Source: Phycisphaerales bacterium (lineage in GTDB: Bacteria > Planctomycetota > Phycisphaerae > UBA1845 > PWPN01). From it: DNA of 64,000 nt. Below are positions 1 to 64,000 of this stretch, in pieces. The stretch lies in contig JAAYCU010000282.1 of NCBI GenBank assembly GCA_012729595.1, positions 3,591 through 67,590 on the forward strand. Reading direction: 5' to 3'. Position 1 is the stretch's first letter; each line of letters begins with the position of its first letter. A model generated the notes under the pieces. The model was not told where the DNA came from, did not search any database, and was given only the letters and a program-made list of their open reading frames with translations. Both the position numbers and the translations under genes were made by a program.

Positions 1-207
1 GAGCACCCCTATATGGACAAATGGTGGGTTCCGGGTTGCACCATCGGCTATGAACACACATTCATCAACGCCCTGGCCGACTTTTTCACGGGCCTGGAGA
101 CGGGCAAACCCGCCCAGCCGGATTTCCGTTGCGGACTACGGACCCAGAAAGTCTGCGATGCCGTGCTGGAAAGTGCCCGCACGGGCAAGTGGATCGACAT
201 CGCTTAA
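1..207 (+). CDS. Gfo/Idh/MocA family oxidoreductase, C-terminal fragment (5' end outside window)
   Basis: Frame 1 is open from base 1. The tail [22 protein letters not shown]...[16 protein letters not shown] resembles the C-terminal domain of Gfo/Idh/MocA enzymes. Confidence 0.6.
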
Positions 208-245
208 CTGACTTGATCAATGTTTTAACTTAAAGGAGCCTTGCG

Positions 246-1064
246 ATGAAACTGAATGGAATTGTAATCACCGTTGCGGCCGCGGCCCTGCTGGGTGTTT
301 CGCTGCTCTGTTCCGCGGACAAGCCGAAAGACGGGAAAAAGAAAATCCTCTTATATTCCGAGTCCTTAGGTTTCCGGCATAGCGTGGTCGCGCGGCCGTT
401 GAGCGGCGAGATGGCCCATGCCGAGAAAGTTTTCAAGGAAATGTGCGACAAGGCCGGCTATGAAGTGCATTTTTCGCAGAGCTTCCATGACCTCAAGGAC
501 ATCAAACAATTCGAGAACTACGACGCCATCGTTTTCTATACGTCGGGCAACCCGGAAATCAATAGGCAGGCCATGCTCGACTGGCTTAAGGCGGGCGGTG
601 CCTTCATCGGCGTGCACGCGACCACCGATTCCTATCGCAAGGATGCGGAGACAGCCAGCGGGGGCAAGTCCACCGGCTGGCCCGAGTATATCGAGATCAT
701 CGGGGGAGCTTTCAGCGGCCACGGGAAGCAGGACCCCAATGGCGTGACCATCAAGATAGAAGATCGGGAGCATCCCGCCACCAGAATGCTTGGTGAAGAA
801 TGGATCGTAGTCGACGAGATCTACCATCACGACCGTATCTTCCGTGACAAAATTCACGTGCTGATGAGCGTCGACACTAAAAAGACCAACCTGGAGCCGC
901 AGGGCATGAAGCCCGACGGCGATTATCCCCTGGCCTGGACTAACACTTATGGTCAAGGGCGGGTCTTTTACACTGCCATGGGCCATCGCGAGGACATGTG
1001 GACCAACCCGACGTTCCAGGAGCACTTGCTTGGCGGCATCGCATGGGCCCTTGGCAAAAAGTAG
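246..1064 (+). CDS. ThuA domain-containing protein (secreted/lipoprotein-like)
   Basis: AAGGAG RBS lies before the ATG and there is an N-terminal signal-like segment. KKILLYSESLGFRHS, GGAFIGVHATTDS and VFYTAMGHREDMW are typical ThuA-like features. Confidence 0.75.
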   Translation: MKLNGIVITVAAAALLGVSLLCSADKPKDGKKKILLYSESLGFRHSVVARPLSGEMAHAEKVFKEMCDKAGYEVHFSQSFHDLKDIKQFENYDAIVFYTSGNPEINRQAMLDWLKAGGAFIGVHATTDSYRKDAETASGGKSTGWPEYIEIIGGAFSGHGKQDPNGVTIKIEDREHPATRMLGEEWIVVDEIYHHDRIFRDKIHVLMSVDTKKTNLEPQGMKPDGDYPLAWTNTYGQGRVFYTAMGHREDMWTNPTFQEHLLGGIAWALGKK

Positions 1065-1171
1065 CTGTCATCGCCCAGTAATCGCGATTCGACCATCCGC
1101 ATGAGACTCTGTGGTGAATAGCCGGCGCAAAACGATGCAAAGGCGCACGGCGGTTTTGGCATGGCGGTACT

Positions 1172-2320
1172 ATGATAAATATTTTATGGAAAGCGATGCT
1201 GGTCGCGATCTTTGTTTCCGCAGCGATCTGGTGGTCCGGCTCCACAACCAGTCAGGCGGAGAAAACGGCTACGGACCCCGCACCCCCCCCACCGGCCGAG
1301 CGTCTGCCCTTGCTCGGTCCGGATGATTTTTATAGCGGGTTAGCCTGGCAAATTCATCGCAGCGACAACTGCGTCGAGCAAACCCGCCGCATGCTCAAAG
1401 AAATCGCCGATCTCGGCGCCGACTCCGTCCTGATCAGCAACGCGGGTTATCAGGAACATGCGGGTTCCGACTCCTTTCAGATCAACCCGGCCGTCACGCC
1501 TTCGCCCGAGGAGTGGCGAGAAATCATTCAAATCGCCCACGACAACGGCCTGCGGGTCATCCTCATGCCGATCATCCTGCTGTCCAATCCCCGGGGCAGC
1601 GAGTGGCGCGGAGTCATCAAACCGCCCAACTGGGACGACTGGTTCGAGCAATATCGCCGTTTTCTCCGCCATTTCGCGGAGATCGCCGAGGCCAATCGGG
1701 TCGAGGTTTTCATGGTTGGTTCCGAACTGGTTAGTACGGAAAAATACGCCGATCGCTGGCGCGAGGTCATCCGCGAGATTCGCCGGGTCTACAGCGGACG
1801 GCTCGGCTATTCAGCCAATTGGGACCATTACAAGGTCATCGATTTCTGGGACGATCTCGATCTGGTCGGCATGACCAGTTATTACAAGCTTTCCAATGAC
1901 CCCAATCCATCCCTGGAAACTCTGCTCAAGGCCTGGCAACCGATTCAGAAGGGCCTGCTTCGCTGGCGAGAAAAGATCGGCAAGCCACTACTGTTTACCG
2001 AGGTCGGCTGGTGCAGCCAGGAAGGCGCTTCGATCGAGGCCTGGAACTACTACCACAAGCAGAAGGCCACGAAAAAAGGCCACGAGGAACAGCGCCGCTG
2101 CTATCGCGCGTTCATGGATACGTGGGCGGATGTTCTTTGGAACGATCCACCGGTGGTCGGCGGGGTAATCTGGTGGGAATGGACCGACACGCCCGGCGGC
2201 CCGGACGACTACAACTACACGCCCAAGAACAAGCCGGCCGAGCTGGAACTGCGCGACTGGTTCAAGAGGGTTCGTGATACACGGCGTTCCTCGACGACCG
2301 GAACGGCCGGGCCTCGTTGA
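1172..2320 (+). CDS. Putative TIM-barrel glycoside hydrolase (GH5/GH113-like), secreted
   Basis: 382-aa ORF with an N-terminal TM/signal segment. VEVFMVGSELVSTE and LLFTEVGW look like the acid/base and nucleophile Glu strands of clan GH-A enzymes. The family assignment is tentative. Confidence 0.45.
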   Translation: MINILWKAMLVAIFVSAAIWWSGSTTSQAEKTATDPAPPPPAERLPLLGPDDFYSGLAWQIHRSDNCVEQTRRMLKEIADLGADSVLISNAGYQEHAGSDSFQINPAVTPSPEEWREIIQIAHDNGLRVILMPIILLSNPRGSEWRGVIKPPNWDDWFEQYRRFLRHFAEIAEANRVEVFMVGSELVSTEKYADRWREVIREIRRVYSGRLGYSANWDHYKVIDFWDDLDLVGMTSYYKLSNDPNPSLETLLKAWQPIQKGLLRWREKIGKPLLFTEVGWCSQEGASIEAWNYYHKQKATKKGHEEQRRCYRAFMDTWADVLWNDPPVVGGVIWWEWTDTPGGPDDYNYTPKNKPAELELRDWFKRVRDTRRSSTTGTAGPR

Positions 2321-2365
2321 TGGTATGACGATTCTTCCGGGGACAGTTTCACGCAAGGTTAAGTC

Positions 2366-2517
2366 GAAACCCTTGCTTGCCTGCCACAGCCCGCCCAGGC
2401 GAGGCGAGCGAGGTAAACCGCTGCGGGCTGGCATTGGAATCCTTGCTAGAGGGCTGGCGGGCTGGTATCGGAACCCTTGCTCGCCCGCCACGGCGGGTAA
2501 ACTGCTGCGGGCTGGTA
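2366..2517. repeat. Three degenerate tandem GC-rich repeat units in an intergenic spacer
   Basis: CCTTGCT occurs at about 2371, 2441 and 2475. Each copy is followed by a C(T/G)GCGGGCTGG core (about 2421, 2456, 2505). There are internal hairpins, e.g. CAGCCCGC(2387)/GCGGGCTG(2423). Confidence 0.5.
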
Positions 2518-2629
2518 GAATGTTTGTATAATAACGATTTGGGCGGATACCCAGGACGGTTTTCAAAAAAGCGCGGCCGTTGGATGGCGTATCCGTTGAT
2601 GATCCGTCTCTTTTTGAAAGGAAATACCC

Positions 2630-3526
2630 ATGCCTCGTCATTGTTTTTTGCTGATTCTGGCCGTCGGTTGCCTGACCTGTCTAACCGGGGTGGATTGCCT
2701 GCCGGTTAACCCCGATAACGGAGATGCCTTGCCGGATAACGGCGACGACGCGCCGTCCAAACCACTCGTGGTCAACGTGCAAATCGACGCCGAACTTGAG
2801 GATATCAGCGGACTGGCCCGGGTAACCAATGAGTTGCTGGCCCGCGACATTACCGCGACCATTTACGTTACCGCTGATTACGCCAACGATCACGCCATGA
2901 AGATCCGGGAACTCTTCCAATCTGGTTTTGAGATTGCTCTACACGGCAAGACCTCCGGCGAGCAGTTGGCCACCATGACCTACGAGGAACAGCTTACCTT
3001 GCTGACCAACGCCAAGCAGGCGGTGGAAGGCTGCCAGCCCTGCGGGACGTATGTGCCGGTCAGCGGCTTTCGTCCGCAGTATTTCAGCCACAACGAGGAC
3101 ACCTTTGCGATTCTAGACGCGCTGGGCTTCACCTATAACAGCGGATTCAAGGCGGGAATGATCCCCCTCGAAGGCTACGAGAACGCGATGGTTCCCTTTG
3201 CCATCGAAGGCCATGACTTTTACGGCGTGCCCATCAGCGTGGTCGACGGTACTTATCTTTGCGACATGGCCTGCCTGATGGCCGAGGAGATGACCGGCGA
3301 GCAGTTTGGCGAGCTCCTGCAAGCGGGGGTCGAGCAGGCGGGCGAGCGCGACGAACCGCTGGTGGTCCTGCTGCACGGGTGGCTGGTCGGTGACGAGGAG
3401 AAATACGGTTACTGGCAGCCCTTTATCGATATGCTCGATACATTGACCGAAAGCGGGTCCACTTTCGTGACCACGCAGGAATTGGTGGAATTGTACCAGG
3501 GCGAGGGCCCGGCCGAAGGGCAATAA
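2630..3526 (+). CDS. Polysaccharide deacetylase-like protein (lipoprotein signal)
   Basis: RBS AAAGGA precedes the start, and the signal peptide has a Cys (LAVGCLTC). ATIYVTADYANDH...FEIALHG and VVLLHGW resemble NodB/deacetylase-fold proteins. The call is tentative. Confidence 0.45.
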   Translation: MPRHCFLLILAVGCLTCLTGVDCLPVNPDNGDALPDNGDDAPSKPLVVNVQIDAELEDISGLARVTNELLARDITATIYVTADYANDHAMKIRELFQSGFEIALHGKTSGEQLATMTYEEQLTLLTNAKQAVEGCQPCGTYVPVSGFRPQYFSHNEDTFAILDALGFTYNSGFKAGMIPLEGYENAMVPFAIEGHDFYGVPISVVDGTYLCDMACLMAEEMTGEQFGELLQAGVEQAGERDEPLVVLLHGWLVGDEEKYGYWQPFIDMLDTLTESGSTFVTTQELVELYQGEGPAEGQ

Positions 3527-3586
3527 TACGCCGAGGCGCGGCCTGTCGCTTGGCTCTTGCCGACTCGACATACGGGAGGATTCGCG

Positions 3587-5083
3587 ATGGCCGACCGAAA
3601 GACTTTGCTTCCCGCGGTTCGGGAATTTCTGGATCAGCGGCCGGTGCGGATGTTCATCGGCGGCCGTTGGGCCGAAGCTCAGGCCAAGGGCACTTTTCCC
3701 AGCGTCGATCCCGGCGACGGGGAGGTGCTGGCCACCGTTACCGAAGGACGTGCCGCCGATGTCGACCGGGCGGTATCCGCCGCCCGCGAGGCTTTCCGCA
3801 AAAGCGGTTGGTCCGACCTGACGGTCAAGGAACGGGCGGTTTTCCTGCACCGTCTGGCCGACCTGGTGGACAAGCATCGGGCGGAACTGGCTCAACTGGA
3901 GTCGCTGGACGTGGGCAAACCGCTGGCCCAGGCCGAGGGCGGCGATGTGCCCGATCTGGCCCATTCCTTGCGTTGGTACGCCGATTTCGCGGTGCATACC
4001 CGGCTGCGCGAGCCGATCCCGGTCTCGGGTTTCGAGGCCTGGCAGGTGCGTTTCCCTTACGGAGTGGCCGCCTTCGTTCTGCCGTGGAATTTCCCGCTGC
4101 TGCTGGTGGGGTGGAACATCTCGCCGGCCTTGGCCGCCGGTAACACGGTGGTCGTCAAGCCGGCCGAGGATACGCCCCTTAGCACTTTATACTTCTGCAA
4201 GCTGGTTCAGGAGGCGGACTTTCCGCCGGGGGTGGTCAACGTAGTCGCCGGCTACGGCGAAACCGCCGGGGCCGCCCTGTCCGCCCATCCGGGGATCAAC
4301 CGCATGGGGTTCACCGGCTCGCCCGAGGTCGGCCGTCTGGTCGCCTCGGCCTGCGGCAAGAACCTCGTGCCGGTCAAGCTCGAACTCGGCGGCAAGGGGG
4401 CGGCGGTGGTCTTCGACGATGTCGATCCCGCCCAGGTGGCCGAGCAGCTTGTAGCGGCCGTAACCGTGAATACCGGGCAAGTCTGCTGCACGGCGACCCG
4501 CTGGCTAATCCATGAAAAAGTCTGGGATTCGTTCCTGGCCGTCGCCAACGAGAGGATGCAGTCGATCCGTATCGGGCACGGACTCGATCCGGCAACGATG
4601 ATGGGGCCGGCGGTCAGCGAGAAACAGCGGCAACGCATTCTCGGCTATTTGGAGCAGGGACAGGCCGAAGGTGCCCAGGCTTTGCTGCCCGGCGGCGAGG
4701 CCAAGGTCGCCGGGCACCCCAATGGCTTCTACGTCAAGCCGGCCATGCTCACCGGCGAACCGGACAACATCTGCGCCCGCGATGAAATCTTCGGACCGGT
4801 GGCGTTCCTCATGCGATTCAAGGCCGAGGATGAGGCCGTCGAGCTGGTCAACCGCTCGAATTACGGCCTGGCCAACAGCGTGTGGTCCGCCGACCTGGCC
4901 CGGGCCAACCGGATCGCCGAACGACTTGTCGCCGGCAACAGTTGGATCAACGGGCACAATCTCTTCCCCCATGGCGTACCTTACGCCGGATGCAACCTTT
5001 CCGGCTGTGGCGGCGGGGTACTCGGGCCGGAAACGTATTTCGACTACCTTCGCCAGCAATCCATCGTACGGCCGTTGGGATAA
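3587..5083 (+). CDS. NAD(P)+-dependent aldehyde dehydrogenase
   Basis: ATG at 3587 follows a GGGAGGA RBS (the track ORF begins at an upstream TTG). ALDH motifs are present: PWNFPLL, VKLELGGKG, FVNTGQVCCTATR, EIFGPV. Confidence 0.9.
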   Translation: MADRKTLLPAVREFLDQRPVRMFIGGRWAEAQAKGTFPSVDPGDGEVLATVTEGRAADVDRAVSAAREAFRKSGWSDLTVKERAVFLHRLADLVDKHRAELAQLESLDVGKPLAQAEGGDVPDLAHSLRWYADFAVHTRLREPIPVSGFEAWQVRFPYGVAAFVLPWNFPLLLVGWNISPALAAGNTVVVKPAEDTPLSTLYFCKLVQEADFPPGVVNVVAGYGETAGAALSAHPGINRMGFTGSPEVGRLVASACGKNLVPVKLELGGKGAAVVFDDVDPAQVAEQLVAAVTVNTGQVCCTATRWLIHEKVWDSFLAVANERMQSIRIGHGLDPATMMGPAVSEKQRQRILGYLEQGQAEGAQALLPGGEAKVAGHPNGFYVKPAMLTGEPDNICARDEIFGPVAFLMRFKAEDEAVELVNRSNYGLANSVWSADLARANRIAERLVAGNSWINGHNLFPHGVPYAGCNLSGCGGGVLGPETYFDYLRQQSIVRPLG

Positions 5084-5144
5084 TCGACGGATAGTAGTTT
5101 TCGAATGGTCGATTCGTTACAATGAATGTAAAGGAACATCCGTG

Positions 5145-5423
5145 ATGACCATGCCATTATCACAAGTCGTGCATCCGTACGTGAAACAGCAACCTGACTT
5201 GGCGGGCGGTGCGCCCGTGGTCGCGGGTACCAAGTTTCCGGTCCGCTCCGTCGTGCAATACGTTCTGCGGCAAGGAATGACCCCGGAGGAATTGGTCCGG
5301 GAGTTCCCCCAGTTGACCTTGACCAAAATCTATGACGCCCTGAGCTATTATTACGACCATCAGGAGTCTATCGATCGGGAGATGGAAGATAATACAGAAT
5401 CGAATTGGCGCAGTAGAGCCTGA
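5145..5423 (+). CDS. DUF433 domain protein (antitoxin-like)
   Basis: Only the last ~93 codons of track ORF 4671..5423 are free of the ALDH gene. PDLAGGAPVVAGTKFPVRSVVQYV..GMTPEELVREFPQLTLTKIYDALSYY is the DUF433 pattern. Confidence 0.7.
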   Translation: MTMPLSQVVHPYVKQQPDLAGGAPVVAGTKFPVRSVVQYVLRQGMTPEELVREFPQLTLTKIYDALSYYYDHQESIDREMEDNTESNWRSRA

Positions 5424-5453
5424 TGGGCAGTATACGGTTTTATCTGGACAAGC

Positions 5454-5615
5454 ATGATCGCGGAAAAACCTCCCATATTACGTTTTGAGGGGATCTCCAA
5501 GTTTTTCGCCGGGGTCACCGCCCTGAGAGGGGTGAGTTTCGATATACGGCCGGATATTGAGAGAGCTTATCATACACTTGGGCAGTGCGACTTCGAAATT
5601 CAGCGTCTTTCATGA
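5454..5615 (+). pseudogene. Remnant of an ABC transporter ATP-binding protein (N-terminal ~33 codons only)
   Basis: MIAEKPPILRFEGISKFFAGVTALRGVSFDIRP matches the N-terminus of sugar-type ABC ATPases just before Walker A. It then diverges and stops at 5613-5615. Confidence 0.5.
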
Positions 5616-5696
5616 GCTTTCTTGCGCATATTATGTGGGAATCCCATGCATACTCACAGTTTTTCTACTGGTTAATACGGAAGCTCACCTGGCAAG

Positions 5697-6461
5697 TCAG
5701 CGGTGGTCCTTTTCCACCGGTTGATTTGCCTTGCTCATTTGTTCATCTTCATCGAGCTGACGCGCTTTGCCAAGCGCGGAGGCGACAAGCCCGGCGGGGA
5801 CGGAGATGACCCCCAGGCCGATCAGCAGAATGAAGAAGGTGAACAATTTTCCGCCAACGGTTATTGGAAATACATCGCCATATCCGACGGTGGTCAAGGT
5901 GGCCACCGCCCACCACAGGCAATGAAACACGGAGCCGAAACTTTCCGGCTGCGCGTCGCTCTCGAAGTAATAAATGCCGACCGCCGCCAGATACAACAGG
6001 ATCAGCGTTGCGCATAAAAAGAGAATGATTTCCTCCTTGGCGATATTGACCGCCAGGTGGAAACGGCGCATCGCGGCGCTGTAGCGGGCGAATTTGAAGA
6101 TGCGAAACAGCCGCAGCAGGCGGAAGGTCCGAATCGAGCGTAGATCGATTTCCAAGCCGATATAGAACGGAAGAATGGCGAGAAGGTCAACAATCCCGAA
6201 GAAGCTGAATATGTATGATAGCCGCGGTCGGGCGACATAAATCCGTAGAAGATACTCGACCGTAAAAAGAACGACGCTAAAAGTTTCGAACCGACCGAGC
6301 CACGCACGCGACGCTTCGGACAGATGCGGGGTGGTTTCGAGAGAAAACGAAAGCAAGGAGAGAACAATCAGTGCCTGGATGAACAAATCGAAGGCGCGGC
6401 CTAGCCTGGTATCATGCTGCTCGATGACTTGCTTGAGGGTCGGCAACATAAAGTGTTTCAT
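5697..6461 (-). CDS. Voltage-gated potassium channel (6-TM Kv-type, ion transport protein family)
   Basis: Selectivity filter TLTTVGYGDV. S4 has a basic residue every third position (RSIRTFRLLRLFRIFKFAR). Six hydrophobic segments. Confidence 0.85.
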   Translation of the reverse strand: MKHFMLPTLKQVIEQHDTRLGRAFDLFIQALIVLSLLSFSLETTPHLSEASRAWLGRFETFSVVLFTVEYLLRIYVARPRLSYIFSFFGIVDLLAILPFYIGLEIDLRSIRTFRLLRLFRIFKFARYSAAMRRFHLAVNIAKEEIILFLCATLILLYLAAVGIYYFESDAQPESFGSVFHCLWWAVATLTTVGYGDVFPITVGGKLFTFFILLIGLGVISVPAGLVASALGKARQLDEDEQMSKANQPVEKDHR

Positions 6462-6694
6462 TCCCTCGTACTATCCTCAAAGGTGAACTCGACTCTTTCG
6501 GTACGGTTTATTCGCATATCTCCCTGCAGCAGAAGATTAAGCGGAATGAATATACCAGACAATAGACGAAAGGTGAGAATCCGTAAGGTCACGTCCATAT
6601 TATTCTGCCGTGATACTCCTGAGCCATCCGGCGGGAGCAGAATACGATCGCATTCGTCGATTAGAGGATCATGCCATGCAATCTGGGAATCCAT
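6458..6694 (-). CDS. Hypothetical small protein, possibly translationally coupled to the K+ channel gene
   Basis: The ORF's stop overlaps the channel ATG (ATGA). I recognise no family, and it sits in a relatively AT-rich spacer. Confidence 0.25.
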   Translation of the reverse strand: MDSQIAWHDPLIDECDRILLPPDGSGVSRQNNMDVTLRILTFRLLSGIFIPLNLLLQGDMRINRTERVEFTFEDSTRE

Positions 6695-6771
6695 TCCCAA
6701 ACTGCAAGGGATCGCCCCATTTACTAATGCGGAACTATTTGTCTACCCTAAACCGCTCTGTACTACCTGGT

Positions 6772-9396
6772 TCAATCCCTTCCTTTCCCAGGATCGGCCA
6801 GGTAGCAGACCACCTTCTGGGTCAGGGCGTTGGCATATATTTTGATCGTACCGCCATCGGGCAGGTCGGCGGCGTCCACAACGTGAACTATATCGGCGCG
6901 TTGGGCCGCGTCGGGGAGCAACTCGGGCAGCTTGTTGGCACAGCGGGCAAAGAATTGCTCGTTGAGCACATTTCCCTCACGGCCGGGGAACAAGGCCAGA
7001 TATAGCATGTCCTCTTCCACCAGATCGTTGAAGAAATGCGTCCCTAGCGATACGTCGGGGATCAGATCTTCGCGCATGGCGACGATCTCGCCCAGGATCG
7101 AGACCGTATTGATCTCGGCGAAGGACACGGGCACGCCCAGCGAAGGGGTGGTCGTCCCCCAGCGCCCCGGGCCGAGCAACATTATGGTCCGCGGCCGTTC
7201 GCCTTTACCCAGGTGCATCAATTGCCCGATCAGCCGGGCGACCGTATAACGATCCGCGATCCGCAATTGTCCGTAGACCGACGGGACCACGTAAATCAGC
7301 CGATCAACCACAGTCATCCGGCTCTGGCCGATCACCGCCCCCCGTGCCTCGAAAATCAGTTTGTCAGGCTCGATCCGCTCGGGCACCTCAGCCGATGTAC
7401 CACCGTCGCTGACCTTGACCTGCAAGGGCCGGCACTGCACGACATTTATCCGGTAATCGTTTTCGTTCCGGAAATTGACGGTAAATTCCGTGTCCACCGG
7501 CGTACCGTAGGCCTCCTGCAGAGTGGTAAGCATCTCGCGCATGTCGCGCACGAAACGCGGGTGGGCCAGCAGCTTCTCGAAAGTCAGCACCCAGGGAAAA
7601 CCATCACCGCCGGCCATCGACCGCTCGGCCGTCTCGTCGGGCGATGCGAAAATATCCATCGGCAGATCGGGCCGTTGGGCAGCCACTTCCGAAAACGAAT
7701 AGGACATCAACTGGTTGGCGTTCAGGTCCAGGGCGTCTACCTTCCGCTGGGTGAACCGCCGCACCTCATCCACGCCGGATTCCGGCCTCCGCTCCGGAGC
7801 ATTCAAGGCCACGATCCGCGTATAATCATCGTCGCTACGATCCACCGCCCGGGTTCCCAGTCCGAATACCAGCCGCAACAGTCCGGCCTTCGGATCAATC
7901 TCCTCGTTCCAAACATAAGGGTTGAACGAAAAGCCTACGCCGGCGATCTGCGGATAGAACAAAGGCCCTTGCATCGCCCCCGACACCCGCTGGACCAGCA
8001 GGGACATCTGCTCATCGCGATCGAGAATGCCTCGCTGAGCCCGGTAGCGCAGGGCTTTTTCACTCATGGTACTCGCGTAGATCATCCGGACGGCGGACAT
8101 GAAATCCTCCAGCCGCTTATCCCGCGATCCCTGGTTCGCGCAGAAGACGCTCTCGTATTTACCCGCGAAGGCATTGCCGAACGCATCCTCCAGCAGACTG
8201 CTCGAACGTACGATAATCGGCGCCTGGCCGAAATAATCGAGCATCGCGGTGAACTCCTCGCGGACATCCGCGGCAAACACTCCGGTTAAAATCCGCCGGC
8301 GGGCCTCCTCCGAACCCTCCAGAAAGGTTGCCGGGTTCTTCTGTTTCTGCCTGATCCACCAGCAGCCGTTACGCACCAGATAGGTGTAAAACACGTCCGA
8401 CCCGATATAGAAGGAGTCGTGCCGTTCGAGCAGTTCGCTCCAGCGCGGATCAGTGCGTTCGAGAATCGCCCGGGCCAGAAGCATGCCGGCCGACTTGCCC
8501 CCGATCAGACCGCTGCCGATCATCCGTTTCCAGATCGCCAGAATCTCCGCGAGATTGAAATACTTGCGGGCCAGCGACAGAAAATGCTCGTCCCGAGTTA
8601 CCAACATGCGCAACAGCCGGGCCGTAACCTGTTCGGCATGCTCGATGGAACATACCGGCCTATCCAGCGGGTCGGCGGTCTGCTCGGCCTCGAGAAACGC
8701 CCGGTTCCACACGCCCAGGTAGCTCCGAGCCGATTCCGCCCCGTACCAAGGCTTGGCCGTCAGAATCTCGGCGGTGGTCGAACTTTCCGTCACCGGAAGA
8801 AAACTGTCGTGATCCCAGGCGTGGAGCATGTACATGGTCGGCGAGTGCCGCTGCTGTACCTTTATCGGGTGAACATAAAGCCCGCCCTTGTGGCGATACA
8901 CATCGATGAGAATCTGCGTCGTGTCCGTGATGATGCCCGTCGCGTGCGTCGAGTGTACGTTTTTCAACAAGGCAAAATAGGCCAAGGCCTCCACATCGTA
9001 AAGGTACGGGCAGGTAAGTACGAAAAAGTTGCCGAGCATCCGGTCGCTGTACCAATCAGCGGCCAGGTCGGAGAGGCAGTCGAATACGAAGAACCCGCCG
9101 CGACCGGTTTGCTCGATCACCCTATGAATGCTTGTCAAAAACTGCTCGAAGCCCTCATCCGGTCGCAGACGATAGACTTCCGCTCCGTCCGACTCGGACA
9201 TCAGCGGCTCATGGCGAGCAAAGCGAAAATAAACCAACCGCTTGCCCGAAGCCAACGCCGCATCGCAATACGGGCGAACGAAAGGCAGGTAATCCTCGAC
9301 GGCATCAATCTGCCAGACCACATTATCGCCCGGAAGCAAGCCTCGTATTACCCGATCAAGTCCACCTATTCCGGTGGTCAACTGAATACTGATCAT
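6772..9396 (-). CDS. PEP/pyruvate-binding (PPDK_N ATP-grasp) domain protein with a degenerate KaiC/RecA-like N-terminal domain
   Basis: GGKSAGMLLA and IIVRSSSLLEDAFGNAFAGKYESV are PPDK/PEP-synthase nucleotide-domain signatures. The N-terminus TGIGGLDRVIRGLLPGDNVVW resembles the KaiC-family start but has no Walker A. ATG at 9396 has a GGAAAGG RBS (a GTG at 9405 is also possible). Confidence 0.75.
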   Translation of the reverse strand: MISIQLTTGIGGLDRVIRGLLPGDNVVWQIDAVEDYLPFVRPYCDAALASGKRLVYFRFARHEPLMSESDGAEVYRLRPDEGFEQFLTSIHRVIEQTGRGGFFVFDCLSDLAADWYSDRMLGNFFVLTCPYLYDVEALAYFALLKNVHSTHATGIITDTTQILIDVYRHKGGLYVHPIKVQQRHSPTMYMLHAWDHDSFLPVTESSTTAEILTAKPWYGAESARSYLGVWNRAFLEAEQTADPLDRPVCSIEHAEQVTARLLRMLVTRDEHFLSLARKYFNLAEILAIWKRMIGSGLIGGKSAGMLLARAILERTDPRWSELLERHDSFYIGSDVFYTYLVRNGCWWIRQKQKNPATFLEGSEEARRRILTGVFAADVREEFTAMLDYFGQAPIIVRSSSLLEDAFGNAFAGKYESVFCANQGSRDKRLEDFMSAVRMIYASTMSEKALRYRAQRGILDRDEQMSLLVQRVSGAMQGPLFYPQIAGVGFSFNPYVWNEEIDPKAGLLRLVFGLGTRAVDRSDDDYTRIVALNAPERRPESGVDEVRRFTQRKVDALDLNANQLMSYSFSEVAAQRPDLPMDIFASPDETAERSMAGGDGFPWVLTFEKLLAHPRFVRDMREMLTTLQEAYGTPVDTEFTVNFRNENDYRINVVQCRPLQVKVSDGGTSAEVPERIEPDKLIFEARGAVIGQSRMTVVDRLIYVVPSVYGQLRIADRYTVARLIGQLMHLGKGERPRTIMLLGPGRWGTTTPSLGVPVSFAEINTVSILGEIVAMREDLIPDVSLGTHFFNDLVEEDMLYLALFPGREGNVLNEQFFARCANKLPELLPDAAQRADIVHVVDAADLPDGGTIKIYANALTQKVVCYLADPGKGRD

Positions 9397-9725
9397 GAAT
9401 AGCACCTTTCCATGAGTCTCTGCCGAGAGCTCCGCGACGCCATATGGACTTCGACGATTTGAAGCTTATACAAATTATCTGCTCGACGCGGCCAATGGCA
9501 AGGCTCTGAAAAAAATCCTCGCGCTGCAGGTTATGCTCTTCATAAGCAATGCTTCTGCTTATCACAACCTATTCAGGAGTAATAACATGCACCATCCGCT
9601 CAATAAACGGAACACCAGCCGGCATGGGTTCAAGAAGACTACCGCCGCGATGATTCCCAGCCAACCTGATGGCTAATTCCAGGGCAACGCAATTGCGTTC
9701 CATAACCCGATCCCATCCCCGATCA

Positions 9726-9754
9726 TTGAACACAAGAACAGGCGTTATTATAAT
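9726..9754 (+). promoter_or_regulatory. Sigma-70-type promoter candidate for nfnAB (TTGAAC-N17-TATAAT)
   Basis: TTGAAC at 9726-9731, a 17-nt spacer, then TATAAT at 9749-9754, about 118 nt upstream of the 9872 ATG. Confidence 0.45.
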
Positions 9755-9871
9755 AAAGAAAGAGTACGATCACCCTACCTGAATCCCGGGTAACCCCCGG
9801 AATGGTCGGCGGTCATAAGCGTGTAAGAATCATCGCAAACGGCCAGCCGTTTCTGTTGGAGCGAATAGTAA

Positions 9872-10735
9872 ATGTTCCTTATCCTTGACGCCCAGTGGCT
9901 CGCTCCCGGCATCCGCCGGCTCATCGTGCAAGCCCCACACGTTCTCCGGCACCATCAGCCCGGGCATTTTGTTATTGTACGTGTCGCGCCCGAAAGCGAG
10001 CGCATCCCGCTGACCGTGGCCGACACCGATCACGACAAGCAGACTATCACATTGATTGTCCAGGTGGTCGGGGCGACCACCGAACAGCTCTGCAATCTCG
10101 AAACCGGACAGAGTGTCCTCGATGTGGCCGGCCCGCTGGGCAAACCGACGGAGATCAAGAAATTCGGGCATGTCGTCCTGGTCGGCGGTGGAGTGGGGAC
10201 GGCGGTTATTCTCCCGCAGGCCAAGGCCCTGAAAAATCTTGGCAACCGCGTCTCGGCCGTTATCGGCGGACGCAGCAAGGATTATGTCATCCTGGAACAA
10301 GATCTGAGCCAACACTGCGACGCCGTCTATCCCTGCACCGATGACGGGAGCTACGGATATCACGGATTTGTCACAGGACAATTGAACGAGCTGATCGCGG
10401 ACAAAGCCCAACCGGTCGATGCGGTCATCGCCGCCGGGCCGGTGCCGATGATGAAGGCCGTCGCCGAAGTCACCCGTCCGCACGGTATTCATACTATCGT
10501 CTCGCTCAACCCCATCATGGTCGACGGCACGGGAATGTGCGGCGGTTGCCGGGTGATGGTCGGAGACAAAATGCTGTTCGCCTGTGTCGACGGCCCGGAA
10601 TTCGACGCCCACCAGGTGGATTTCGATGAGCTGCGCGACCGCCTGACCGCCTACCGCACCCAGGAAAAGAGAGCATGGGACCACAAGCCAAGCGGGCACG
10701 TATGTAAATGCAAAGTCGCGGAGGTGCCGTCATGA
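9872..10735 (+). CDS. nfnA: Sulfide/dihydroorotate dehydrogenase-like FAD/NAD-binding subunit (NfnA/SudB type)
   Basis: PGHFVIVR...RIPLTVAD FAD-binding motif, VLVGGGVGTA NAD(P) fold, C-terminal CGGCRV...FACVDGPEF 2Fe-2S motif. Its stop overlaps the next gene's start (ATGA). Confidence 0.75.
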   Translation: MFLILDAQWLAPGIRRLIVQAPHVLRHHQPGHFVIVRVAPESERIPLTVADTDHDKQTITLIVQVVGATTEQLCNLETGQSVLDVAGPLGKPTEIKKFGHVVLVGGGVGTAVILPQAKALKNLGNRVSAVIGGRSKDYVILEQDLSQHCDAVYPCTDDGSYGYHGFVTGQLNELIADKAQPVDAVIAAGPVPMMKAVAEVTRPHGIHTIVSLNPIMVDGTGMCGGCRVMVGDKMLFACVDGPEFDAHQVDFDELRDRLTAYRTQEKRAWDHKPSGHVCKCKVAEVPS

Positions 10736-12141
10736 CCCTCAAGGCCTCCGAACGGATGAAAATCCCGCGGCAACATATGCCCGAGCAGGATCCCGGCCAA
10801 CGGGCAACGAATTTCGGCGAGGTTAATTTCGGCCTGGCCTGCGAGGCCGCTCGCACCGAGGCCGACCGTTGCCTTGGCTGTAAGGGCGCTAAATGTATAG
10901 GCGGCTGTCCCGTCGGCGTGGACATTCCCGGTTTTCTCGGGGCTCTGTCCGAAGGCAATCTAGACAAGGCCGCCGATATCCTCTTCGATGCCAACGTTTT
11001 GCCTGGCATTACCGGCCGCGTCTGCCCCCAGGAAACCCAATGCGAGGCTCTCTGCATCCGTACGGGCAAAAGTGAGCCGGTGGCCGTCGGCTATCTCGAA
11101 CGTTTCGTAGCCGATTGGGCCCGCGAACACCGTACTACCAAGGTTCAACATCCTCCCGCGACCGGGAAACGCGTGGCCGTAGTCGGCTCGGGGCCGGCCG
11201 GCCTGACCTGTGCAGGCGAACTGGCGAAAAAAGGGCACCAGGTAACCATCTACGAAGCCCTGCACAAACCCGGCGGGGTATTAGTCTACGGCATCCCGGA
11301 GTTTCGTCTGCCTAAAAAGATTGTCGATAGCGAGGTTGAGAAGCTCAAACAACTCGGCGTTCGCATCGAATGCAATATAATAATCGGCCAGACCTATACA
11401 ATCAGCGACCTGCTGAACGAACAGGGCTTCGATGCGGTCTTCATCGCCAACGGAGCCGGTCTACCGGTATTCTTGGGAATCCCCGGAGAAAATCTAAAAG
11501 GGGTTTATTCTGCCAATGAATACCTTACCCGGGTCAACCTCATGGGCGCTTATCGCTTTCCGGAAAGTCCCACGCCTGTAATCGACGCTCCGCAAGTCGT
11601 GGTAGTCGGCGGAGGCAATACGGCGATGGACGCCGTCCGCACCGCCCGCCGACTGGGGGCCTCGCCGGCCACGCTTATTTACCGGCGTAGCCGCCAGGAA
11701 ATGCCCGCCCGTGTCGAGGAAGTCAAACACGCCGAGGAGGAGGGCGTGACCTATCATTTCCTGGTCAACCCCGTCGAGATCCTCGGCACCGATGATGGTT
11801 GGGTTCGGGCCGTCCGCTGCCAAAATAGGGAACTGGGTGAACCGGACGATTCCGGACGCCGACGCCCCATAGCTGTCCCCGGCAGCGAATTCGAAGTCCC
11901 CTGCCAGGTATTTATCGAAGCCATCGGAACACGGGCCAACCCCCTGCTCACTCAGACCACCCCCGAGCTCAAGGTCAATAAATGGGGGTACATCGAGGTC
12001 GACGACAAGAACATGACCAGCGTCCCCGGCGTATTCGCCGGCGGCGATATCGTCCGCGGGGCAGCCACCGTCATCCTGGCTATGGGCGACGGAAAGAAAA
12101 CCGCAGCGGCCATGCATGACTATCTGCTCAACCAAGATTAA
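10732..12141 (+). CDS. nfnB: NADPH-dependent glutamate synthase beta-chain-like oxidoreductase (NfnB/SudA/GltD type)
   Basis: CLGCKGAKCIGGCPV and GRVCPQETQCE Fe-S motifs, two Rossmann motifs (VAVVGSGPAGL, VVVVGGGNTAMD), C-terminal GVFAGGD. ATG at 10732 is coupled to nfnA. Confidence 0.8.
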   Translation: MTLKASERMKIPRQHMPEQDPGQRATNFGEVNFGLACEAARTEADRCLGCKGAKCIGGCPVGVDIPGFLGALSEGNLDKAADILFDANVLPGITGRVCPQETQCEALCIRTGKSEPVAVGYLERFVADWAREHRTTKVQHPPATGKRVAVVGSGPAGLTCAGELAKKGHQVTIYEALHKPGGVLVYGIPEFRLPKKIVDSEVEKLKQLGVRIECNIIIGQTYTISDLLNEQGFDAVFIANGAGLPVFLGIPGENLKGVYSANEYLTRVNLMGAYRFPESPTPVIDAPQVVVVGGGNTAMDAVRTARRLGASPATLIYRRSRQEMPARVEEVKHAEEEGVTYHFLVNPVEILGTDDGWVRAVRCQNRELGEPDDSGRRRPIAVPGSEFEVPCQVFIEAIGTRANPLLTQTTPELKVNKWGYIEVDDKNMTSVPGVFAGGDIVRGAATVILAMGDGKKTAAAMHDYLLNQD

Positions 12142-12400
12142 ACTACACCTTGCCGCATGCGTTTTTTGTGCAGCGACCTCAGCACGGGCTCTACATGGTC
12201 GCTCAACACGCACCTGAGGATCATCCGGCTGACGATGCGGGGCAGCACGGCGTATCGGATGACGGACCAATATTCCCCTTCGGCACGCAACCGACCGGGA
12301 AGCAACCAGTTGCTCAAGGGCAGTACATATAGTAGGGGTATACCGCACAGCCAGAGCCTCCCAAATACGAGATCGGGACAGGCCCTGCCTCCGTGCTACA

Positions 12401-13177
12401 ATGTTGGCTATGAAAAACACACAAGGACTTACCATTCTGCTGGAGGACGAGCAGCTCCTCGTGGTCAACAAACCCGCCGGGCTGCTTACCGTCCCCGGCC
12501 GCCAGGGTGGGCATTCCCTGCGCGAAGCGGTCGCCTACACTCTGGGCATCACCCAAAAACTCTTTCTCGTCCATCGGCTGGACGCCGGGACCAGCGGCGT
12601 ATTGCTGCTGGCCAAAACTCCCGAGGCCCAAAGGCATCTTGCCCAACAGTTCCAGAACCGCCTTGTCCAAAAAGAATATCTGGCCATCGTGCGCGGCTCG
12701 CCCGAGGAGGATAGCGGCCTGATCGTCGCCCCGATCGCTCCGCATCCGCGCATACCGGCCAAGATGATCGTCAGCGAAAAAAAGGGCCGCCCTTCCCAGA
12801 CAAAATGGCAGATCGTCGATCGTTTCCAGGGTATATCCCTCGTCCGCTGCCGGCCGCTTACCGGCCGACAGCACCAGATTCGCGTCCATCTCGCCCTGAT
12901 CGAGATGCCACTGCTGGTCGATCCGCTCTACGGCAACGCCGAAGCCTTCTATCTCTCGCAACTCAAGGTTGGCTATAAGCCCAGCAACCGCCACGAGGAA
13001 CGCCCCCTGCTCGCCCGCCTCAGCCTGCACGCCGACGCACTTAACTTCACCCACCCGCGGACCAACCACCCGGTCCGCGTCGAGGCCCCCCTGCCGAAGG
13101 ATCTGCACGCCACGCTCACCCAGTTGCGTAAATTGTGCGGTTCGGCGGGCGGAGCGGCCTTGCCGGAACCGGCGTAA
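12401..13177 (+). CDS. RluA family pseudouridine synthase
   Basis: VVNKPAGLL and the catalytic HRLDAGTSGVLLLAK motif, plus GRQHQIRVHL. Confidence 0.85.
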   Translation: MLAMKNTQGLTILLEDEQLLVVNKPAGLLTVPGRQGGHSLREAVAYTLGITQKLFLVHRLDAGTSGVLLLAKTPEAQRHLAQQFQNRLVQKEYLAIVRGSPEEDSGLIVAPIAPHPRIPAKMIVSEKKGRPSQTKWQIVDRFQGISLVRCRPLTGRQHQIRVHLALIEMPLLVDPLYGNAEAFYLSQLKVGYKPSNRHEERPLLARLSLHADALNFTHPRTNHPVRVEAPLPKDLHATLTQLRKLCGSAGGAALPEPA

Positions 13178-13262
13178 CAGATGGAGACAATGCATAGCCG
13201 AGGGCCGCACCGCCCCGCACACCATAGAGGCCCCTTAAAAGAGATGACCGACAAGCTCGCGG

Positions 13263-13290
13263 TTGACAATTTCAGCCGGTTAGGTAAAGT
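13263..13290 (+). promoter_or_regulatory. Sigma-70-type promoter candidate for tRNA-Arg (TTGACA-N16-TAAAGT)
   Basis: Perfect -35 TTGACA at 13263-13268, a 16-nt spacer, TAAAGT at 13285-13290, about 75 nt upstream of the tRNA. Confidence 0.3.
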
Positions 13291-13365
13291 GCGGATATAT
13301 ACGCAGGCCCGGCGGCGACGCTGGGCGAAAACCGTCGAGTATCCGGCCGGCGGGCGTAGAGACTT

Positions 13366-13439
<74 letters not shown>

Positions 13440-13515
13440 TTGTTTTACATACCCCCTGTTCGCTCGACCTGTCAATTGCCATCAGAATCACGATTTTAAC
13501 TCTTATCGTCCCCCC

Positions 13516-14958
13516 CTACTCTTCGGCGTCCTCGGCGGCGAGGTTGTATTTGCGCATCAGGGCGTGGAAGTTCGTGCGTTGCATGCCGACCTGCTCGGCG
13601 GCCTTGCTGACGTTGCCGCCGCAACGGCGGAGGGCCTCGACCAGAAAGCGGCGTTCGAGTTCATGCACGGCCGAGTCGCGGACCTGCTGCTTGAGTTTCT
13701 TGAATTCCTCCCAGTCGGCGGGCAGTTGGCTGACATCCGAGCGCAGCGGGGCCTGGCGGATTTCCGGGGGCAGGTGTCGGGCCTCGATCCGGTCGGCATC
13801 GCAAAGAATGGCCATCCGCTCCACGATATTACGCAGTTCGCGAACGTTGCCCGGCCAGGGGTAGCTTTCCATCCGGGCCATGGCCTCTGGGGTGAATCCC
13901 TTGAGGGGCATGTCGTTCTTCTCGCGAAAGCGCTCCAGAAACGCCACAGCCAGCAGCGGGATATCCCCGGGCCGCTCGCGCAACGGCGGCAGGTGGATGG
14001 GCACGACGTTAAGGCGATAGTAGAGATCCTCGCGAAATGCGCCCTCGCGAACCAGGGCGGCCAAGTCGCGATTGGTCGCGGCGATCAGGCGGATATCCAC
14101 CTCGCGCTCGGCGGCCTCGCCCACCCGCTTGACCTGGCGAGTTTCCAGCACGCGCAGGAGTTTGCCCTGGGTCTCCAGGCTGATGTTGCCCACTTCGTCC
14201 AGAAAAAGCGTGCCCTTGTCGGCGGCCTCGAACAACCCCTGCTTGTTGCTGATCGCCCCGGAGAACGACCCGCGAACGTGTCCGAACAATTCACTTTCAA
14301 GCAGGGTCGGAGCCAAAGCGGTGCAATCGCAAGCCAGCAGCGAATGGTCGCGGCGGCGGCTTAAACGATGCAAGGCACGGACGACCATCTCCTTGCCCGT
14401 GCCGCTCTCGCCGGTGACCAGGACAGTGCCCTCGGTCGGGGCGACCCGCTTGATCAGGGTGAAGACCTGTTCCATGGTCCGCGATTCGCCGATGATCCCC
14501 TCAAAGCCGCGAGCGACATCGAGCTCACGGCGGAGGGCGGCGTTCTCGCGAAGCAAGACCGAGCGTTCCCAGACCTTGCCGACCACGACATGCAACTGGT
14601 TGGGCGAAAAGGGCTTGCTCAAGAAGTCGGCGGCACCCTGCTTCATGGCCTCGACGGCAGATTCGACCGTCGAATGGCCGGTGATAATAATCACTTCCGC
14701 AGAGACGCCAGCGGCTTTGACCCGCCGCAATATCTCGAAACCGTCGATCATGGGCATCATCAGATCAACAAGAATAATATCGAACTCACCGGACATGGCC
14801 GCCTGCAAGCCCTCGTTTGGATCCTCGCAATAAAGCACGTCATGGCCCTCCGGTGCGAGCGAACGTTTGCAGCTCAGCCCGACGACCGGTTCATCGTCGA
14901 TGACCAGAATCCGCAACGGGGCTCTTTGGGTGGCCATACCGGGAAGCGTATGACTCAT
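13516..14958 (-). CDS. Sigma-54-dependent Fis-family response regulator (NtrC-type enhancer-binding protein)
   Basis: Receiver (ILVIDDE...[10 protein letters not shown]), AAA+ core (GESGTGKE, a GAFTGA-loop variant [23 protein letters not shown]), C-terminal Fis HTH ([25 protein letters not shown]). Confidence 0.9.
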
Positions 14959-16904
14959 GACTCGGCCTTATCTTTCTCCGGCCGTTCGGCCTGGCCGGGC
15001 TGGTTGTCCGCGGCGGGCAGGATGATGGTAAATACCGCTCCGTTACCCTCGGCACTCTCCACCTCGAGCGAGCCGCCGTGCTGCTCGATGATCCCGTAAC
15101 TGACACTGAGGCCCAAGCCGGTGCTCTTGCCCACCGGCTTGGTACTGAAGAACGGCTCGAAGATCTGATCTAGATGTTCCCGGCGGATTCCATGTCCGGT
15201 ATCGGCTACCTGGATCACCACCAGCCGGTCACGCTGGGTTGTGCGAAGGGTCAATGTCCCACCGTTCGGCATGGCCTCGCAGGCATTGAGAAACAGGTTG
15301 AGCAACACCTGCTGAAACTGATTCATGTCGCCTCGGACCACCGGCAGGCCTTCGCATAATTCCTCGCTAATCAAAATCTCCTGGAACTGTTTTTGGCCGC
15401 CGATCAAACGGATAGTCCGTCGAATCGCATCGTTTACATCAAGCGGCTCCTTCTTGACCGGTTTCTCGCGTGCAAAATCCAGTAACCCACTGACAATCTC
15501 CGCCACCCGGCTGGTTTCGTTAATTATCAGCTCAAGATCCTCACGGTCCTGAGCGTCCATATTGGCCTTACCGTGCAGCAAATGGGCGAAGGTAAGGACG
15601 CCGGTCAGCGGGTTGTTAATTTCGTGGGCGATACCGGCGGCGAGGCGTCCGATGGAGGCCAGCTTTTCGCTACGGCCGATCTGCTGGCGGGCGGCCTGGG
15701 TGAGTCTTTCCTCGCGCTGGGCCACCGCGTCCGCCATAGAATCGATCGCCTGGCACAACTGCCCCATTTCGCCCGGTGGGTGCATACCGACCCTGACTGA
15801 AAAATCGCCCCCGCTCATTTTGCGGGACATGGCAATGATCCGATCGATAGGACGTAAAACCAGTTTGGTCACCAGAAAAATCAAGCTCAAACTCACCAGA
15901 GTAGCTAATCCCATGAAGGCCAGGAATGAACCGGCGATGATGTTCCGTTTGTGAAGAAAAGGCTCCTGAAGCAGGCCAACATATAATGCGCCGATGGTCC
16001 GGCCGCGTGGATCGCGAATCGGCTCGTAGGCGGAAATATACCAATCGTTAACAACGAAAGCCGGCGCCGCCCAGAGCTCTCCCCGTTCGAGAACGGCGTC
16101 CCGAACGGGCTCGCTCATCCGCGTGCCGACCGCCCGTTGTCCGCTTGGCAGGGTAACGTTGGTGGATATACGCGTATCGTCGAGGAAAATGGTTATGGTA
16201 CCTTTCTCCTGCCCCTGATGGGATTGGGGCGGAAAAACCATGGACTGGATAGCATCCACCACGTCGTAGCGTCCGTTGAGCAAATCACCGCCGTAGAGGA
16301 TTCCCAACAAGTGCCCCTGATGATCCGTTATAGGAACGGCGGCCGCGGCGACCAGCCCGTAGGTGGAAACACTGTCCGGGACAAGTTCCGCCGGCGTTGA
16401 CGCTATCAACTCGATCCTGGCCCGGGCCGCGAGTTCTCCGTCCTCTACGGCCAATTGCTCGTCAGTAAGAACAATGGTTCCGGTCGCGGCTTGTTGTGTC
16501 TCCATAACTTGGGCAATCAGTGGATTGTCAACCAGCATATCACCGGTCCGCTCGGGGGCCCGGGCCCGGCAGATCACCACCCCGGAGGCATCCAGAACAA
16601 CTACAAAGTCCATTTCCCAGGAGCTATATACCCTCCGTAATATCCGGCCCAGCTCATCGCAATCTTTTTTTTCCAGGGCTTCCGCCAGGGATTGATCCAA
16701 GGCGACCGCAAGGAGAAAATGGGCACTTCGCTCGATATGGTGATCGTAGATGACCCGGGCGCTATTTAGGTCGAGTCGAACATTGTTCTGGACCTCGTGT
16801 AGCCAAACCCGGCTGACATAGTGCACGGTAGCCAATGAAAGTATCGAGTTTGCCACCAGGATCACGGCGATAAACATCATGGTCAGCTTCACACGGATAG
16901 TCAT
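14955..16904 (-). CDS. Membrane sensor histidine kinase (large periplasmic sensor domain, HAMP, HisKA, HATPase)
   Basis: Start taken at MTIRVKL (ATG 16904; the track ORF extends upstream). Two TM segments flank a ~330-aa loop. HAMP, H-box AAGIAHEINNPL, N/G boxes NLFLNACEAM, DTGHGI, GLGLSV. Overlaps the regulator gene by 4 nt. Confidence 0.85.
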   Translation of the reverse strand: MTIRVKLTMMFIAVILVANSILSLATVHYVSRVWLHEVQNNVRLDLNSARVIYDHHIERSAHFLLAVALDQSLAEALEKKDCDELGRILRRVYSSWEMDFVVVLDASGVVICRARAPERTGDMLVDNPLIAQVMETQQAATGTIVLTDEQLAVEDGELAARARIELIASTPAELVPDSVSTYGLVAAAAVPITDHQGHLLGILYGGDLLNGRYDVVDAIQSMVFPPQSHQGQEKGTITIFLDDTRISTNVTLPSGQRAVGTRMSEPVRDAVLERGELWAAPAFVVNDWYISAYEPIRDPRGRTIGALYVGLLQEPFLHKRNIIAGSFLAFMGLATLVSLSLIFLVTKLVLRPIDRIIAMSRKMSGGDFSVRVGMHPPGEMGQLCQAIDSMADAVAQREERLTQAARQQIGRSEKLASIGRLAAGIAHEINNPLTGVLTFAHLLHGKANMDAQDREDLELIINETSRVAEIVSGLLDFAREKPVKKEPLDVNDAIRRTIRLIGGQKQFQEILISEELCEGLPVVRGDMNQFQQVLLNLFLNACEAMPNGGTLTLRTTQRDRLVVIQVADTGHGIRREHLDQIFEPFFSTKPVGKSTGLGLSVSYGIIEQHGGSLEVESAEGNGAVFTIILPAADNQPGQAERPEKDKAES

Positions 16905-17034
16905 GGTTATTCTCGATCCTGGCCGGTGGTTAGCAAAAATACTCGTACAGTGTATGAGCATACCATACACCCGAAAGGATGGTAGTAAACTCTGGGCAGC
17001 TTGACAAATAACCGCAGCGTAGCGACAAGGGGAC

Positions 17035-17052
17035 TGCAGCACCCTGGCTGCA
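17035..17052. promoter_or_regulatory. Inverted repeat TGCAGC-N6-GCTGCA, candidate enhancer (UAS) for the sigma-54 activator
   Basis: Perfect 6-bp arms about 100 bp upstream of the -24 element, followed by an AT-rich spacer. The function is inferred only from position. Confidence 0.25.
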
Positions 17053-17153
17053 ATTTATCCGCACGCAGTGATATCTTTGACAGCTAATAGGTTATTTTCC
17101 CCCGTGTTTTTACCTCAATAAGATACAGCAGAAATAATGATAACTTATAAGGT

Positions 17154-17169
17154 TGGCACAGCGGTTGCT
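17154..17169 (+). promoter_or_regulatory. Sigma-54 (-24/-12) promoter upstream of hydC
   Basis: TGGCACagcggTTGCTt matches the TGGCAC-N5-TTGCW consensus exactly (GG-N10-GC spacing). It lies about 118 nt upstream of the hydC start and next to a sigma-54 EBP gene. Confidence 0.75.
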
Positions 17170-17286
17170 TGTGAAAAATAGTACGATGTTTTGGGCCAGC
17201 CGAGTACAATGCGGACAGCCCAGTGTTTACATTCATAAGGCGTTGCAAGGATCAATTTTTTTGAGATTAAATCAGGAAGGTGCACA

Positions 17287-17778
17287 GTGATTGCCTTGGA
17301 TACCGAGGAAATTTTGACAAGGCACCCCAATGCCGGACGGGACAGCCTGATCCCTATTTTGCAGGAGGTCCAGGAAAGCCAGGGCTATCTGTCCCGGCAG
17401 GCGATGATCGAGATAGGCCGACATCTGAACTTGCCGGTCAGCAAAATTTACGGGGTGGCTACCTTTTACAACCAGTTCCGTTTCCAGCCGCAAGGCCGCT
17501 TTCACATCCAGGTCTGCCGGGGAACGGCCTGCCACGTTAAGGGGTCGGCCGCGGTGCTGGATGCGCTCAAACGCGAGTTGAAGATCGATGCGGGCCAGAC
17601 TACGCGGGACGGGGTGTTCAGCATGGAAGTCGTAGCCTGCATCGGGGCGTGCGGACTGGCCCCGGTCATTTGTATCAACGGAGAGTTTTTTGCCGGCGTA
17701 AGTACGCAGGCGGTACCAAAAATCATCGATTCTTATCGAAGAAAGGCGGCTAACAATGACCACGACGAAGCTGCCTGA
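17287..17778 (+). CDS. hydC: [FeFe]-hydrogenase subunit HydC (NuoE-like 2Fe-2S thioredoxin-fold protein)
   Basis: GTG start after an AGGAAGG RBS. NuoE motifs VCRGTACHVKGS and VACIGACGLAPV. Confidence 0.85.
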   Translation: MIALDTEEILTRHPNAGRDSLIPILQEVQESQGYLSRQAMIEIGRHLNLPVSKIYGVATFYNQFRFQPQGRFHIQVCRGTACHVKGSAAVLDALKRELKIDAGQTTRDGVFSMEVVACIGACGLAPVICINGEFFAGVSTQAVPKIIDSYRRKAANNDHDEAA

Positions 17779-19120
17779 ACAGGAAAAGTGCAAGGTTAAG
17801 GCCAAGTTGCCCGAGGTGCTTGAGTTGGTGTTGGCGGAAAACGCCGGACCAATTACGGACAATGTAGCCATGGCGTGGACGGAACGCCTGGCGGAACTAC
17901 GCCGAGAGAAGCTGGTTCGTCCGGCCGTATTTATCGGCACTGGCACCTGCGGGCTGGGGGCCGGAGCAGCCAAAACCCTGGCGGCGGTCAAGGGCTGGCT
18001 CGCGGAGCGGAACCTCGAGGCCGACATAGTGGAAGTCGGATGTATCGGTATATGTTCGGCAGAGCCGCTCTTGGACGTGCAGTTGCCCGGGCGGACACGG
18101 GTTTGCTTCGCCAAGGTAACGGAAGACAAGGTTGCCGCCCTGCTAGGCTCGGTTTTCGAAAACAATATCCCGGACGAGACGGTTTTGGGACAGCATCGCG
18201 GCGAATCCCTTGAACCTTGGTCAGATGTTCCCTGGCTGCACGAGCATCCGTTCTTCGCCCCGCAGACGCGATGGGTTCTGGCTAACTGCGGTCTGATCGA
18301 TCCGGCCAGCATGGACGAATATATCGCTCGAGGCGGCTACCGGGCCATGGTCAAGATGCTCCGGGAAATGACTCCCGAGCAGACCTGTGACATGGTGGAG
18401 GCCAGCGGGCTTCGTGGCCGTGGCGGCGGCGGGTTCCCCACGGGCAAAAAATGGAAATTCGCCAGGCAAACGCCGAGCAAGCAGAAATATGTAATCTGCA
18501 ACGCGGATGAAGGCGACCCCGGCGCATTCATGGATCGGGCGGTCATCGAGGGCGATCCCCACCGGCTGGTGGAGGGTCTGGCCATCGCGGCGTACGGAAT
18601 CGGGGCATCCAAGGCCTACATCTATATTCGCGCGGAATATCCGCTGGCCATCCAACGACTGAAAGTAGCGATCGAACAGGCCAGGAATGCCGGGTTACTG
18701 GGCCATCGGATTCTGGGCAGCGATTTTGACCTGGATATCATAATCAAGATGGGGGCGGGCGCGTTCGTGTGCGGCGAGGAGACGGCCCTGATGCACAGCA
18801 TCGAGGGCAAGCGGGGCATGCCCCGGCCGCGGCCGCCTTTCCCGGCGGTGCAAGGATTGTTCGGCAAGCCGACGATTATCAACAACGTCGAGACCCTGGC
18901 TAACCTGCCGACCTTAGTGGATCACGGGGCCGAATGGTTCAGTGCGGTGGGTACACCAACCAGCAAGGGAACGAAAGTGTTCGCCCTGTCAGGCAAGGTC
19001 GCCCGGACCGGCTTGGTCGAGGTGGCCATGGGCACCAGCATTCGCAGCATCGTGTTCGATGCCGGCGGCGGGATCCCCAACGGCAAGGTCTATAAAGCAG
19101 TACAGATCGGCGGGCCGTAG
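17756..19120 (+). CDS. hydB: [FeFe]-hydrogenase subunit HydB (NuoF-like), N-terminal part ending at an in-frame TAG
   Basis: N-terminal 2Fe-2S thioredoxin-like domain (CGLGAG...GCIGICSAEP). NuoF FMN/NADH motifs GLRGRGGGGFPTGKKW, CNADEGDPGAF, GAGAFVCGEETAL. Ends ...VQIGGP*. Confidence 0.85.
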   Translation: MTTTKLPEQEKCKVKAKLPEVLELVLAENAGPITDNVAMAWTERLAELRREKLVRPAVFIGTGTCGLGAGAAKTLAAVKGWLAERNLEADIVEVGCIGICSAEPLLDVQLPGRTRVCFAKVTEDKVAALLGSVFENNIPDETVLGQHRGESLEPWSDVPWLHEHPFFAPQTRWVLANCGLIDPASMDEYIARGGYRAMVKMLREMTPEQTCDMVEASGLRGRGGGGFPTGKKWKFARQTPSKQKYVICNADEGDPGAFMDRAVIEGDPHRLVEGLAIAAYGIGASKAYIYIRAEYPLAIQRLKVAIEQARNAGLLGHRILGSDFDLDIIIKMGAGAFVCGEETALMHSIEGKRGMPRPRPPFPAVQGLFGKPTIINNVETLANLPTLVDHGAEWFSAVGTPTSKGTKVFALSGKVARTGLVEVAMGTSIRSIVFDAGGGIPNGKVYKAVQIGGP

Positions 19121-19741
19121 GGCGGATGCATTCCCGAACATCATCTGGACATCCAGATCGATTATGAATCACTCAAGACCGTGGGCGCGATGATGGGCTC
19201 CGGCGGACTGGTGGTCATGGACGAAGACACCTGCATGGTGGACCTGGCCAAGTTTTTCATGGATTTCATCCAGCGGGAAAGCTGCGGCAAGTGTATTCCC
19301 TGCCGGGAGGGCACGCGACGTATGCTGGAGATTCTGGAACGGATCACCCAAGCCCGGCGGAGCGAAACGGGCACGGGCGCACTCGAACGGTTCAAGGGCG
19401 TGATGTACCTGACCCGGCTGGCTGAAGTAATCAAGGACACGAGCTTGTGTGGCCTGGGACAGACGGCGCCGAACCCCGTTCTAAGTACATTGCGGTGGTT
19501 CCGTAACGAATACGAGGAGCACATTTTCCATCGGCGGTGCCCGGCTGGAGCCTGTCGAGAGCTGCTGCACTTCCGGATCGATCCGGACCTGTGCAAAGGC
19601 TGCACGCTCTGCGCGAAGAAATGTCCGACACAGGCGATCATGGGCGCTCCCAAGAGCCCGCATTACATCATTACCGATAAGTGCATTGGTTGCGGAACGT
19701 GCCTGGAGGTGTGCCGCCCGAAAGCGGTTATAGTGGATTAA
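19121..19741 (+). CDS. hydB: HydB (NuoF-like), C-terminal part in the same frame as 17756..19120 (first Met at 19181)
   Basis: The same reading frame continues [10 protein letters not shown]...[14 protein letters not shown]. NuoF 4Fe-4S motif [12 protein letters not shown]...LCGLGQ, then 2x[4Fe-4S] [12 protein letters not shown] / [13 protein letters not shown]. Confidence 0.8.
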
Positions 19742-19796
19742 GACGGCGCGCTAGCCCGGCCTTCCGGGCGCGGCCGAGAATATCAAGAGGTTGATC

Positions 19797-21518
19797 GTGG
19801 TTACCATTGAAGTAAATAACCGAACTGTCGAGGCCAAACCGGGCGAAATGCTGCTCAGCACGTTGCGACGGGCAGGAATCAAGGTGCCTACCATGTGCAA
19901 TATCGATGGGCTGCCGCCGAGCGGGGCCTGTCGGATGTGCGTGGTGGAGGTGGAGGGCCGGCCGGGGCTGCAACCGAGTTGCGCGTTGCCGGTGACCGAA
20001 GGCATGAAGGTACAGACCCATTCACCGCGGGCGGTACGGGCTCGGAAAACCATCGTGGAATTGCTGCTGGCCAACCATCCGGACGACTGCCTTTACTGCG
20101 TGCGGAATAACCAGTGCGAGCTGCAAAACCTGGCCGGCGAACTGGGCGTGCGTGAGCGGCGTTACACAGGCCAGCGCGAAGAATATCACCTGGACCTATC
20201 CAGCCCGTCCATCGTGCGCGATCCGGCCAAGTGCATTCTGTGTGGCAAGTGCGTGCGAGTCTGCGCAGAAATCCAGAACGTCGCCTCGATCGATTTTGTC
20301 GGACGGGGCAGCCATTCGCGGGTCGGGACCGCCTTCGAGCAGGGTTTGAACGTATCGAGCTGCATCAATTGCGGCCAGTGCGTGATGATCTGCCCGACGG
20401 GCGCGTTACGCGAGAAAAGCGCATTGAAGGAAGTGTTCGAGGCCATCCTTGACCCGGAACGTGTTGTGGTGGTGCAACACGCTCCGGCGGTCTCCGTGAG
20501 TCTGGCCGAGGAGTTCGGCCTGCGTCCGGGAACGGACATCAACGGCGTGATGGTGGCCGCTCTCCGCCGGCTGGGCTTCGACCGGGTATTCGACACGTCG
20601 TTTTCCGCGGACCTGACCATCATGGAGGAAGCTTCCGAGCTGGTGGATCGTATCAAGAACGGCGGCAAGTTACCGATGATGACCAGTTGCTCGCCGGGCT
20701 GGATCAAGTTCGTCGAACAGTTTTATCCGGACATGATAGAGAACCTGTCCACCTGCAAGAGCCCGCAACAAATGCTCGGTGCGCTGATCAAGTCGCTCTT
20801 CGCGGAACGGGAAGGGATCGATCCGTCCCGGATTTTCAGCGTGTCGATCATGCCCTGCACGGCCAAGAAGTTCGAGGCCGGCCGACCGGAGATGGGCCGG
20901 CATGGAATCGCAGACGTGGACGCTGTTTTGACCACCCGCGAACTGGCCCGCATGATCCGCCTGGAGGGCATCGATCTTCAATCGCTCACGCCGTCGGAAG
21001 CGGACAACCCGTTCGGGCAGCGGAGCACGGCCGGCAAGCTATTCGGCGCAACGGGCGGAGTCATGGAAGCGGCGGTCCGAACCGCGCATTACCTATTGAC
21101 CGGACGCGAACTGGCCGAATTAAAGGTTCAGCCTATTCGCGGCATGAAAGGCGTGAAGAAAGCGAAACTGAAAATCGACGGCCTGGAGATCGGCATCGCG
21201 GTGGCCAGCGGGCTGGGCAACGCCGCTGAACTACTGGAAGAGGTACGGGCCGGCCGACAGGATCTGCATTTTATCGAGATAATGACCTGCTCAGGCGGCT
21301 GCGTGGCCGGAGGTGGCCAACCGATAGGGGCCGACGCCGCAGCGGTGCGGGCGCGAATGCAAGCCCTGTATAACATTGACCGCAGTGGAACCTTGCGTAC
21401 ATCCCACTCCAACCCGGACATCAAACGGGTCTACGAAGAGTATCTGGGAGAACCGCTGGGCGAGAAGAGCCACCATCTGTTGCATACGCATTACGCAAAA
21501 AGGGAAGTAGTGGGTTAG
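19797..21518 (+). CDS. hydA: [FeFe]-hydrogenase catalytic subunit HydA (HndD type, group A trimeric/bifurcating architecture)
   Basis: N-terminal 2Fe-2S and His-ligated/4Fe-4S domains. H-cluster motifs L1 MTSCSPGW (variant), L2 MPCTAKKFE, L3 EIMTCSGGCVAGGGQP. GTG at 19797 follows an AAGAGG RBS (track TTG at 19791). Confidence 0.9.
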   Translation: MVTIEVNNRTVEAKPGEMLLSTLRRAGIKVPTMCNIDGLPPSGACRMCVVEVEGRPGLQPSCALPVTEGMKVQTHSPRAVRARKTIVELLLANHPDDCLYCVRNNQCELQNLAGELGVRERRYTGQREEYHLDLSSPSIVRDPAKCILCGKCVRVCAEIQNVASIDFVGRGSHSRVGTAFEQGLNVSSCINCGQCVMICPTGALREKSALKEVFEAILDPERVVVVQHAPAVSVSLAEEFGLRPGTDINGVMVAALRRLGFDRVFDTSFSADLTIMEEASELVDRIKNGGKLPMMTSCSPGWIKFVEQFYPDMIENLSTCKSPQQMLGALIKSLFAEREGIDPSRIFSVSIMPCTAKKFEAGRPEMGRHGIADVDAVLTTRELARMIRLEGIDLQSLTPSEADNPFGQRSTAGKLFGATGGVMEAAVRTAHYLLTGRELAELKVQPIRGMKGVKKAKLKIDGLEIGIAVASGLGNAAELLEEVRAGRQDLHFIEIMTCSGGCVAGGGQPIGADAAAVRARMQALYNIDRSGTLRTSHSNPDIKRVYEEYLGEPLGEKSHHLLHTHYAKREVVG

Positions 21519-21655
21519 CCGGATTAACCACGGAGAGCGCGAAGACTAACAAAAGGAAATCATGGTTTTGTGAAAACCAGAAAGAACCATGAGAATGCTT
21601 AAGATTATTCGCTCCGTGTCTTCCTTGCCCTCCGCGGCAAAAACAAGGTACTGAT

Positions 21656-23659
21656 ATGCGACATCCCGCGGATATTCCGTTGGTCACGACGATCAAGGAG
21701 CGCTGCCGGGTATGCTATACCTGCGTGCGGGAGTGCCCGGCCAAGGCCATCCGTATTTCCGATGGTCAGGCGGAAGTACTGACGGAACGTTGCATAGGAT
21801 GCGGAAACTGCGTGCGAGTCTGCAGCCAGCACGCCAAGCAAATCTTAAACGGCATTGAGGAAGTCAAAGCTTTGCTGGCGAGCGAGCATAAGGTAGCCGC
21901 CTGCGTAGCACCGAGTTTTCCTGCCGAGTTTGAGGAAATCCCCTACACCAAACTGGTCGGCATGATCCGAGCCCTGGGTTTCGATTATGTCACCGAGGTC
22001 GGTTTCGGTGCGGATTTGGTGGCCGACCGATACCGCAAGCTGCTCGATGAAAATGGAAATAAGCGATATTTGGCCACCAGTTGTCCGGCTATCGTGGGTT
22101 ACGTAGAGCGCTATCATCCCGAACTGGTCAATTCATTGGCCCCGATCGTCTCGCCCATGGTGGCCACGGCCCGGGTCTTACGCCGTATGCACGGCAAAGG
22201 GCTGAAGGTTGTGTTTATCGGCCCGTGTATCGCCAAGAAAGGCGAGGCGGTAACCCGAAAAATTGCGGGCGACGTTGACGGAGCACTAACCTTTTCGGAA
22301 TTGCGCCATTTTTTCGCGGCGCAGAATATTACACCGGAGTCCGCCAGTAGCGATGAATTTGATCCACCACGTGCCGGGGCCGGATCCTTGTTTCCGATCA
22401 GCCGCGGCATGTTACAGGCCGCCCAGATCAGCGAGGATCTTGCAGCGGGGATCGTCGTGGCAGCCGACGGGCGCAGCGATTTCGCGGAGGCCATTCGCGA
22501 ATTCGAGACGGGCGATCTGGATGCTCGGCTACTGGAAGTTTTGTGTTGCAACGGCTGCATCATGGGTGCAGGCATGACCTGCCGCACTCCCCAATTCCAT
22601 CGTCGCAGCCGGATCAGCCAATTCGTCCGCCGACGCATGGGGGCGATGGATCATCGCGAATGGGAAGGACAGATGACCCGTTTCGCGGATCTGGACCTGA
22701 GCCGATCATACGAGGCAAACGACCGGCGGGTCGCCGCACCGTCGGATGACGCGGTTCGGCTGATACTCGCGGAAATGGGCAAGCTCAAACCCGAGGATGA
22801 GCTGAATTGCGGGGCCTGTGGCTACGAAAACTGCCGGGAACATGCCATCGCTATTTATAAGGGCCTGGCCGAAAGCGAGATGTGCCTGCCTTACACGATC
22901 GAGCAGCTTCGCCAGACAGTACAGGAGCTGGCCAGCACCCAAGAGGCGTTGAATAATTCCGAGAAACTAGCGAGCATGGGACAGATGGCCGCGGGCATCG
23001 CCCACGAGGTGAACAATCCGCTGGGTGTCGTGCTTATGTTCGCCCACATTCTGCTGGACGAGCTCCCCCCGGACAATCCGTACCGCAAGGATTTGCAGAC
23101 GATCGTGGAAAACGCCGACCGGTGCAAGAAGATCGTATCCGGCCTGCTGCATTTCGCCCGGCAGAATAAGGTCAGCCTGGAAATGACGGATGTGCGCGAC
23201 TTGGTGGACAAAGCCCTCAAGGTCGTATCCCTTCCAGCCAAAGTCACGTTACAGGTTGAACATGAGCCGGGAGACATGAACGCGGACGTTGACCGAGACC
23301 AGTTGGTGCAGATTTTAAACAATCTTATCAGTAACGCGCAGGCGGCTATGCCCAATGGTGGAACCCTGACCGTACGGACCAGCGAGGACGGCGAGCGAGT
23401 GTGTATCGCGGTATCCGATACCGGAGTGGGCATTCCGGAAGAGAATCGGAAGAAGATCTTTGATCCGTTTTTCACCACCAAGGAGGTGGGCAAGGGAACC
23501 GGGCTGGGACTGGCGGTAACGTACGGAATCGTGAAAATGCATCATGGGAATATTGAGGTGGAATCGAATGCGGATGCCGCCAAAGGCCCGACGGGAACGA
23601 CATTCAGGGTACTCCTACCGCGTCGCGGCCGTCAGGAGGCGCCCGCATCGGCGGGTTAA
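21656..23659 (+). CDS. Hydrogenase-like (H-domain) sensory protein fused to a histidine kinase (HydS-type domain + HisKA + HATPase)
   Basis: 2x[4Fe-4S] ferredoxin motifs ([23 protein letters not shown]). Degenerate H-cluster motifs [31 protein letters not shown] 4-Cys module CGACGYENC...C. H-box [12 protein letters not shown], and [24 protein letters not shown]. Confidence 0.85.
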
Positions 23660-23679
23660 TATATATAAAGGACACGACA

Positions 23680-24066
23680 ATGGCCAAAACAGTACTGGCA
23701 GTGGATGATGATGCTGATTATCTGGCCCAACTGGAGATCCAGTTGTTGGCCGCGGGATTCGAGGTCTGGACCGCCGAGAGCGTTGGACAAGCGAAGGAGA
23801 TTCTAGACCAACGCCGCCCGGACCTGGCGGTCGTAGACCTAATGATGGAGCACATGGACGACGGTTTCACCTTGTGCCACGACATCAAGGCTCGCGACGC
23901 AAGCATTCCGGTTATTCTGGTGACCGGAGTGGCGGGCGAAACCGGCCTGGATTTCGACGCCTCGACCAAGGAAGAGCGTTCGTGGATCAAGGCAGACGCC
24001 TTACTGGACAAGCCGGTGCGTTTTGAGCAGCTTAGGCGGGAAATCGGCAAGCTGCTTAAGGAATAG
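23680..24066 (+). CDS. Single-domain response regulator (receiver only)
   Basis: 128 aa. VLAVDDD, DLAVVDLMMEH, ILVTG and LDKP receiver signatures, with no output domain. AAGGA RBS. Confidence 0.85.
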   Translation: MAKTVLAVDDDADYLAQLEIQLLAAGFEVWTAESVGQAKEILDQRRPDLAVVDLMMEHMDDGFTLCHDIKARDASIPVILVTGVAGETGLDFDASTKEERSWIKADALLDKPVRFEQLRREIGKLLKE

Positions 24067-25238
24067 TGGTCATGGATACATTACGGGTGTTGGTCACCGA
24101 CGATGAGGCAGAGATGCGCCGGGCGGTGGATCGGGCTCTGGCCCGCTTCACCGTGGCGTTACCCGACGTTGAAGGGGAAGTATGCTTCGCTGTCGAGCAA
24201 GCCGAGAGTGGCGAACAGGCCCTCGAAAAAATCGCGGTCCAACCTCCGGATATCCTGATGCTGGACTACAAAATGGGCGGCATGACCGGCTTGGATGTCC
24301 TTGATCAACTATCCAAACAGGAACACGAAATGCTGACCGTGATGGTGACCGCCTACGCCTCACTGGAAACAGCGGTGGTGGCGACCAAACGCGGCGCATT
24401 TGATTTCATCGCCAAGCCTTTCACTCCGGCCGAACTTAAGGACACGGTCCGCAAGGCGGCCGCGCACCTGTTGATGCAGCGGCAGGCCCGCAAGCTGGCC
24501 CAGGAAAAGCGACAGGTCCGGTTCCAGTTCATCAGCGTGCTGGCCCACGAGTTGAAAGCGCCGCTGGGGGCGATCGAAGGCTTTCTGCAAGCTTTGACGA
24601 ATCCGCAGGTGCGGGCCAACGACGAGGCCTGCGCCCAGATGATCGGGCGCTGTCTGATACGGACCGAGGGGATGCGTAAGATGATCCACGACCTGCTCGA
24701 CCTGACCCGTATCGAGTCCGGGGCCAAGAAACGCGAGCTGGCGGAATTGGACGTGGTCGAGATGGTCCACCGATCCATCGAAACCCTGACCCCGCTGGCG
24801 ACGGAACGCAACGTACGGATCGAAGTGCGTACGGACGGGCCGATACCCATGATGGCCGACCAGGGAGAAATCGAAATCATCGCGAACAATCTGCTGAGCA
24901 ATGCGGTGAAATACAACAAGGAGGGCGGCCGGGTCGAGGTCAAGCTATCCGCCGACGGCGAGGAAGCGGTATTGGCCGTGACGGATACGGGGATCGGCAT
25001 GACCGCCGAGGAAACCGCCCGGCTGTTCCGGGATTTCGTACGGATCAAGAATGACCAAACCAGGCGGATCATGGGCAGCGGACTGGGTCTTTCGATCGTT
25101 AAAAAGCTGGCCCTGCTCTACGGCGGTGACGCGACGGTGTGGAGCGAACCGGGCGAGGGCAGCACCTTTACGGTTCGTTTGAAACGCAACCTGGGCGGCG
25201 AGCCGGCGGCGGCCGCCGAACGCGCGGTCGAGGCCTGA
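24066..25238 (+). CDS. Receiver-histidine kinase hybrid (REC + HisKA + HATPase, cytoplasmic)
   Basis: N-terminal receiver (VLVTDDE, DILMLDYKMGGMTG, FIAKPF), H-box SVLAHELKAPL, N/G boxes NLLSNAVKYN, DTGIGM, GSGLGLSI. No TM or sensor domain. The start is coupled to the preceding stop. Confidence 0.85.
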   Translation: MVMDTLRVLVTDDEAEMRRAVDRALARFTVALPDVEGEVCFAVEQAESGEQALEKIAVQPPDILMLDYKMGGMTGLDVLDQLSKQEHEMLTVMVTAYASLETAVVATKRGAFDFIAKPFTPAELKDTVRKAAAHLLMQRQARKLAQEKRQVRFQFISVLAHELKAPLGAIEGFLQALTNPQVRANDEACAQMIGRCLIRTEGMRKMIHDLLDLTRIESGAKKRELAELDVVEMVHRSIETLTPLATERNVRIEVRTDGPIPMMADQGEIEIIANNLLSNAVKYNKEGGRVEVKLSADGEEAVLAVTDTGIGMTAEETARLFRDFVRIKNDQTRRIMGSGLGLSIVKKLALLYGGDATVWSEPGEGSTFTVRLKRNLGGEPAAAAERAVEA

Positions 25239-25399
25239 ACCTTGGACGCCGCGATGCGGGGAAGCGGATGAGGCCCCACGGGCTGACCGGATTACCCACC
25301 GGCAAGAGGCGGGAGAATGACTTCCTGGGGTATTTTACCGCGTGGTTTTTTGTAGACCAGCCGCCTATGAATATAAGTAGGATCTTGTGAGGAGTTGCC

Positions 25400-26821
25400 A
25401 TGCGTGCCATGGCCCAGATGACCTTAAGCGAACACGCCACCGACTTTATCGACGACGACCGGTTGAACGGTCTGCTTCGATCGCGGCCGGACGAGGCCCG
25501 CGTGCGCGCCATCATTGAAAAAAGTCTGGCCAAGCAAGCCTTGAACGTCGAGGAAACCGCGGTCCTGCTCAACGCCGAGGAACCGGACCTTGTCGAGGAG
25601 ATTTTCGAGGCCGCCCGGCGGCTCAAGCGCAACGTGTACGGCAACCGCATCGTTCTTTTCGCCCCGCTATATATCGGCAACGAATGCGTGAACGACTGCC
25701 TGTACTGCGCCTTCAAACGCTCAAACCCGGACGCGGTTCGGCGGACGCTGGCGGAGCAGGAGTTGCGGCGGCAGGTGGAGGCCCTGGAAAACCAGGGGCA
25801 TAAGCGACTGATTCTGGTATTCGGAGAGCACCCGCGTTACGACGCCACGTTTATTGCCGATTGCGTGCGCACGGTTTACGACGTGCATGCAGGGCATGGG
25901 CAGATTCGACGAGTGAATATAAACGCCGCCCCGCTCGATCACGTCGGGTACAAGACCGTCAAAGAGGCCGGAATCGGCACGTACCAGGTGTTTCAGGAGA
26001 CGTATCACCACGCCACCTATGCCCGGGTCCATCCGTCCAACACACGCAAGGGCAATTACGGTTACCGCTTGGATGCCTTGAGCCGGGCCATGGAGGCGGG
26101 CATCGACGACGTGGGGATCGGGGCGTTGTTCGGCCTGTACGACTGGCGCTTCGAGGTGCTGGGCCTGGTAGCGCACGCGACGTATCTCCAGAAACGACAT
26201 GGGGTCGGGCCGCACACGATCAGTTTTCCACGCTTGCAGCCGGCCGCGGGCGTGCAACTCGATCAACGGTTTTTCGTAAACGATCACGACTTCAAGCGGC
26301 TGATCGCCGTCCTGCGGCTGGCCGTCCCTTACACCGGGCTTATCCTGACCGCCCGGGAAAAGCCCGCCTTGCGCCGCGCGGTGATGGAATTCGGGGTCTC
26401 CCAGATCGACGCCGGCAGCCGCATCGAGATCGGCGGATACACCGAGGCCGGCGACGCGCAGTGCATGGAACGCGAACAGTTTCAACTGGGCGATATCCGC
26501 TCGCTCGATGAGGTCATGCGCGAATTGCTGGTGGACGGCTATATCCCCAGCTTCTGTACGGCCTGCTATCGGCTGGGCCGGACCGGGGAACATTTCATGG
26601 AATTCGCGATCCCCGGCTTCATCAAGCGCTATTGCACGCCAAACGCCCTGAGCACGCTCATGGAATACCTGACCGACTACGCCTCTCCGCAAACCAAGGC
26701 GGCAGGCCGAAGACTGATCGAGGCTGAACTCGATAAAATGGATAACGGCACGCAAAAAGAACGCCTGCGGGACGTATTGCGGAAAATCGAATCAACCGAC
26801 CAACGCGATCTCTATTTCTGA
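25400..26821 (+). CDS. hydG: [FeFe]-hydrogenase H-cluster radical SAM maturase HydG
   Basis: GAGGAG RBS. Radical SAM CVNDCLYCAF. C-terminal Fe-S motif GYIPSFCTACYRLGRTGEHFMEF and CTPNAL. ~470 aa, typical of HydG (ThiH-like). Confidence 0.88.
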   Translation: MRAMAQMTLSEHATDFIDDDRLNGLLRSRPDEARVRAIIEKSLAKQALNVEETAVLLNAEEPDLVEEIFEAARRLKRNVYGNRIVLFAPLYIGNECVNDCLYCAFKRSNPDAVRRTLAEQELRRQVEALENQGHKRLILVFGEHPRYDATFIADCVRTVYDVHAGHGQIRRVNINAAPLDHVGYKTVKEAGIGTYQVFQETYHHATYARVHPSNTRKGNYGYRLDALSRAMEAGIDDVGIGALFGLYDWRFEVLGLVAHATYLQKRHGVGPHTISFPRLQPAAGVQLDQRFFVNDHDFKRLIAVLRLAVPYTGLILTAREKPALRRAVMEFGVSQIDAGSRIEIGGYTEAGDAQCMEREQFQLGDIRSLDEVMRELLVDGYIPSFCTACYRLGRTGEHFMEFAIPGFIKRYCTPNALSTLMEYLTDYASPQTKAAGRRLIEAELDKMDNGTQKERLRDVLRKIESTDQRDLYF

Positions 26822-28485
26822 TTCACGGATTGATCCTTGGAAAACTCGCTACCGGGCGGAATTACTGGGGCAGGCGCGACCGGGACCGACGGCCCATGAT
26901 CCGGTCTGATCGGCGCGGCCATAACGGCCGATTCAATACGGGGAACCGAAACCAGATCCGCACCCTGCAAATCTTCAGCCAGACCTCCCAGTCGATGGCC
27001 GAACCAGGTGGTCAGCGACACATAAAGGTAGCCGACCATAAACAGGCAGAGGAACGGTACACCGATAGAAACCCGCAAAGTTCCGCAACAGAGAAACAGG
27101 CAGGTCAGCAAATATAAGCCTATCGCAAGTTCGAAGAACGGCTGGAGCTTGATCTTGCGATCTGCTCGTCGCAGTGCCGCCGCCTTGTCCTTCCATCGTG
27201 AGCCGGAACAACCGACGCCGAATTTCTCTGTACGCACAAACTCGCCGGGCTCCCCGAAAAAGCCGGCCAAGACCGCCCGAGCGTTATTTAGCGAAATACC
27301 CAACCCCAGCGCCATGAGAAATGGTATGTACTTGAGGCTGTCGGCCCAACTGCGAAACAACTCTCGCTGACTGGCGATATAAAACATGCTGGCCGAAAAA
27401 GTGGCCATCAGCAGCACGGAGAAATCGAACACATATCGGAGCCACCCTTCGGCGAAGACATGGACCTTGAGATAGACCACCGGATAAAGCATCAAGGTCA
27501 GCAAAACCATGTAAAGGTATACGGTGCAACTGGTCAGGTGGAAAAACGCCTCGAGTTTGATGCGTTTGGGCAGACGCGAACACAGAATCGTAGGCAGCAG
27601 CTTGCGACAGGTCTGGGCCCCACCCTTGGCCCAGCGGTATTGCTGCTGCTTGAAGCACTCCATGTCCGGGGGCAGTTCGGCCGGCGAGGTCAGATCTGGC
27701 AGATATACAAATTTCCAACCTTTTATCTGTGCCCGATAGGATAAATCTAGATCCTCGGTCAGGGTGTCGTGCTGCCATCCACCGGCATCGTCAATGCAGG
27801 CCCGCCGCCACATACCGGCCGTACCGTTAAAACTCATGAATCGCCCGGATCGGTTGCGTGCCGCATGTTCGATCACAAAATGGCCGTCCAGCAGGACAGC
27901 CTGGGTCCGGGTTAGGAGAGATTGGTCGCGATTCAAGTGCTCCCAGCGGGCTTGAACCATGCCCACTCGATGATCGGTAAAATAATCGATGGTGCGGCTA
28001 AGGATATCGGTCGGCGGAATAAAATCAGCGTCAAAGATCATGACAAACTCGCCGGTCGCGGTCTTCAACCCCTCGGCCAAAGCCCCAGCCTTGTATCCAC
28101 GGCGATCCTTGCGGTGCCGGTGTTGGATGTCGAATCCCTGCTCCCGCCAATAACTCACGGCTTGAGCCACGATGTTCACCGTCTCGTCGGTCGAATCGTC
28201 GAGCACCTGAATCTGCAGGAGATCTCGAGGATACTCTATCCGGCAGGTGGCATCGATCAGGCGACGCGCCACGGCACTTTCATTGAACATGGGCAGTTGC
28301 ACGGTGATTCGTGGGCGATGAAGGAAGCAAGCCCGGATTCGCGGAGTATTGCGGCGGTATTTGTAGTACAAATGGACCAACTGGTACCGATGCAGGCCAT
28401 AGAAGCAAACCAAGCCGAGTACCAGAAGGTACACCAGCAGATAACCGTAGAGGAATAGCTCTTCGCTGAAAATTGCTTCCAACAT
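26812..28485 (-). CDS. Processive family-2 glycosyltransferase (cellulose synthase/CslA-like, multi-TM)
   Basis: QVLDDSTDET, FDADF, TEDLDLS and QQYRWAKG (QxxRW) motifs. N-terminal and C-terminal TM segments. Confidence 0.8.
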   Translation of the reverse strand: MLEAIFSEELFLYGYLLVYLLVLGLVCFYGLHRYQLVHLYYKYRRNTPRIRACFLHRPRITVQLPMFNESAVARRLIDATCRIEYPRDLLQIQVLDDSTDETVNIVAQAVSYWREQGFDIQHRHRKDRRGYKAGALAEGLKTATGEFVMIFDADFIPPTDILSRTIDYFTDHRVGMVQARWEHLNRDQSLLTRTQAVLLDGHFVIEHAARNRSGRFMSFNGTAGMWRRACIDDAGGWQHDTLTEDLDLSYRAQIKGWKFVYLPDLTSPAELPPDMECFKQQQYRWAKGGAQTCRKLLPTILCSRLPKRIKLEAFFHLTSCTVYLYMVLLTLMLYPVVYLKVHVFAEGWLRYVFDFSVLLMATFSASMFYIASQRELFRSWADSLKYIPFLMALGLGISLNNARAVLAGFFGEPGEFVRTEKFGVGCSGSRWKDKAAALRRADRKIKLQPFFELAIGLYLLTCLFLCCGTLRVSIGVPFLCLFMVGYLYVSLTTWFGHRLGGLAEDLQGADLVSVPRIESAVMAAPIRPDHGPSVPVAPAPVIPPGSEFSKDQSVNQK

Positions 28486-28601
28486 GGAGATTACGTCACC
28501 CTTCCCCCGGTAATTTTATCCCAGCCGGCCCACCCGGAACCGCAGCGGAGTATCACTAACAGTATTATACTGACAAAGACAGACGAGCCGGTCAAGGCTT
28601 G

Positions 28602-29024
28602 CTACGTTTTCAACGCGGCAATCAATTGCTCGCTAAACTGCCGGCCACGGTCCCCTTCATATTTAGAAGCGTTCCAACGATACCCCAGCCCGTCCGCTGG
28701 TTGTCGTGGAATGATATGGAAGTGCACATGCATCACTTCCTGCCCCGCGGGCCGCCCGTTATTTTGCAGGATATTATAGGCATCAGCACCTGTGACTCTC
28801 AGGACCGCACGGGCCAGCCGGGGAAATACCGGGGCGATGCGAGCAAGTAATTCGTCAGGCATCTCCTCCAAACGCACAAAATGCCCCTTAGGGATGACCA
28901 GCGTATGCCCCTCGGCCAGTGGGCCAATATCGAGAAAAGCCAGACAGACGCCATCCTCGTACACCCGCATCGCGGGTATCTGGCCGTCGACAATTTTACA
29001 GAACACACAAGCGGGGTCATTCAT
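28602..29024 (-). CDS. HIT (histidine triad) family protein
   Basis: CVFCKI N-terminus and histidine triad HVHFHIIPR. Confidence 0.85.
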   Translation of the reverse strand: MNDPACVFCKIVDGQIPAMRVYEDGVCLAFLDIGPLAEGHTLVIPKGHFVRLEEMPDELLARIAPVFPRLARAVLRVTGADAYNILQNNGRPAGQEVMHVHFHIIPRQPADGLGYRWNASKYEGDRGRQFSEQLIAALKT

Positions 29025-29043
29025 AACTTACCACCTCCCCGTT

Positions 29044-29076
29044 AAAGGCAAAACGGCCGACCCGAAAGTCGGCCGT
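29044..29076 (-). terminator. Rho-independent terminator after rplQ
   Basis: On the minus strand, a 9-bp stem ACGGCCGAC/GTCGGCCGT with a 6-nt loop, followed by TTTTGCCTTT. It sits between the rplQ stop (29159) and the HIT gene start. Confidence 0.55.
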
Positions 29077-29158
29077 CGCTTATCTTGTCAACTTCCGTCA
29101 TGGACGGAAACGTGGGAAGTACGCCTGCTATACCATAGGCCGGCCTCGGCCATCGACT

Positions 29159-29842
29159 CTATTCCTGGGGAGCTTGCTCATCCGATCCGGTATTCTCCGG
29201 CGCAGCAGGCTTATCCACTGGTCCGCTGCTTTCTGCGATGGGGCGTCTCTTGATCGCCTTGGCGGCCATAGCATAACGTCGCTCGGTACGCCGGCGACGA
29301 GCGGTCTTTTCCGGGCGGGTCACAGTCCCCGGTGATTCCTCCCGCCCGACCAACTGAATAATGGCTTTGGGCGTGCTGTCTCCCTTTTGAGCCTTACCCA
29401 AGGTGATCACCCGCGTGTACCCGCCAGCGCGGTCCATATAATTTGGAGCAACATTCGTAATCAAATGATGCACTATGGAGGTTGCGGTAAACTTCATACC
29501 ACCTTTGGCCTGGCCTAGGCGATGCCGTCGCCCACTACGCGATCGTAAAACCCGAGCGCGTGCGGCATCAGACATATCATCGTACTGTTCCTGGTATTCC
29601 TTGGGAATCACGGCCCTATCGCCCAGCAAAGCGGTCAGCCTTTGCCGCGCCGCCAAGCTACCCTGGTGGGCTTTACGGGCTAATGTAATCAGCCGTTCTG
29701 CAAAGGGCCGAAGATCTTTCGCCTTGGGCAATGTTGTAGTGATCTGCCCATGCTCGAATAGACTCTGGGCCATGTTGCGACGAAGCGCCTCCCGGTGTTC
29801 ACTTGTGCGATTCAGTTTTCGTCGGGCAACAAGATGCCGCAT
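29159..29842 (-). CDS. rplQ: 50S ribosomal protein L17 with long C-terminal extension
   Basis: MRHLVARRKLNRTSEHREALRRNMAQSLFEHGQITTT matches L17 and the gene follows rpoA. 227 aa against ~120 aa typical. Confidence 0.9.
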   Translation of the reverse strand: MRHLVARRKLNRTSEHREALRRNMAQSLFEHGQITTTLPKAKDLRPFAERLITLARKAHQGSLAARQRLTALLGDRAVIPKEYQEQYDDMSDAARARVLRSRSGRRHRLGQAKGGMKFTATSIVHHLITNVAPNYMDRAGGYTRVITLGKAQKGDSTPKAIIQLVGREESPGTVTRPEKTARRRRTERRYAMAAKAIKRRPIAESSGPVDKPAAPENTGSDEQAPQE

Positions 29843-29886
29843 AACAAACTCCTCATCATGATATCCGCCAATCGGCGGTCTGATTA

Positions 29887-30993
29887 TTACAAATTAATGT
29901 CAGCTGGTATCGGACCGTCACCTGCTACGGGAGCAGCACCAACCCCACCGGACTCGCTACCCGAAAAACCTATTCCAGTCTCCAAAGTCTGTCCTACACG
30001 GGCGGGTTCGCCGGGCAAAGCCATCCCCAAACCAAGACCAAGATCCGCCAATTTCCGTTTGACTTCCCTCAGGGAAGTCCGCCCAAAGCTACGTACCTTG
30101 AGCAAGTCCGGCTCGGTCATACGGACCAGTTCACCAACAGTCGCTACCTTAGCTGATTCCAGGCAATTGCTGGCCCGAACGGACAGATCCAACTGGGCAA
30201 TGGTCATGGACAGGCGGTCCTGCAAGGCTTTGTCCAGCATTCCTTCCGGCTCGGCCGGCTTGACCTCACTGCTGACCATCTGCTCGCCAAGCTCATGGTA
30301 CTGCACGAAAGGATTGAGGTGCTTACGTAAAACCTTGGCGGCCTCGACCAGAGCATCCTCTGGGCGCACGGTACCGTTCGTCCAAACCTCCATAATCAGG
30401 CGGTCGTAGTTGGTACGCTGGCCGACACGAGTTTCCTCTGTTTTGTAACGTACCCGGGTGACCGGGGAAAAAATTGAATCGATGGCGATGATGCCCAGCT
30501 CCTCGATATCAACCTGATTTTCTTCCGAGGTACGGTAACCACGGCCGGGCTCAACCCAGAAATCAATCGAGAAATCGACTTCCTCGGTCAACGTGGCGAT
30601 CAACTGTCCTTGGTTGACGATGGTTATCGACGGGTCCGCCTCGATATCGCGGGCAAATACCTCGCCAGGCCCGCGACGCACCAAACGCATGGTTTTCGTG
30701 CCTTCGCCGTCAATGCGCAAGACAAGGCGTTTTATGTTCAGAATAATATCGGTCACATCCTCAAGTACACCCGGCAGGCTCATGAACTCATGACTAACCC
30801 CGCCGATCCGTACCTTAGTGACCGCCGCCCCTTCAAGACTGGACAACAGAATTCGTCGCAGACTGTTTCCGACCGTGGTTCCAAAACCACGCTCGAATGG
30901 TTCAACCAGCAATCGGGCGTAGGTGTCCGTGCTGATTGCTTCATCGCGAACAACCTGAGTCGGCAATTCGAGGCCGCGCCACCTGATTCGCAT
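29887..30993 (-). CDS. rpoA: DNA-directed RNA polymerase subunit alpha
   Basis: NTD GNSLRRILLSSLEGAAV, CTD LSVRASNCLESAKVATVGELV...FGRTSLREVKRKL. Conserved position between rpsD and rplQ. Confidence 0.95.
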   Translation of the reverse strand: MRIRWRGLELPTQVVRDEAISTDTYARLLVEPFERGFGTTVGNSLRRILLSSLEGAAVTKVRIGGVSHEFMSLPGVLEDVTDIILNIKRLVLRIDGEGTKTMRLVRRGPGEVFARDIEADPSITIVNQGQLIATLTEEVDFSIDFWVEPGRGYRTSEENQVDIEELGIIAIDSIFSPVTRVRYKTEETRVGQRTNYDRLIMEVWTNGTVRPEDALVEAAKVLRKHLNPFVQYHELGEQMVSSEVKPAEPEGMLDKALQDRLSMTIAQLDLSVRASNCLESAKVATVGELVRMTEPDLLKVRSFGRTSLREVKRKLADLGLGLGMALPGEPARVGQTLETGIGFSGSESGGVGAAPVAGDGPIPADINL

Positions 30994-31129
30994 TGGGATT
31001 CCTCCAGATTCGCTGACCGGCGGCGGATGGCGAAAAGACCACGCGGCAATCCGCCGGTTCCTGATTATCCAGCCGCCTCGTGGCCGGCAGCCGGTTATCC
31101 CCGGAATTTCGCTATTTCATCCGCGCCGT

Positions 31130-31762
31130 TTATCGGCTGCACATTTCAACGATCAACTGTTCCTCGACCGGTATCTGCACGTCGTCACGAGCCGGCATGG
31201 CAATGACGGTTACCTGCATCTTCTCCGCATCCACTTGCAGCCAAGGCTGCGGGGAGCGGCCCTCGGTCAATTCCAAGTTGGTCTTGGCCAGTTTTTTGCT
31301 ACGATCAGACGGCTTGACGCCTACGACATCGCCCTGCCTGAGTAAATGTCCCGGGCGATCCACGCATCGGCCATTAACATACACATGGCCATCCTTGATC
31401 ATTACCCGCCCACTCTTGCGTGAGGGAGCCAAGCCCGACTTGCACACCACGTTGTCCAGCCGTCGCTCCAGAATCTGCAACAAAGCGGTTCCGGTATTTT
31501 CCTTAGACCGCTCGGCCAGCCGGAAATAGCGAATAAATTGAGTTTCGAAGAGTCCGTAATAACGTTTCACCTTCTGCTTCTCGCGAAGCCGAAGACTGTA
31601 ACCGCTACCCTTGCCTCTTCGCCAAGCATGCATACCGGGAGGGTTCGATCGCCATTGCTTCTCCATTGGGCATTTGGCCGAATCGCACCGCGGCCCCTTA
31701 AGCATCAGCTTGATACCTTCGCGTCTGCACAATCTACATACTGGACCGATGTATCGTGACAT
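31130..31762 (-). CDS. rpsD: 30S ribosomal protein S4
   Basis: MSRYIGPVCRLCRREGIKLMLKG and an S4 RNA-binding domain; operon position. Confidence 0.95.
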   Translation of the reverse strand: MSRYIGPVCRLCRREGIKLMLKGPRCDSAKCPMEKQWRSNPPGMHAWRRGKGSGYSLRLREKQKVKRYYGLFETQFIRYFRLAERSKENTGTALLQILERRLDNVVCKSGLAPSRKSGRVMIKDGHVYVNGRCVDRPGHLLRQGDVVGVKPSDRSKKLAKTNLELTEGRSPQPWLQVDAEKMQVTVIAMPARDDVQIPVEEQLIVEMCSR

Positions 31763-31844
31763 CTAGCTACTGTTCCTTACGTTTAACCCGCTCAATTCGT
31801 CCTGCCAATCTCCACGCCAGTTAACGCTGGCCTTCTATGACGTA

Positions 31845-32222
31845 TCAGACACGCCGCTTCTTGGGCGGTCGGCAACCGTTGTGCGGCAAGGGAGTCATGT
31901 CCTCGATGGATTGGACGCGCATGCCAGCGGCCTGCAAGGCGGTGATGGCCGACTCTCGTCCCGAACCAGGACCTTTAACCCGGACTTCCACCTCGGTTAC
32001 CCCGAATTTTCGGGCAGCTTGAGCAACCGTTCGGGCTGCCTGCTGAGCCGCGAATGGGGTGCTCTTACGCGTACCCTTAAAGCCAACCGTACCCGCCGAA
32101 GCCCAGCACAGGGTTTCACCCGCGGTATCGGTGATAGTAATCATGGTATTGTTGAACGTGGCCTTAATGTGGACGATGCCCCGGGCCACGCTGCGCCGCG
32201 CTTTTTTCTTACCTTTAGCCAC
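31845..32222 (-). CDS. rpsK: 30S ribosomal protein S11
   Basis: [18 protein letters not shown]...[14 protein letters not shown] matches S11. Confidence 0.95.
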
Positions 32223-32604
32223 GATGCATCTCCTTCACGCCTTTCTTACCGGCCACGGTTTTCCGCGGGCCCTTACGAGTCCGGGCATTGCTGCGGGTAC
32301 GCTGTCCTCTTACCGGCAATCCGCGACGATGTCGCAGGCCACGGTAGCAGCCGATATCCCTCAAGCGAGCAATATTCTGCTGAACCTGGCGGCGTAGCTG
32401 CCCCTCTACCATATAGGTACGATCGATCACACCGGCGATCCGGGCAACCTCGTCCTCCGTCAGATCCTTGGCCTTGACGGCCGGATCGATCCCCGCTTCC
32501 TTAAGGATCTCCCCCGCCAGATGCGGGCCGACCCCATAGATATAGCGTAAGGCGATCTCGATCCGCTTGTCGTTCGGAATATCAATGCCTGCGATACGCG
32601 GCAC
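32215..32604 (-). CDS. rpsM: 30S ribosomal protein S13
   Basis: [26 protein letters not shown] matches S13. Confidence 0.95.
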
Positions 32605-32683
32605 GTCGCCACTCCTTTTTCCAGACCCTTATCATTTCACCACCGCCGGGCCCACACGAGACACCGACGAAACTCTCGTCCCA

Positions 32684-32800
32684 TTACCGCCCTTGGCGCT
32701 GTTTGTGTCGCGGATTAGTGCAGATAACTCGCACTACGCCGCGGCGACGGATGATCTTACAATACTCGCAAATCCGCCTGACACTCGTTCGTACCTTCAT
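32684..32800 (-). CDS. rpmJ: 50S ribosomal protein L36 (zinc-binding form)
   Basis: Hand translation gives [38 protein letters not shown] (38 aa), too short for the ORF track. Position between map and rpsM. Confidence 0.9.
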
Positions 32801-32830
32801 TAGACCACCTCACCGAATCGAAAAATCGGC

Positions 32831-33637
32831 TCACCGCCCATCGGTCAGCACATCGGCTCCTCGGGCGGTTACCGCTACCGTATGTTCAAAATGCGCCGCG
32901 TAACGGCCATCTGCAGTTACCACTGGCCATCCGCTGCGATCCTCATACATGACATTGGCCGTTCCCATGTTCACCATCGGCTCGATTGCCAAGGTCATAC
33001 CTTCGCTCAGAAGGAAATCCATTCGCTTCTCTCGAGGGTCTACGTAGTTTGGGATCTTCGGCTCCTCGTGCATCTCCCGGCCGATCCCATGTCCCACGAA
33101 CTCTCTGACCACCGAGAACCCGGCTGTTTCCGCGTGAGCCTGCATCCTTCCGGCAATCTCACTCCACCACATCTTGGGTCGGATCGCTTGAATCGCGAGC
33201 TCCAACATTTCCCGGGTTACCGTCAGAAGACGCTCAACGTCCTGGGCTATCCTTCCTACTGCGATTGTTATCGCACTATCACCACACCAGCCGTCCAGGC
33301 GAACTCCGCAATCAATACTGACTACGTCCCCTTCCGCGAGCGTCCTGCTGGAAGGTATACCATGAACTACCTGGTCATTCACACTCGTACACAGCGCCGC
33401 GGGAAACGGAAACTTAGCCTGCCGAGCCTCAACGCCTCGAAACAGGGCTTCAGCTCCGGACGCCTCGATTAATCGCTCTGCCTCGGCGTTAAGTTCCGCC
33501 GTAGTCACTCCTGGTCTAACCATCTCGCGACAAAGGCTGAGTACCTTAAAAACCACACGACCTGCCAAACGAATACGCTGTATATCCTCGTTGGTTTTCA
33601 GTGCGGCGGTCCCTGCTCTGGCCGACATTCTTGTCAT
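32831..33637 (-). CDS. map: Type I methionine aminopeptidase
   Basis: Metal-ligand context VVHGIP, DVVSIDCG, FVGHGIG, LAIEPM, FEHTV. Confidence 0.92.
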   Translation of the reverse strand: MTRMSARAGTAALKTNEDIQRIRLAGRVVFKVLSLCREMVRPGVTTAELNAEAERLIEASGAEALFRGVEARQAKFPFPAALCTSVNDQVVHGIPSSRTLAEGDVVSIDCGVRLDGWCGDSAITIAVGRIAQDVERLLTVTREMLELAIQAIRPKMWWSEIAGRMQAHAETAGFSVVREFVGHGIGREMHEEPKIPNYVDPREKRMDFLLSEGMTLAIEPMVNMGTANVMYEDRSGWPVVTADGRYAAHFEHTVAVTARGADVLTDGR

Positions 33638-34299
33638 CAGGTACTTGATACCACCTTGGAGCGGACCAGTTCGCTCAGTTCGCGGGTCACCGCATCAATA
33701 TCCGCAGTTCCATCTACACCTCCCAGTACATCGTGATTGCGATAGTACTCTTCCAGAGGCGAGGTCTGTGCGTGATACGCAGTCAATCGTTGCTGAACTA
33801 CTTCCGCGGTATCGTCCTTCCTCTGTATCAGCGTTTCGCCATCGTGATCGCACACGCCCGCCTGTAGTGGCGGCTTATTCTTCAGATGGTAAACCGTTCC
33901 GCAGCGGGGACAGCTCAATCGTCCGGTGATTCTATCGACGATCAACCCATCGGGTACCGCTAGGGACAGCACCAAGTCCACTCGACTGCCGGCCGCGGCC
34001 AAGGCCTCGTCAAGTCGCTGAGCCTGAGGGAGTGTGCGGGGGAACCCGTCAAGCAGGTAGCCCATCCCACTGCCGGGCTTGATTACCCTGGCCAGTACCA
34101 CCTCAATTATGATTTCGTCCGGAACTAACTGTCCAGCATCCATAAACCCGCTGACTCGCTGGCCCAATTCCGACCCGCTGGCGCGTTCGGCTCGCAACAT
34201 GTCCCCGCTGGACAGATGCTCCAGACGGAAGGTGTCTCTCAGCCGTTCCGCCTGCGTGCCTTTACCTGCACCGGGAGGTCCAAAAAGTACCAGAATCAT
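33637..34299 (-). CDS. adk: Adenylate kinase (Zn-lid type)
   Basis: P-loop GPPGAGKGTQA, LDGFPRT, lid CPRCG...CDHDG. Confidence 0.93.
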   Translation of the reverse strand: MILVLFGPPGAGKGTQAERLRDTFRLEHLSSGDMLRAERASGSELGQRVSGFMDAGQLVPDEIIIEVVLARVIKPGSGMGYLLDGFPRTLPQAQRLDEALAAAGSRVDLVLSLAVPDGLIVDRITGRLSCPRCGTVYHLKNKPPLQAGVCDHDGETLIQRKDDTAEVVQQRLTAYHAQTSPLEEYYRNHDVLGGVDGTADIDAVTRELSELVRSKVVSST

Positions 34300-34321
34300 C
34301 TATACCTTCTTCGCGGGCGGC

Positions 34322-35680
34322 TTATTCGTTACCGCTCAAAAAGCCTCTGTAATTACGCATAACCAGGTTCGCCTCGATACGTTGGACTACGTCCAAAGCA
34401 ACGCTGACCACAATCAGCAGGCCGGTACCACCGAGAAACGAGGAAACCTGGAACGAAACATCCATCCAGAAAGCCGCCAATGTGGGAATAATGGCGATCA
34501 TGGCTAGGAAAGCCGCACCCACATAGGTAATCCTTGTCATAACCTTTTCAAGATAATCAGCCGTTCTTTTTCCTGGACGCAGGCCCGGAATGAAACTGCC
34601 ATAATCCCGCAGATTATTCGCCATCTCCTTCGGCCGGAACTGCACCGCCGTCCAGAAATAGGCAAAGAAGAATACCATACCAATGTAGCACAAAATATAA
34701 ACAAATCCCCCATAACTAAGATAGCGAGCCAACGTCCGGAAGAAATTGCCTCCTACGGGGGCCATAGACAAATAATTTAATATAATACTCGGGAATATCA
34801 TCAGCGAGCTGGCAAAGATGATCGGCATCACTCCGCCGTGATTCACCCGCAGGGGAAGGAACTGCCGCTGTCCGCCCAATACTCGCCGCCCACGGGTATG
34901 CTTGGCCTGCTGAATGGGAATTCGCCGCTGAGCCTGCGTAATCAAAATTGCCCCAGCCACCACCGCCAGGAAAGAGACTATCAGCATAAGAATTTTCGGC
35001 GGGGTCATCGCCCCGGAAGTCTGTGCGGCGGCCATGTTGAAATTTGCGTTACTGACAACCTCTATTACGGCGTTGGGCATACGGGCCACGATGCCAGCCA
35101 TGATGATCAGACTAATCCCATTGCCGATCCCATATTCATCAATCTGCTCGCCCAGCCACATCAAAAAGATCGTGCCGGTGGTCAGACCTGCCACCCCCAT
35201 GAGCCAGAAAGCACTGAAGGGCCTGGCGTACTCGGCATACACATAATTCTGACCGATCATGTAATTCATCCAGAAAACCGACTGGATCAAGCACATGGCC
35301 ACCGTCGCATAACGGGTGTATTCATTGATTTTCTTGCGTCCGGTCTCACCTTCTCGTTGTAGTTTTTCAAGGGCCGGGACCACTGTGGCCAACAACTGGA
35401 AAATAATGCTGGCAGAGATATAGGGCATGATGCCCAATCCGAAAATCGTACTCTGCTGTAAATCGCCACCGGTAAAGAGAGCAAAAGCCGAGGCTAACTG
35501 ACCAAATCCTCCGGTGTCTCCGGCGGTCTTTTGTATACTTTCCTGCATCAACTGCTGATTAATGCCCGGCAAAGGCACGCTGAATCCCAGCCGGTATACC
35601 ACCAGAAGAAAGAACGTAAAGGCGATCTTCTTCCGCAGTTCCGGGATCCGAAATATATTGGCTATCGTGCTGAGCAACAT
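34322..35680 (-). CDS. secY: Preprotein translocase subunit SecY
   Basis: 10-TM protein with IFGLGIMPYISASII and the GGVMPIIFASS motif; spc operon position. Confidence 0.95.
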   Translation of the reverse strand: MLLSTIANIFRIPELRKKIAFTFFLLVVYRLGFSVPLPGINQQLMQESIQKTAGDTGGFGQLASAFALFTGGDLQQSTIFGLGIMPYISASIIFQLLATVVPALEKLQREGETGRKKINEYTRYATVAMCLIQSVFWMNYMIGQNYVYAEYARPFSAFWLMGVAGLTTGTIFLMWLGEQIDEYGIGNGISLIIMAGIVARMPNAVIEVVSNANFNMAAAQTSGAMTPPKILMLIVSFLAVVAGAILITQAQRRIPIQQAKHTRGRRVLGGQRQFLPLRVNHGGVMPIIFASSLMIFPSIILNYLSMAPVGGNFFRTLARYLSYGGFVYILCYIGMVFFFAYFWTAVQFRPKEMANNLRDYGSFIPGLRPGKRTADYLEKVMTRITYVGAAFLAMIAIIPTLAAFWMDVSFQVSSFLGGTGLLIVVSVALDVVQRIEANLVMRNYRGFLSGNE

Positions 35681-35707
35681 AAGCCTGGTCCTTAGCAGCC
35701 TTTCCCG

Positions 35708-36163
35708 TTAAACCTGTCCGGCGGAACGAATGTTACCGCCAACTTTTGTGATCTTGGTCGCAGCCGTCGTACTGAAACATGTGGCCTCGACATTAAATTT
35801 CTTGGTAATTTCGCCATTTCCTAAGATCTTAACCGGCCCGGCGGAATCGCGAATCAACCCCTGTTTTTCCAGTTCGACCGGCGTAATCTTGCTGCCATCA
35901 TCATAGTGTTCTTGCAAATCGGCAACATTTACCACTTGATACTGGGTTCGGAAACGCGCGTTGCTAAAACCGCGTTTGGGCAGGCGTCGGAACATGGGCA
36001 TCTGCCCGCCTTCGGTAAGCCGACGAACCGTACCGCCAGCCCGCGCACCGAGACCTTTATGCCCGCGTCCGCTGGTTTTCCCGCTTCCACTGCCTATACC
36101 ACGTCCAATGCGCTTGCGCTTTTTGTTGCGCCCGGCCTTGGTTAGCACGTCCGAAATCATCAT
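35708..36163 (-). CDS. rplO: 50S ribosomal protein L15
   Basis: KKRKRIGRGIGSGSGKTSGRGHKG matches L15. Confidence 0.93.
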   Translation of the reverse strand: MMISDVLTKAGRNKKRKRIGRGIGSGSGKTSGRGHKGLGARAGGTVRRLTEGGQMPMFRRLPKRGFSNARFRTQYQVVNVADLQEHYDDGSKITPVELEKQGLIRDSAGPVKILGNGEITKKFNVEATCFSTTAATKITKVGGNIRSAGQV

Positions 36164-36186
36164 CGCCCGTTACTCCCGCTCTATAC

Positions 36187-36852
36187 TCAGACGGCGATTG
36201 TTACGCCACGTAGTTTTTCCACTTCTTCCTTGGTGCGTAAGCAACGCAACCCTTCAAAGGCGGCCTTAACCAAATTTTTCGGACTGGTCGATCCGTATGC
36301 CTTGGTCAAAACATCCTTAACCCCGGCCAGTTCCATTACCGCTCGCACACTGGCACCGGCAATAACCCCGGTACCCTCGCCTGCCGGAACTAGAACCACC
36401 TGGCTGGCCCGATACTTGGCGGATACCTGATGTGGGATCGTGGTTCCACTCATCCGGATTTTTACCATATTACGCCGTGCCGCCTTGGTAGCCTTTTCGA
36501 CAGCCGTCGGAACTTCATTGGCCTTGCCATATCCGACGCCGACCTTACCCAAGCGGTCTCCGGCCACCACGAGAGCAGCGAAGCTGAACCGTCGACCACC
36601 GCGTACCACGGTAGCGCAACGGTATATCCGTACCACTACATCCTCGACTTCACCGGGTTCAGGCCGACGTGCCTGCTCTTCCCGGCCTCGAGAACCCCGT
36701 CTTCCACGCTCGTTACCACCTTCTGAACCGCCGCCACGATAACCACCATGGCCGGAGCGTTGATCCGGCAAGGATTGCGACTGTGCGCTTTGCCCTTGAT
36801 CCTGGTTTGAAAAATCTTCTGCCATTACCGCCTCAATCATTCGCGAAGTCAC
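36187..36852 (-). CDS. rpsE: 30S ribosomal protein S5 with Gly/Arg-rich N-terminal extension
   Basis: VVRIYRCATVVRGGRRFSFAALVVAGD...GVGYGKANEV matches S5. ~70 extra N-terminal residues, so the exact start is uncertain. Confidence 0.9.
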   Translation of the reverse strand: MTSRMIEAVMAEDFSNQDQGQSAQSQSLPDQRSGHGGYRGGGSEGGNERGRRGSRGREEQARRPEPGEVEDVVVRIYRCATVVRGGRRFSFAALVVAGDRLGKVGVGYGKANEVPTAVEKATKAARRNMVKIRMSGTTIPHQVSAKYRASQVVLVPAGEGTGVIAGASVRAVMELAGVKDVLTKAYGSTSPKNLVKAAFEGLRCLRTKEEVEKLRGVTIAV

Positions 36853-36887
36853 ACCGTTCGATGTGCCATCGCTTGCCTGGGTGCCGT

Positions 36888-37262
36888 TTAGATCTTCAAC
36901 CCGGTCTCCCGGGCCGCCTCAACTAACGCCTTGATCCTTCCGTGATAACGGTATCCGTTGCGATCAACGGTCGCGGTCTTCAAACCCTTGGCCAAAGCTC
37001 GCTCGCCGAGCAACTTGCCGACAGCGGCAGCGGCGGATTTGTTACCGCCATAGCCAAGCGCGCCCGTAAGTTCCTTGCTCTTCGTGCTGGCCTCGACCAA
37101 GGTACATCCCTCATCGTCGTCGATCAACTGTGCATAGATGTTCTTCAGGCTTCGAAAAACGCTCATTCGCGGACGTTCGGCGGTACCGTACACGCGTTTG
37201 CGTACGCGTAGCTTTCGTCGAGCCCGACGTTGTACTTTAAATTCGATGACACTCATACCCAC
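36888..37262 (-). CDS. rplR: 50S ribosomal protein L18
   Basis: [20 protein letters not shown]...[23 protein letters not shown] matches L18. Confidence 0.93.
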
Positions 37263-37283
37263 ACCTGTCGCTTGCTAAAAATC

Positions 37284-37898
37284 TTATCCTGAACCGCTGG
37301 CAAACGCCTTGCCCTGTTTACGTCTGACATGCTCACCAGCGTAGCGAATACCCTTACCCTTATATGGTTCGGGTGGGCGAATTTTGCGAATTTCGGCCGC
37401 AAAATGACCCACAGCCTGCTTATCCGGTCCAGCCACGGTTAAACGAGCCGGTTCCGAATCACCACGCGCGGCGGGGACTTCAACCGTAACGGTTACCCCC
37501 GAAGGGATCGGAATATCGAACTGGGCCTCACGCATCTTACCGCTTGCATCCACGCCCCGGCCCATAAAACCGACGTTCAATAGCAAACGATTACCTTTGA
37601 GATTACAGTTGTAACCCGTACCGTAGATTTCCAGCTTATGTTGATATCCCTGATCAACACCCACCACCATATTGGCAATCAAGGCCCGTGTCAGTCCATG
37701 CAAGGCCCTACTACGAGCCTGATCATTACTGCGCTGTACCCGTATCTGCGCTGCTGGAGCATCGTACTCCACTGCTACCTCAGCAGGGAACGACCAGACT
37801 AACTCACCCTTGGGCCCCTTGGTCCGTACGGTGCGATCACTGATCTCCACCTTTACGGCTGGGGGAACCGGGATAGGTTTTTTGCCTATACGTGACAT
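37284..37898 (-). CDS. rplF: 50S ribosomal protein L6
   Basis: MSRIGKKPIPVPPAVKVEI...PEPYKGKGIRYAGE matches L6. Confidence 0.93.
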   Translation of the reverse strand: MSRIGKKPIPVPPAVKVEISDRTVRTKGPKGELVWSFPAEVAVEYDAPAAQIRVQRSNDQARSRALHGLTRALIANMVVGVDQGYQHKLEIYGTGYNCNLKGNRLLLNVGFMGRGVDASGKMREAQFDIPIPSGVTVTVEVPAARGDSEPARLTVAGPDKQAVGHFAAEIRKIRPPEPYKGKGIRYAGEHVRRKQGKAFASGSG

Positions 37899-37948
37899 AA
37901 TCTTCGATCCTCATCTTCCGCCGACCTATCCGTCGGCCTCCGCTCCGC

Positions 37949-38344
37949 TTAACAAACGGTGCAGACCAGCTCGCCCCCGATTTTCCGCTCCCGACATTGC
38001 CGGTCGCTTAATACACCTTGGCTGGTGGAAACAATGGCTATACCCAGCCCATTTAAGACCCTGGGCAGATTCTCCACCGCGGAATACATCCGCTGACCTG
38101 GCCGTGACACCCGCCTTATTGTGGTGATCACAGGTTCGCCCAAAGATCCGTATTTCAACTTAACACGCAGCAATCCTTGCTTTCCGTCATCTATACGGTC
38201 GTAATCGACGATGTAGCCCTCTTGTTTGAGAACCTCGGCGATACCGACCTTCATCTTCGTTGCCGGAATTTTAACCTCGGTCATGCGCACGCGAGTCGCG
38301 TTACGGATTCGCGTCAACATGTCGGCGACTGGGTCACTCCACAT
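37949..38344 (-). CDS. rpsH: 30S ribosomal protein S8
   Basis: MWSDPVADMLTRIRNA matches the S8 N-terminus. ATG at 38344 chosen (the track ORF starts 10 codons upstream). Confidence 0.9.
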   Translation of the reverse strand: MWSDPVADMLTRIRNATRVRMTEVKIPATKMKVGIAEVLKQEGYIVDYDRIDDGKQGLLRVKLKYGSLGEPVITTIRRVSRPGQRMYSAVENLPRVLNGLGIAIVSTSQGVLSDRQCRERKIGGELVCTVC

Positions 38345-38404
38345 CCTGGCCATCCTCGTCGATACGTGTTTCAAATTCCCGTCAAGCCAAGGCCTGTCGG
38401 GTGT

Positions 38405-38590
38405 TTACCAACTGGCTTTCTTGACGCCCGGAATCAGGCCCTGGTTGGCCATCCGCCGGAAGCAAACGCGACACAAGTGAAACTTACGGTACACGGCGCG
38501 TTGCCGCCCGCAAATCTGACAACGTCGGACCACCCGACTCTTAAACTTCGGTTTTTCGCTTGCCTTATTAACCCATGCTTTCGTTGCCAT
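38405..38590 (-). CDS. rpsZ: 30S ribosomal protein S14 type Z (zinc-ribbon form)
   Basis: 61 aa; [22 protein letters not shown]...PGVKKASW. Confidence 0.93.
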
Positions 38591-38648
38591 TTATGTCCAT
38601 CCCAGCCGCCAAAGCCGGCGCGGCCTCAATACGGTCTACAACGTACGC

Positions 38649-39203
38649 TTACCCCTGCTCCGTGCGGAAGGGCATACCAATCAGTCTGAGCAACTCCCGG
38701 CTATCACGATCATTGCCGGCCGAGGTCACAAAGGTGATGTTCATGCCTTGGGGCGCTTCCACCGCGGCAGCATCAATTTCCGGAAAAACCGTCTGCTCGT
38801 TCACGCCGAACGAATAATTTCCTCGACCATCAAAACTCCGTGGATTTAATCCTCGGAAGTCTCGAATACGCGGGATGGCCGTATTAATCAGCCGATCCAG
38901 AAATTCGTACATCCGGTGGCCGCGCAACGTCACCTTCAACCCGGTTTCATAGCCTGCCCGTACCTTGAAATTGGACACGCTCTTACGGGCGCGGCAAACC
39001 TGAGGTTTCTGCCCTGTGATGACCGTCAGATCCTTTGCGGCCATCTCAAGCCGTCGCTTCTCCTGGATCGCGATCCCCAACCCCATGGATACCACGATCT
39101 TATTCAGCCGCGGTACAGCCATAGGATTGTTGGTTCCGGCCTGTTCATACAAAGCGGGCAGAACTTCCGTTCGATATTTCTCCATTAACCGAGGCACACT
39201 CAT
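38649..39203 (-). CDS. rplE: 50S ribosomal protein L5
   Basis: PRLNKIVVSMGLG, FRGLNPRSFDGRGNYSFGVNEQ matches L5. Confidence 0.93.
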   Translation of the reverse strand: MSVPRLMEKYRTEVLPALYEQAGTNNPMAVPRLNKIVVSMGLGIAIQEKRRLEMAAKDLTVITGQKPQVCRARKSVSNFKVRAGYETGLKVTLRGHRMYEFLDRLINTAIPRIRDFRGLNPRSFDGRGNYSFGVNEQTVFPEIDAAAVEAPQGMNITFVTSAGNDRDSRELLRLIGMPFRTEQG

Positions 39204-39559
39204 GACTCAGCCTTCTTCTCGCGGGTCAATTCATTTAAACGCGTTCCCGCCTTCGAAACGCGATATTTAGCCACTACTGTTCCTCTGGGGTCGGTTTCTA
39301 CGCTGAACTTCACGCGTACCCCCCTACCCGTTTTCTCGTCCACGGGTAGCACATTAGACACATGAATAGGGGCCTCTTTTTGAAGTCGCCCCCCCTGCGG
39401 ATTGCGTCGGCTGGGTCGGACATGTCGATAGACCATATTTATACCCTGGACTATCACCATGTTCCTCTTGGGTAGAACGCGCAATACCTTGCCTCGCTCG
39501 CCCTTATGATCGCCAGCGATCACTTCTACCAAATCATCTCGTCGTATATGCCACGCCAT
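39200..39559 (-). CDS. rplX: 50S ribosomal protein L24
   Basis: IRRDDLVEVIAGDHKGERGKVLRV KOW motif. ATG at 39559 chosen. Confidence 0.9.
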   Translation of the reverse strand: MAWHIRRDDLVEVIAGDHKGERGKVLRVLPKRNMVIVQGINMVYRHVRPSRRNPQGGRLQKEAPIHVSNVLPVDEKTGRGVRVKFSVETDPRGTVVAKYRVSKAGTRLNELTREKKAES

Positions 39560-39595
39560 GTTTAGTTCCACGACCTCCGTCGTCGTCCCAACAGA

Positions 39596-40000
39596 TCAAA
39601 CCACTTCGTCTGCCAGGGAAATAATCTTCATATAACCGCGTTCTCGCAACTCACGGGCTACCGCTCCGAAAATACGCGTGCCGCGCGGCTCGTTCTTGTC
39701 ATCTATCAACACCACTGCATTGTGATCGAAACGTACATAACTGCCATCCAGCCTGCGTTTTGCCCGTCTAGTTCTCACTACCACGGCCCGTACAACGCGA
39801 GCTTTCTTGTTTCCCGGTTTCATGTAGTCGCTATTGGCCAAGGCCTTCTTGACCGTGCAGATTACTATGTCACCAATTCCAGCCGTGCGCCGTCGGGGTT
39901 TACCCGGCCGGCCGGTGCTTCCACCGAGCACGCGGATCACCATGGCCTGTTTTGCCCCGGTGTTGTCGGCCACATCTACCATTGTCTGCATCTGTATCAT
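39596..40000 (-). CDS. rplN: 50S ribosomal protein L14 (with two short insertions)
   Basis: [17 protein letters not shown]...[22 protein letters not shown] matches L14. 134 aa against ~122 typical. Confidence 0.93.
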
Positions 40001-40087
40001 CGCGCGTCTCTCGTCAACTCAATCAAATAATCAACCCGGGCATCCGGCTCGAACTTACCGTGCCGACCGTCATTCCGGGGCAACCAA

Positions 40088-40375
40088 TCAGACCTCAGTA
40101 GACCGCTGAATCACCTTGACCAGCCGCCAGACCTTGGTCTTGGATACCGGCCGACATTCCATTACCTGCACCACGTCACCCTGTCGGGCCTCACCCGTTT
40201 CGTCATGCGCGTGTAGTTTGGTCCGTCTGCGCATGTATTTAAGGTACTTTGGGTGGCGCGCGCTATACTGCACTTCAACACGAATCGTCTTCGGAGTCTT
40301 GTGCGCTGAAGTCACAACGCCAATACGCGTTTTTCGTAACTTTCGCTTCGACTTTTGTCCCGTGCTCTCTGCCAT
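40088..40375 (-). CDS. rpsQ: 30S ribosomal protein S17
   Basis: RIGVVTSAHKTPKTIRVEV...HPKYLKYMRRRTKLHAHDE matches S17. Confidence 0.92.
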   Translation of the reverse strand: MAESTGQKSKRKLRKTRIGVVTSAHKTPKTIRVEVQYSARHPKYLKYMRRRTKLHAHDETGEARQGDVVQVMECRPVSKTKVWRLVKVIQRSTEV

Positions 40376-40432
40376 GTACGATTACCTGTCTTCCTATTCT
40401 TCGCCACTCCGGCCCGGCCTGCCGTAACCGTT

Positions 40433-40678
40433 TTATCCTTTGCGATGCGAGGCCAAAGCCTCCATGTGATACTGTTTCTGCTCCACGGAATCCTCGCCCC
40501 GCTCACTTAATACCGTGAATACACGGGCAATATTGCGTTTGGCCTTGGTCAGCAGAGTCGGATCCTGAAGTTTTTCCGTCACCGCCTGACTGCGCAGGTC
40601 GAATAAATGTCTACGCAGCCGGTCTAGCTCACCGTGCAGCTCATCTGTTTTCATGTCCCGGATCTCGGAAATCTTCAT
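40433..40678 (-). CDS. rpmC: 50S ribosomal protein L29
   Basis: MKISEIRDMKTDELHGELDRLRRHLFDLR matches L29. Confidence 0.9.
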   Translation of the reverse strand: MKISEIRDMKTDELHGELDRLRRHLFDLRSQAVTEKLQDPTLLTKAKRNIARVFTVLSERGEDSVEQKQYHMEALASHRKG

Positions 40679-40728
40679 ACGCTTAACTCCTCGCCCCTAT
40701 CGGGCGATGTTTATCATCTCCTTGTCCG

Positions 40729-41148
40729 TCAGATGGCGTGCCGTCTAACCACAAACCGACAGCGAAACGGCATCTTATGGGCCACCAGGGCAAATGCCCG
40801 ACGGGCCACATCCTCGGGCACGCCGCCGAGTTCATACAATATCATGCCTTCCTTGACTACGGAGACGTAGTATTCCGGCTCACCCTTGCCCTTACCCATA
40901 CGAGTTTCCAAAGGCTTTGCTGAAATCGGCTTATGCGGAAATACTCTAATGAATACCCGCCCTTCCCGCTGTAGGTAATGGGTGGCAGTCATTCGGCCAG
41001 CCTCGATCTGACGGGCAGTCATCCAGCCCGATCCCAGAGCCTGCAGGCCATAATCACCATAGGCAACCGTATTGCCCTGAGTGGCGCGACCACGAATCTT
41101 ACCCCGCTGGGATTTTCTGTGCTTTAGTCGCTTGGGCATCATCGCCAT
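40729..41148 (-). CDS. rplP: 50S ribosomal protein L16
   Basis: MMPKRLKHRKSQRGKIRG...RMGKGKGEPEYYV matches L16. Confidence 0.95.
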   Translation of the reverse strand: MAMMPKRLKHRKSQRGKIRGRATQGNTVAYGDYGLQALGSGWMTARQIEAGRMTATHYLQREGRVFIRVFPHKPISAKPLETRMGKGKGEPEYYVSVVKEGMILYELGGVPEDVARRAFALVAHKMPFRCRFVVRRHAI

Positions 41149-41235
41149 TGCTGATACTCTCCGTCCTTAGCTTCCGACTGGCCTAGTACATAGACCGTAT
41201 CTTCTACTTCTAATAGCTCATTTACTGATCGAAGC

Positions 41236-41937
41236 TTACATGCGTCCTCGGCGTCCCATCCTTCCGGCCGGTGGTGCATCCGGACTGATCTGTAGTTCCT
41301 CACCGAAGGTTCCACGATAAATCCAGGTCTTCACCCCGATTGAACCATAACTAGTCCGACTGACGGCATAGCCGTAATCCACATCGGCCTGTAAGGTTTG
41401 CAATGGAATGGATCCGCGCTTCTGCGTTTCTACGCGGGCCATCTCCGCCCCGCCCAATCGGCCGCTACACATGATACGCACACCCTTAGCTCCGGAAGCC
41501 ATGGTCGCATCGCAACGCATCTTCATAATACGGCGGAAGCTTCCACGCTTTTTCAACTGTTCGGCAACGCCTTCAGCCACTAACTGCGCATCCAGATCGG
41601 GGTGCTTGATCTCTACCACATTCAAATTAATCTTGCGGTCGATCAAAGCCTCCAACTCCTCGCGGAGCTTATCAACCTCGGCACCCTTGGGTCCGATTAC
41701 GAGTCCCGGCCTGGCGGTATGCACCACTACCCGTACCTCGTTTCGAGTACGTTCGATCTCGACTTTACTCACCGCCGCGTAGGGAGGCTGGCGATTAAGT
41801 CGCTTGTCTACGTACTCTCTTACCCGGCAATCCTCGATCAGGAATTCACCATAGGCAGCCTTGGGGGCATACCAGCGACTCTTCCAGTCTAAAGTAATAC
41901 CAGTCCGAAACCCTATTGGATTGGTTTTCTGTCCCAC
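41236..41937 (-). CDS. rpsC: 30S ribosomal protein S3
   Basis: (V)GQKTNPIGFRTGITLDWKSRWYA matches the S3 N-terminus. GTG at 41937 preferred; the ORF is open to an ATG at 41991. Confidence 0.9.
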   Translation of the reverse strand: MGQKTNPIGFRTGITLDWKSRWYAPKAAYGEFLIEDCRVREYVDKRLNRQPPYAAVSKVEIERTRNEVRVVVHTARPGLVIGPKGAEVDKLREELEALIDRKINLNVVEIKHPDLDAQLVAEGVAEQLKKRGSFRRIMKMRCDATMASGAKGVRIMCSGRLGGAEMARVETQKRGSIPLQTLQADVDYGYAVSRTSYGSIGVKTWIYRGTFGEELQISPDAPPAGRMGRRGRM

Positions 41938-41977
41938 GCTCAGCTCCCGGGTCGGCTTGGGCCGCCCCTTACCGCGA

Positions 41978-42346
41978 TCAGCGCTCCTCAACTTCCACGA
42001 TAATATGACTCATCCGCTTAGCAATCGGATGGGCCCGGCCGCGGTCCTTCGGCCGCCATCGACGATAATAAGGCCCTTCGTCAATCCGTACCTTAGCTAC
42101 ATATAAGGAACGGACATCGGCCTCCTTCTCATTGGCATTGGCGATGGCGGACTTCAGTACTTTGTCGATCAGTCCGCTAGCCCTTTTATTAGTAAACCGT
42201 AATATATCCTGAGCATCGTTGACGTGTTGATTGCGAATCAGATCCGCTACCAACCTGGCCTTGCGCGGACTAATCCGCGCGAAACGGTGCATCGCATGAA
42301 AAGTTTTTGCGTCCATCTCAGTCTCGGCCACCGTACTGATCCTCAC
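41978..42346 (-). CDS. rplV: 50S ribosomal protein L22
   Basis: ARISPRKARLVADLIRNQHV...PKDRGRAHPIAKRMSHI matches L22. Confidence 0.93.
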   Translation of the reverse strand: MRISTVAETEMDAKTFHAMHRFARISPRKARLVADLIRNQHVNDAQDILRFTNKRASGLIDKVLKSAIANANEKEADVRSLYVAKVRIDEGPYYRRWRPKDRGRAHPIAKRMSHIIVEVEER

Positions 42347-42407
42347 CTGGGCTCCATCTCAACGCATACAGCAAATTAGCTGTCCTGCCATCGTCGGAGC
42401 AACCGGA

Positions 42408-42689
42408 TTACTTCCTATCTTTATCTTTCCGTGACCCCGAATGCCCTCGGAACGTTCTTGTCGGGCTGAATTCACCCAGCTTGTGCCCGACCATCTCCTC
42501 GGTGATAAACACCTTGTGGAAGACTTTGCCGTTATGCACATCAAAAGTCATGCCCACAAACTCCGGAACGATCGTGCAACGCCTCGCCCAAGTACGAATC
42601 GGTGTACGTTCTCCAGTGTCCCGAAATTTCTGCACCTTGCGGAACAGTTTTTCTTCGACAAAGGGGCCTTTTTTCAAGCTTCGCGACAT
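42408..42689 (-). CDS. rpsS: 30S ribosomal protein S19
   Basis: [15 protein letters not shown]...[16 protein letters not shown] matches S19. Confidence 0.95.
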
Positions 42690-42720
42690 AAGTCTATCCG
42701 TTCACGCTATGCTGCCCAAA

Positions 42721-43587
42721 TTACTTCTTCGGCAGAACCAATTGACCGTAGCGTACGCTCCTGCGCCGCCGCAGAATGCGTTTGTTCGAATTTTTGCGCG
42801 GATTACGGGTGCGCCCGCCCTTGGCCAACTGGCCCCAAGGGCTACACGGGTGCCGCCCACCTCCGCTGCGTCCTTCACCACCACCCAACGGGTGGGCGAT
42901 CGGGTTCATCGAGGTGCCTCGGTTGTGCGGACGACGGCCCATGTGCCGTTTGCGTCCAGCTTTACCGATACTGATATTTTGATGGTCAGAGTTACCTATC
43001 TGCCCTATCGTCGCCCGGCATTCTACGCGTACCTGGCGCATTTCGCCGGACGGCATTAGTAACGTTGCCCAGTCACCCTCACGGGCGATAAGCCTGGCCG
43101 AAGTTCCTGCCGACCGGACCAGCTTGCCTCCTTGTCCGGCAATCATCTCGACGTTATGAACGTCCATGCCCACCGGAATCCGTTTGAGAGGCATCACATT
43201 GCCCACTTTCGGCTCAACATCCTGGCCGCTTTCCACCCAGTCGCCGGCTTTCAAGCCTGCCGGGGCTAGAATATAATTTTTCGTCTGGTCAGGGTATTCG
43301 ATCAGAGCAATGTGACAAGTGCGGTTTGGATCGTACTCGATGGCGACAACCGTAGCTCGCTGTCCGTCCCTGCGGCGTTTGAAGTCGATGATGCGGTACA
43401 TGCGCTTATGCCCGCCGCCGCGCCACCAGGACGTGATCTTGCCATGATGGTTGCGTCCACCGGTCTTGGGCTTCGGCTCCAACAGGCTCTTCGTCGGCCG
43501 ACGGCGTTTATCCGTAATCTCCGCGAAATCATTCACGGACGAATTGCGCCGTCCCGGCGAGGTCGGATTGTAATTCTTGATGCCCAT
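42721..43587 (-). CDS. rplB: 50S ribosomal protein L2
   Basis: [19 protein letters not shown]...[18 protein letters not shown] matches L2. Confidence 0.95.
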
Positions 43588-43632
43588 CGAAACTTACCTT
43601 CCTCATGCGGCGCAGACACCTGCGCCCGTCCG

Positions 43633-43944
43633 TCAGAACAGATCAATATGGTAGTCCGGATGAAGGACAACCACTGCTTTTTTCCAACTGCGGGTCTGCC
43701 CCATGGTCAGCCGATATCGTCGCTTCTTGCCGGCCCGGTTGCTGGTCCGCACCTGCAATACCTTAACGTTATAAATTTTCTCGACCGCCTGGCGAATCTG
43801 AGCCTTGTTTGCCTTGGGATGTACCTCAAAGGCATACGACCCACCTCGGGCAGGCATCGTCGCGGTAGCCTCGTGGGCCACCTGGCTCTGATGCGTGCCC
43901 TTCTCGGTCACCAGCGGACGAACAACTACATGGTAAATATCCAT
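43633..43944 (-). CDS. rplW: 50S ribosomal protein L23
   Basis: VVRPLVTEKG...FEVHPKANKAQIRQAVEKIYNVKV matches L23. Confidence 0.92.
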   Translation of the reverse strand: MDIYHVVVRPLVTEKGTHQSQVAHEATATMPARGGSYAFEVHPKANKAQIRQAVEKIYNVKVLQVRTSNRAGKKRRYRLTMGQTRSWKKAVVVLHPDYHIDLF

Positions 43945-43975
43945 GATCTCTGGTCCTTACTCGGCCGCAAACCCT

Positions 43976-44629
43976 TTAAGCCCTTTGGGCTTCCGTAGCC
44001 TGATACTTCTGCGGATCAGCCAATACCCTCTCGAATGCCGGTCTGGTAAACAACAGTTTTCGGCGTCGCAGAATTTCATAAGCACTCAACTCATGCACCT
44101 GACGGACTTCCGTTTTAGGAATATTCCGACCCGATTTAAAAACGACCTGATCCGGCTGATGTATCGCCAGCACGCAACCTTGGGCCGCTCCTAAAGCTTT
44201 AAGCATCGAGAAGAAGGGCTTCGTTTTGGGCGTCTCAAATCCCAAATCATCGATGATCGCCACATCCTGGGATTGCAATTTCGCCAGTAAAGCACTGTTA
44301 CGGGCCAGCCTTCTCATCTTCTTGGGAAGGTCTAATCGGTAACTTCGCTCATGCTTGGCAAACGCTACGCCACCACCTCGTCTGATGCAGGTCCGCACAT
44401 TACCAGCACGGGCATTACCCGTACCCTTTTGTCGGTATAGTTTGCGGGTCGAGCCCTCTACCATGCCCCGACTCTTGGTCCGTGCCGAACCTTGGCGCTG
44501 ATTGGCCCGCCAGGCCACCACCGCCTGTTTAAGCAGACTGATCCTTACCTGACCGCCAAGGATTTCCTCGTCGATCTGCATCGACCCGGTCTGCTCGCCA
44601 TTCATATTGTAAACAGGCACATCGATCAT
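43976..44629 (-). CDS. rplD: 50S ribosomal protein L4
   Basis: RQGSARTKSRGMVEGSTRKLYRQKGTGNAR matches L4. Confidence 0.93.
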   Translation of the reverse strand: MIDVPVYNMNGEQTGSMQIDEEILGGQVRISLLKQAVVAWRANQRQGSARTKSRGMVEGSTRKLYRQKGTGNARAGNVRTCIRRGGGVAFAKHERSYRLDLPKKMRRLARNSALLAKLQSQDVAIIDDLGFETPKTKPFFSMLKALGAAQGCVLAIHQPDQVVFKSGRNIPKTEVRQVHELSAYEILRRRKLLFTRPAFERVLADPQKYQATEAQRA

Positions 44630-44664
44630 CGCCGATCTTCCCTTTACTGCCTTTAGTCGGCCGC

Positions 44665-45318
44665 TCAGGCCTTGGTCTTGGCCTGCCGAATCAGTACGTA
44701 TCCGCCGTTGGGGCCGGGAACGCTACCTCTGACCAGCAGCAGATGATTCTCTTTATCTACCCGGACCAGCCGCTGACAACGAGCTGTTCGTCGCACATGG
44801 CCCATCTGTCCGGCCATACGCTTTCCTTTTTTGATGGCTCGCCCCAAACCACGCGGAGCATTAGCCCCGATACCACCTGGGGAACGATGCTTTCGCTCGG
44901 TACCGTGCGAGGCCAGCTGGCCGCCGAATCCGTAACGTCGCATACCTCCGGCAAAACCCCGCCCTTTGGTCGTTCCTATCACGTCCACAAAACGAATTCC
45001 AGCGGTCTCGAAAAGCTCGACGGTCCAAACATCGCCCGGTTGAGCCTCCGGAGTATCACCAAGACGAACCTCCTGGAGAATCCGCTTGGGGCCGGTACCA
45101 GCCGTCGCGGCATGCCCGATCATCGGCATCGTCGAACGGTGGGCCTTGATATCCTCGTACCCCAACTGCACTGCGTTGTACCCGTCTTTAGCCTCGGCGG
45201 CCTTGACCTGGAGCACTGAACATGGCCCGGCCTGAATCACGGTCACCGGGATGATCGTGCCCTCCTCGTCGTACACGCGAGTCATGCCGATCTTTTTGCC
45301 GATTAGCGCCGCCAGCAT
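44665..45318 (-). CDS. rplC: 50S ribosomal protein L3
   Basis: MLAALIGKKIGMTRVYDEEG...GTTKGRGFAG matches L3. ATG at 45318 chosen (the track ORF extends 18 codons upstream). Confidence 0.92.
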   Translation of the reverse strand: MLAALIGKKIGMTRVYDEEGTIIPVTVIQAGPCSVLQVKAAEAKDGYNAVQLGYEDIKAHRSTMPMIGHAATAGTGPKRILQEVRLGDTPEAQPGDVWTVELFETAGIRFVDVIGTTKGRGFAGGMRRYGFGGQLASHGTERKHRSPGGIGANAPRGLGRAIKKGKRMAGQMGHVRRTARCQRLVRVDKENHLLLVRGSVPGPNGGYVLIRQAKTKA

Positions 45319-45479
45319 AGAAAAAGCTTCCCTTCGCAGACCCATAGGTCGAGTCATTCGCCACTGTGTCACGCGACTAAACTCGCATGACTAAATTATT
45401 CAAAAGGCTGACACAGGAATCCGGAATTCATCTACGCGGCCCGGGCATCCCAGCCCGCAACCCCGCGAGGATCCTGGCC

Positions 45480-45788
45480 TCAGGCCTTGATTTTCACAAA
45501 CACACCCGCAGGTACCACCAGCCGATTCAAGGCCTCCACCGTTCGCGCCGTCGGTTCATAGATGTCGATCAACCGCTTATGCGTTCGCATCTCAAACTGC
45601 TCGCGCGACTTCTTATCGATGTGAGGAGATCGCAAAACCGTATACCGCTCAATCCGGGTCGGAAGAGGAATCGGCCCGCACACGCGAGCATTGGTCCGCT
45701 TGGCATGATCCACGATCTCCCGGGCCGAAGCATCCAAGGCCCGCGGGTCATACGCTTCCATTCTGATCCGGATCCTCTCGCCTTGCAT
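45480..45788 (-). CDS. rpsJ: 30S ribosomal protein S10
   Basis: [15 protein letters not shown]...[39 protein letters not shown] matches S10. Confidence 0.95.
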
Positions 45789-46079
45789 AGCAATTCCTCA
45801 AGACACCGAATGAAGAGTTTCGTAACTCTACTAAACTCTCATCGCTTTCCTTGCATTCCCTCGTCCAAATCCGGCGGTATGGGAACCCCTCGGCCATTCA
45901 TGCTCCCGCACAGGCCCGCTGCCGGCGCTCCCAATTCTATCCCTCATCCGGAATAAGACCCTTATCCACAGCACTAAATACCGCGCGGACAACGGGTTGG
46001 ACGCAGACACGTTAGTTTATCCATTCGGGGGTCCATGTCAATAGCATCGAAAAAGGATTTTACAGAAATATAACAAATA

Positions 46080-46108
46080 AAATTAAGAGGCAATAATTAC
46101 CGGGTCAA
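46080..46108 (-). promoter_or_regulatory. Sigma-70-type promoter candidate for the S10 operon (TTGACC-N17-TAATTT)
   Basis: On the minus strand, TTGACC (46108-46103), a 17-nt spacer, TAATTT (46085-46080), in an AT-rich patch just downstream of the fusA stop. This would give a ~290-nt leader before rpsJ. Confidence 0.3.
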
Positions 46109-46153
46109 CTCAACACTCAACCCTTCGGCAAAAGCCGCCACTACACCATAACA

Positions 46154-48238
46154 TCATACCATAGAAAGGATTGCATTCGATATATTCTTAGGAGCCAAGG
46201 CGTAATGCGAAGGCTCGATCGAACAGCTACCCCGCCCTTGAGTCAGGCTTCGCAGTTCCGTGGCATAACCAAACATTTCCCTCAGGGGCACTTCCACATC
46301 CAAAATTCGTCGATCACCCCTTAGATTCGAGTCCTTTACCACGCCGCGCCGCCTGGTCAAATCCCCGCTAACCGTACCGAAACAGGACTCAGGAATTACA
46401 ATCTGGGCCCGCATAACTGGTTCCAGCAAGGCCGCCCCAGCGGCTACCGCCGCTTGGTCGAACGCGCGCCGAGCCGCCGCCTCAAAAGACAGCTCCGAAC
46501 TTTCGCCGTCCCGCTGCTCGGCATCCAGCAAAGTGATGCGCACGTTGATCATACGATATCCGTGCTGTCCGGTGCCCGCGGCCTCGCGAACGGCGGTCTC
46601 TACGGCGCCTACGTACTCCGACCGAATTCGATCAGGAGGGAGCTGATTAACGAACTCGACATGCTCTGCGCCGGCGGTCGGCTGGAACGGCTCAACCCGC
46701 AAACGCACTTTCGCATACATCGACTTATCGCCAAGTTGCCGTCGAAATTCATCAGCTACTTCCGCCGCGGCACAGACCGTCTCGCGGTAGCTGACCTGTG
46801 GCGGATAAACCCGCACGTCCACGTTGTAATCGCGACGCATGCGATTCAAAAGAACTTCCAGATGCAGCTCGCCCATTCCGGAAATGATCATCTGCCCGCT
46901 CTCTTGGTTCAGGTTGAACTCGAAGGTCGGGTTCTCGCGCATCAGCATGGACAGGGCCCCGATCATTTTTTCGCGGTCCGCCGAGGACATCGGCTCTACT
47001 CGCATGCTGATCACGGTCTCGGGGAACTCGATCTTCTCGAGCAGCACGGGACTCCGGACCTCGCACAAGGTGTCGCCGGTCTGGGATTCCTTGAGGCCCA
47101 TGACGGCCACGATATCTCCGGCCTCGGCCTGCTCGATCGCCTCGCGTTTCTTGGCAAAAACGCGGAACATGCGGCTGATGTTTTCCTTGCGTTCCCGTCC
47201 GGGGTTGAATACCCGCGAGCCGCTTTTTAGCGTACCTTGGTAAACCCGCACAAAATACACGTCCATCGGCTTCTCGAACACGATTTTGAATACGTAAGCT
47301 ACCAATGGCTTGGCCGGATCACATAGAATTTCGATATCCTGGCCACTTTTACCCTTTCCGGATACCGGAGTTCGCCCGGTTATCGGCGGCATGTCCAGCG
47401 GACTGGGCAAATAATCGACCACCGCATCCAGCAGCCGTCGCACCCCGACATTCTTCAGGGACGATCCGCAAAACACGGGCTGGAGCTTGTCGGCCACTGT
47501 CGCCGCCCGCAAGCCCGCCCGCAGTTCCTCGCTATCCAGTGGCTCATCGTTGATGAATTTCTCCATCAGCCGGTCGCAGGTTTCGGCCACCCGCTCCTCG
47601 AGGGCATGCCGGGCCCGGCGGGCCACCTGCTCGAGTTCCGCCGGGATGGTCCGCTCCTCGAATCGACAACCGACCTTGTCGGGGAAGTAATACACGGCCT
47701 TCATCGCTACCAAGTCGATCAGGCCCTCGAAATAGCCCTCGGCCCCGATGGGAATCTGGACCGCCACCGGGTTGGCCCCCAGCCGATCGCGAATAGAAGC
47801 GAAAGACGCGGCGAAATCCGCTCCGACCTTGTCCATCTTGTTGATGAAGCAAATCTTGGGGACGTGATATTTACCGGCTTGCCGCCAGACCGTCTCCGAC
47901 TGGGCCTCGACCCCCTCCTTGGCATCAAAGACCACGATCGCCCCGTCCAGCACACGCAGCGACCGCTCGACCTCGGCGGTGAAATCCACGTGTCCCGGCG
48001 TATCAATGAGGTTAAGGGTATGGTCCCGCCACGGACAGCTCACCGCCGCCGAATAGATGGTGATCCCCCGCTGCTGCTCTTCCTGATCAAAGTCGGTGAT
48101 CGTCGTTCCGTCGTCGACCTCGCCGATACGATGCGTCTTGCCCGTGTAATACAGGAAGCGCTCGGTGGTCGTCGTCTTGCCCGCGTCGATGTGGGCGGCG
48201 ATCCCGATATTGCGAACTTTTGTTAGATCCAAAGACAC
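46154..48238 (-). CDS. fusA: Elongation factor G
   Basis: G-domain motifs AHIDAGKTT, DTPGHVDF, NKMD. Domains II-V conserved through ...RGSCSIEPSHYALAP. 694 aa. Confidence 0.93.
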   Translation of the reverse strand: MSLDLTKVRNIGIAAHIDAGKTTTTERFLYYTGKTHRIGEVDDGTTITDFDQEEQQRGITIYSAAVSCPWRDHTLNLIDTPGHVDFTAEVERSLRVLDGAIVVFDAKEGVEAQSETVWRQAGKYHVPKICFINKMDKVGADFAASFASIRDRLGANPVAVQIPIGAEGYFEGLIDLVAMKAVYYFPDKVGCRFEERTIPAELEQVARRARHALEERVAETCDRLMEKFINDEPLDSEELRAGLRAATVADKLQPVFCGSSLKNVGVRRLLDAVVDYLPSPLDMPPITGRTPVSGKGKSGQDIEILCDPAKPLVAYVFKIVFEKPMDVYFVRVYQGTLKSGSRVFNPGRERKENISRMFRVFAKKREAIEQAEAGDIVAVMGLKESQTGDTLCEVRSPVLLEKIEFPETVISMRVEPMSSADREKMIGALSMLMRENPTFEFNLNQESGQMIISGMGELHLEVLLNRMRRDYNVDVRVYPPQVSYRETVCAAAEVADEFRRQLGDKSMYAKVRLRVEPFQPTAGAEHVEFVNQLPPDRIRSEYVGAVETAVREAAGTGQHGYRMINVRITLLDAEQRDGESSELSFEAAARRAFDQAAVAAGAALLEPVMRAQIVIPESCFGTVSGDLTRRRGVVKDSNLRGDRRILDVEVPLREMFGYATELRSLTQGRGSCSIEPSHYALAPKNISNAILSMV

Positions 48239-48331
48239 CTGGAAACTCCATCAAATACTAAGACTCGCAAGGATAGCAAATAACCGGCCGCGAAACCAGT
48301 ACGGCACAAGAATCCCTCAACGGATTAACAG

Positions 48332-48354
48332 GCGGGGCGGCCGGCCTGCCCCGC
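48332..48354 (-). terminator. GC-rich hairpin after the LTA-synthase-like gene (no clear U-tract)
   Basis: GCGGGGC...GCCCCGC 7-bp stem around a palindromic GGCCGGCC loop, 25 nt downstream of the stop at 48379. Terminator function is uncertain. Confidence 0.3.
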
Positions 48355-48378
48355 ACCAATAGAAGACCATAATTCGAA

Positions 48379-50286
48379 TTACAGGGCGTCCTCGATCTCT
48401 CTCGAGGATTCAGGCGGGTACTCCGGCAGTGGAGGCGACTCGGGAGCAACCCTTTCCAGAAGGGCATGCTGCCGACCGCAGAGCAGATCGTACAGTAGCA
48501 GGCGGCAATCCATCAAGAGCGAATCGTCCTCCGGGAGCCCAACGTGAAGCAGTCCTTCCGATACGTGAAAATTGCTGGTCAGCACGGGAAAGCGGTCCTG
48601 AATTTCGCGTAAAAACCAGATCAGCGGAATGGAATCGCCGAGCCCCAGGCGATCCAGGATCAAGGGCATGAGGTACATCATGGATAACTCGCCCAAATCG
48701 GCCGGTTCCTGCCCATCATTCGTCCAGATCAAGGCGGGCACGGTGTGCAGGCGCACCATATCCTCGACGGAAAGACCCCCTTCCTCGCGGACCAGCCCGC
48801 CCTGACGGTAAAGGTCATAGTCTGGGCCGAGGTACGGCAAATGATCGCCCAGGTATACGATCATCGTGGGTTTTTCGCTGGCGGAGAAATGCTCCACGAG
48901 GCGGCCAAGAGCGGCGTCGGCATCCTGCAGCCCCTTGGCCATATTGGCGATGGTCGCGTGAGCGGCGTCGGGCAGGTCGCTCTCGATGGCCATATCGTGG
49001 GCCCCGTCCGCATAGGAACGATGCTCATAAGGCCCGTGATTCTGCATGGACAATGCGAAGATGAAGTACGGCTCCGTCTGCTCTGAGGCAAGGCTGATGA
49101 TTTTCTCAGCCAGGCTGGCATCACCCACGTAATCGCCGCTTGTGCTCCATCCATCCCAGTCCTCCAGGGCGATAAACCGGTCAAACCCGAGATGCTCGTA
49201 GGCCAGATGGCGGTTCCAGTACCAACGATGGAAAGGATGCACCGCAAGGGTGGAGTACCCTTGATCCTTAAGAATGCCGACCAGCGATATACAAGGACGT
49301 TGTATGTACTGTTGGTAAGGAATCCCACCGCTGGGCAGCAGGGCTACCGGCAAACCGGTCAGCAGTTCGAATTCTGCGTTGCAGGTCCAGCCGCCGAAAA
49401 CCGGCGAGATCACCCGTAGACTGGTGTAGGCTTGGCTCAACCGACGGTAGTTAGCCAGAGGGTCCGGGTGGAACCGGACGGCCGACATGGCGGTGGCGTC
49501 CCAGAAGGATTCGTTCAGGAAAACGATCAAATTGCTCGCCCTTGTATCGGATGGGTGGCGGCTCTCGTTTTCTGAATACAACCGGGTGGTTAAGGCGGTC
49601 ATGGCCTCGGGAGAATACCCCTCCGGAATCGGCACTCCAGGGGCCTGCATGTTAATGGTAAAAGCCAACAAGAGCCCATTGGTCTGATAGTTTTGCCGTT
49701 GATCCCAGGTGTAGTTAGTAACCATCGCCCCCATGACCCGCCGCAAGGGCCAGTTGCGATATACCCCAATCCCAAACAATACAGCCGATAAAACTATCGA
49801 CCAAGCCAGACGGCGCCGCCAAGGAATCCGTCGATCCGGCAGGACCACAACAGGCAGGGCAACCACCGCAATCAGCACAACAAACAGCGCCACCTGGAGC
49901 GGGGGAAAGGGGAAGTATCCTCTGCCGAAAACATTGAGGGCCTCACGGGCCAACCGCAGATCCCACGGGAACAAAGCATTCCCAAAAACCTGCATCTTGC
50001 CCCCATTCACGGCCGTCAGCAGGGCCAACAATACCAGCGCAACCACCCCCCCCCGCCGCGTGCTCCCCAATAATACGGCCAGAAATGCTACCAGCAGACC
50101 AGCCAGCATTAAATTCAACACCGCCGGTACCGGACACCGAATCGCCCATAACACAGGTTCAAGAATGTCTTGGCGTGAGACGGCCTCGACCATCCAGACC
50201 AATCCCAAAAACGTCAGGGGCAGGGCATACTTTCTCAACCATGCTTTTCGAACAGGCTGGGGAAGTGGACCGCCCACCGCGCGCAT
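48379..50286 (-). CDS. LTA synthase family / sulfatase-like phosphoglycerol transferase (membrane-anchored)
   Basis: Five or so N-terminal TM segments, then a sulfatase-fold domain (LIVFLNESFWDAT, ...MQNHGPY, YLGDHLP). Confidence 0.75.
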   Translation of the reverse strand: MRAVGGPLPQPVRKAWLRKYALPLTFLGLVWMVEAVSRQDILEPVLWAIRCPVPAVLNLMLAGLLVAFLAVLLGSTRRGGVVALVLLALLTAVNGGKMQVFGNALFPWDLRLAREALNVFGRGYFPFPPLQVALFVVLIAVVALPVVVLPDRRIPWRRRLAWSIVLSAVLFGIGVYRNWPLRRVMGAMVTNYTWDQRQNYQTNGLLLAFTINMQAPGVPIPEGYSPEAMTALTTRLYSENESRHPSDTRASNLIVFLNESFWDATAMSAVRFHPDPLANYRRLSQAYTSLRVISPVFGGWTCNAEFELLTGLPVALLPSGGIPYQQYIQRPCISLVGILKDQGYSTLAVHPFHRWYWNRHLAYEHLGFDRFIALEDWDGWSTSGDYVGDASLAEKIISLASEQTEPYFIFALSMQNHGPYEHRSYADGAHDMAIESDLPDAAHATIANMAKGLQDADAALGRLVEHFSASEKPTMIVYLGDHLPYLGPDYDLYRQGGLVREEGGLSVEDMVRLHTVPALIWTNDGQEPADLGELSMMYLMPLILDRLGLGDSIPLIWFLREIQDRFPVLTSNFHVSEGLLHVGLPEDDSLLMDCRLLLYDLLCGRQHALLERVAPESPPLPEYPPESSREIEDAL

Positions 50287-50439
50287 TCCATGTGATGTTG
50301 GATTGTCCGGCGAAAACTCGCCCTTATTGAGATGCTCGTCCGCGATGAGCTACCTCCTGTTCCCTTGGCCTGTCTCGTCCGCCCGGCATTTCGTGAGGTC
50401 GGGTCCAGTCAGGGGTTGATATCCTCGGTGCAATGCGGC

Positions 50440-50643
50440 TCAGGGTGATAGGCGACGGCTTGGGCACCGAGGTGCAGCCATAGCGGCCGTGGGGACGTTT
50501 AAGCACCGCAAACAATCATAGAAGTCGGGTCTGGCCGCCATCTGCCAGCTACACCAGTCGAGCCATACGTATTTTTTCGCGTCCCCATGATCCGTAACCA
50601 TTAGTCGCGGAATACCGGTCCCCCATTCATGGTCATTTTTCAT
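50440..50643 (-). CDS. Hypothetical small Cys/Trp-rich protein
   Basis: 67-aa ORF that starts 40 nt after the upstream gene on the same strand. I recognise no family, and the C-terminal third looks like non-coding read-out. Confidence 0.25.
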   Translation of the reverse strand: MKNDHEWGTGIPRLMVTDHGDAKKYVWLDWCSWQMAARPDFYDCLRCLNVPTAAMAAPRCPSRRLSP

Positions 50644-50682
50644 ACATTTGACACCCGTGGCTGGGCTGGGCAGGGGTGTCCT

Positions 50683-51696
50683 CTATCCTGATGCGTTTTC
50701 GGGTTCCAGCGACTCTTCGACGACCATGGCCCGAGCCCCCGCCGCCGGCCGTCCCTGTAATACAGGCACAATTCCCGGTAGTGCCCAAACCAGTTGCATG
50801 ACCCGGCACATCAGGCCGAGGGAAATGGCCGCCTCCGGCGAACCCAGCGCGGCCGCCCCGGCAAGCAGTTCCTGCAAGGTGACTTCCAACACCCCGATAG
50901 GTAAGGCCCCGGTCAAAAAGGCAATCGGAATGTAACCAAGATAAACCGGAATCGCCGTCAGCGGCCGATCACCCACCAGATTCAAAGCCCAACCCATCAA
51001 AAACATGCAGAAGATGGAATTCAATTGCAAAATCGCGGTAAGAATGACACATTCCACCACGCACCGACCATGATGCCGAAAAACGAGCACCGCCCGATCC
51101 AGCCGCTGTAAATGCTGCCCGAACGGCAATCGGGATATAAGATCATCCACATGAAACCAACAACGCAACCGGTTGGAAAAATAAACTCCCCCACCGACCA
51201 CCAAAGCCAGGATCAACACCCCGATTATCCGCCCCCACTTGGCGAAGGCCGGGTTCCCCCAACTGGCCAGTAGCACCAGCCCAGCCAGCATCACCAGGCC
51301 AGCCACCCCTACCAACCGATCGAACAGCACGCACATGACCGCTTCATGCTTGTGCGGCGTTTCGCGGGCCACCAAGTATGCTTTTACCGAATCACCGCCG
51401 GTCGTTCCCAGCGGAAAGGCGTTGGCGACAAAGTTCCCCGCGAATGTAACCATGATCGCCCGCCAGACGCTAACGTGTATATCATGTACGGCCAGCACCC
51501 GCCGCAGGCGAATTGAGATCAGAACCACCGAGGGCCAGAAACAGAACACGCCGAGCACCAGCAGACCCTTATCCGCCTCCAGCCACACCCGCTTCATCTC
51601 CGCCCAGTCGGTCTGCTGCGCAAGCCAAGTAATAGCGGCCGCGCAAACCGCATAGCGGAGCAATCGCGATATCCAGCGTCGGCCAGCTTGCATCAT
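50683..51696 (-). CDS. Flippase-like / lysylphosphatidylglycerol synthase TM-region family membrane protein
   Basis: ~8 TM segments. GNFVANAFPLGTTGGDSVKAY is typical of the UPF0104/LPG_synthase_TM family. Confidence 0.6.
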   Translation of the reverse strand: MMQAGRRWISRLLRYAVCAAAITWLAQQTDWAEMKRVWLEADKGLLVLGVFCFWPSVVLISIRLRRVLAVHDIHVSVWRAIMVTFAGNFVANAFPLGTTGGDSVKAYLVARETPHKHEAVMCVLFDRLVGVAGLVMLAGLVLLASWGNPAFAKWGRIIGVLILALVVGGGVYFSNRLRCWFHVDDLISRLPFGQHLQRLDRAVLVFRHHGRCVVECVILTAILQLNSIFCMFLMGWALNLVGDRPLTAIPVYLGYIPIAFLTGALPIGVLEVTLQELLAGAAALGSPEAAISLGLMCRVMQLVWALPGIVPVLQGRPAAGARAMVVEESLEPENASG

Positions 51697-51772
51697 TCCA
51701 CCTTGCGCTCCGTTTCATTCATTGGCGGGATTGTATCATACCTTCACACATGAGAAAGCGTTGGATCCTGCC

Positions 51773-53146
51773 CTATTCATAAGCCCGTATCAAACTAGTA
51801 GTCGGATAATAATGCCTAATAATACGGCCGGCGCTGGCTCCGGCCCGGGCCAGGCCGTCCGCCCCGTATTGACATAGCCCCATCCCATGACCAAAGCCAC
51901 GCCCGTTGGCCAAGGTGATGCTCGTAACATCGATGAGCGGTTCAAACCACGAACTCTTGATCAACATTCCAGCAGGGTTGAGCGCCATCCGGAAATTCTC
52001 TGCGCTCAGTTCGATGGTCCGGCCCTCGCCGTCACGTAGAGCAATTCGCTTCGGCCGACCACATGGCGACGTATCTACCCCTTCCAAACTCTCGATCGGC
52101 CCGATGGTTTCAAAGCGAGGATAAACGGATCGAAGACGTTCGGTGATGGCGTCCTTGCCGATCCGAACCGGCGCCCAGCGATAATTCGCGGACTCTCGGC
52201 AATACTCGCACACTACACCACCAGCCAACGGAGGAATGGTCGGCTCATTGCCGACAGATCCACCGGCTTGCGTACAGCCCCCGCATGTCGAGCCGTAATA
52301 GGCACAAAATATCCGCTGACCACGCGGCGAAGCCCAGGTACAGACCACCCCGCGCGTTTGGAGCACCGCCTCGACCGCCTCGGGAACCAGCTCTTCTCGA
52401 TCCACCCCCAGATAGACTTGCGAACTTTGGGTAGCCCGCAAATCCCACAAGGCGGCCGGAGTCGTGGTCTGCTTCTGATACCAAGCGTAGGTGCGGGCGG
52501 CAATGGCCTGGGCGCGAAATGCTTCCGGATGAAAACCGCGATGCAATTCCGAGGCGACTACGCTGGACAGATAGGTCTCGATATCCACGACATTGATCAG
52601 CCGACCATGTCCATCGTCCCCACTCAATAAGGTCATCTGCCCACGATAACGTCGCCAGGATCCGTCCGACCAGCGTACCCCGATCCCGCCGGGCCAATCC
52701 GCACGCAAATGTAGGACAGCGTTTGGCGGCACTCGATCCAGTTGCGGAATTCGAACCTGCCGTGACTCATAAACGGCGACTAACTCAACCGGATCACTGC
52801 CCGCCTCGATCAATAGGCTATCGGAATCCCAGACCACCTCGTACGGCCCAGTGATCCGAAAATGAACATCCGCCAACCGCTCCATAAGCAATACACGGAT
52901 ATTGAAATCCAATGGGCGACCGCCCTGGGCTGACCGCTGGTCGGCAGCCTTACGAGAGGAACTAGCCGTGGCGTGACAAATGGTCAGCCCTGACCCCATA
53001 AGCCTCAGGGCAAGCAAAGACCAGCCGACCAAGACCGTCAGGAGGGTTGCCATCCTGGCCCACATCAAAGGCCGGTAATTGCTAAGTCCGGCCGACGGAT
53101 TCGATTCGGGAGGACTATACTTGAAACCCAGATGAAGCCGGAGCAT
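51773..53146 (-). CDS. SpoIID/LytB domain-containing protein
   Basis: EAFRAQAIAARTYA, CTQ..., and GRGFGHGMGLCQYGA are SpoIID/LytB signatures. N-terminal membrane anchor. Confidence 0.8.
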   Translation of the reverse strand: MLRLHLGFKYSPPESNPSAGLSNYRPLMWARMATLLTVLVGWSLLALRLMGSGLTICHATASSSRKAADQRSAQGGRPLDFNIRVLLMERLADVHFRITGPYEVVWDSDSLLIEAGSDPVELVAVYESRQVRIPQLDRVPPNAVLHLRADWPGGIGVRWSDGSWRRYRGQMTLLSGDDGHGRLINVVDIETYLSSVVASELHRGFHPEAFRAQAIAARTYAWYQKQTTTPAALWDLRATQSSQVYLGVDREELVPEAVEAVLQTRGVVCTWASPRGQRIFCAYYGSTCGGCTQAGGSVGNEPTIPPLAGGVVCEYCRESANYRWAPVRIGKDAITERLRSVYPRFETIGPIESLEGVDTSPCGRPKRIALRDGEGRTIELSAENFRMALNPAGMLIKSSWFEPLIDVTSITLANGRGFGHGMGLCQYGADGLARAGASAGRIIRHYYPTTSLIRAYE

Positions 53147-53179
53147 GACTGCTGTATTTTCCCGTTTTAAGGATACACG

Positions 53180-54142
53180 CTAATGCGGCTTGCGCAAGGA
53201 CAAGTTAAATTCCGCCAGCTTCTGTTTGATTTCATTAAGCGAAGTTTGTCCAAAATTTTTGACCGACAGCAGTTCGGCTTCCGATTTCTGCACCAGATCG
53301 GACACCGACATCAGATTCAAACGCTGCAGGCATTTTCGTGAGCGTCCGGAAAGCTCGATTTCGGAAAGACCCCGCCCCAGAATCGAGGATGAACTATCCA
53401 CATCTCCGTGCATAGCGGGCATGGGTGAGTGCGACTCCACCGGGGTCTCGTCCTTAAATAGACCGAGACGAAGTCCCTTATGCTTGAGCATCGCCTTGAT
53501 CTCGGACAGTGAGGTTTCGCCGAAGTTCTTGTAGGCCAGTAACTCCGCCTCGGTAATTCGCAACAGATCGCCGAGCGAATTGATGTTCATCTTTTTCAGG
53601 CAGTTTCGACTACGTACACTCAGCTCGAAATCGGCGACCGGGGTATCCATGATCGCATCGCGTTTGACACGGGTACGTTCCTGAAATTCATCATACTGCA
53701 TGTTCATCGAGCTCTCGATATCCTTACGGAAGAGCCGGGCACGAGCATGATTCGGAAAATCCGTCAGAACCCGATCAATGCAACGCATGGCAGCGATATG
53801 GTTTCCCTTATCCTCATAGATCACCGCCAGATTGATCAGCGCGTTAACATGAGTGGGCGAGTGGGCCGCCAGGGATTCGTAGATGGGCACCGCCCGATCC
53901 TCGCACCCGTAGAGATCAAGATTGAACGCCAAACGAAACGCCGCTTCCAGATGGGTTCCGTCCATCTCGATCGCAGCTTCATAAGCCGCGATGGCTTCCT
54001 CTATATCACCCTTGGCTTCGCACAACCGACCCCGGGCATAATGCCACGAAGCCTGACTAGCCCCCTGGTTTTGCATCTGGTTCACGTGACTTTCGGCATC
54101 CTCGATCCTGCCTTCACGAATAAGTGTAAGCAGCTTTTCCAT
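53180..54142 (-). CDS. TPR-repeat protein with two RNA polymerase alpha C-terminal-domain-like (HhH) repeats
   Basis: N-terminal TPR-like repeats (AIAAYEAAIEMDGTH..., LINLAVIYEDKGNH...). Then FELSVRSRNCLKKMNINSLGDLL...FGETSLSEIKAML and IELSGRSRKCLQRLNLMSVSDLV...FGQTSLNEIKQKL, which parallel the RpoA CTD encoded at 29887..30993. Confidence 0.8.
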   Translation of the reverse strand: MEKLLTLIREGRIEDAESHVNQMQNQGASQASWHYARGRLCEAKGDIEEAIAAYEAAIEMDGTHLEAAFRLAFNLDLYGCEDRAVPIYESLAAHSPTHVNALINLAVIYEDKGNHIAAMRCIDRVLTDFPNHARARLFRKDIESSMNMQYDEFQERTRVKRDAIMDTPVADFELSVRSRNCLKKMNINSLGDLLRITEAELLAYKNFGETSLSEIKAMLKHKGLRLGLFKDETPVESHSPMPAMHGDVDSSSSILGRGLSEIELSGRSRKCLQRLNLMSVSDLVQKSEAELLSVKNFGQTSLNEIKQKLAEFNLSLRKPH

Positions 54143-54488
54143 AACGCTGAATCCCTATCCTAATAAAACGACACAACCCGGGTCCAAGCCTTGGCCAAGG
54201 GCACAATGCAATTAACGGCACCGTGGCAAGTTTAACGAACATTGCCACCGTTGCAAGACGCATCCCCAAATGCCCTCTCAAGGAAGGCCCACAACAGTTA
54301 CGGGAAAAATCACCAAGCTGGGTTAAATCCGGTTGTACCGAACGCCCGCCCAACGCTAAACTAGCCGCCAGTAGGGAAACGCTACGTAGCGATCCGATAA
54401 GGTCTAACGGCCTATCTTCTCTTACCGGAGCGAAGAATACCCGGTGAACCCATATACAAGGCATTAGCTTAATTGTACTTACGCGCCG

Positions 54489-55376
54489 ATGCAAGTAGTT
54501 GTCATCATTAATCCTGTCGCCGGAGCAGCCCCGCATAATGCCGCGGTGCGCCAGATGCTAGCCCGGCTCGAAAAAGCAGGTTACCGGACAATCACCCGAA
54601 TTACCCGGATCGCCGGCGATGGCCGTCTCATGGCTCGACAGGCGGCCGACTCGGCCAAGGCAGTAGTCGTTGTCGGCGGGGATGGGACGGTCGGCGAAGT
54701 GGCCGCCGGTCTGATCGGAACATCCGTGCCCCTGATCATCTGGCCCCGTGGCACGGAAAATCTGGTGGCCAAGGCCTTTGGCTTCCAAAGCACCCCGGAA
54801 TGTATTCTGACCTGCCTGCAATCCGGGACCGATAAACCCGTGGATGTCGGTACCGCCAACGGCCGCTCCTTCCTCCTGCTGGCCGGTATCGGTTTCGACG
54901 CCGAGGTCGTCCATCGTCTCAAGCAGTTGCGTAGTGGGCACATTACACACCTGAACTACGCCGGCCCGCTCTGGCGGACCTTCTGGGAACATCGCTTCCC
55001 AGCAATACGGGTAAGCAGCGAAGGCCAACCCATCTGGCAGGGACACGGCCTGGTATTCGTTGCCAATCTTCCGCAGTATGCCATCGGGCTGAATGTGGTC
55101 CGGGATGCCCGTGGCGACGACGGCCTGCTTGATTTGTGCATTCTGCCCTGCCATGGAAGAATCGGACTGATCGGCCACGCCCTGCGTACCCTGGTCCGCC
55201 GACAAATCGAACATCCGAGTGTGGTTTATCAAAGGCTCCCCTCCGTTCGCGTAGAGGCGGCCGTACCGGTGTCGGTCCAAATCGACGGTGACGAGGCCGG
55301 TACGCTACCGCTGGACATCAGCATTCAGCCGGCCTCCTTGATTGTCAGGATTCCGCCCGCGTCGGGAAAAGGTTAA
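54489..55376 (+). CDS. Diacylglycerol kinase family lipid kinase (YegS/BmrU-like)
   Basis: VVIINPVAG...VVVVGGDGTVGEV...GTENLVA catalytic-domain motifs. Confidence 0.8.
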   Translation: MQVVVIINPVAGAAPHNAAVRQMLARLEKAGYRTITRITRIAGDGRLMARQAADSAKAVVVVGGDGTVGEVAAGLIGTSVPLIIWPRGTENLVAKAFGFQSTPECILTCLQSGTDKPVDVGTANGRSFLLLAGIGFDAEVVHRLKQLRSGHITHLNYAGPLWRTFWEHRFPAIRVSSEGQPIWQGHGLVFVANLPQYAIGLNVVRDARGDDGLLDLCILPCHGRIGLIGHALRTLVRRQIEHPSVVYQRLPSVRVEAAVPVSVQIDGDEAGTLPLDISIQPASLIVRIPPASGKG

Positions 55377-55387
55377 AATTACTTTCC

Positions 55388-56224
55388 ATGACAACAAAAC
55401 CTGTCCATACAATTGTTCAAGTCGGCGACATTGGTATCGGCCCGGGTTGCCCCCTGGCACTGATCGCCGGCCCCTGCGTTATCGAATCGCGGGCCCATAC
55501 CCTCAAGCTGGCCAAAGCCATTAAGAAAATCGCCGTAGCCGTGGACATCCCCTTGATCTTCAAGGCCAGTTTTGACAAGGCCAATCGTTCGAGTCTGCAC
55601 AGCTTTCGTGGTCCGGGCCTGAAAGAAGGGTTGGCGATTCTGGCCGAGGTCAAGAAAAAACTCGCCTTGCCGGTGGTCTCCGACATTCACGAATCCCGGC
55701 AGGCGGCTTCCGCGGCCAAGGTGCTTGACCTTCTTCAAATCCCCGCCTTTTTGTGCCGCCAGACCGACCTGCTCCTGGCCGCCGCCGCCACCGGCAAGCC
55801 GGTCAACCTTAAAAAAGGGCAGTTCATGTCCCCCGAGGAAATGCGACCCGCCGTGGAAAAACTCCGCGAAGCGGGCGCTTCGGGAGTACTGCTTACCGAA
55901 CGAGGCACCTTTTTCGGTTACGGCCGTCTGGTCAACGATATGACCAGCATCCCCCGGATGGCCGCCTATGCCCCCGTAGTTTTCGACGCGACCCATTCTT
56001 GCCAACTGCCCGGCCAGGGCGGCCGACAATCCGGCGGACAACGGGAGATGGCCCCCCTATTGGCCCGCGCCGCTGTCGCCGCCGGAGCCCATGCCCTCTT
56101 TCTGGAGGTTCACGACCGCCCGGAGAAAGCCAAGAGCGACCCGGCCACGGTCTGGCCTCTCGACCAACTGGCCGATCTGCTGGCCGACGCGCGGCGCTTC
56201 AGCCGGGCCGTCCAGCAACGATAA
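55388..56224 (+). CDS. kdsA: 3-deoxy-8-phosphooctulonate (KDO-8-P) synthase
   Basis: LIAGPCVIES, FKASFDKANRSS, LQIPAFLCRQTDLL, VNLKKGQF, FDATHSCQ match KdsA. Confidence 0.9.
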   Translation: MTTKPVHTIVQVGDIGIGPGCPLALIAGPCVIESRAHTLKLAKAIKKIAVAVDIPLIFKASFDKANRSSLHSFRGPGLKEGLAILAEVKKKLALPVVSDIHESRQAASAAKVLDLLQIPAFLCRQTDLLLAAAATGKPVNLKKGQFMSPEEMRPAVEKLREAGASGVLLTERGTFFGYGRLVNDMTSIPRMAAYAPVVFDATHSCQLPGQGGRQSGGQREMAPLLARAAVAAGAHALFLEVHDRPEKAKSDPATVWPLDQLADLLADARRFSRAVQQR

Positions 56225-56264
56225 CCAACCGCTTGTCCGGGCCCTCGGCCTAAAACGTCGGTGG

Positions 56265-57782
56265 TCAAATCAACCGAAGCTGCACGATCTCCGCCGGCGC
56301 GTTGACCCGCAACGGGAACCAGTTACCCACCCCGGCATTGACATAGAGAAGAGAATCACCCCGGCGGTACTCCCCCCAGAGGTAGCGGAACAGCAGGTTG
56401 CCGGCCCCGATCCTTTCCGACCAGCCGGGCGGAGTAAGCATCACTTGTCCGCCATGGGTATGTCCGGCCAAGGTCAGGTCCACGCCGCGGTCGGCCAGGG
56501 CATCAAAGGCATGTGGGTGGTGGACCAGACCGATAGTAAATGGCTCTTGCTCGACAGGTGGCACAAGAGAACCAACCGGAGTATCCCGATCCGCCAGCCG
56601 TCCAAGGGTCGCCTCCACGCGGCCGACATGCCCGGGATCATTGCCTCGGGGATGCTCATAACGCGACCAGAACAAGCCGGCGATACGCACCCGTTCGCCC
56701 CCGATCTCCATGGGTTTCATCCGATCGCAAAGCAGGTTCGGCTCGCGGGCGTCCAGATAACTCAGCATCATCCGCGGATCATCGATCAGATCATGGTTAC
56801 CGATCACCAGGAACCGTCCATAGCGATGCTCCAGTTGGCTGATGGCCTCGGCGGCCGCGGGCAGAAAATCGTTACTGTGATCGAGGATATCACCGGTAAT
56901 CGCGACCAGATCGCTGCCCAGTTTATTGGATGCTTCCACCATGGCCGACAGGTGCTCGGGACGGAACAGACGCCCCACATGCAGATCGCTCAGGTGCGTA
57001 ATCGTCAGGCCGCGTAACCGGTCGGGGAGCCGAGGCAGCTTCAGCGAAATCCGCCGTACCACGAAACGATCCGCCTGATACAACCCGCCGGCCACGAAAC
57101 CCCCGCTCAGCAGCACCGGCGTCAACATGGCCGAACGGGCCAGCAAGGCCCGCCGCGAAAGCCTGACCGACGGATCGACCTTTTTCGCGCAATCCCCGGA
57201 CTCAGCCAATCGGTCGGGCGGGCATCCGGAAACCTTCGACGTAACTGATTTCGCCAGCGGCAATGTGAATATCGAGAAAAAGACTCCGACCAGGAATCGA
57301 ACCAGCTCAAGACCGGTCAGAACCACCGCCAGACAGAATACGATCAGGTTCCAGCTCAATACCCACATGATCAGGGCGATGGGCAAGGCATCGAAAAAAT
57401 CCCGGCCGACTGCAAAGACCGTCCCCAGTAGAGCGATGGCAAAGATAAAAAAGGCCCCATGGACAAGCCGCCACGAACGACACCGCCATCCGTCCAGATA
57501 TCGGGCCAGCCATCGATCGGCCCAGGCCCAGCAGAGGACGTTGCCGAGCACGATGAGGATCAGCATGGTGGAAAACACGCCCCAAGGCGGCAAGGGTATC
57601 AAACCGAACTTGGATAAGAGCAAGGCCCCTACCCCCGCGGCCATCCCAGCGACGCAAATCCGTTGCAGCCAATAGGGCCGATCAGGTGGCTGGCCATTTG
57701 TTCCGGTTCGCTCCATTCGGTATTCGCACTCCGTCTCATCGGTCCGCGGAACCGCAGGTCGGCCCGCCGTGGGGATAACCAC
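56265..57782 (-). CDS. Membrane-anchored metallophosphoesterase (YkuE-like)
   Basis: N-terminal multi-TM region, then calcineurin-like motifs ITHLSDLHVG, ITGDILDH, GNHD, GHTHGGQ. Confidence 0.8.
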   Translation of the reverse strand: MVIPTAGRPAVPRTDETECEYRMERTGTNGQPPDRPYWLQRICVAGMAAGVGALLLSKFGLIPLPPWGVFSTMLILIVLGNVLCWAWADRWLARYLDGWRCRSWRLVHGAFFIFAIALLGTVFAVGRDFFDALPIALIMWVLSWNLIVFCLAVVLTGLELVRFLVGVFFSIFTLPLAKSVTSKVSGCPPDRLAESGDCAKKVDPSVRLSRRALLARSAMLTPVLLSGGFVAGGLYQADRFVVRRISLKLPRLPDRLRGLTITHLSDLHVGRLFRPEHLSAMVEASNKLGSDLVAITGDILDHSNDFLPAAAEAISQLEHRYGRFLVIGNHDLIDDPRMMLSYLDAREPNLLCDRMKPMEIGGERVRIAGLFWSRYEHPRGNDPGHVGRVEATLGRLADRDTPVGSLVPPVEQEPFTIGLVHHPHAFDALADRGVDLTLAGHTHGGQVMLTPPGWSERIGAGNLLFRYLWGEYRRGDSLLYVNAGVGNWFPLRVNAPAEIVQLRLI

Positions 57783-57861
57783 GGCGTACTTAAGTGTAGT
57801 GCCTTTAACCGATCACGGCATATAAGCACAACTTATGCTCGATCATCGCCCGCACCCCCCT

Positions 57862-57896
57862 TATGACAAAGCCCGGGGACAGGCGTCTCCGGGCTT
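57862..57896 (-). terminator. Hairpin terminator candidate downstream of citrate synthase
   Basis: 12-bp stem AAGCCCGGGGAC/GTCTCCGGGCTT (one G-U) with loop AGGC. On the minus strand it is followed by TTTGTCATAA. It lies 42 nt after the gltA stop. Confidence 0.45.
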
Positions 57897-57937
57897 ATCG
57901 GGTTTTATCAATATCGGCGGTCGAGGCGCTCGGGGCG

Positions 57938-59224
57938 TCACCGCTCTTCCATGGGTATATACGACCGAACCGTCTGGCCGTTGTAGACCTGCCGCGGACG
58001 ATGGATGCGGCCGTTGGGGTTCAGGTGGTTCTCCCGCCAGTGGGCGATCCAGCCGGGAATGCGTCCGATGGCGAACATCACCGTGAACATATTCAGCGGA
58101 ATCCCGATGGCCCGCAGGATAATCCCGCTGTAGAAATCGACGTTCGGATACAGTTTGCGCTCGACGAAATACGAATCGTTCAAGGCGCGCTCCTCGAGCT
58201 CGCGGGCAATGTCCAGCAGCGGGCTTTTCACGCCCAGGTTCTGCAGCACGGAATCGCACGCCGACTTGAGGTACCGGGCCCGCGGATCGTAGTTTTTGTA
58301 GACCCGGTGCCCGAAGCCCATCAGCCGCATATTGGCGTCCTTGTTCTTGACCTTTTCGATAAACTGATCGACGGACATGCCCGACTCATGGATCTCGAGC
58401 AGCATCTGAATGACCGCCTGGTTGGCTCCGCCGTGCAGGTGGCCCCAGAGAGCACACACGCCGGACGATATCGAGGCGTACAGGTTGGCCTGGCTCGATC
58501 CGACCATGCGCACGGTAGAGGTCGAGCAGTTCTGTTCGTGGTCGGCGTGCAGAATGAGGAACTGATTTAGAGCCTTGACCACCTCGGGCGTCGGCTCGTA
58601 GCGGTTATTCGGCTTGCTGAACATCATGTGCAGAAAATTCGAGGTATAGGGCAGGTCCGAGCGGGGGTAGATCATCGGATGACCGATGGATTGCTTGTAG
58701 GCCGCGGCCGCTATGGTCCGCACCTTGCTGATCAGCCGGGCAGCCGAATCCAGGAAATGGTCATCATCCTCCGGCTCGATCATCGCGGGCTGGAAACAGC
58801 CCATCGCGTTGATCATGGCCGATAAAATGGCCATGGGATGAGCGTCGGATGAAAAACCCTCGAAATGGTGTCGCAGGGATTCGTGAAGAAATTCGTGTTC
58901 GGCCAGCTTGGCCCGAAACTCGGCCAACTGGCTGTTCGTCGGCAACTCGCCGAGCATGACCATATAGGCCGTCTCCACGAACGACGATTTTTCCGCCAGC
59001 TCCTCGATCGGATACCCGCGGTATCGCAGGATACCTTTATCTCCATCGATATATGTAATTTCGCTGATACAGGATCCGGTGTTGCCATAGCCGTCGTCAA
59101 GGGTAATCAACCCGGACTGGGCGCGAAGTTTGGAAATATCGACGGCGATCTCGTTTTCCGTGCCTATCACTACCGGCAACTGGTACACTTTGTCTCTGAA
59201 CTTCAGTTCCGCAAATTCGCTCAT
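57938..59224 (-). CDS. gltA: Citrate synthase (type II)
   Basis: ATG at 59224 (MSEFAELKFRDKVYQLPV) gives 428 aa. Catalytic context HADHEQN, GFGHRVYK and the DFYSG region. The track ORF extends 50 codons upstream. Confidence 0.92.
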   Translation of the reverse strand: MSEFAELKFRDKVYQLPVVIGTENEIAVDISKLRAQSGLITLDDGYGNTGSCISEITYIDGDKGILRYRGYPIEELAEKSSFVETAYMVMLGELPTNSQLAEFRAKLAEHEFLHESLRHHFEGFSSDAHPMAILSAMINAMGCFQPAMIEPEDDDHFLDSAARLISKVRTIAAAAYKQSIGHPMIYPRSDLPYTSNFLHMMFSKPNNRYEPTPEVVKALNQFLILHADHEQNCSTSTVRMVGSSQANLYASISSGVCALWGHLHGGANQAVIQMLLEIHESGMSVDQFIEKVKNKDANMRLMGFGHRVYKNYDPRARYLKSACDSVLQNLGVKSPLLDIARELEERALNDSYFVERKLYPNVDFYSGIILRAIGIPLNMFTVMFAIGRIPGWIAHWRENHLNPNGRIHRPRQVYNGQTVRSYIPMEER

Positions 59225-59386
59225 AGGTTCTCCATTCTTGCTTGCGTAAAAGGTTCCCCAGGCATCAGCCACCGCTCTGCAATCCGCGAACACCCGAAAA
59301 CTAAGCTCGTTGACCTGGCCGGGTATAGAATCATACTCGAAATACCGGGGTAGTGCCAAAGAATCCGCCCCCACCGGACAACCGGC

Positions 59387-60310
59387 TCACCTACGTTCGG
59401 TCAGAGCCATGGAACCGGTATCGACGGGTTTTCCGGATGCGAAGGCAATCGGGGCGTGAGCAACGGCGGTTTCATACAGAATGTGTGGCGCGATCAGCCC
59501 GGCATTGGCCAGTCGGCGCAACATCCGCCGTTGCACTCGGGTATAGGCTAGAGCGGCATTGCCGTTGGGATCCTCATGCAGTACGGAGGCATGCTCCAGG
59601 TTGGTCAAAACATCGAGCATCCGATGCAGGCACTCTGCACGGTACTCGCGCATCAGTTGGTCAGACAGGGTCCAACGGGAACGGTCGTACCAGCGTTCCA
59701 TGGCCTTTCGCAGAAAATGCCGACTCATAAAACGATTGGTACGATAGAACATGCGCCAATTGACCGCAAAGGGTAGAAAGGTGTCCGTCAGATAAACCGA
59801 AAGGCTTTGCCGATGCTCCTCGAACATTTCCTGAAGCAAAAGGTGCAGCTTGTTCCAGTAAAACGGGCCTATTGTCGAATCAGCCCGCATTTCCCAGTAC
59901 ATGTGCCCGAAGGAGATCGTTGTGCGGTGCAGTGCAATCTGCCTGGGCAGAAACTTGTTGTGGGCGACGGTATCGGCGGCCAGGTGCGTCAGGTAGCCAA
60001 GAGCGAAGGCTCGCCCACGATCCGTAGCGGCATCTCGATAAAGAGTCAAGCCAGTCTGCCAGTGATGACAGAACTGCTTGACACGGCTGAGCTTCTTGGC
60101 GATAACCACGTCCGCCGCGATGTTACCGAACAGGTAATCCCGGGCATTCCGACGCAAGAGGGCAGCGGTAATAGCGGGCAACAACCCAAGCTGATCGAGC
60201 AGGTCGCTGGCCAGCTTCACATGGGTGGCCGGCCCCCAGGCCAGCAGGGATTGCGGGGACAGCAGCAACGCCGCCGCGGCAACCCCCAGAACCCATTTCC
60301 ATTTCAACAT
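59387..60310 (-). CDS. Zinc-dependent phospholipase C family protein (secreted)
   Basis: Signal peptide, then AWGPATHVKLA and HLAADTVAHN His-rich motifs typical of the Zn-PLC-like superfamily. Confidence 0.6.
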   Translation of the reverse strand: MLKWKWVLGVAAAALLLSPQSLLAWGPATHVKLASDLLDQLGLLPAITAALLRRNARDYLFGNIAADVVIAKKLSRVKQFCHHWQTGLTLYRDAATDRGRAFALGYLTHLAADTVAHNKFLPRQIALHRTTISFGHMYWEMRADSTIGPFYWNKLHLLLQEMFEEHRQSLSVYLTDTFLPFAVNWRMFYRTNRFMSRHFLRKAMERWYDRSRWTLSDQLMREYRAECLHRMLDVLTNLEHASVLHEDPNGNAALAYTRVQRRMLRRLANAGLIAPHILYETAVAHAPIAFASGKPVDTGSMALTERR

Positions 60311-60495
60311 ATCACGAACCCCAGTTACGTAACATAGCGGTGGAATACTACATAATAGCAGGACGCCAGCCCGAAAACCAAATATCAGACCCGTTTCCGG
60401 TTCTTTTCCAGGTTGACATTTACGGCCACGGGGGTTTTAATCAAGGAATGGATCGGCGTGACCCTTTGCTTACCCGGGAAACAGGAGCCAGATGA

Positions 60496-60855
60496 ATGCC
60501 CGAGGTTCAAGTCAATCTGAACATCACCAACCAGGGAAATATCCGAGTGGTCAAGCTGGAGGACCGCAAGATCATCGAGGAATTGATGATCAACCAAATC
60601 GGTGAGCGACTTGGCGACCTGACCGACGCCGAGGATAAACCACGAATACTGCTTGATTTTAATCAGGTGGAACACCTGTCCAGCGCCGCCTTGGGAATGC
60701 TGATTACCTTGAATAAGAAAGTCAACGAGCGGGAGGGGCAGTTGGTGCTGGTCAACATCCGCCCGCAGATATACGAAGTTTTCAAGATTACCCGGCTGAA
60801 CAAGCTGTTCAATATCCAGAAAAACCGGGACGACGCGATCGAAGCTTTCGCTTGA
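60496..60855 (+). CDS. STAS-domain anti-sigma-factor antagonist (SpoIIAA/RsbV-like)
   Basis: AGGAG RBS. LLDFNQVEHLSSAALGMLITL carries the phosphorylatable-Ser motif; ...FKITRLNKLFNI. Confidence 0.8.
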   Translation: MPEVQVNLNITNQGNIRVVKLEDRKIIEELMINQIGERLGDLTDAEDKPRILLDFNQVEHLSSAALGMLITLNKKVNEREGQLVLVNIRPQIYEVFKITRLNKLFNIQKNRDDAIEAFA

Positions 60856-60957
60856 CCGGCCGGGGGTGTGCGTAGCGACAACGGGATCGAACCCTCGATA
60901 CCGCGGCTTGGTCACCCGCAGACAAGCCGAACCGTCGCGGGTTCATAACGTCCGGGT

Positions 60958-61395
60958 TTGGATTTGATACCAGAAATGCGCTTTAAGCCGGCAGCATTAC
61001 CTAACGAAATCGCCATTCCCAGCGACCTGCATGCCGCCCGTCGGATAGAGGAAACCATCGTCCGACTGGCCGACAAAATGGGCTATAGCAAGGAATGCTC
61101 CTTCGCGATTCGACTGGCCCTCGAGGAGGCCATGGTCAATGCCCACAAACACGGCAACCGCGGAAACCCCGACAAGAAAATCATCATCAGCTACGATGTG
61201 ACCCCACAGCGTATCGTGGTGCGCATCCGGGACGAGGGACCAGGTTTCGATCCCCGCAGAATCCCTGACCCGACCCAACCCGAACGCATCCCCTTGCCTA
61301 ACGGCCGGGGAATCATGCTCATGCGGGCTTACCTTGACGAAGTCACCTACAACGAACAGGGTAACGAGATTCAAATGGTCAAGGAGAAATGCTGA
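60958..61395 (+). CDS. Anti-sigma regulatory factor, Ser/Thr protein kinase (SpoIIAB/RsbW-like, HATPase_c_2)
   Basis: ALEEAMVNAHKHGN (N-box), IRDEGPGFDP (G1), GRGIMLMRAY (G2). TTG at 60958 or ATG at 60976. Confidence 0.8.
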   Translation: MDLIPEMRFKPAALPNEIAIPSDLHAARRIEETIVRLADKMGYSKECSFAIRLALEEAMVNAHKHGNRGNPDKKIIISYDVTPQRIVVRIRDEGPGFDPRRIPDPTQPERIPLPNGRGIMLMRAYLDEVTYNEQGNEIQMVKEKC

Positions 61396-61760
61396 TGTCC
61401 AAATCGACTTCACCCTCGGACGTATTACGGATAGAGGTTGATCGCCGTGGGACGGACTCGGCGGTGGTAACCCTGACCGGATCGGCCAACATGGATATCG
61501 CCGACCATCTTCAGGAACGGCTCATCGACCTGCTGGACCAAGGGGCCGAGCGGCTGGTGCTCGACCTATCCGGCCTTAAGTTTATTTCTTCCGTGGGGCT
61601 TAGCGCCATCATCGGCGCCCACCTGCATTGCCGGCATCGGCTCAGCGAAGTACGGCTGGTTAATCCGCAGCCGGCCATACTCGATCTCTTGAACATTACC
61701 CGGCTCACCAGAATTTTCACAATCCACGATTCGGTTGAACAGGCTCTGTCGGCGAGCTGA
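61395..61760 (+). CDS. Second STAS-domain anti-sigma-factor antagonist
   Basis: VLDLSGLKFISSVGLSAIIGA carries the conserved Ser motif. ATG at 61395 overlaps the kinase stop (TGATG) and has an AAGGAG RBS 8 nt upstream (the track start is 61389). Confidence 0.8.
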   Translation: MSKSTSPSDVLRIEVDRRGTDSAVVTLTGSANMDIADHLQERLIDLLDQGAERLVLDLSGLKFISSVGLSAIIGAHLHCRHRLSEVRLVNPQPAILDLLNITRLTRIFTIHDSVEQALSAS

Positions 61761-61783
61761 TCCTGGCCTTCGTGGTGCCCGGT

Positions 61784-62308
61784 TTAACGGGCAGTTCCAT
61801 CCTCCTCGGCCGGCCGGAGGCAATCGCTGGCCAGACCATTCAGTAGCACGTCCGCCCGCGCCCCCCCCGCCTGACAAACGAAACGACGTTGGTATTCGCC
61901 AATAGGATCGAGCCGCATGGTCAGCCGGTCCTGGGGAAGCAGTTCCAGCACCCGATCGGCCCATTCGATCAGAACTGCACCACGTTCACACATCTCCTCG
62001 AATCCAAGGGCCTCAAGATCGTCATGGCCGCGCAGACGATAGGCATCGATATGGTATAGATGCAAAACCTCGCCGCTCCTTCTTGCTTCGTATTCATTGA
62101 CCAATACGAAGGTGGGGCTATTGACCTCGCGAGGGTCGGCAACCCCCGCCCCGGCGGCAATGCTTTTAACCAAGGTAGTCTTGCCCGAACCCAATGGGCC
62201 GATCAGAGCCACGACCGACCCGGTCCGTAAGCGGCAACCCAGCCGTCGCCCCCAGACCGCGGTGTCCGCCAGATCGCGCATTTCATAAACAGTATCGGTC
62301 TCATTCAT
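61784..62308 (-). CDS. tsaE: tRNA t6A biosynthesis ATPase TsaE (YjeE)
   Basis: Walker A GPLGSGKTTLVK, SPTFVLVNEY, HIDAYRL. ATG at 62308 overlaps the thiL stop (ATGA). Confidence 0.85.
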   Translation of the reverse strand: MNETDTVYEMRDLADTAVWGRRLGCRLRTGSVVALIGPLGSGKTTLVKSIAAGAGVADPREVNSPTFVLVNEYEARRSGEVLHLYHIDAYRLRGHDDLEALGFEEMCERGAVLIEWADRVLELLPQDRLTMRLDPIGEYQRRFVCQAGGARADVLLNGLASDCLRPAEEDGTAR

Positions 62309-63225
62309 GTCAAATGCTCGTAGCCGCGCGGGGCCAGGGGTTCCCGGCGGCCGTCCGGCTGAGAAATCACCATTAAGTCCGCCCCCGGCTTGCACGGCCG
62401 GATCGCGCCGACGGGCAACAACTTGAATTTCCGTAAATCCTGGCCGCCGACCACCAGCAGCTCGAAATCCTCTCCATCACTCAGGGCATGATCCAACGGT
62501 GACCGGCCATCCTGCTCGGCCTGGGCCCGAGCATCGTCACTGATAGCCTTGGCCAGTTGGTCCGCGTACAACTCAGCGGCACAACCGGAAGCCCGGCACA
62601 AACGAAACAAATCCAGGCTCAGACCGTCAGAAATATCCATCATCGCGTGCAGGGCGGGGTCGACCGCCAGCGCCCGCGCCAACGCGATTCGCGGCGTAAA
62701 GGTCAGGTGCCGACCGGCCAGACTGCCACCCAGTGGACCGCTGACAAATATTGTGTCACCCAAGACGGCCGTACTACGCCGAACCGGACCACATGGGGCC
62801 ATCGGCTCGGCCAGCATGGCCACGTCGATCGCCAGGCGACCGGCCCAACTCGTCGTATCGCCCCCTACAAGCGAACATTCATATTCTTCGGCGATCCGGG
62901 CGATGCCTTCATATAACTCTCGCACATCTTCGATAGCCATGGTCCTAGGCAAAGCGACACTGACCGTGGCCGCCCGCGGGTTGCAGGCCATGGCTGCGCA
63001 ATCACTTAGCGAGCAGGCCATGACCTTGCGGCCGATCAACTCGTAGCCGTGGCGTTCCGTATCGAAATGCACACCGTCCAGCAGCATATCCGTCGTAATC
63101 GCCACCAGCGGGCTATCCAACCGCACAGCGGCGGCATCGTCACCGATGCCGATGGGCACCCGAGCCGGATCGGCGGGAAACCGGGCACGCAACCACTCCA
63201 CCAAAGCTATTTCACCCTTACTCAT
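62305..63225 (-). CDS. thiL: Thiamine-monophosphate kinase
   Basis: IGDDAAAV, TTDMLLDGVHF, GGDTT, MMDISDGL motifs of the AIR-synthase-like ThiL family. Confidence 0.88.
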   Translation of the reverse strand: MSKGEIALVEWLRARFPADPARVPIGIGDDAAAVRLDSPLVAITTDMLLDGVHFDTERHGYELIGRKVMACSLSDCAAMACNPRAATVSVALPRTMAIEDVRELYEGIARIAEEYECSLVGGDTTSWAGRLAIDVAMLAEPMAPCGPVRRSTAVLGDTIFVSGPLGGSLAGRHLTFTPRIALARALAVDPALHAMMDISDGLSLDLFRLCRASGCAAELYADQLAKAISDDARAQAEQDGRSPLDHALSDGEDFELLVVGGQDLRKFKLLPVGAIRPCKPGADLMVISQPDGRREPLAPRGYEHLT

Positions 63226-63261
63226 GCTCTCAGCTTAACCGGCAGGCGCGTCATCAGGCAA

Positions 63262-64000
63262 TTATTTCTCGGTCAACTCGATGGTCGCGTTCCAGTCGTC
63301 GGGCGGGGGATTATCGCGGTATCCCGTAATCAAGCGGAGATAGCGGCAGGCCCCGGCATCGTCCGGGCGCTGTTGCAAACATTGTTCGAAACGGGACAGG
63401 GCATCGGCCCAGTCGCGGCGGGCAAAGGCGGCGACGGCGTCGCTGAAAGTTTCAGCGAGACGGCAGGCGGCATCGTCCACCTCCACCGGTTCCCCGAGTA
63501 ACTCATAAACGCTCACCCCCGTGGTTTTGCCCATGACCTGGAGCCGCCCGAGATGGCGATACACGTATCCGTCCCCCACCGCCTCGCGGACCGCGTCGGC
63601 GAGCATGATGGCTGAGCCGAATTGCTTGTTGGCCGATTCGAGACGGGCGGCCAGGTTCACCGTATCGCCCATGCAGGTGTAGTCCAGCTTGCTTTCACTG
63701 CCATAGTCGCCGACAAACACCGGGCCGGCGGCCAACCCGATACGCATGGACAAGCGGCGGAAGAACTCCGCAAGCGGATGGCCGTCCTGCTGTTGAATAA
63801 GCTCGCGCAACGCCCGTCGGCAGTCGAGGGCTGATGCGCAAGCGGCCCGCTCATGATCGGGGCAAGGCAGGATCGGAGGGTTGAAAAAGGCAAAGATGCC
63901 GTCGCCCATGAACTTGTTGATCAGGGCGTCGTGTCGATGGAGAGCGGCGGACATGGCCTCCAGGTAGGGATTAAGCAATCGGCGGGTGCCGTCGGGGCCG
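63262..64000 (-). CDS. Class III adenylate/guanylate cyclase domain protein, C-terminal part (5' end outside window)
   Basis: The frame is open to the window edge. INKFMGDGIFAFFN, DYTCMGDTVNLAARLE cyclase motifs, with a helical/TPR-like tail. Confidence 0.8.
   Translation of the reverse strand, partial: GPDGTRRLLNPYLEAMSAALHRHDALINKFMGDGIFAFFNPPILPCPDHERAACASALDCRRALRELIQQQDGHPLAEFFRRLSMRIGLAAGPVFVGDYGSESKLDYTCMGDTVNLAARLESANKQFGSAIMLADAVREAVGDGYVYRHLGRLQVMGKTTGVSVYELLGEPVEVDDAACRLAETFSDAVAAFARRDWADALSRFEQCLQQRPDDAGACRYLRLITGYRDNPPPDDWNATIELTEK

Follow-up and report, generated by a model that had tools for sequence, protein, structure and literature searches.

A membrane sensor kinase and an NtrC-type activator, encoded divergently from an [FeFe] hydrogenase operon in the 64-kb stretch of Phycisphaerales (Planctomycetota) DNA that we analysed (the window), likely switch this operon on through an enhancer site (UAS) and a sigma-54 promoter. 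As we picture it, the kinase (14955-16904) would detect an extracytoplasmic signal via a Cache domain of two modules (formate or another small carboxylate is a candidate ligand and nothing more) and would phosphorylate the activator (13516-14958). The activator would then assemble on the palindrome TGTATG-N7-CATACA (16951-16969) and, from about 190 bp upstream, melt the sigma-54 promoter (17154-17169) at the expense of ATP. The resulting transcript would cover hydC, hydB, hydA, hydS (kinase), a REC gene and a REC/kinase gene, and possibly hydG. Given that the UAS lies just downstream of the sigma-70-like promoter of the kinase operon, feedback from this site on the genes for kinase and activator themselves is probable too. 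The hydrogenase of the operon is of the electron-bifurcating type. This view is built on computed gene content, promoter and site sequences, conservation and co-occurrence across genomes; that the activator binds and is phosphorylated by the kinase, what the signal is and where the transcript really starts we infer from these.

The promoter and the candidate enhancer site

The original prediction placed an exact -24/-12 consensus before hydC, and indeed it is there. The sequence TGGCACagcggTTGCT at 17154-17169 of the plus strand, facing hydC, consists of TGGCAC (17154-17159, the -24 element), agcgg (17160-17164) and TTGCT (17165-17169, the -12 element). It is the sole exact match to TGGCAC-N5-TTGCW on both strands of the 64 kb, versus 0.06 expected; at least one such match appeared in 5 of 100 shuffles of the window. 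For close-range footprinting we used the related loci L161 and L162 (kinase 84%, regulator 93.5% and HydC 95% identical to the window proteins). Both promoter elements are 100% identical in L161, compared with 20% for the N5 spacer and 30-42% for the DNA around the promoter and UAS elements. Of two loci from more distant Planctomycetota, L011 has an exact sigma-54 consensus 5' of hydC and L023 has TGGTAT-N5-TTGCA there. By these comparative criteria the case for a genuine hydC promoter is convincing. Sigma-54 regulons are reported in Planctomycetota, including Phycisphaerae (PMC12316311); no RpoN-box motif occurs within the 64-kb window.

Transcription of hydC is predicted to start near 17180, with a leader of about 107 nt. 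Directly 3' of the -12 element we noticed an unexplained 17-nt block, TGTGAAAAATAGTACGA (17170-17186, plus strand), which is 100% identical in L161, while the leader 3' of it drops to 42%; the block does not correspond to a Rex box. Neither a significant RNA structure (z = 0.35) nor an Rfam match was found for the leader, and conservation in L161 resumes at the hydC start (93% over 17271-17300). An AT-rich stretch 5' of the promoter, which had been given a role in DNA bending, does exist (17110-17153, 60-77% A+T versus 42.5% for the window), but the role itself is not supported, since L011 and L023 show no conservation of the stretch and no IHF consensus site was found.

The inverted repeat TGCAGC-N6-GCTGCA, originally proposed as the enhancer, is likewise present (17035-17052). 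However, its identity to L161 (33%) is at background level and it is absent upstream of hydC in L011 and L023; probably it is not a regulatory site. In our opinion, the real enhancer candidate is TGTATG-N7-CATACA, the core palindrome (16951-16969) of a candidate UAS at 16944-16972 (cGTACAgTGTATG-agcatac-CATACAccc), which sits 47 bp 5' of the kinase ATG and is centred 194 bp upstream of the -24 element. Its half-sites are 100% conserved in L161, and its spacer 43%. An exact UAS stands 179 bp upstream of the hydC promoter in L011, where the kinase-regulator pair is 8.6 kb away, and the motif stands 186 bp upstream of that of L023; the helical phase is not shared among the three distances. It further occurs 60-235 bp upstream of sigma-54 promoters in seven loci (L001, L006, L012, L015, L016, L017, L071), and a variant with an N6 spacer is found in four (L005, L008, L010, L013). 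The activator clade to which the window protein belongs shows 14 pairs of UAS and sigma-54 promoter, and of 16 UAS sites with no more than one mismatch, 10 are followed by a promoter at a distance of 30-320 bp, compared with about 0.3 expected.

The activator and its membrane kinase

The expected NtrC-type regulator was found on the minus strand (13516-14958). It is a response regulator of the NtrC family of sigma-54 activators, composed of REC, an AAA+ sigma-54 interaction domain and HTH_8 (Pfam Response_reg 5.4e-26, Sigma54_activat 3.9e-67, HTH_8 4.5e-9; AAA_lid is also present), with GESGTGKE as Walker A and Aquifex NtrC1 and NtrC4 as its best relatives of solved structure. The loop contacting sigma-54 indeed reads GSFSGA rather than GAFTGA, but it is no oddity of one gene: 16 activator orthologues have it in common, and it marks an entire clade found beside sigma-54 promoters. 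Kazakov et al. considered the single variants GSFTGA and GAFSGA compatible with activation, and the double variant may be so too. The loci with a conserved recognition helix are exactly those that have the UAS motif in common; in distant relatives without the motif the helix is different.

The kinase (14955-16904, minus strand, 649 aa) has TM1, a Cache-type outside domain, TM2, HAMP, HisKA and HATPase_c (Pfam sCache_3_3 2.3e-30, Cache_3-Cache_2, dCache_3, HAMP, HisKA, HATPase_c). Translation begins at the ATG at 16904 and not at the GTG at 17042; a protein of an NCBI Phycisphaerales MAG matches the 649-aa product with 100% identity. The divergent orientation, the HAMP domain and the distance to the hydC promoter (250 bp from the kinase start) were described correctly, while the outside loop measures about 295 aa, between hydrophobic segments at about residues 9-29 and 325-347 (hydropathy), and not about 330 aa. 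The AlphaFold model (pLDDT 91) has two PDC/Cache modules and matches the folds of LuxQ, DctB, KinD and formate-binding sCache domains.

The stop of the kinase gene overlaps the regulator start by 4 nt; the two are translationally coupled in the window, and Cache kinase and activator are co-conserved in most of 80 loci. A tRNA-Arg (CCG) gene at 13365-13440 on the plus strand (ARAGORN; Rfam tRNA, 66.9 bits) marks the end of their operon. A sigma-70-like promoter, TTGTCA-17-TACCAT, was found by a consensus scan at 16979-17007 of the minus strand (9/12 matches). In L161 its -10 block is 88% and its -35 block 83% conserved, versus the 30-42% background, and we infer that it drives the kinase-regulator operon, whose transcript would have its 5' end in the UAS or shortly upstream of it. 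Genes of hydrogenase type adjoin the kinase-regulator family in 30 of the 80 loci, from many phyla. Loci of the Aminicenantes type have a sigma-54-like promoter directly after the regulator, followed by a [NiFe] group-3b-like operon, and further relatives of the activator have operons under their control that include HdrA-MvhD, CCG-domain and EtfAB genes.

The hydrogenase operon and alternative circuits

All genes of the operon lie on the plus strand. The GTG start of hydC (17287-17778; NuoE-like [2Fe-2S] subunit, Pfam 2Fe-2S_thioredx 3.5e-50) stands behind an AGGAAGG ribosome-binding site. The NuoF-like flavoprotein gene hydB (17756-19741) has an in-frame TAG at 19118-19120 within its GGPSGGC motif, with Complex1_51K and SLBB encoded before it and NADH_4Fe-4S and Fer4 after it. 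The catalytic subunit is encoded by hydA (19791-21518; Pfam Fe_hyd_lg_C 4.4e-95, Fe_hyd_SSU), which scores 840 bits against a cut-off of 765 with the NCBIfam model "NADH-dependent [FeFe] hydrogenase, group A6", the NADH-dependent multimeric type. Next comes a gene that joins a sensory [FeFe] hydrogenase domain of the HydS type to a histidine kinase core (21656-23659; Fer4, Fe_hyd_lg_C 1.1e-46, FeS PF04060, HisKA, HATPase_c; no PAS domain was found in it). In its sequence ATSCP lacks the proton-relay Cys, GPC has Gly in place of Met353, and Cx2Cx4Cx16C is present; these are hallmarks of groups C and D (PMC8163306), and HydDB describes class C1 as "histidine kinase-linked (putative)". A REC-only response regulator (23680-24066, Pfam Response_reg 2e-16) comes directly after hydS, as in most of 80 homologous clusters, and then a protein with a receiver and a PhoR-like kinase core (24066-25238; Pfam REC, HisKA, HATPase), a conserved partner of hydS in such clusters. 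The radical-SAM maturase of the H-cluster, hydG (25400-26821; NCBIfam rSAM_HydG, 499.5 bits versus a cut-off of 312), could be transcribed separately, as it comes after a gap of 161 nt in which a terminator scan gave a weak terminator-like hairpin (25310-25327).

This gene content bears on the idea that an extracytoplasmic signal gates the hydrogenase. The kinase and activator are the likely controllers, but the extracytoplasmic signal would be at best half of the circuit, because the operon encodes its own cytoplasmic H2-sensor kinase together with REC and REC-kinase proteins, which had been overlooked. In our proposal the hydrogenase-kinase fusion makes up, with the two receiver proteins, a second branch of signalling in the cytoplasm. 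It is also conceivable, though rather unlikely, that the fusion senses H2 and sets the phosphorylation of the activator, directly or via the REC and REC-kinase proteins, the Cache kinase being secondary or having another target. Indeed the hydS-kinase/REC/REC-kinase module is near-invariant after hydCBA in the 80 homologous clusters and encodes no DNA-binding output, and the only nearby one in the window is the sigma-54 activator; the Cache and HydS kinase cores are 40-47% identical, and in other phyla REC and REC-kinase pairs are also sigma-54 targets beside the Cache kinase-regulator pair. On the other hand, signatures of the phosphotransfer helix are family-specific, with HEINNPLTGVLTFAH in Cache kinases and a different signature in HydS kinases, hence the HydS kinase and the receivers probably talk first to each other and not directly to the activator. 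The coupling and co-conservation of Cache kinase and activator point the same way, and in the majority of HydS clusters rex is found in place of a nearby activator of this kind. This last fact could be turned against the promoter itself: its match might be coincidental and regulation left to Rex or the hydS module alone. Among homologous metagenomic clusters with readable upstream DNA, a sigma-54 promoter precedes hydC in 0 of 25, whereas rex is directly upstream in about 21 and Rex boxes are seen in many. We consider this reading very improbable, given that neither a rex gene nor a Rex box is found in the window, L011, L023 or L161, that the -24 and -12 elements are kept in L161 around a variable spacer, and that the promoter recurs in L011 and L023. 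The divergent sigma-54 layout is unusual among hydCBA clusters, in most of which Rex would do the job; our literature search found no paper linking sigma-54 with [FeFe] hydrogenase, in agreement with the original remark that no description of the layout was known.

The palindrome could instead have autoregulation as its primary role, since it lies so close to the kinase start and similar kinase-proximal copies in L011 (9955) and L018 (296) have no divergent sigma-54 promoter. Taken to its end, this would make it an autoregulatory operator only, covering about +3 to +21 relative to the conserved sigma-70-like promoter of the kinase operon, with hydC served by another activator encoded elsewhere or mainly by a sigma-70 promoter, for which weak sigma-70-like hexamers exist at 17109-17138 and 17153-17182 (9/12 matches in a consensus scan). 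We judge this to be quite unlikely. NtrC-class activators act in either orientation from 100-200 bp, the hexamers are not conserved in L161, and no second sigma-54 activator gene is present in the 64-kb window; moreover, hydC of L011 has an exact copy of the motif for itself, equally far from a sigma-54 promoter of its own and remote from the kinase gene. Another concern is the nonsense codon of hydB, by which the operon may be impaired; if it inactivates the hydrogenase, the regulatory layout is a relic that no longer matters. The TAG replaces a near-invariant Ser (51 of 53 relatives, mostly TCG), and 5 of 19 genes in the window end in TAG as an ordinary stop codon. Nevertheless, it is one C-to-A change away from TCG, the commonest codon, in a metagenome-assembled genome, L161 has Ser (GGPSGGC) at this position, and nothing else in hydB or in any neighbouring gene is disrupted. 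We find an error in sequencing or consensus, or a minority variant, no less likely, and regard a relic as unlikely. Activation of the hydrogenase operon by the kinase-activator pair is the reading that we prefer.

Comparison with known systems

In Cupriavidus necator, HoxJ/HoxA with HoxBC couple H2 sensing to sigma-54-dependent [NiFe] hydrogenase promoters. Genes for a hydrogenase-like H2 sensor, a histidine kinase and a regulator of the NtrC family accompany those of the hydrogenase that they control there and would control in the window, in both cases via sigma-54. The likeness is one of gene content, and there are differences: sensor and enzyme are [FeFe] in the window, the sensor is fused to a kinase core without PAS, and an additional membrane Cache kinase is the translationally coupled partner of the activator. 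FhlA of E. coli is a one-component GAF-domain sigma-54 activator of the formate hydrogenlyase regulon with [NiFe] Hyd-3. Like the proposed circuit, it turns on a hydrogenase operon upon a small carboxylate, but the window pair is two-component and its proposed target [FeFe]. The HoxBC-type regulatory hydrogenase has been described (PMC5665086) and is HydDB group 2b.

The best named NCBIfam models for the window pair are AtoS/AtoC and ZraS/ZraR. The scores are far below the equivalog cut-offs (AtoC 408 versus 714, AtoS 245 versus 646, ZraR 361 versus 760, ZraS 213 versus 479), hence the pair does not belong to these families; the activator reached no equivalog cut-off in NCBIfam. In Desulfovibrio vulgaris the adh-hdr-flox operon DVU2405-2397 is under the control of DVU2394, a sigma-54 activator of the two-component type whose loop reads GSFTGA. 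This activator resembles the window clade in its Ser-substituted GAFTGA loop and in its control of cytoplasmic redox modules of electron-bifurcation type. Its validated site is a direct repeat, whereas the window candidate is a palindrome, and no hydrogenase target is reported for it.

Rex-controlled hydABC clusters have the same hydC, hydB, hydA, hydS-kinase, REC, REC-kinase and hydG genes (52-84% protein identity). They carry rex (PF06971 and PF02629) directly 5' of hydC and TTGTGAA-N4-TTCACAA operators; the window has neither, and in place of rex it has the divergent kinase-activator pair, the UAS and the sigma-54 promoter. Finally, the window HydS resembles group C sensory hydrogenases (HydDB C1, Thermotoga maritima HydS) in its N-terminal ferredoxin-like clusters, H-cluster cysteines, absent Cys299, Met353 to Gly and C-terminal Cx2Cx4Cx16C, and in that its gene adjoins a multimeric group A hydrogenase. 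It differs in having no PAS, the Fe-S motif being followed by a short coiled segment and HisKA-HATPase. No group C sensor has so far an assigned output, whereas the window encodes a candidate transcriptional output right beside a sensor of this type.

Promoter and candidate enhancer upstream of hydC

The original prediction placed a consensus sigma-54 promoter in front of the hydrogenase operon, and comparison with related genomes bears this out. TGGCACagcggTTGCT at 17154-17169 (forward strand) alone matches TGGCAC-N5-TTGCW exactly in the 64-kb window, both strands included, where 0.06 matches are expected from shuffles (at least one match in 5 of 100). Allowing one mismatch yields one site against 2.1 expected, and since this pattern is not rarer than chance, the sequence match alone is suggestive, not decisive. 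A close relative of the window (L161, with L162 and L163) has the same divergent layout and intergenic length; its kinase, regulator and HydC are 84%, 93.5% and 95% identical to those of the window. Alignment of the two intergenic regions shows 100% identity in both promoter elements (the -24 hexamer and the -12 pentamer) and 20% in their N5 spacer; the remaining intergenic DNA is 30-42% identical, and the stretch from the RBS to the hydC start (17271-17300) 93%. Moreover, hydC is preceded by an exact consensus, TGGCACgcttgTTGCA, in L011 and by TGGTATgcgatTTGCA, with two mismatches (TGGTAT), in L023, both more distant Planctomycetota genomes. Given this footprint and the recurrence of sigma-54 promoters before hydC in L011 and L023, we regard the predicted hydC promoter as established by comparative criteria. 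Sigma-54 regulons have been reported in Planctomycetota (PMC12316311); the RpoN box was not found within the 64-kb window.

Two smaller points concern these searches. The relaxed pattern TGGC-N7-TTGC has eight sites in the window against 3.0 expected, a number reached in 1 of 100 shuffles, and one of the eight (26967-26981, minus strand) is antisense to the end of hydG. In L161, the NCBI-contig gene calls give small minus-strand ORFs at 4537-5928 of that sequence; tblastn shows an intact plus-strand regulator there, and the calls are a gene-calling artefact of the source table.

The site that the activator is predicted to bind is a different one from that originally proposed. The conserved element is cGTACAgTGTATG-N7-CATACA (16944-16972), which contains the palindrome TGTATG-N7-CATACA at 16951-16969, hereafter the candidate UAS; it was spotted by eye as a shared 14-mer and afterwards checked by pattern search. 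Both half-sites are 100% identical in L161, the spacer 43%. The palindrome lies 194 bp upstream of the sigma-54 promoter in the window, 179 bp in L011 and 186 bp in L023, distances that are similar and not phase-locked, and at 194 bp the predicted cognate UAS falls within the 70-250 bp applied to enhancer-binding regulators. The intergenic regions of the window and L023 are too diverged for a direct alignment to be of use. The L011 kinase and regulator genes are 8.6 kb from that genome's hydC promoter and UAS; hence the UAS goes with the promoter of hydC, not just with the kinase gene. Among the 20 sequences with a GSFSGA-loop regulator there are 14 pairs of UAS motif and sigma-54 promoter, the promoter being 60-235 bp downstream, and of the 16 UAS sites that deviate by no more than one mismatch, 10 are paired with a promoter, where chance would give roughly 0.3 (estimated per site as 28 promoters x 290 bp / 433 kb). 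In four paralogous loci a 6-bp spacer separates the same half-sites. The recognition helix of the regulator is conserved in exactly those loci that bear the UAS motif and is different in distant relatives that lack it.

The candidate UAS is also only 47 bp from the kinase start in the window, just downstream of a minus-strand sigma-70-like promoter (TTGTCA-17-TACCAT) whose -10 block is 88% conserved in L161, and we infer that the UAS probably autoregulates the kinase operon as well.

The repeat TGCAGC-N6-GCTGCA (17035-17052), the enhancer of the original prediction, is indeed present. It is only 33% conserved in L161 and absent from L011 and L023, and is rejected as the UAS. The AT-rich stretch proposed as a bending element fares similarly: it is limited to the window and its close relative, without conservation in L011 and L023, and no IHF site (WATCAANNNNTTR, at most one mismatch) was found in the three hydC upstream regions of the window, L011 and L023.

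The leader has a feature of its own. Directly after the -12 element, the 17-nt block TGTGAAAAATAGTACGA (17170-17186) is 100% identical in L161 against 42% for the remaining leader, and may act as a start-site element or as the operator of a repressor. It includes GTACGA, whose reverse complement, TCGTAC, is the left flank of the UAS.

The operon, the activator and two sensor kinases

Downstream of the promoter, all on the plus strand, are hydC (17287-17778, NuoE-like), hydB (17756-19741, NuoF-like), hydA (19791-21518), a gene for an [FeFe]-hydrogenase-like protein fused to HisKA-HATPase (21656-23659, HydS-kinase), a gene for a receiver domain only (REC, 23680-24066), one for a REC-HisKA-HATPase protein (REC-kinase, 24066-25238) and, after a gap of 161 nt, hydG (25400-26821). 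HydA scores 840 bits against a cut-off of 765 for the NCBIfam model 'NADH-dependent [FeFe] hydrogenase' (NF040763); on this score and the Pfam matches of hydC and hydB, the operon is predicted to encode the NADH-dependent multimeric [FeFe] hydrogenase HydABC. The hydB frame is not intact. An in-frame TAG at 19118-19120 replaces the serine of a near-invariant GGPSGGC motif, a position that is Ser in 51 of 53 relatives (commonest codon TCG) and in L161. TAG differs from TCG by a single C-to-A change and is an ordinary stop elsewhere in the window, and we interpret it as either a nonsense allele or an assembly/consensus error. A few kb from the cluster, at 9872-12141, there are adjacent NfnAB-like genes, for a DHODB-type Fe-S/FAD subunit and then a GltD-like subunit (Fer4_20 and Pyr_redox_2); NfnAB is an electron-bifurcating transhydrogenase.

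Divergently from hydC, the sensor kinase gene (14955-16904, minus strand) has its true start at the ATG at 16904, 250 bp from the promoter, and the NtrC-type regulator gene (13516-14958, minus strand) overlaps the kinase stop by 4 nt. The kinase product (649 aa) is 100% identical to an NCBI protein from a Phycisphaerales MAG and has about 295 residues between two membrane segments, matching sCache_3_3, Cache_3-Cache_2 and dCache_3, followed by HAMP. The regulator has REC, sigma-54 interaction, lid and HTH_8 domains (PF00072, PF00158, PF25601 and PF02954, all above cut-offs). Its loop, GSFSGA, has two conservative changes from GAFTGA and is common to 16 orthologues beside sigma-54 promoters; in more distant kinase-linked members of the family the loop is GSFTGA, GAFSGA or GAFTGA, all of them likewise beside sigma-54 promoters. 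The single variants GSFTGA and GAFSGA are among the loops expected to retain activity (Kazakov et al.). Judged from these comparisons, GSFSGA is a clade signature and probably not a mark of decay. No second sigma-54 activator gene was found in the 64-kb window. The pair cannot be named after a known system: its NCBIfam scores are below the equivalog cut-offs both for AtoS/AtoC (AtoC 407.6 against 714, AtoS 245.3 against 646) and for ZraS/ZraR (ZraR 360.8 against 760, ZraS 212.6 against 479).

What the Cache kinase senses can be approached through its outside domain, which a confident predicted model (pLDDT 91, pTM 0.89) folds into two PDC/Cache modules. Structure comparison places it near LuxQ, DctB (succinate), KinD (pyruvate) and sCache domains that bind formate, at TM-scores of just about 0.5. 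At the sequence level the only PDB matches are the formate-bound sensors 8py1 and 8py0, the reference domains for formate sensing being of the sCache_3_3 / Cache_3-Cache_2 kind (PacF, Atu0526). In the formate pocket an Arg makes a salt bridge, a Thr and a Tyr make hydrogen bonds and a Phe forms the floor (PMC11804620). In the phmmer alignment to 8py1 (E = 2.8e-5) the Arg aligns with R215 and the Tyr with Y263, both conserved in the kinase family; the Thr falls beyond the part that aligns, the pocket-limiting Phe is replaced by Tyr (Y278) in the window kinase, and it is the second module in sequence, not the first, that matches. We can thus put forward a small carboxylate, possibly formate, only tentatively as the ligand.

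The HydS-kinase, which the original prediction missed together with the hydB stop, has two N-terminal [4Fe-4S] motifs and the H-cluster cysteines (EVLCCNGC is among the motifs seen in the translation; Pfam Fe_hyd_lg_C, 1.1e-46). Its proton-relay Cys (Cys299) is replaced by Ser (ATSCP) and Met353 by Gly (GPC). An exact Cx2Cx4Cx16C motif (CGACGYENC-x16-C) follows, with PF04060 at residues 383-412, and then HisKA and HATPase_c. The hallmarks of group C are the cluster cysteines, the lack of Cys299 and a replaced Met353 (PMC8163306). Hence the protein has the features of a group C sensory [FeFe] hydrogenase, of the histidine-kinase-linked HydDB type C1, and its function is putative. A PAS domain, a trait of subclass M2f, gave no match; about 30 residues separate PF04060 from HisKA.

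The phosphotransfer helices of the two kinases carry consistently different signatures: that of the HydS-kinases (family consensus ...LMYAH) is unlike that of the Cache kinases (HEINNPLTGVLTFAH), and gives no evidence of a shared partner specificity. The window HydS helix has Phe where most have Tyr, which is not so in L023, and thus there is no trend. Among 80 homologous metagenomic loci the HydS-kinase is almost always accompanied by REC and REC-kinase genes. Given the distinct helix and this near-constant company, we think that the HydS-kinase signals to REC and REC-kinase first. That its branch reaches the sigma-54 activator, directly or indirectly, we consider unlikely.

As an outline, the sigma-54 two-component switch of the original prediction stands, with another enhancer, without the bend element and with a second kinase in the operon. 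The fullest circuit that can be drawn from it would have two inputs: the Cache kinase, for an external fermentation product (possibly formate), and the HydS-kinase, for intracellular H2. These would converge, directly or through REC and REC-kinase, on a single enhancer-binding protein whose DNA site is defined, and the target would be a cytoplasmic NADH-linked [FeFe] hydrogenase. We consider this complete circuit quite improbable, and describe it for what it would mean if true.

Rex-headed clusters and the wider kinase-regulator family

How unusual is this layout? The 80 metagenomic loci (L081-L160) were gathered by matches of 52-70% identity to the HydS-kinase fusion, and their cluster, hydC-hydB-hydA-hydS(kinase)-REC-REC/kinase-hydG, is conserved to a striking degree. 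Neither a sigma-54 promoter nor the UAS palindrome precedes hydC in any of the 25 loci whose upstream DNA is readable over 150 bp or more; across 968 kb such motifs are sporadic and none is directly before hydC. Instead, rex (PF06971 and PF02629) is immediately upstream of hydC in about 21 of the 25, and anywhere in 31 of the 80 loci, and TTGTGAA-N4-TTCACAA boxes are found upstream of rex or hydC. The suggestion that the layout is unusual for HydABC operons is therefore upheld. Examples of the order rex-hydC-hydB-hydA-hydS(kinase)-REC-REC/kinase-hydG are found in L097 (5027-5683), L116 (3282-3962) and L123 (5106-5756), and in the 80 loci the trio of hydS-kinase, REC and REC-kinase has no DNA-binding output encoded nearby.

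Given these relatives, control by Rex is one alternative to the sigma-54 reading. A TTGTGAA sequence does follow the -12 element, where an operator could overlap the promoter, but it is only a half-site, and no Rex box with up to three mismatches was found near hydC in the window. Searches for rex (tblastn in the window) found none in the window, L011 or L023, and the gene calls of L161 have none between hydC and the kinase gene. A Rex-regulated hydABC operon is thus considered very unlikely for the window. Nor does a leader riboswitch or attenuator offer itself, with a folding z of 0.35 and no Rfam match. Homologous clusters being mostly headed by rex and the window having neither rex nor a Rex box near hydC, the best description is, in our opinion, a regulatory replacement, in which control of a conserved and usually Rex-headed hydrogenase cluster has passed to a sigma-54 enhancer system.

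The kinase and regulator themselves are widespread. Full-length relatives of the kinase occur in many phyla, the regulator following in most, and hydrogenase-type genes are less than 10 kb from the kinase in 30 of 80 loci (22 of 52 among those of at least 15 kb). In Planctomycetota relatives a sigma-54 promoter just after the regulator serves an operon that opens with a REC-GcvH-like protein, followed by CCG-domain (HdrB/D-like), HdrA-MvhD and EtfBA genes. In loci of the Aminicenantes type, a [NiFe] hydrogenase operon flanks the pair on either side: upstream, one linked to NuoE/F, HoxU and MvhD, and downstream, a group-3b-like one behind a conserved (A/C)GGCAT-N5-TTGCA, after which a consensus sigma-54 promoter precedes REC, REC and REC-kinase genes. 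This layout is seen in L026 (2421-9850 and 13571-18016), L029, L042, L047, L061 and others. From the hydrogenase, Hdr and Etf genes that neighbour it across loci, the family seems to be a sigma-54 two-component system devoted to cytoplasmic hydrogenases and to modules for electron bifurcation.

The REC-GcvH protein (520-570 aa; genes at 13577-15148 in L011, 13638-15278 in L008 and 13996-15615 in L023) consists of a receiver, a GcvH-like (lipoyl-carrier-type) domain and a C-terminal half without assignment. The window has no sigma-54 promoter downstream of the regulator; where relatives carry that of the REC-GcvH operon, a tRNA-Arg(CCG) gene (13365-13440, plus strand) directly follows the regulator stop, and its position may mark a rearrangement point.

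To our knowledge, little is known about the regulation of electron-bifurcating-type [FeFe] hydrogenases beyond Rex. The locus offers a compact system of one promoter, one 19-bp site, one activator, two kinases and two receivers, and a case of regulatory replacement, from Rex to sigma-54, on an otherwise conserved cluster. It also points to a widespread, unnamed family of kinases and activators that, in many uncultured anaerobic phyla, is found with hydrogenases and bifurcation modules. Provided that it is confirmed, the UAS motif could serve to predict regulons of H2 metabolism in metagenome-assembled genomes. For the group C hydrogenases, putative sensors of H2, no output is defined (HydDB); the two-input circuit, if true, would give a sensory [FeFe] hydrogenase its first concrete transcriptional output, and would define a cross-phylum, hydrogenase-dedicated sigma-54 two-component family spanning [FeFe] A-type and [NiFe] group 3 enzymes and Hdr/Etf modules.

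In full-text searches we found no paper combining sigma-54, [FeFe] hydrogenase and enhancer-binding proteins, and a 2025 cross-phylum survey of sigma-54 regulons mentions hydrogenases only as [NiFe] and formate-hydrogenlyase genes. Sigma-54 two-component control of hydrogenase genes has so far been described for [NiFe] enzymes. The nearest characterised analogue that we found is DVU2394 of D. vulgaris, which has the loop GSFTGA and targets adh-hdr-flox. The site validated for DVU2394 is a direct repeat, whereas the candidate site in the window is a palindrome.

Follow-up and report, generated by a model that had tools for sequence, protein, structure and literature searches.

We analysed a stretch of 64,000 nucleotides from a Phycisphaerales MAG (the window) and find that its hydS-HK gene (positions 21656-23659, plus strand, ATG to TAA) encodes a 667-aa protein, NLX14377.1, which is most likely a one-protein H2 sensor, a hydrogenase-like Fe-S sensor joined to a kinase. 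In the whole model, which we hold to be probable, the protein is a cytoplasmic sensor kinase that uses a sensory-type (HydS, group C-like) [FeFe]-hydrogenase as its input. The fused architecture is widespread, already catalogued and uncharacterised biochemically, and is not new. New here are a heptad-stepped linker between sensor and kinase, a conserved downstream pair made up of a receiver and a receiver-kinase, and several local oddities of the window copy.

The protein starts with a 2x[4Fe-4S] ferredoxin module (residues 14-59, positions 21695-21832; Pfam Fer4_10/Fer4) that contains cysteines 17, 20, 23, 27, 46, 49, 52 and 56. This module is followed by the hydrogenase domain, or H-domain (residues 79-305, positions 21890-22570), as supported by Pfam Fe_hyd_lg_C, alignment to CpI, conservation and Foldseek. 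The Fe_hyd_lg_C profile (PF02906) is matched with E 1.1e-46 and 160 bits, against a cut-off of 22.1, over profile positions 2-245 of 245. Next comes a C-terminal Fe-S domain (PF04060, residues 383-412, positions 22802-22891), in which C385, C388, C393 and C410 form an exact Cx2Cx4Cx16C motif and directly after which lies a conserved CLPY motif. A coiled-coil signalling helix, assigned from AF2 helices, heptad-stepped lengths and hydrophobic period (residues 411-440, positions 22886-22975), leads from the Fe-S domain to a HisKA/DHp domain (Pfam HisKA residues 441-503, positions 22976-23164, E 9e-15), with the phospho-acceptor H450 in the sequence HEVNNPL. The last part is a HATPase_c domain with N, G1 and G2 boxes (Pfam residues 546-656, positions 23291-23623, E 1e-26). 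All of these features lie on the plus strand. The protein has no membrane anchor and is cytoplasmic. We considered a PAS domain hidden in the linker and ruled it out, as there is no Pfam match and the ~30 helical residues before HisKA leave no space for one. In the database, NLX14377.1 is annotated merely as a "4Fe-4S binding protein".

The initial annotation, made from the letters and their open reading frames, had described this frame as six parts in the order given above, and Pfam matches all of them in that order, including the Fer4, Fe_hyd_lg_C, putative Fe-S (PF04060), HisKA and HATPase_c families that it had proposed to confirm. The altered H-cluster motifs and the HEVNNPL box that it quoted are all found in the sequence. 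Its hydrogenase reading hung on a significant H-domain profile match and on the presence of the cluster-ligating cysteines in a proper alignment; the match covers the whole profile, and all four cysteines are kept relative to CpI.

We derived residue equivalences at the H-cluster from this alignment to CpI. The C299D chain 6glz places C299 at the first Cys of TSCCP, and the single Cys found here is thus the cluster ligand. The four ligands C300, C355, C499 and C503 correspond to C143, C191, C298 and C301, with one residue deleted between C298 and C301. The CN/CO-contacting residues A230, P231, S232, P324 and K358 correspond to A85, P86, S87, P167 and the likewise kept K194, all of them invariant, and the S323/P324 equivalents, S166 and P167, are invariant among the homologs compared. 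Features of the catalytic group A are absent: the C299-E279-S319-E282 path, M353 and M497 read S, R, A, K, G and L. Specifically, the proton-relay C299 is lost to S142, the proton pathway is lost with the changes of E279 to R, E282 to K and S319 to A, and M353 and M497 are replaced by G189 and L296.

These properties are shared by the family. Among the best 120 of 7,994 matches, which are full-length homologs with 62-90% identity, the four H-cluster cysteines, the K358 and E361 equivalents, the four C-terminal cysteines and H450 are invariant (120/120). The same holds for seven of the eight ferredoxin cysteines (C20 to C56), while C17 is Cys in 117 of the 120 and falls in a gap in the remaining three. 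All 120 homologs have Gly at the M353 position, 119 have Leu at the M497 position and 108 have Thr or Ser at the C299 position, showing the same departure from the catalytic group A pattern family-wide. N556, N560, D588, G590, G592 and G614-L619 of HATPase_c are also invariant among homologs. C297, the second Cys of "LCC", was considered as an H-cluster ligand and rejected because it is Ala in 8/120 homologs.

Judged by its residues, the protein combines the loss of the relay Cys and proton pathway with kept cluster ligands, as is characteristic of putative sensory HydS enzymes. The parallel to HydS-type residue changes that the initial annotation had drawn is borne out, since the alignment and the conservation agree with the reports on TmHydS and TamHydS (PMC8163306, PMC10055695). 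The build of HydS proteins (groups C/D, M2e/M2f) is present in full, with a 2x[4Fe-4S] module, an H-domain without the proton pathway and a C-terminal Cx2Cx4Cx16C motif, the last being a signature of subclasses M2e and M2f according to Land et al. (PMC8163306). At the M353 position Gly is typical of group C, and Ser or Thr of group D (PMC10055695, PMC8163306); the small residue found here, Gly, is the group C-like state. A PAS domain after the Fe-S domain, which defines subclass M2f and the usual description of group C, is absent by Pfam. Like other HydS genes, hydS-HK is encoded beside a group A3 bifurcating hydrogenase, with hydCBA directly upstream. From homology and synteny with Hydrogenedentota and Calditrichota proteins classified as C3 in a 2024 study (PMC11406978), we infer a placement in subgroup C3. 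Such substitutions do not prevent TmHydS and TamHydS from binding a functional H-cluster, and both proteins show sensor-like properties (PMC8163306, PMC10055695). The M497L exchange in CpI reportedly disturbs insertion of [2Fe], as cited in PMC10055695; this counts against the H2-sensor model, although TamHydS tolerates Leu at this position.

A word-indexed search returned the 7,994 matches at E<=1e-10, and the best 120 all have the same domain set. The initial annotation had suggested a phylogenetic survey of the fusion; scanning one genome per species, we found at least 220 encoding loci. The best 80 of these loci, on which all synteny counts are based, come from Planctomycetota/Phycisphaerae, Acidobacteriota, Latescibacterota, Hydrogenedentota, Calditrichaceae, Fermentibacteria, Myxococcota, Verrucomicrobiota, Lentisphaeria and others. 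The conserved gene order is hydC-hydB-hydA-hydS/HK-REC-REC/HK-hydE-hydG-(aspartase)-hydF, and it holds across Planctomycetota, Acidobacteriota, Latescibacterota, Hydrogenedentota, Calditrichota, Myxococcota and others. HydA is encoded directly upstream in 67 of the best 80 loci, and roughly half of the remaining loci are truncated by the end of their contig; the position after hydCBA, which had been offered as an argument for H2 feedback, is strengthened by this count. A REC-HisKA-HATPase hybrid lies downstream in 76/80 loci; three of the four loci lacking it end within ~600 nt of the gene, leaving L014 as the sole true exception. A single-domain receiver is present in 71 and hydG in 48 of the same 80. 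We found no output domain among the genes of the conserved cluster. The conserved REC and REC-HK partners are an addition of this study, and their intact Asp residues make both of them candidates for phosphotransfer.

The same synteny bears on an alternative in which the protein senses cellular redox state or electron flux, not H2. Its clusters would equilibrate with the ferredoxin/NADH pool, or it would dock on HydABC as a fourth "T" subunit, and the output of the kinase would reflect how reduced the bifurcating hydrogenase is, not dissolved H2. The protein has three accessory [4Fe-4S] sites, among them a ferredoxin module of the surface type, which is consistent with this alternative, as are the adjacency of the gene to hydCBA and the naming of such proteins as a subunit, BfuT, in PMC11406978; the H-cluster also couples H2 and the ferredoxin pool thermodynamically in any case. 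A plain Fe-S redox sensor, however, would not need the complete H-cluster pocket that is invariant here, the family clusters with hydE/G/F, and complex formation is without support. We therefore regard redox sensing as unlikely, if still the strongest of the alternatives, and favor the H2 sensor.

In the window, the upstream hydrogenase genes comprise hydC, which encodes a NuoE-like 2Fe-2S subunit (17287-17778; NCBIfam NuoE/HoxE), hydB, which encodes a NuoF-like flavoprotein (17756-19741; Pfam on both halves), and hydA, which encodes the catalytic [FeFe]-hydrogenase subunit (19791-21518; Pfam, and NCBIfam FeFe_hydrog_A6 with 840 bits). HydA is of the M3 type with an SSU domain and has the L1 motif TSCSPGW, in which Ser occupies the C300 position. 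Downstream of hydS-HK lie a single-domain, REC-only response regulator with conserved D53 and K111 (23680-24066; Pfam), a REC-HisKA-HATPase hybrid, that is, a receiver-regulated kinase (24066-25238; Pfam), which keeps its ATP-binding boxes besides the conserved D67 and H161, and hydG, the radical-SAM maturase of the H-cluster (25400-26821; TIGR03955, 499 bits). All six genes are on the plus strand. Between hydA and hydS-HK we found no terminator or Rfam element, and the 137-nt spacer folds just moderately better than its shuffles (z = -2.1).

A sigma-54-type promoter, TGGCAC-N5-TTGCT (17154-17169, plus strand), matches the consensus perfectly 118 nt upstream of hydC and is the sole strict match in the 64-kb window; in 2.3 Mb of related loci there are two strict matches, both upstream of hydC. 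It adjoins a divergent pair on the minus strand (13516-17042) that Pfam identifies as a Cache/HAMP histidine kinase (14955-17042) and a REC-sigma54 AAA-HTH activator (13516-14958), and this pair is probably the local driver of the promoter. Neither element belongs to the family as a whole. The promoter as a family-wide trait is ruled out by its presence in only the window, L001 and L016 among 53 loci, and the kinase-activator pair as a conserved output by its presence in only L001 among the best 80.

The window copy also has defects, which suggest a second alternative, that of a decaying remnant in which the sensor gene is intact, the pathway it regulated is broken and the fusion is functionless in this genome. 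An in-frame TAG (19118-19120) interrupts hydB in its GGP-S-GGC motif, where all 53 relatives having both halves encode Ser. Recoding of TAG is ruled out as an explanation, since TAG is a genuine stop in the window and terminates hydA, REC, the sigma-54 activator and others. Furthermore, hydE and hydF were not found within the 64-kb window, while about half of the best 80 loci (about 40) keep them clustered. On the other side, the TAG could equally well stem from a single-base error in the MAG consensus as mark a pseudogene; other parts of the genome may contain hydE and hydF; hydB is uninterrupted in L001, a close relative with 91% identity; and hydA, hydS-HK, REC, REC-HK and hydG are undamaged, each with its catalytic residues in place. 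These defects may reflect an impaired system or errors in the MAG, and we consider it quite unlikely that the fusion is a functionless remnant. We consider it highly improbable that the signal perceived is an inhibitor gas, O2 or CO, with the H-cluster as a sacrificial or reversible oxidant detector and the kinase shutting down hydrogenase expression on O2: TamHydS and TmHydS do show unusual reactions with CO and O2, among them a stable Hair state (PMC8163306), and there are facultative or micro-oxic lineages among the hosts, but sensory HydS proteins are more CO-tolerant than catalytic enzymes, not less (PMC8163306), and the conserved partner is an H2-producing or -consuming enzyme, not oxidative-stress genes.

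We return to the H2 sensor kinase and how its signal might reach the transmitter. The structure prediction that the initial annotation had called for, an AF2 monomer model built on the 120-homolog alignment, has a mean pLDDT of 82.6; the sensor core is mostly at 85-98, with a few 10-residue blocks at 73-84, and confidence is low in the linker and DHp. In Foldseek, its best matches are [FeFe]-hydrogenases over approximately the first 430 residues and the cytoplasmic domain of ZraS at the C-terminus, which confirms the fold. The model contains helices at 411-425 and 428-469, the first of which starts at CLPY right after the last Fe-S Cys. The spacing from this Cys to the phospho-His is 47 in 111 of the 120 close homologs and 40 in the other nine; at 40, the window protein has the short form, one heptad less than most homologs. 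Among 39 directly fused representatives (clusters at 50% identity), 33 have a spacing of 33, 40, 47, 54 or 68, which is a single class modulo seven. Several of the off-register cases have another HisKA subtype. Family-averaged hydrophobicity over residues 411-470 has a period of 3.4-3.5. The heptad-stepped spacing points to a rigid coiled-coil transmitter.

The sensor core is not restricted to direct kinase fusions. It is also fused to PAS-HK, GAF-GAF-HK, PAS-HK-REC-REC, PAS-sigma54 AAA+ or PAS alone, and the CLPY motif is common to relatives with PAS or other outputs. Since the core is found on many outputs, we regard the Fer4-H-FeS part as a portable input unit whose output would be a dimeric coiled coil, here plugged straight into DHp. 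Two reports on TamHydS agree with this reading (PMC13104023; 2026). Its AF2 dimer pairs along the C-terminal helix, and its C-terminal cluster stays unreduced under 1 atm H2, making a simple redox relay through the C-terminal cluster doubtful. By analogy, both would favor a conformational over an electron-transfer route.

The events in such a sensor could run as follows. HydE/F/G would load the H-cluster, and H2 would bind to it with slow turnover. A redox or conformational change would then pass to the C-terminal Fe-S domain and on to the coiled coil by a shift in register or rotation, which would toggle the kinase dimer between an autokinase and a phosphatase state. One or both of the neighbouring receivers, the single-domain protein and that of the REC-kinase hybrid, would accept the phosphoryl group, and the hybrid might relay to an unlinked output regulator, giving feedback on the expression of hydCBA and the maturases. 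In this lineage, transcription of the operon would also be sigma-54 dependent via the neighbouring enhancer-binding response regulator. More specifically, we tentatively propose, as a reading nearly as apt to hold as to fail, that the HydS-kinase, the receiver and the receiver-kinase hybrid form a conserved three-protein H2 phosphorelay with a mechanical exit through the heptad-locked coil from CLPY, not through electron transfer to the C-terminal [4Fe-4S] cluster. If true, a signalling route would for the first time be defined for a sensory [FeFe]-hydrogenase, and the same rule would apply generally to the PAS-, GAF- and sigma-54-coupled relatives.

According to the TamHydS study, the interaction partners of that protein have yet to be identified (PMC13104023). 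Fused proteins have their signalling partner covalently attached, and autophosphorylation with and without H2 would give a direct readout, while the heptad rule offers a sharp mutational test of transmission. Anaerobic Planctomycetota, Acidobacteriota, Hydrogenedentota and other phyla have many members of the family, encoded next to the main bifurcating hydrogenase, and the fusion is therefore probably a common way to regulate fermentative H2 metabolism. A fused HydS-kinase could also act as a genetically encodable H2 biosensor. The family is of value mainly as a tractable route to the question of [FeFe] H2 signalling, and the heptad rule and the conserved REC/REC-HK partners add to this.

Earlier surveys contain such proteins. 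In HydDB, group C1 is a putative "histidine kinase-linked" class (PMC5037454), and group C is usually reviewed as PAS fusions (PMC11216029, PMC8924675). According to the 2024 study (PMC11406978), one of two group C3 kinds in Hydrogenedentota has a histidine kinase domain and is named BfuT; its gene lies downstream of bfuA, in a cluster type common to Caldithrix abyssi and found in Hydrogenedentota and Calditrichota, and the HydDB entry WP_006928132.1 is cited as having a histidine kinase domain. The description given there is bioinformatic and concerns proteins next to the group A3 BfuABC. The remark of the initial annotation that surveys have noted kinase-linked members is thus correct and even understated (PMC5037454, PMC11406978). 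We found no biochemical or autophosphorylation study of the fused HydS-kinase type in the literature. The sole sensory HydS proteins studied biochemically are TmHydS, with a PAS domain, and TamHydS, with neither PAS nor kinase; the earlier statement that only stand-alone PAS-type HydS proteins have been studied needs correction for TamHydS.

The window protein and BfuT, as described in PMC11406978, are alike in architecture and in the gene order C-B-A-T, and the Hydrogenedentota loci L041 and L049 (61% identity) and the Calditrichaceae locus L073 (57%) encode full-length homologs with the same synteny. In contrast to BfuT, the window copy comes from a Phycisphaerales MAG and has a linker shorter by one heptad, a sigma-54 promoter and a broken hydB. 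The REC/REC-HK partners and the linker rule were not found in the searched text of the published BfuT description (PMC11406978).

TmHydS from Thermotoga maritima (group C, M2f) resembles the window protein in its 2x[4Fe-4S] N-terminus and Cx2Cx4Cx16C motif, in lacking C299, E279, E282 and S319, in having Gly at M353, and in being encoded with a bifurcating HydABC (PMC10055695, PMC8163306). It differs in that it ends in a PAS domain without a kinase, and the C299 and M497 positions are Ala and Ser in TmHydS but Ser and Leu in the window protein; core identity to PAS-type representatives is ~35-42%. TamHydS from Thermoanaerobacter mathranii (group D, M2e) shares with the window protein the absence of PAS, Leu at M497, and a C-terminal [4Fe-4S] domain followed by a helix, which in TamHydS is predicted to pair in a parallel dimer (PMC13104023). 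It has Ser at M353, whereas the window protein has Gly, and its kinase-like ATPase is a separate neighbouring gene, whereas that of the window protein is fused.

On the output side, DHp and CA are best matched by ZraS/AtoS/NtrB-type transmitters (ZraS with E 4e-36 and TM 0.79; AtoS with 207 bits), although the equivalog cut-offs are missed by a wide margin, the input module is of a completely different kind and the window protein has no membrane anchor. The HoxBC-HoxJ-HoxA and HupUV-HupT-HupR systems ([NiFe], HydDB group 2b) follow the same logic, in which H2 is reported to a histidine kinase (PMC5037454, PMC5665086). The [NiFe] regulatory hydrogenase is slow and inhibitor-tolerant, and its kinase controls hydrogenase expression (PMC5037454, PMC5665086). 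These systems differ from the window protein in that their metal center and fold are unrelated, their sensor and kinase are separate polypeptides joined via PAS, and their output, HoxA, is known.

The window carries a perfect sigma-54 promoter consensus (TGGCAC-N5-TTGCT) at 17154-17169 on the plus strand. The hydC gene begins 118 nt downstream of it, and no other strict match occurs in the 64 kb. Among the 80 related loci (the best 80 of at least 220, one genome per species), only two carry a strict match, the closest relative L001 and a second locus, L016, and in both it lies upstream of hydC. Transcribed divergently on the minus strand (13516-17042) are genes for a histidine kinase with Cache, GAF and HAMP domains and for a REC-sigma54 AAA-HTH activator, a pair that is probably the local activator of the hyd operon and that, among the related loci, is seen only in L001.

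A few of the related loci (L014, L075, L079 and L080) encode homologs of the fused sensor with no hydCBA in the 8 kb upstream; in L014, neither the REC nor the REC-HK partner is present either. Therefore, in some genomes, the sensor module may control a target other than an adjoining hydrogenase.

Within the NuoF-like hydB (17756-19741, plus strand), the GGP-S-GGC motif is broken by an in-frame TAG at 19118-19120. This position is a TCG-type Ser codon, with no stop, in all 53 related loci that have both halves of the gene, and TAG serves as an ordinary stop codon elsewhere in the window. The interruption marks either a pseudogene or a consensus error in the MAG. The 137-nt spacer between hydA and the fused-sensor gene (21519-21655), which is shorter in most other loci, contains nested inverted repeats with a minimum free energy of -36.7 kcal/mol (z = -2.1 versus shuffles); neither an Rfam match nor a terminator-type T-run was found in it. 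The window's sole Rfam match at the gathering threshold is a tRNA gene at 13366-13439 on the plus strand.

Downstream (25239-28485), the REC-HK gene is followed directly by hydG. About half of the related loci have hydG flanked by hydE, an aspartase gene and hydF, none of which was found anywhere in the 64-kb window; in their place, a minus-strand family-2 glycosyltransferase gene adjoins hydG.

The catalytic HydA adjoining the sensor carries the L1 motif TSCSPGW (20682-20702, from residue 298 onward), in which the relay Cys is retained and Ser replaces the expected cluster ligand C300 (CpI numbering). This variant is common to all HydA homologs in the related loci (63/63) and has been noted, without explanation, in PMC3787301 and PMC11406978.

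Follow-up and report, generated by a model that had tools for sequence, protein, structure and literature searches.

In the HoxBC-HoxJ-HoxA system of Ralstonia eutropha and in HupUV-HupT-HupR, a hydrogenase-like H2 sensor acts through a histidine kinase on an NtrC-family activator of the hydrogenase genes. Among [FeFe]-hydrogenases, the closest described proteins are the putative sensors TmHydS of Thermotoga maritima (group C, M2f) and TamHydS of Thermoanaerobacter mathranii (group D, M2e), with changes at Cys299, Met353 and Met497 as the hallmarks of sensory proteins (PMC8163306). The HydDB classification lists [FeFe] group C1 as 'histidine kinase-linked (putative)' (PMC5037454), and Hydrogenedentota and Caldithrix abyssi have sub-type V BfuABC clusters with a 'BfuT' subunit that bears a histidine-kinase domain; for the Caldithrix-type cluster this BfuT is filed under C3 (PMC11406978). 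The portions of both surveys available to us report that the kinase is fused or linked and presume a role in regulation, and do not describe a stand-alone receiver, a Rec-controlled kinase, Rex or a sigma-54 variant (PMC5037454, PMC11406978). Signalling from LvrA to LvrB to LvrC is known from pathogenic Leptospira, where LvrB is the prototype Rec-controlled histidine kinase with a described mechanism (PMC13269768).

Three signalling genes between hydA and hydG

The window analysed here is the whole stretch of 64,000 nucleotides. Between hydA and hydG (window 21656-25238) it encodes three signalling proteins, HydS-HK, REC1 and Rec-HK, in the following locus:

17287-17778, plus strand: hydC, NuoE-like [2Fe-2S] subunit (PF01257, 3.5e-50)
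17756-19741, plus strand: hydB, NuoF-like flavoprotein subunit, with an in-frame TAG (19118-19120) within GGP[S]GGC
19791-21518, plus strand: hydA, catalytic [FeFe]-hydrogenase subunit of the HydABC type (group A3-like), with motifs TSCSPGW, MPCTAK and EIMTCSGGC
21656-23659, plus strand: HydS-HK, sensor-kinase fusion of 667 aa (2x[4Fe-4S], Fe_hyd_lg_C, PF04060 FeS domain, HisKA, HATPase_c)
23680-24066, plus strand: REC1, stand-alone receiver of 128 aa (Response_reg only, Pfam)
24072-25238 (from 24066 with a GTG start), plus strand: Rec-HK, Rec-controlled histidine kinase by architecture (Response_reg, HisKA, HATPase_c)
25400-26821, plus strand: hydG, radical-SAM H-cluster maturase (TIGR03955, 499.5 bits against a cut-off of 312)

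The Pfam scan recovered the ORFs and domains of the three signalling genes as given in the preliminary description, and, as stated there, all three proteins lack an output domain. The 20-nt gap between the first two genes also holds, whereas the reported 1-nt overlap between the next two needs a GTG start at 24066. ATG 24072, leaving a 5-nt gap after REC1, is the more likely start, since AAGGA lies 9 nt before it, the 388-aa NCBI model P0241 begins there and orthologues begin with MDTLRVLV. No HPt domain was found by Pfam in any of the five signalling proteins of the locus, and HydS-HK, REC1 and Rec-HK have no hydrophobic segment typical of a membrane span. Their phospho-acceptor and catalytic residues are all intact and do not vary across 64-81 orthologues. 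By tblastn, hydE and hydF have no match anywhere in the 64-kb window, in agreement with the first description, and rex has none either. That hydG alone accompanies the sensor is true of the window but is peculiar to this lineage and not a general rule, the canonical cluster continuing hydE-hydG-lyase-hydF. The normal predecessor of hydG, hydE, is missing here.

On sequence grounds, the first part of HydS-HK is a sensory-type [FeFe]-hydrogenase domain and its kinase core is of the AtoS/ZraS type. The N-terminal 2x[4Fe-4S] is followed by the H-domain, a C-terminal cluster motif, a helical linker, the DHp domain (His450; H-E-V-N-N-P) and the CA domain. The N-terminal cluster Cys (C17/20/23/27 and C46/49/52/56) are kept in 78-81 of 81 sequences and the H-cluster ligands C143, C191, C298 and C301 in all 81, with the L3 Cys pair spaced C-x-G-C, one residue under the canonical spacing. 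The H-domain matches PF02906 (1.1e-46), and its fold matches CbA5H, HydA and CpI. As in TmHydS and TamHydS, which also carry the N-terminal 2x[4Fe-4S], the proton-relay Cys299 is lost, the residue before C143 being T, S, N or A and never Cys in the 81 sequences (PMC8163306). The Met353 position is an invariant Gly189 (81 sequences), as in TmHydS, and the Met497 position is Leu296 in 80/81, as in TamHydS; the Cx2Cx4Cx16C motif (C385/388/393/410, kept in 80-81/81; PF04060, 2.2e-8) and the neighbouring bifurcating HydABC are likewise common to these proteins (PMC8163306). Unlike the M2f/TmHydS type, HydS-HK has no Pfam match to a PAS domain, and its cluster domain is joined by helices to a full histidine-kinase core. 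Only helices lie between C410 and His450, and the model shows just helices over residues 393-469. The core matches AtoS (3.5e-61) and ZraS (PDB 9jfj, 4e-36), and the residue four after His is Asn in 80/80 sequences. The partners differ as well, being Ser/Thr phosphatases or AraC-type regulators for TmHydS and TamHydS, and a receiver and a Rec-controlled kinase for HydS-HK. As far as the available portions of the surveys go, HydS-HK is the same kind of protein in the same position after hydA as the HydDB C1 and BfuT entries, with C1 and C3 as its candidate subgroups (PMC5037454, PMC11406978).

REC1 has the receiver residues D9/D10, D53, T82 and K111, contains a conserved insertion (...ETG.DFD.S..E.RSWIKAD...) and matches RR468 and PrrA. 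For Rec-HK, 68-70 of 70 sequences keep the REC residues D10/D11, D65, T93, F112 and K115; DHp (His159; H-E-L-K-A-P) and CA follow, and Pfam gave no further input domain beyond REC, HisKA and HATPase_c. No fusion of REC1 or Rec-HK to other domains was found among the best 120 database matches of each. The AlphaFold model of Rec-HK (pLDDT 84.4) has one continuous helix over residues 119-174, including His159. Its best full-length PDB match is LvrB (8vc9, 1e-22), while the receiver matches that of NtrC (2e-15) and the core matches PhoR, PnpS, HK853 and ShkA. The residue four after His is Ala or Ser in 70/70 sequences and the T/N phosphatase residue is gone; by analogy with other HisKA kinases, the core is predicted to be kinase-biased, with weak phosphatase activity. 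Rec-HK matches an LvrB-type Rec-controlled kinase by architecture, with a putative activation via its own receiver. As in this locus, LvrA/LvrB/LvrC and also PhcS/PhcR of Ralstonia have a sensor kinase and, after it, a REC-alphaS-DHp-CA kinase that lacks a sensor domain, and the terminal LvrC, similarly to the module here, is not a DNA-binding regulator (PMC13269768). However, Rec-HK is not orthologous to LvrB, having a PhoR/HK853-like core and a sequence closer to LvrA than to LvrB. HydS-HK is not a hybrid kinase, unlike the upstream kinase of the Lvr cascade, and the candidate terminal receiver REC1 is without any effector domain.

Distribution of the three-gene module

Relatives of HydS-HK were found in at least 584 species-level genomes, which span more than 15 phyla, and several of the loci belong to Hydrogenedentota, including L038, the example isolate of PMC11406978. 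Of 69 loci, 67 have Rec-HK directly after HydS-HK, and REC1 occurs in 57/70. Recurrence of the same gene order in dozens of species-level genomes puts the arrangement far outside what chance would give. Non-conservation had been proposed at the outset as a test against the unit; the cluster proved conserved as a unit beside the hydrogenase. The presence of REC1 follows that of an adjacent hydA (52 of 53 loci with it, 0 of 12 without; Fisher 3e-12), and its losses are scattered over the tree. Twelve loci have Rec-HK without REC1, so Rec-HK there has another substrate or REC1 sits elsewhere with hydABC. Locus L034, with HydS-HK and REC1 but no Rec-HK, fits a direct transfer from HydS-HK to REC1, i.e. 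branching. Compared with L081, a 90%-identical relative, hydA, hydS-HK, REC1, Rec-HK and hydG show dN/dS of 0.016-0.105; the lowest value is that of REC1, the strongest constraint in the gene set, and REC1 keeps 62-73% identity across phyla. We read the three genes as a single copy of a horizontally mobile module that is widespread and accompanies HydABC-type electron-bifurcating [FeFe]-hydrogenases, and the view that they work together in signalling as a unit linked to the hydrogenase is supported.

Control of hyd transcription

Upstream of the hyd operon, the window contains:

13516-14958, minus strand: sigma-54 activator of the AtoC/NtrC type (REC, AAA+, HTH_8; Pfam PF00158, 3.9e-67; NCBIfam AtoC, 6e-122)
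14955-16904, minus strand: Cache/HAMP membrane histidine kinase with AtoS/ZraS-type core (Pfam, family match)
16945-16971, no strand: palindrome ACAGTGTAT-N9-ATACAC, about 185-205 nt upstream of the -24/-12 element
17154-17169, plus strand: predicted sigma-54 promoter TGGCACAGCGGTTGCT upstream of hydC, the sole exact TGGCAC-N5-TTGC in 64 kb

The stop codon of the Cache kinase overlaps the activator start by 4 nt, and ATG 16904 is its more likely start over GTG 17042. The activator has Asp65, the Walker A motif GESGTGK and GSFSGA instead of GAFTGA, and, as first described, it is alone in the vicinity in having a DNA-binding domain, no other protein from about 9.8 to 31.7 kb carrying one (Pfam, larger ORFs). 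The element at 17154 has the GG-N10-GC form (TGGCACAGCGGTTGC) and comes together with the upstream palindrome and the AAA+ activator. The hydC promoter is predicted to be sigma-54 dependent, as had been suggested, with an exact -24/-12 element and a conserved palindrome upstream. This palindrome is the probable binding site of the activator. In about 1.3 Mb of related loci, its core GTGTAT-N9-11-ATACA[CT] was found only in L027, L032 and L033, all of the sigma-54 type, with variants in L015 and L020, and equivalent sigma-54 promoters are confined to loci with the activator or the palindrome. The activator genes of L009, L015 and L020 lack a nearby kinase gene of their own.

Most clusters begin with rex and a Rex operator, while the window and a few other Planctomycetota have the divergent sigma-54 activator, an exact -24/-12 promoter and the conserved upstream palindrome instead. 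Rex is present in 33 of 50 informative loci, the activator in 5 and both in none, and 27 of the 33 rex genes are preceded by a Rex box (up to 3 mismatches), compared with none of 33 controls. With these counts the activator cannot serve as the general output of the module, and any wiring of the module to it is lineage-specific. The fusion itself is already catalogued (HydDB group C; BfuT); in the portions of the literature available to us, we did not find a description of the three-gene module, the Rex/sigma-54 alternation or the REC1-hydA linkage.

Proposed signal path and alternative readings

We propose, with about an even chance of being right, a kinase cascade running from HydS-HK to Rec-HK to a receiver, with hyd transcription controlled separately. 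The module is read as a kinase cascade because Rec-HK has LvrB-type architecture, which also makes the previously proposed two-tier kinase arrangement plausible. The term phosphorelay, used in the preliminary description, does not apply in its strict sense since there is no HPt domain, and the second His belongs to a full DHp-CA kinase. The wiring is suggested by family-level resemblance and gene linkage, and H2 sensing by the fusion family is extrapolated from its PAS-type and group D relatives. As in TmHydS and TamHydS, HydS-HK would bind the H-cluster and pass its H2/redox state to the C-terminal [4Fe-4S], which should lie one helical linker from the phospho-accepting His450; without the proton-relay Cys, slow H2 turnover is expected by the same analogy. 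Judging from motifs, HydS-HK would then set the phosphorylation state of the Rec-HK receiver, which is NtrC-like, at Asp65, and the E-x-x-N beside its His predicts both kinase and phosphatase activity. Phosphorylation of this receiver, through the continuous alpha5/alphaS/DHp helix, may switch on the PhoR/HK853-like core, as in LvrB. In the least certain step, phosphorylated Rec-HK would hand the phosphoryl group to a downstream receiver, for which the RR468-like REC1 is the best nearby candidate, presumably acting by protein-protein contact and not on DNA. Transcription of the operon would be a separate matter, of Rex and its operator in most lineages and here of the sigma-54 promoter, the palindrome and the divergent AtoC-type activator with its own Cache kinase. 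In 57-70 paired sequences no covariation signal emerged, since HydS-HK shows almost no variation in its DHp specificity helix. A linear cascade explains the observations no less well than a branched scheme.

HydS-HK, being of the same kinase family as the Cache kinase, may also act on the activator, giving an H2 feedback on hyd transcription. In a short circuit of the HoxJ/HoxA kind, specific to this lineage and in our view doubtful, HydS-HK would itself phosphorylate or dephosphorylate the activator in parallel to the Cache kinase, and REC1 and Rec-HK would be a phosphate sink, a feedback branch or a persisting ancestral output. A sigma-54 promoter and an activator of the NtrC family, the kind of regulator used by the Hox and Hup systems, precede the hyd operon. 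The two AtoS/ZraS-type kinase cores are 46% identical (4.5e-63) with nearly alike H-boxes (HEVNNPL in HydS-HK, HEINNPL in the Cache kinase), the activator is AtoC-type, HydS-HK has the E-x-x-N kinase/phosphatase motif, and three loci have an activator without its own kinase. Nevertheless, HydS-HK and the Cache kinase have different residues at positions 7, 8, 11 and 15 after His, which we take, by EnvZ and HK853, to be the usual specificity positions, and this looks like paralogue insulation. The specificity helix of HydS-HK is moreover the same whether the locus is of the Rex or the sigma-54 type, and thus shows no sign of having adapted to a new partner. HoxJ/HoxA combines a [NiFe] regulatory hydrogenase with a separate PAS kinase, whereas HydS-HK is an [FeFe] sensor and kinase in one polypeptide without PAS; REC1 and Rec-HK are two components beyond those systems, and the putative link to the activator is absent in most module-bearing genomes. 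The short circuit is compatible with the cascade as an added branch.

The scheme first proposed for this locus, in which HydS-HK phosphorylates REC1 and/or Rec-HK, and Rec-HK serves as second-tier kinase or phosphatase of the sigma-54 activator, merging intracellular H2 and periplasmic Cache signals at the hydC promoter, appears quite improbable. It draws on the activator, the exact -24/-12 promoter and the conserved palindrome directly before hydC, and Rec-HK must have a receiver downstream of it (PMC13269768). In L009, L015 and L020, where no kinase gene lies near that of the activator, a kinase encoded in the hyd operon is also its most economical partner. But the core of Rec-HK resembles PhoR/HK853, whereas the activator belongs to the AtoC type and has an AtoS-type neighbour, and family matching favours the AtoS/ZraS-like HydS-HK over Rec-HK as its kinase. 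Rec-HK is far more frequent in the loci than the activator, the same Rec-HK sequence family occurs in Rex-type loci, and the missing T/N residue goes against a phosphatase role.

Very unlikely is a decaying remnant with idle signalling genes in the source organism: the hydB TAG, a Ser codon in five other contigs with identical flanks, and the absence of hydE/hydF from the window and from the locus of the 90% relative suggest that the system may fall short of full function here, but catalytic and phospho-acceptor residues are intact, the dN/dS values against L081 are low, a single C-to-A change turns TCG into the TAG, which may be an error of base calling or of the consensus, and hydE/hydF may sit elsewhere in the genome.

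For the cascade from HydS-HK to Rec-HK, we consider it unlikely, though worth stating, that REC1 is a terminal output acting directly on HydABC, its assembly or its electron-bifurcation state, and not on transcription. Pointing indirectly toward this are the lack of a DNA-binding partner in the vast majority of loci, the unrelated regulator of the operon (Rex or activator), the co-occurrence of REC1 with adjacent hydA and the constraint on REC1. If true, an H2-sensing kinase cascade would tune the hydrogenase complex post-translationally, which to our knowledge would be unprecedented. Hundreds of uncultured bacteria share the module, conserved beside one hydrogenase type, and how iron-only hydrogen sensors hand on their signal can be tested on it directly.

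Three signalling genes between hydA and hydG

Three genes for signalling proteins lie on the same strand between hydA and hydG, as the preliminary description had observed, and hydC, hydB and hydA of a HydABC-type enzyme sit upstream of them.

Genes of the signalling module and its borders
19791-21518: hydA
21656-23659: HydS-HK, 667 aa; two ferredoxin-type [4Fe-4S] motifs, H-domain, PF04060, HisKA, HATPase_c
23680-24066: REC1, 128 aa; receiver domain alone
24072-25238: Rec-HK; receiver, HisKA, HATPase_c (ATG 24072 favoured over GTG 24066)
25400-26821: hydG

The 20-nt gap after HydS-HK was correctly described, but the 1-nt overlap reported between REC1 and Rec-HK is replaced by a 5-nt gap, since the ATG at 24072 is the better start, with a well-spaced ribosome-binding site, a 388-aa NCBI model and orthologues starting MDTLRVLV. 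A domain search of all three proteins agrees that none has an output domain, and no membrane-like segment was found in them. The three also contain no HPt domain, so the phosphorelay proposed for them is not borne out.

The H-domain of HydS-HK matches PF02906 at 1.1e-46. Following the hallmark criteria for putative sensory [FeFe]-hydrogenases (PMC8163306), the protein has both N-terminal clusters, all four H-cluster ligand cysteines (C143, C191, C298 and C301), no Cys at the proton-relay position before C143, the substitutions Met353 to Gly and Met497 to Leu, and an exact C-terminal Cx2Cx4Cx16C motif (C385/388/393/410). These hallmarks are invariant or nearly so among the orthologues (n = 81). 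Unlike TmHydS, HydS-HK has no PAS domain, and its model places helices alone between Cys410 and His450, in a region of low confidence. Of the halves modelled with confidence, one resembles [FeFe]-hydrogenases and the other the cytoplasmic domain of ZraS; the kinase core is AtoS/ZraS-like with invariant H, N, G1 and G2 boxes.

The Rec-HK model, built from 27 sequences (pLDDT 84.4), has a single continuous helix from 119 to 174 that runs from receiver alpha5 through the linker into DHp alpha1 (His159); DHp alpha2 and the CA domain come next. Among solved structures, the full-length protein is matched best by Leptospira LvrB (8vc9, E = 1e-22). LvrB is the prototype of the Rec-controlled histidine kinases: when the upstream kinase LvrA phosphorylates its receiver, a coiled coil forms and the CA domain is released, and LvrB in turn phosphorylates LvrC, in which a receiver is joined to an anti-sigma domain (PMC13269768). 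Autophosphorylation of LvrB is also activated by BeF3-. Rec-HK shows all the sequence and structure features of this Rec-controlled architecture. It is nevertheless no orthologue of LvrB, its core being of the PhoR/PnpS/HK853/ShkA kind.

Conservation of the module and state of the operon

A pattern scan with one genome per species found HydS-HK relatives in at least 584 genomes. The best 80 of these loci were analysed by mapping the proteins of the window onto all their ORFs, and neighbours were counted only in loci with sufficient flanking sequence. These 80 belong to Planctomycetota, Hydrogenedentota, Sumerlaeota, Myxococcota, Acidobacteriota, Fermentibacterota, Marinimicrobia, Calditrichota, Fibrobacterota, Bacteroidota and others. 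Caldithrix abyssi, Perlabentimonas and Tenuifilum are carriers available in culture. The check for conserved co-occurrence had a positive outcome, the module being kept as a unit.

Neighbours of HydS-HK among the best 80 loci
Rec-HK directly downstream: 67/69 loci
REC1 present: 57/70 loci (47 between both kinases, 10 between hydA and the sensor)
hydA directly upstream: 56/67 loci
hydE downstream: 21/62 loci
hydG downstream: 22/57 loci
hydF downstream: 17/48 loci

The canonical order, seen in a cluster with gene calls (L082), is rex-hydC-hydB-hydA-hydS-HK-REC-Rec-HK-hydE-hydG-lyase-hydF. REC1 is present in 52 of the 53 loci with an adjacent hydA and in none of the 12 without it (Fisher 3e-12), and the REC1-less loci are dispersed across a neighbour-joining sensor tree. 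The linkage of REC1 is therefore with the genes of the enzyme, not with the two kinases. Fusions of REC1 were sought among its best 120 relatives, all of them stand-alone proteins of about 128-160 aa. In three loci (L036, L051 and L053), a second hydrogenase cluster precedes another kind of small receiver and a membrane GAF histidine kinase of 630 aa, which lie upstream of a REC1-less HydS-HK/Rec-HK pair (e.g. L036 5786-8098). A receiver fused to a formate/nitrite transporter (FNT) domain lies directly upstream of the pair in a Myxococcota locus (L060 8694-9986).

The best database match, at 100% identity, comes from a Phycisphaerales metagenome-assembled genome. While hydG is an equivalog-level match to TIGR03955 (499.5 bits), hydE and hydF are indeed not in the window, of which the whole 64 kb was searched, and the aspartase-like lyase is missing together with hydF. 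The usual place of hydE, between Rec-HK and hydG, is a 161-nt gap (25239-25399) in which no hydE remnant was found. A 90%-identical relative (L081) has the same reduced order, hydA-hydS-HK-REC-Rec-HK-hydG-GT2-HIT-L17, and the loss of hydE is thus real for the lineage. A scan for intrinsic terminators inside the operon was at chance level (9 found, 9.7 expected), none of them convincing. The hydA L1 motif is TSCSPGW instead of the textbook TSCCPxW. We rejected it as an anomaly, since almost all HydA orthologues of the related clusters have it, as does the structurally characterised HydA1 of Acetobacterium woodii (7q4v); the motif is therefore ordinary.

In hydB, an in-frame TAG (19118-19120) stands at the Ser position of the conserved GGPSGGC motif, so that the gene is read as two ORFs, of 454 and 186 aa, which share one frame. 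TCG or TCC is found there in five unrelated metagenome contigs whose flanks are identical; the TAG is a recent nonsense mutation or else an error of the consensus. With this codon and unlinked hydE and hydF, the system may not be operating in this organism. Long-term decay is argued against by the neighbouring genes: the dN/dS values between the window and L081 are 0.04 for hydA, 0.06 for hydS-HK, 0.016 for REC1, 0.105 for Rec-HK and 0.077 for hydG, and the signalling genes are under strong purifying selection.

Farther upstream of hydC, an NfnAB-like pair (ferredoxin:NADP oxidoreductase) occupies 9872-12141. An RluA-type pseudouridine synthase lies at 12401-13177, where a 303-aa ORF (12314-13225, minus strand) looks spurious.

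Rex and sigma-54 front ends

The sigma-54 activator is of the AtoC/NtrC type and is divergent from the hyd operon, together with a Cache/HAMP membrane kinase whose reading frame overlaps its own by 4 nt.

Features upstream of hydC
13365-13440 (+): tRNA-Arg(CCG), just past the 3' end of the activator gene
13516-14958 (-): sigma-54 activator
14955-16904 (-): Cache kinase
16945-16971: palindrome ACAGTGTAT-N9-ATACAC
17154: TGGCAC-N5-TTGC, the sole exact match in the window, before hydC

The palindrome, about 185-205 nt upstream of the sigma-54 promoter, is probably the binding site of the activator. Across about 1.3 Mb of related loci, the core is confined to the sigma-54-type loci L027, L032 (twice) and L033, and L015 and L020 have variants of it. 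The palindrome lies within the ORF of the Cache kinase as called mechanically (from GTG 17042). However, translation from ATG 16904 gives a typical N-terminal membrane helix (MTIRVKLTMMFIAVIL...), which makes this the more plausible start, and the palindrome would therefore be intergenic.

The commonest unassigned neighbour of the related clusters is a 225-aa protein just upstream of hydC (e.g. L072 5025-5702 and L082 1022-1666), which we identified as Rex (PF06971 and a CoA-binding Rossmann domain). In 50 loci with sufficient upstream sequence, rex was found in 33, where it is the first gene of the cluster, the sigma-54 activator in 5 and both in none. Searching for the Rex operator (TTGTGAA-N4-TTCACAA, up to 3 mismatches) gave a site just upstream of rex in 27 of 33 loci and in 0 of 33 control regions. 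No rex gene exists within the 64-kb window and a Rex operator was rejected there, the best match having 4 mismatches and being a half-site only.

A sigma-54 promoter before hydC (up to 1 mismatch) is present in the window and in L009, L015, L020, L027, L032 and L033. These six are the only ones among the 50 upstream regions, which rejects a cluster-wide sigma-54 dependence, and they coincide fully with the loci that have the activator or the palindrome. L001, the nearest relative in the genome collection at 71% identity, is of the Rex type. Rex and its operator were thus exchanged for the activator, the palindrome and a sigma-54 promoter in a small number of Planctomycetota, the window among them, with the module unchanged. 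We regard this alternation before an otherwise constant cluster as a clear case of regulatory front-end replacement.

The Cache kinase accompanies the activator in the window, L027 and L032, while no kinase gene is beside it in L009, L015 and L020. In Thermoguttaceae/Planctomycetaceae loci, a protein with a glycine-cleavage-H-like domain comes after the activator, all on the minus strand (L015 2093-3931, L020 1020-2633, L027 1556-2857, L009 2314-3549); in 3 of these 4 loci it also has an N-terminal receiver, and it has no counterpart in the window.

Proposed wiring of the kinases and possible H2 signalling

In the window, the sigma-54 activator is clearly the predicted regulator of the hyd promoter, but it is not the general output of the module, because Rex-type loci predominate (33/50 vs 5/50). 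The two-tier signalling unit without output domains that was proposed before is real and conserved, while its link to the activator is lineage-specific. That link had been drawn through Rec-HK, which is probably not the case; by family, HydS-HK is the better match and would be the likelier kinase of the activator. It shares 46% identity with the Cache kinase over the core, and almost the same H-box. At positions 7, 8, 11 and 15 after the His, however, these two kinases differ in a way that looks like insulation between paralogues, and the specificity helix of HydS-HK is identical in Rex-type and sigma-54-type loci. We therefore rejected an adaptive change of this helix to the sigma-54 loci.

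Within the module, family-level matching would pair HydS-HK (AtoS/ZraS type) with the NtrC-like receiver of Rec-HK (1dc7, 2e-15), and the HK853-like core of Rec-HK with REC1, which has RR468, the HK853 partner, among its best solved relatives. At residue 4 after the phospho-His, Asn is found in 80/80 HydS-HK and Ala or Ser in 70/70 Rec-HK. Other HisKA kinases need Thr or Asn at this position for phosphatase activity, which suggests that HydS-HK may be bifunctional and Rec-HK kinase-biased.

To look for covariation, the DHp helices of the two kinases were compared with the two receivers by mutual information (average-product correction) over 57-70 paired loci. No signal resembling an interface emerged, the four pairings reaching top values of 0.26-0.32, because there is hardly any variation in the HydS-HK helix. 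A linear cascade from HydS-HK through Rec-HK to REC1 would require, in the 12 REC1-less loci, another substrate of Rec-HK or a REC1 gene elsewhere in the genome, and in L034 the sensor is found with REC1 and no Rec-HK, as would fit direct transfer to REC1. Given these loci and the null covariation, we consider the linear cascade about evenly balanced, and keep open a branched transfer in which HydS-HK would phosphorylate REC1 directly as well.

The module is predicted to be an H2-sensor-controlled two-component signalling system with a putative Rec-controlled kinase cascade. Its logic is like that of HoxBC-HoxJ-HoxA, with another sensor type, a fusion of sensor and kinase, and two extra components. 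Our literature searches found no description of the three-gene module. HydDB has a [FeFe] group C1, 'histidine kinase-linked (putative)', of 'undetermined role' (PMC5037454), and a 2024 survey of Hydrogenedentota describes 'BfuT', a sensory hydrogenase with a histidine-kinase domain after bfuA, naming Caldithrix abyssi DSM 13497 as a cultured carrier (PMC11406978); the passages searched of both papers do not mention receivers, response regulators or Rex.

HydS-HK joins the sensor directly to a histidine kinase, so its output could be followed through autophosphorylation or phosphotransfer in the presence and absence of H2. The characterised putative sensory [FeFe]-hydrogenases TmHydS and TamHydS, in contrast, end in a PAS domain or nothing, and to our knowledge have no defined partner. 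The HydS-HK family thus renders the signalling mechanism of sensory [FeFe]-hydrogenases directly testable, and its two conserved partners, REC1 and Rec-HK, give a short test list for the H2 signal. Among uncultured anaerobes the module is widespread, in more than 15 phyla, and it goes with the bifurcating hydrogenase by which fermentative H2 release is set; its logic is therefore relevant to H2 cycling in habitats such as sediments and digesters.
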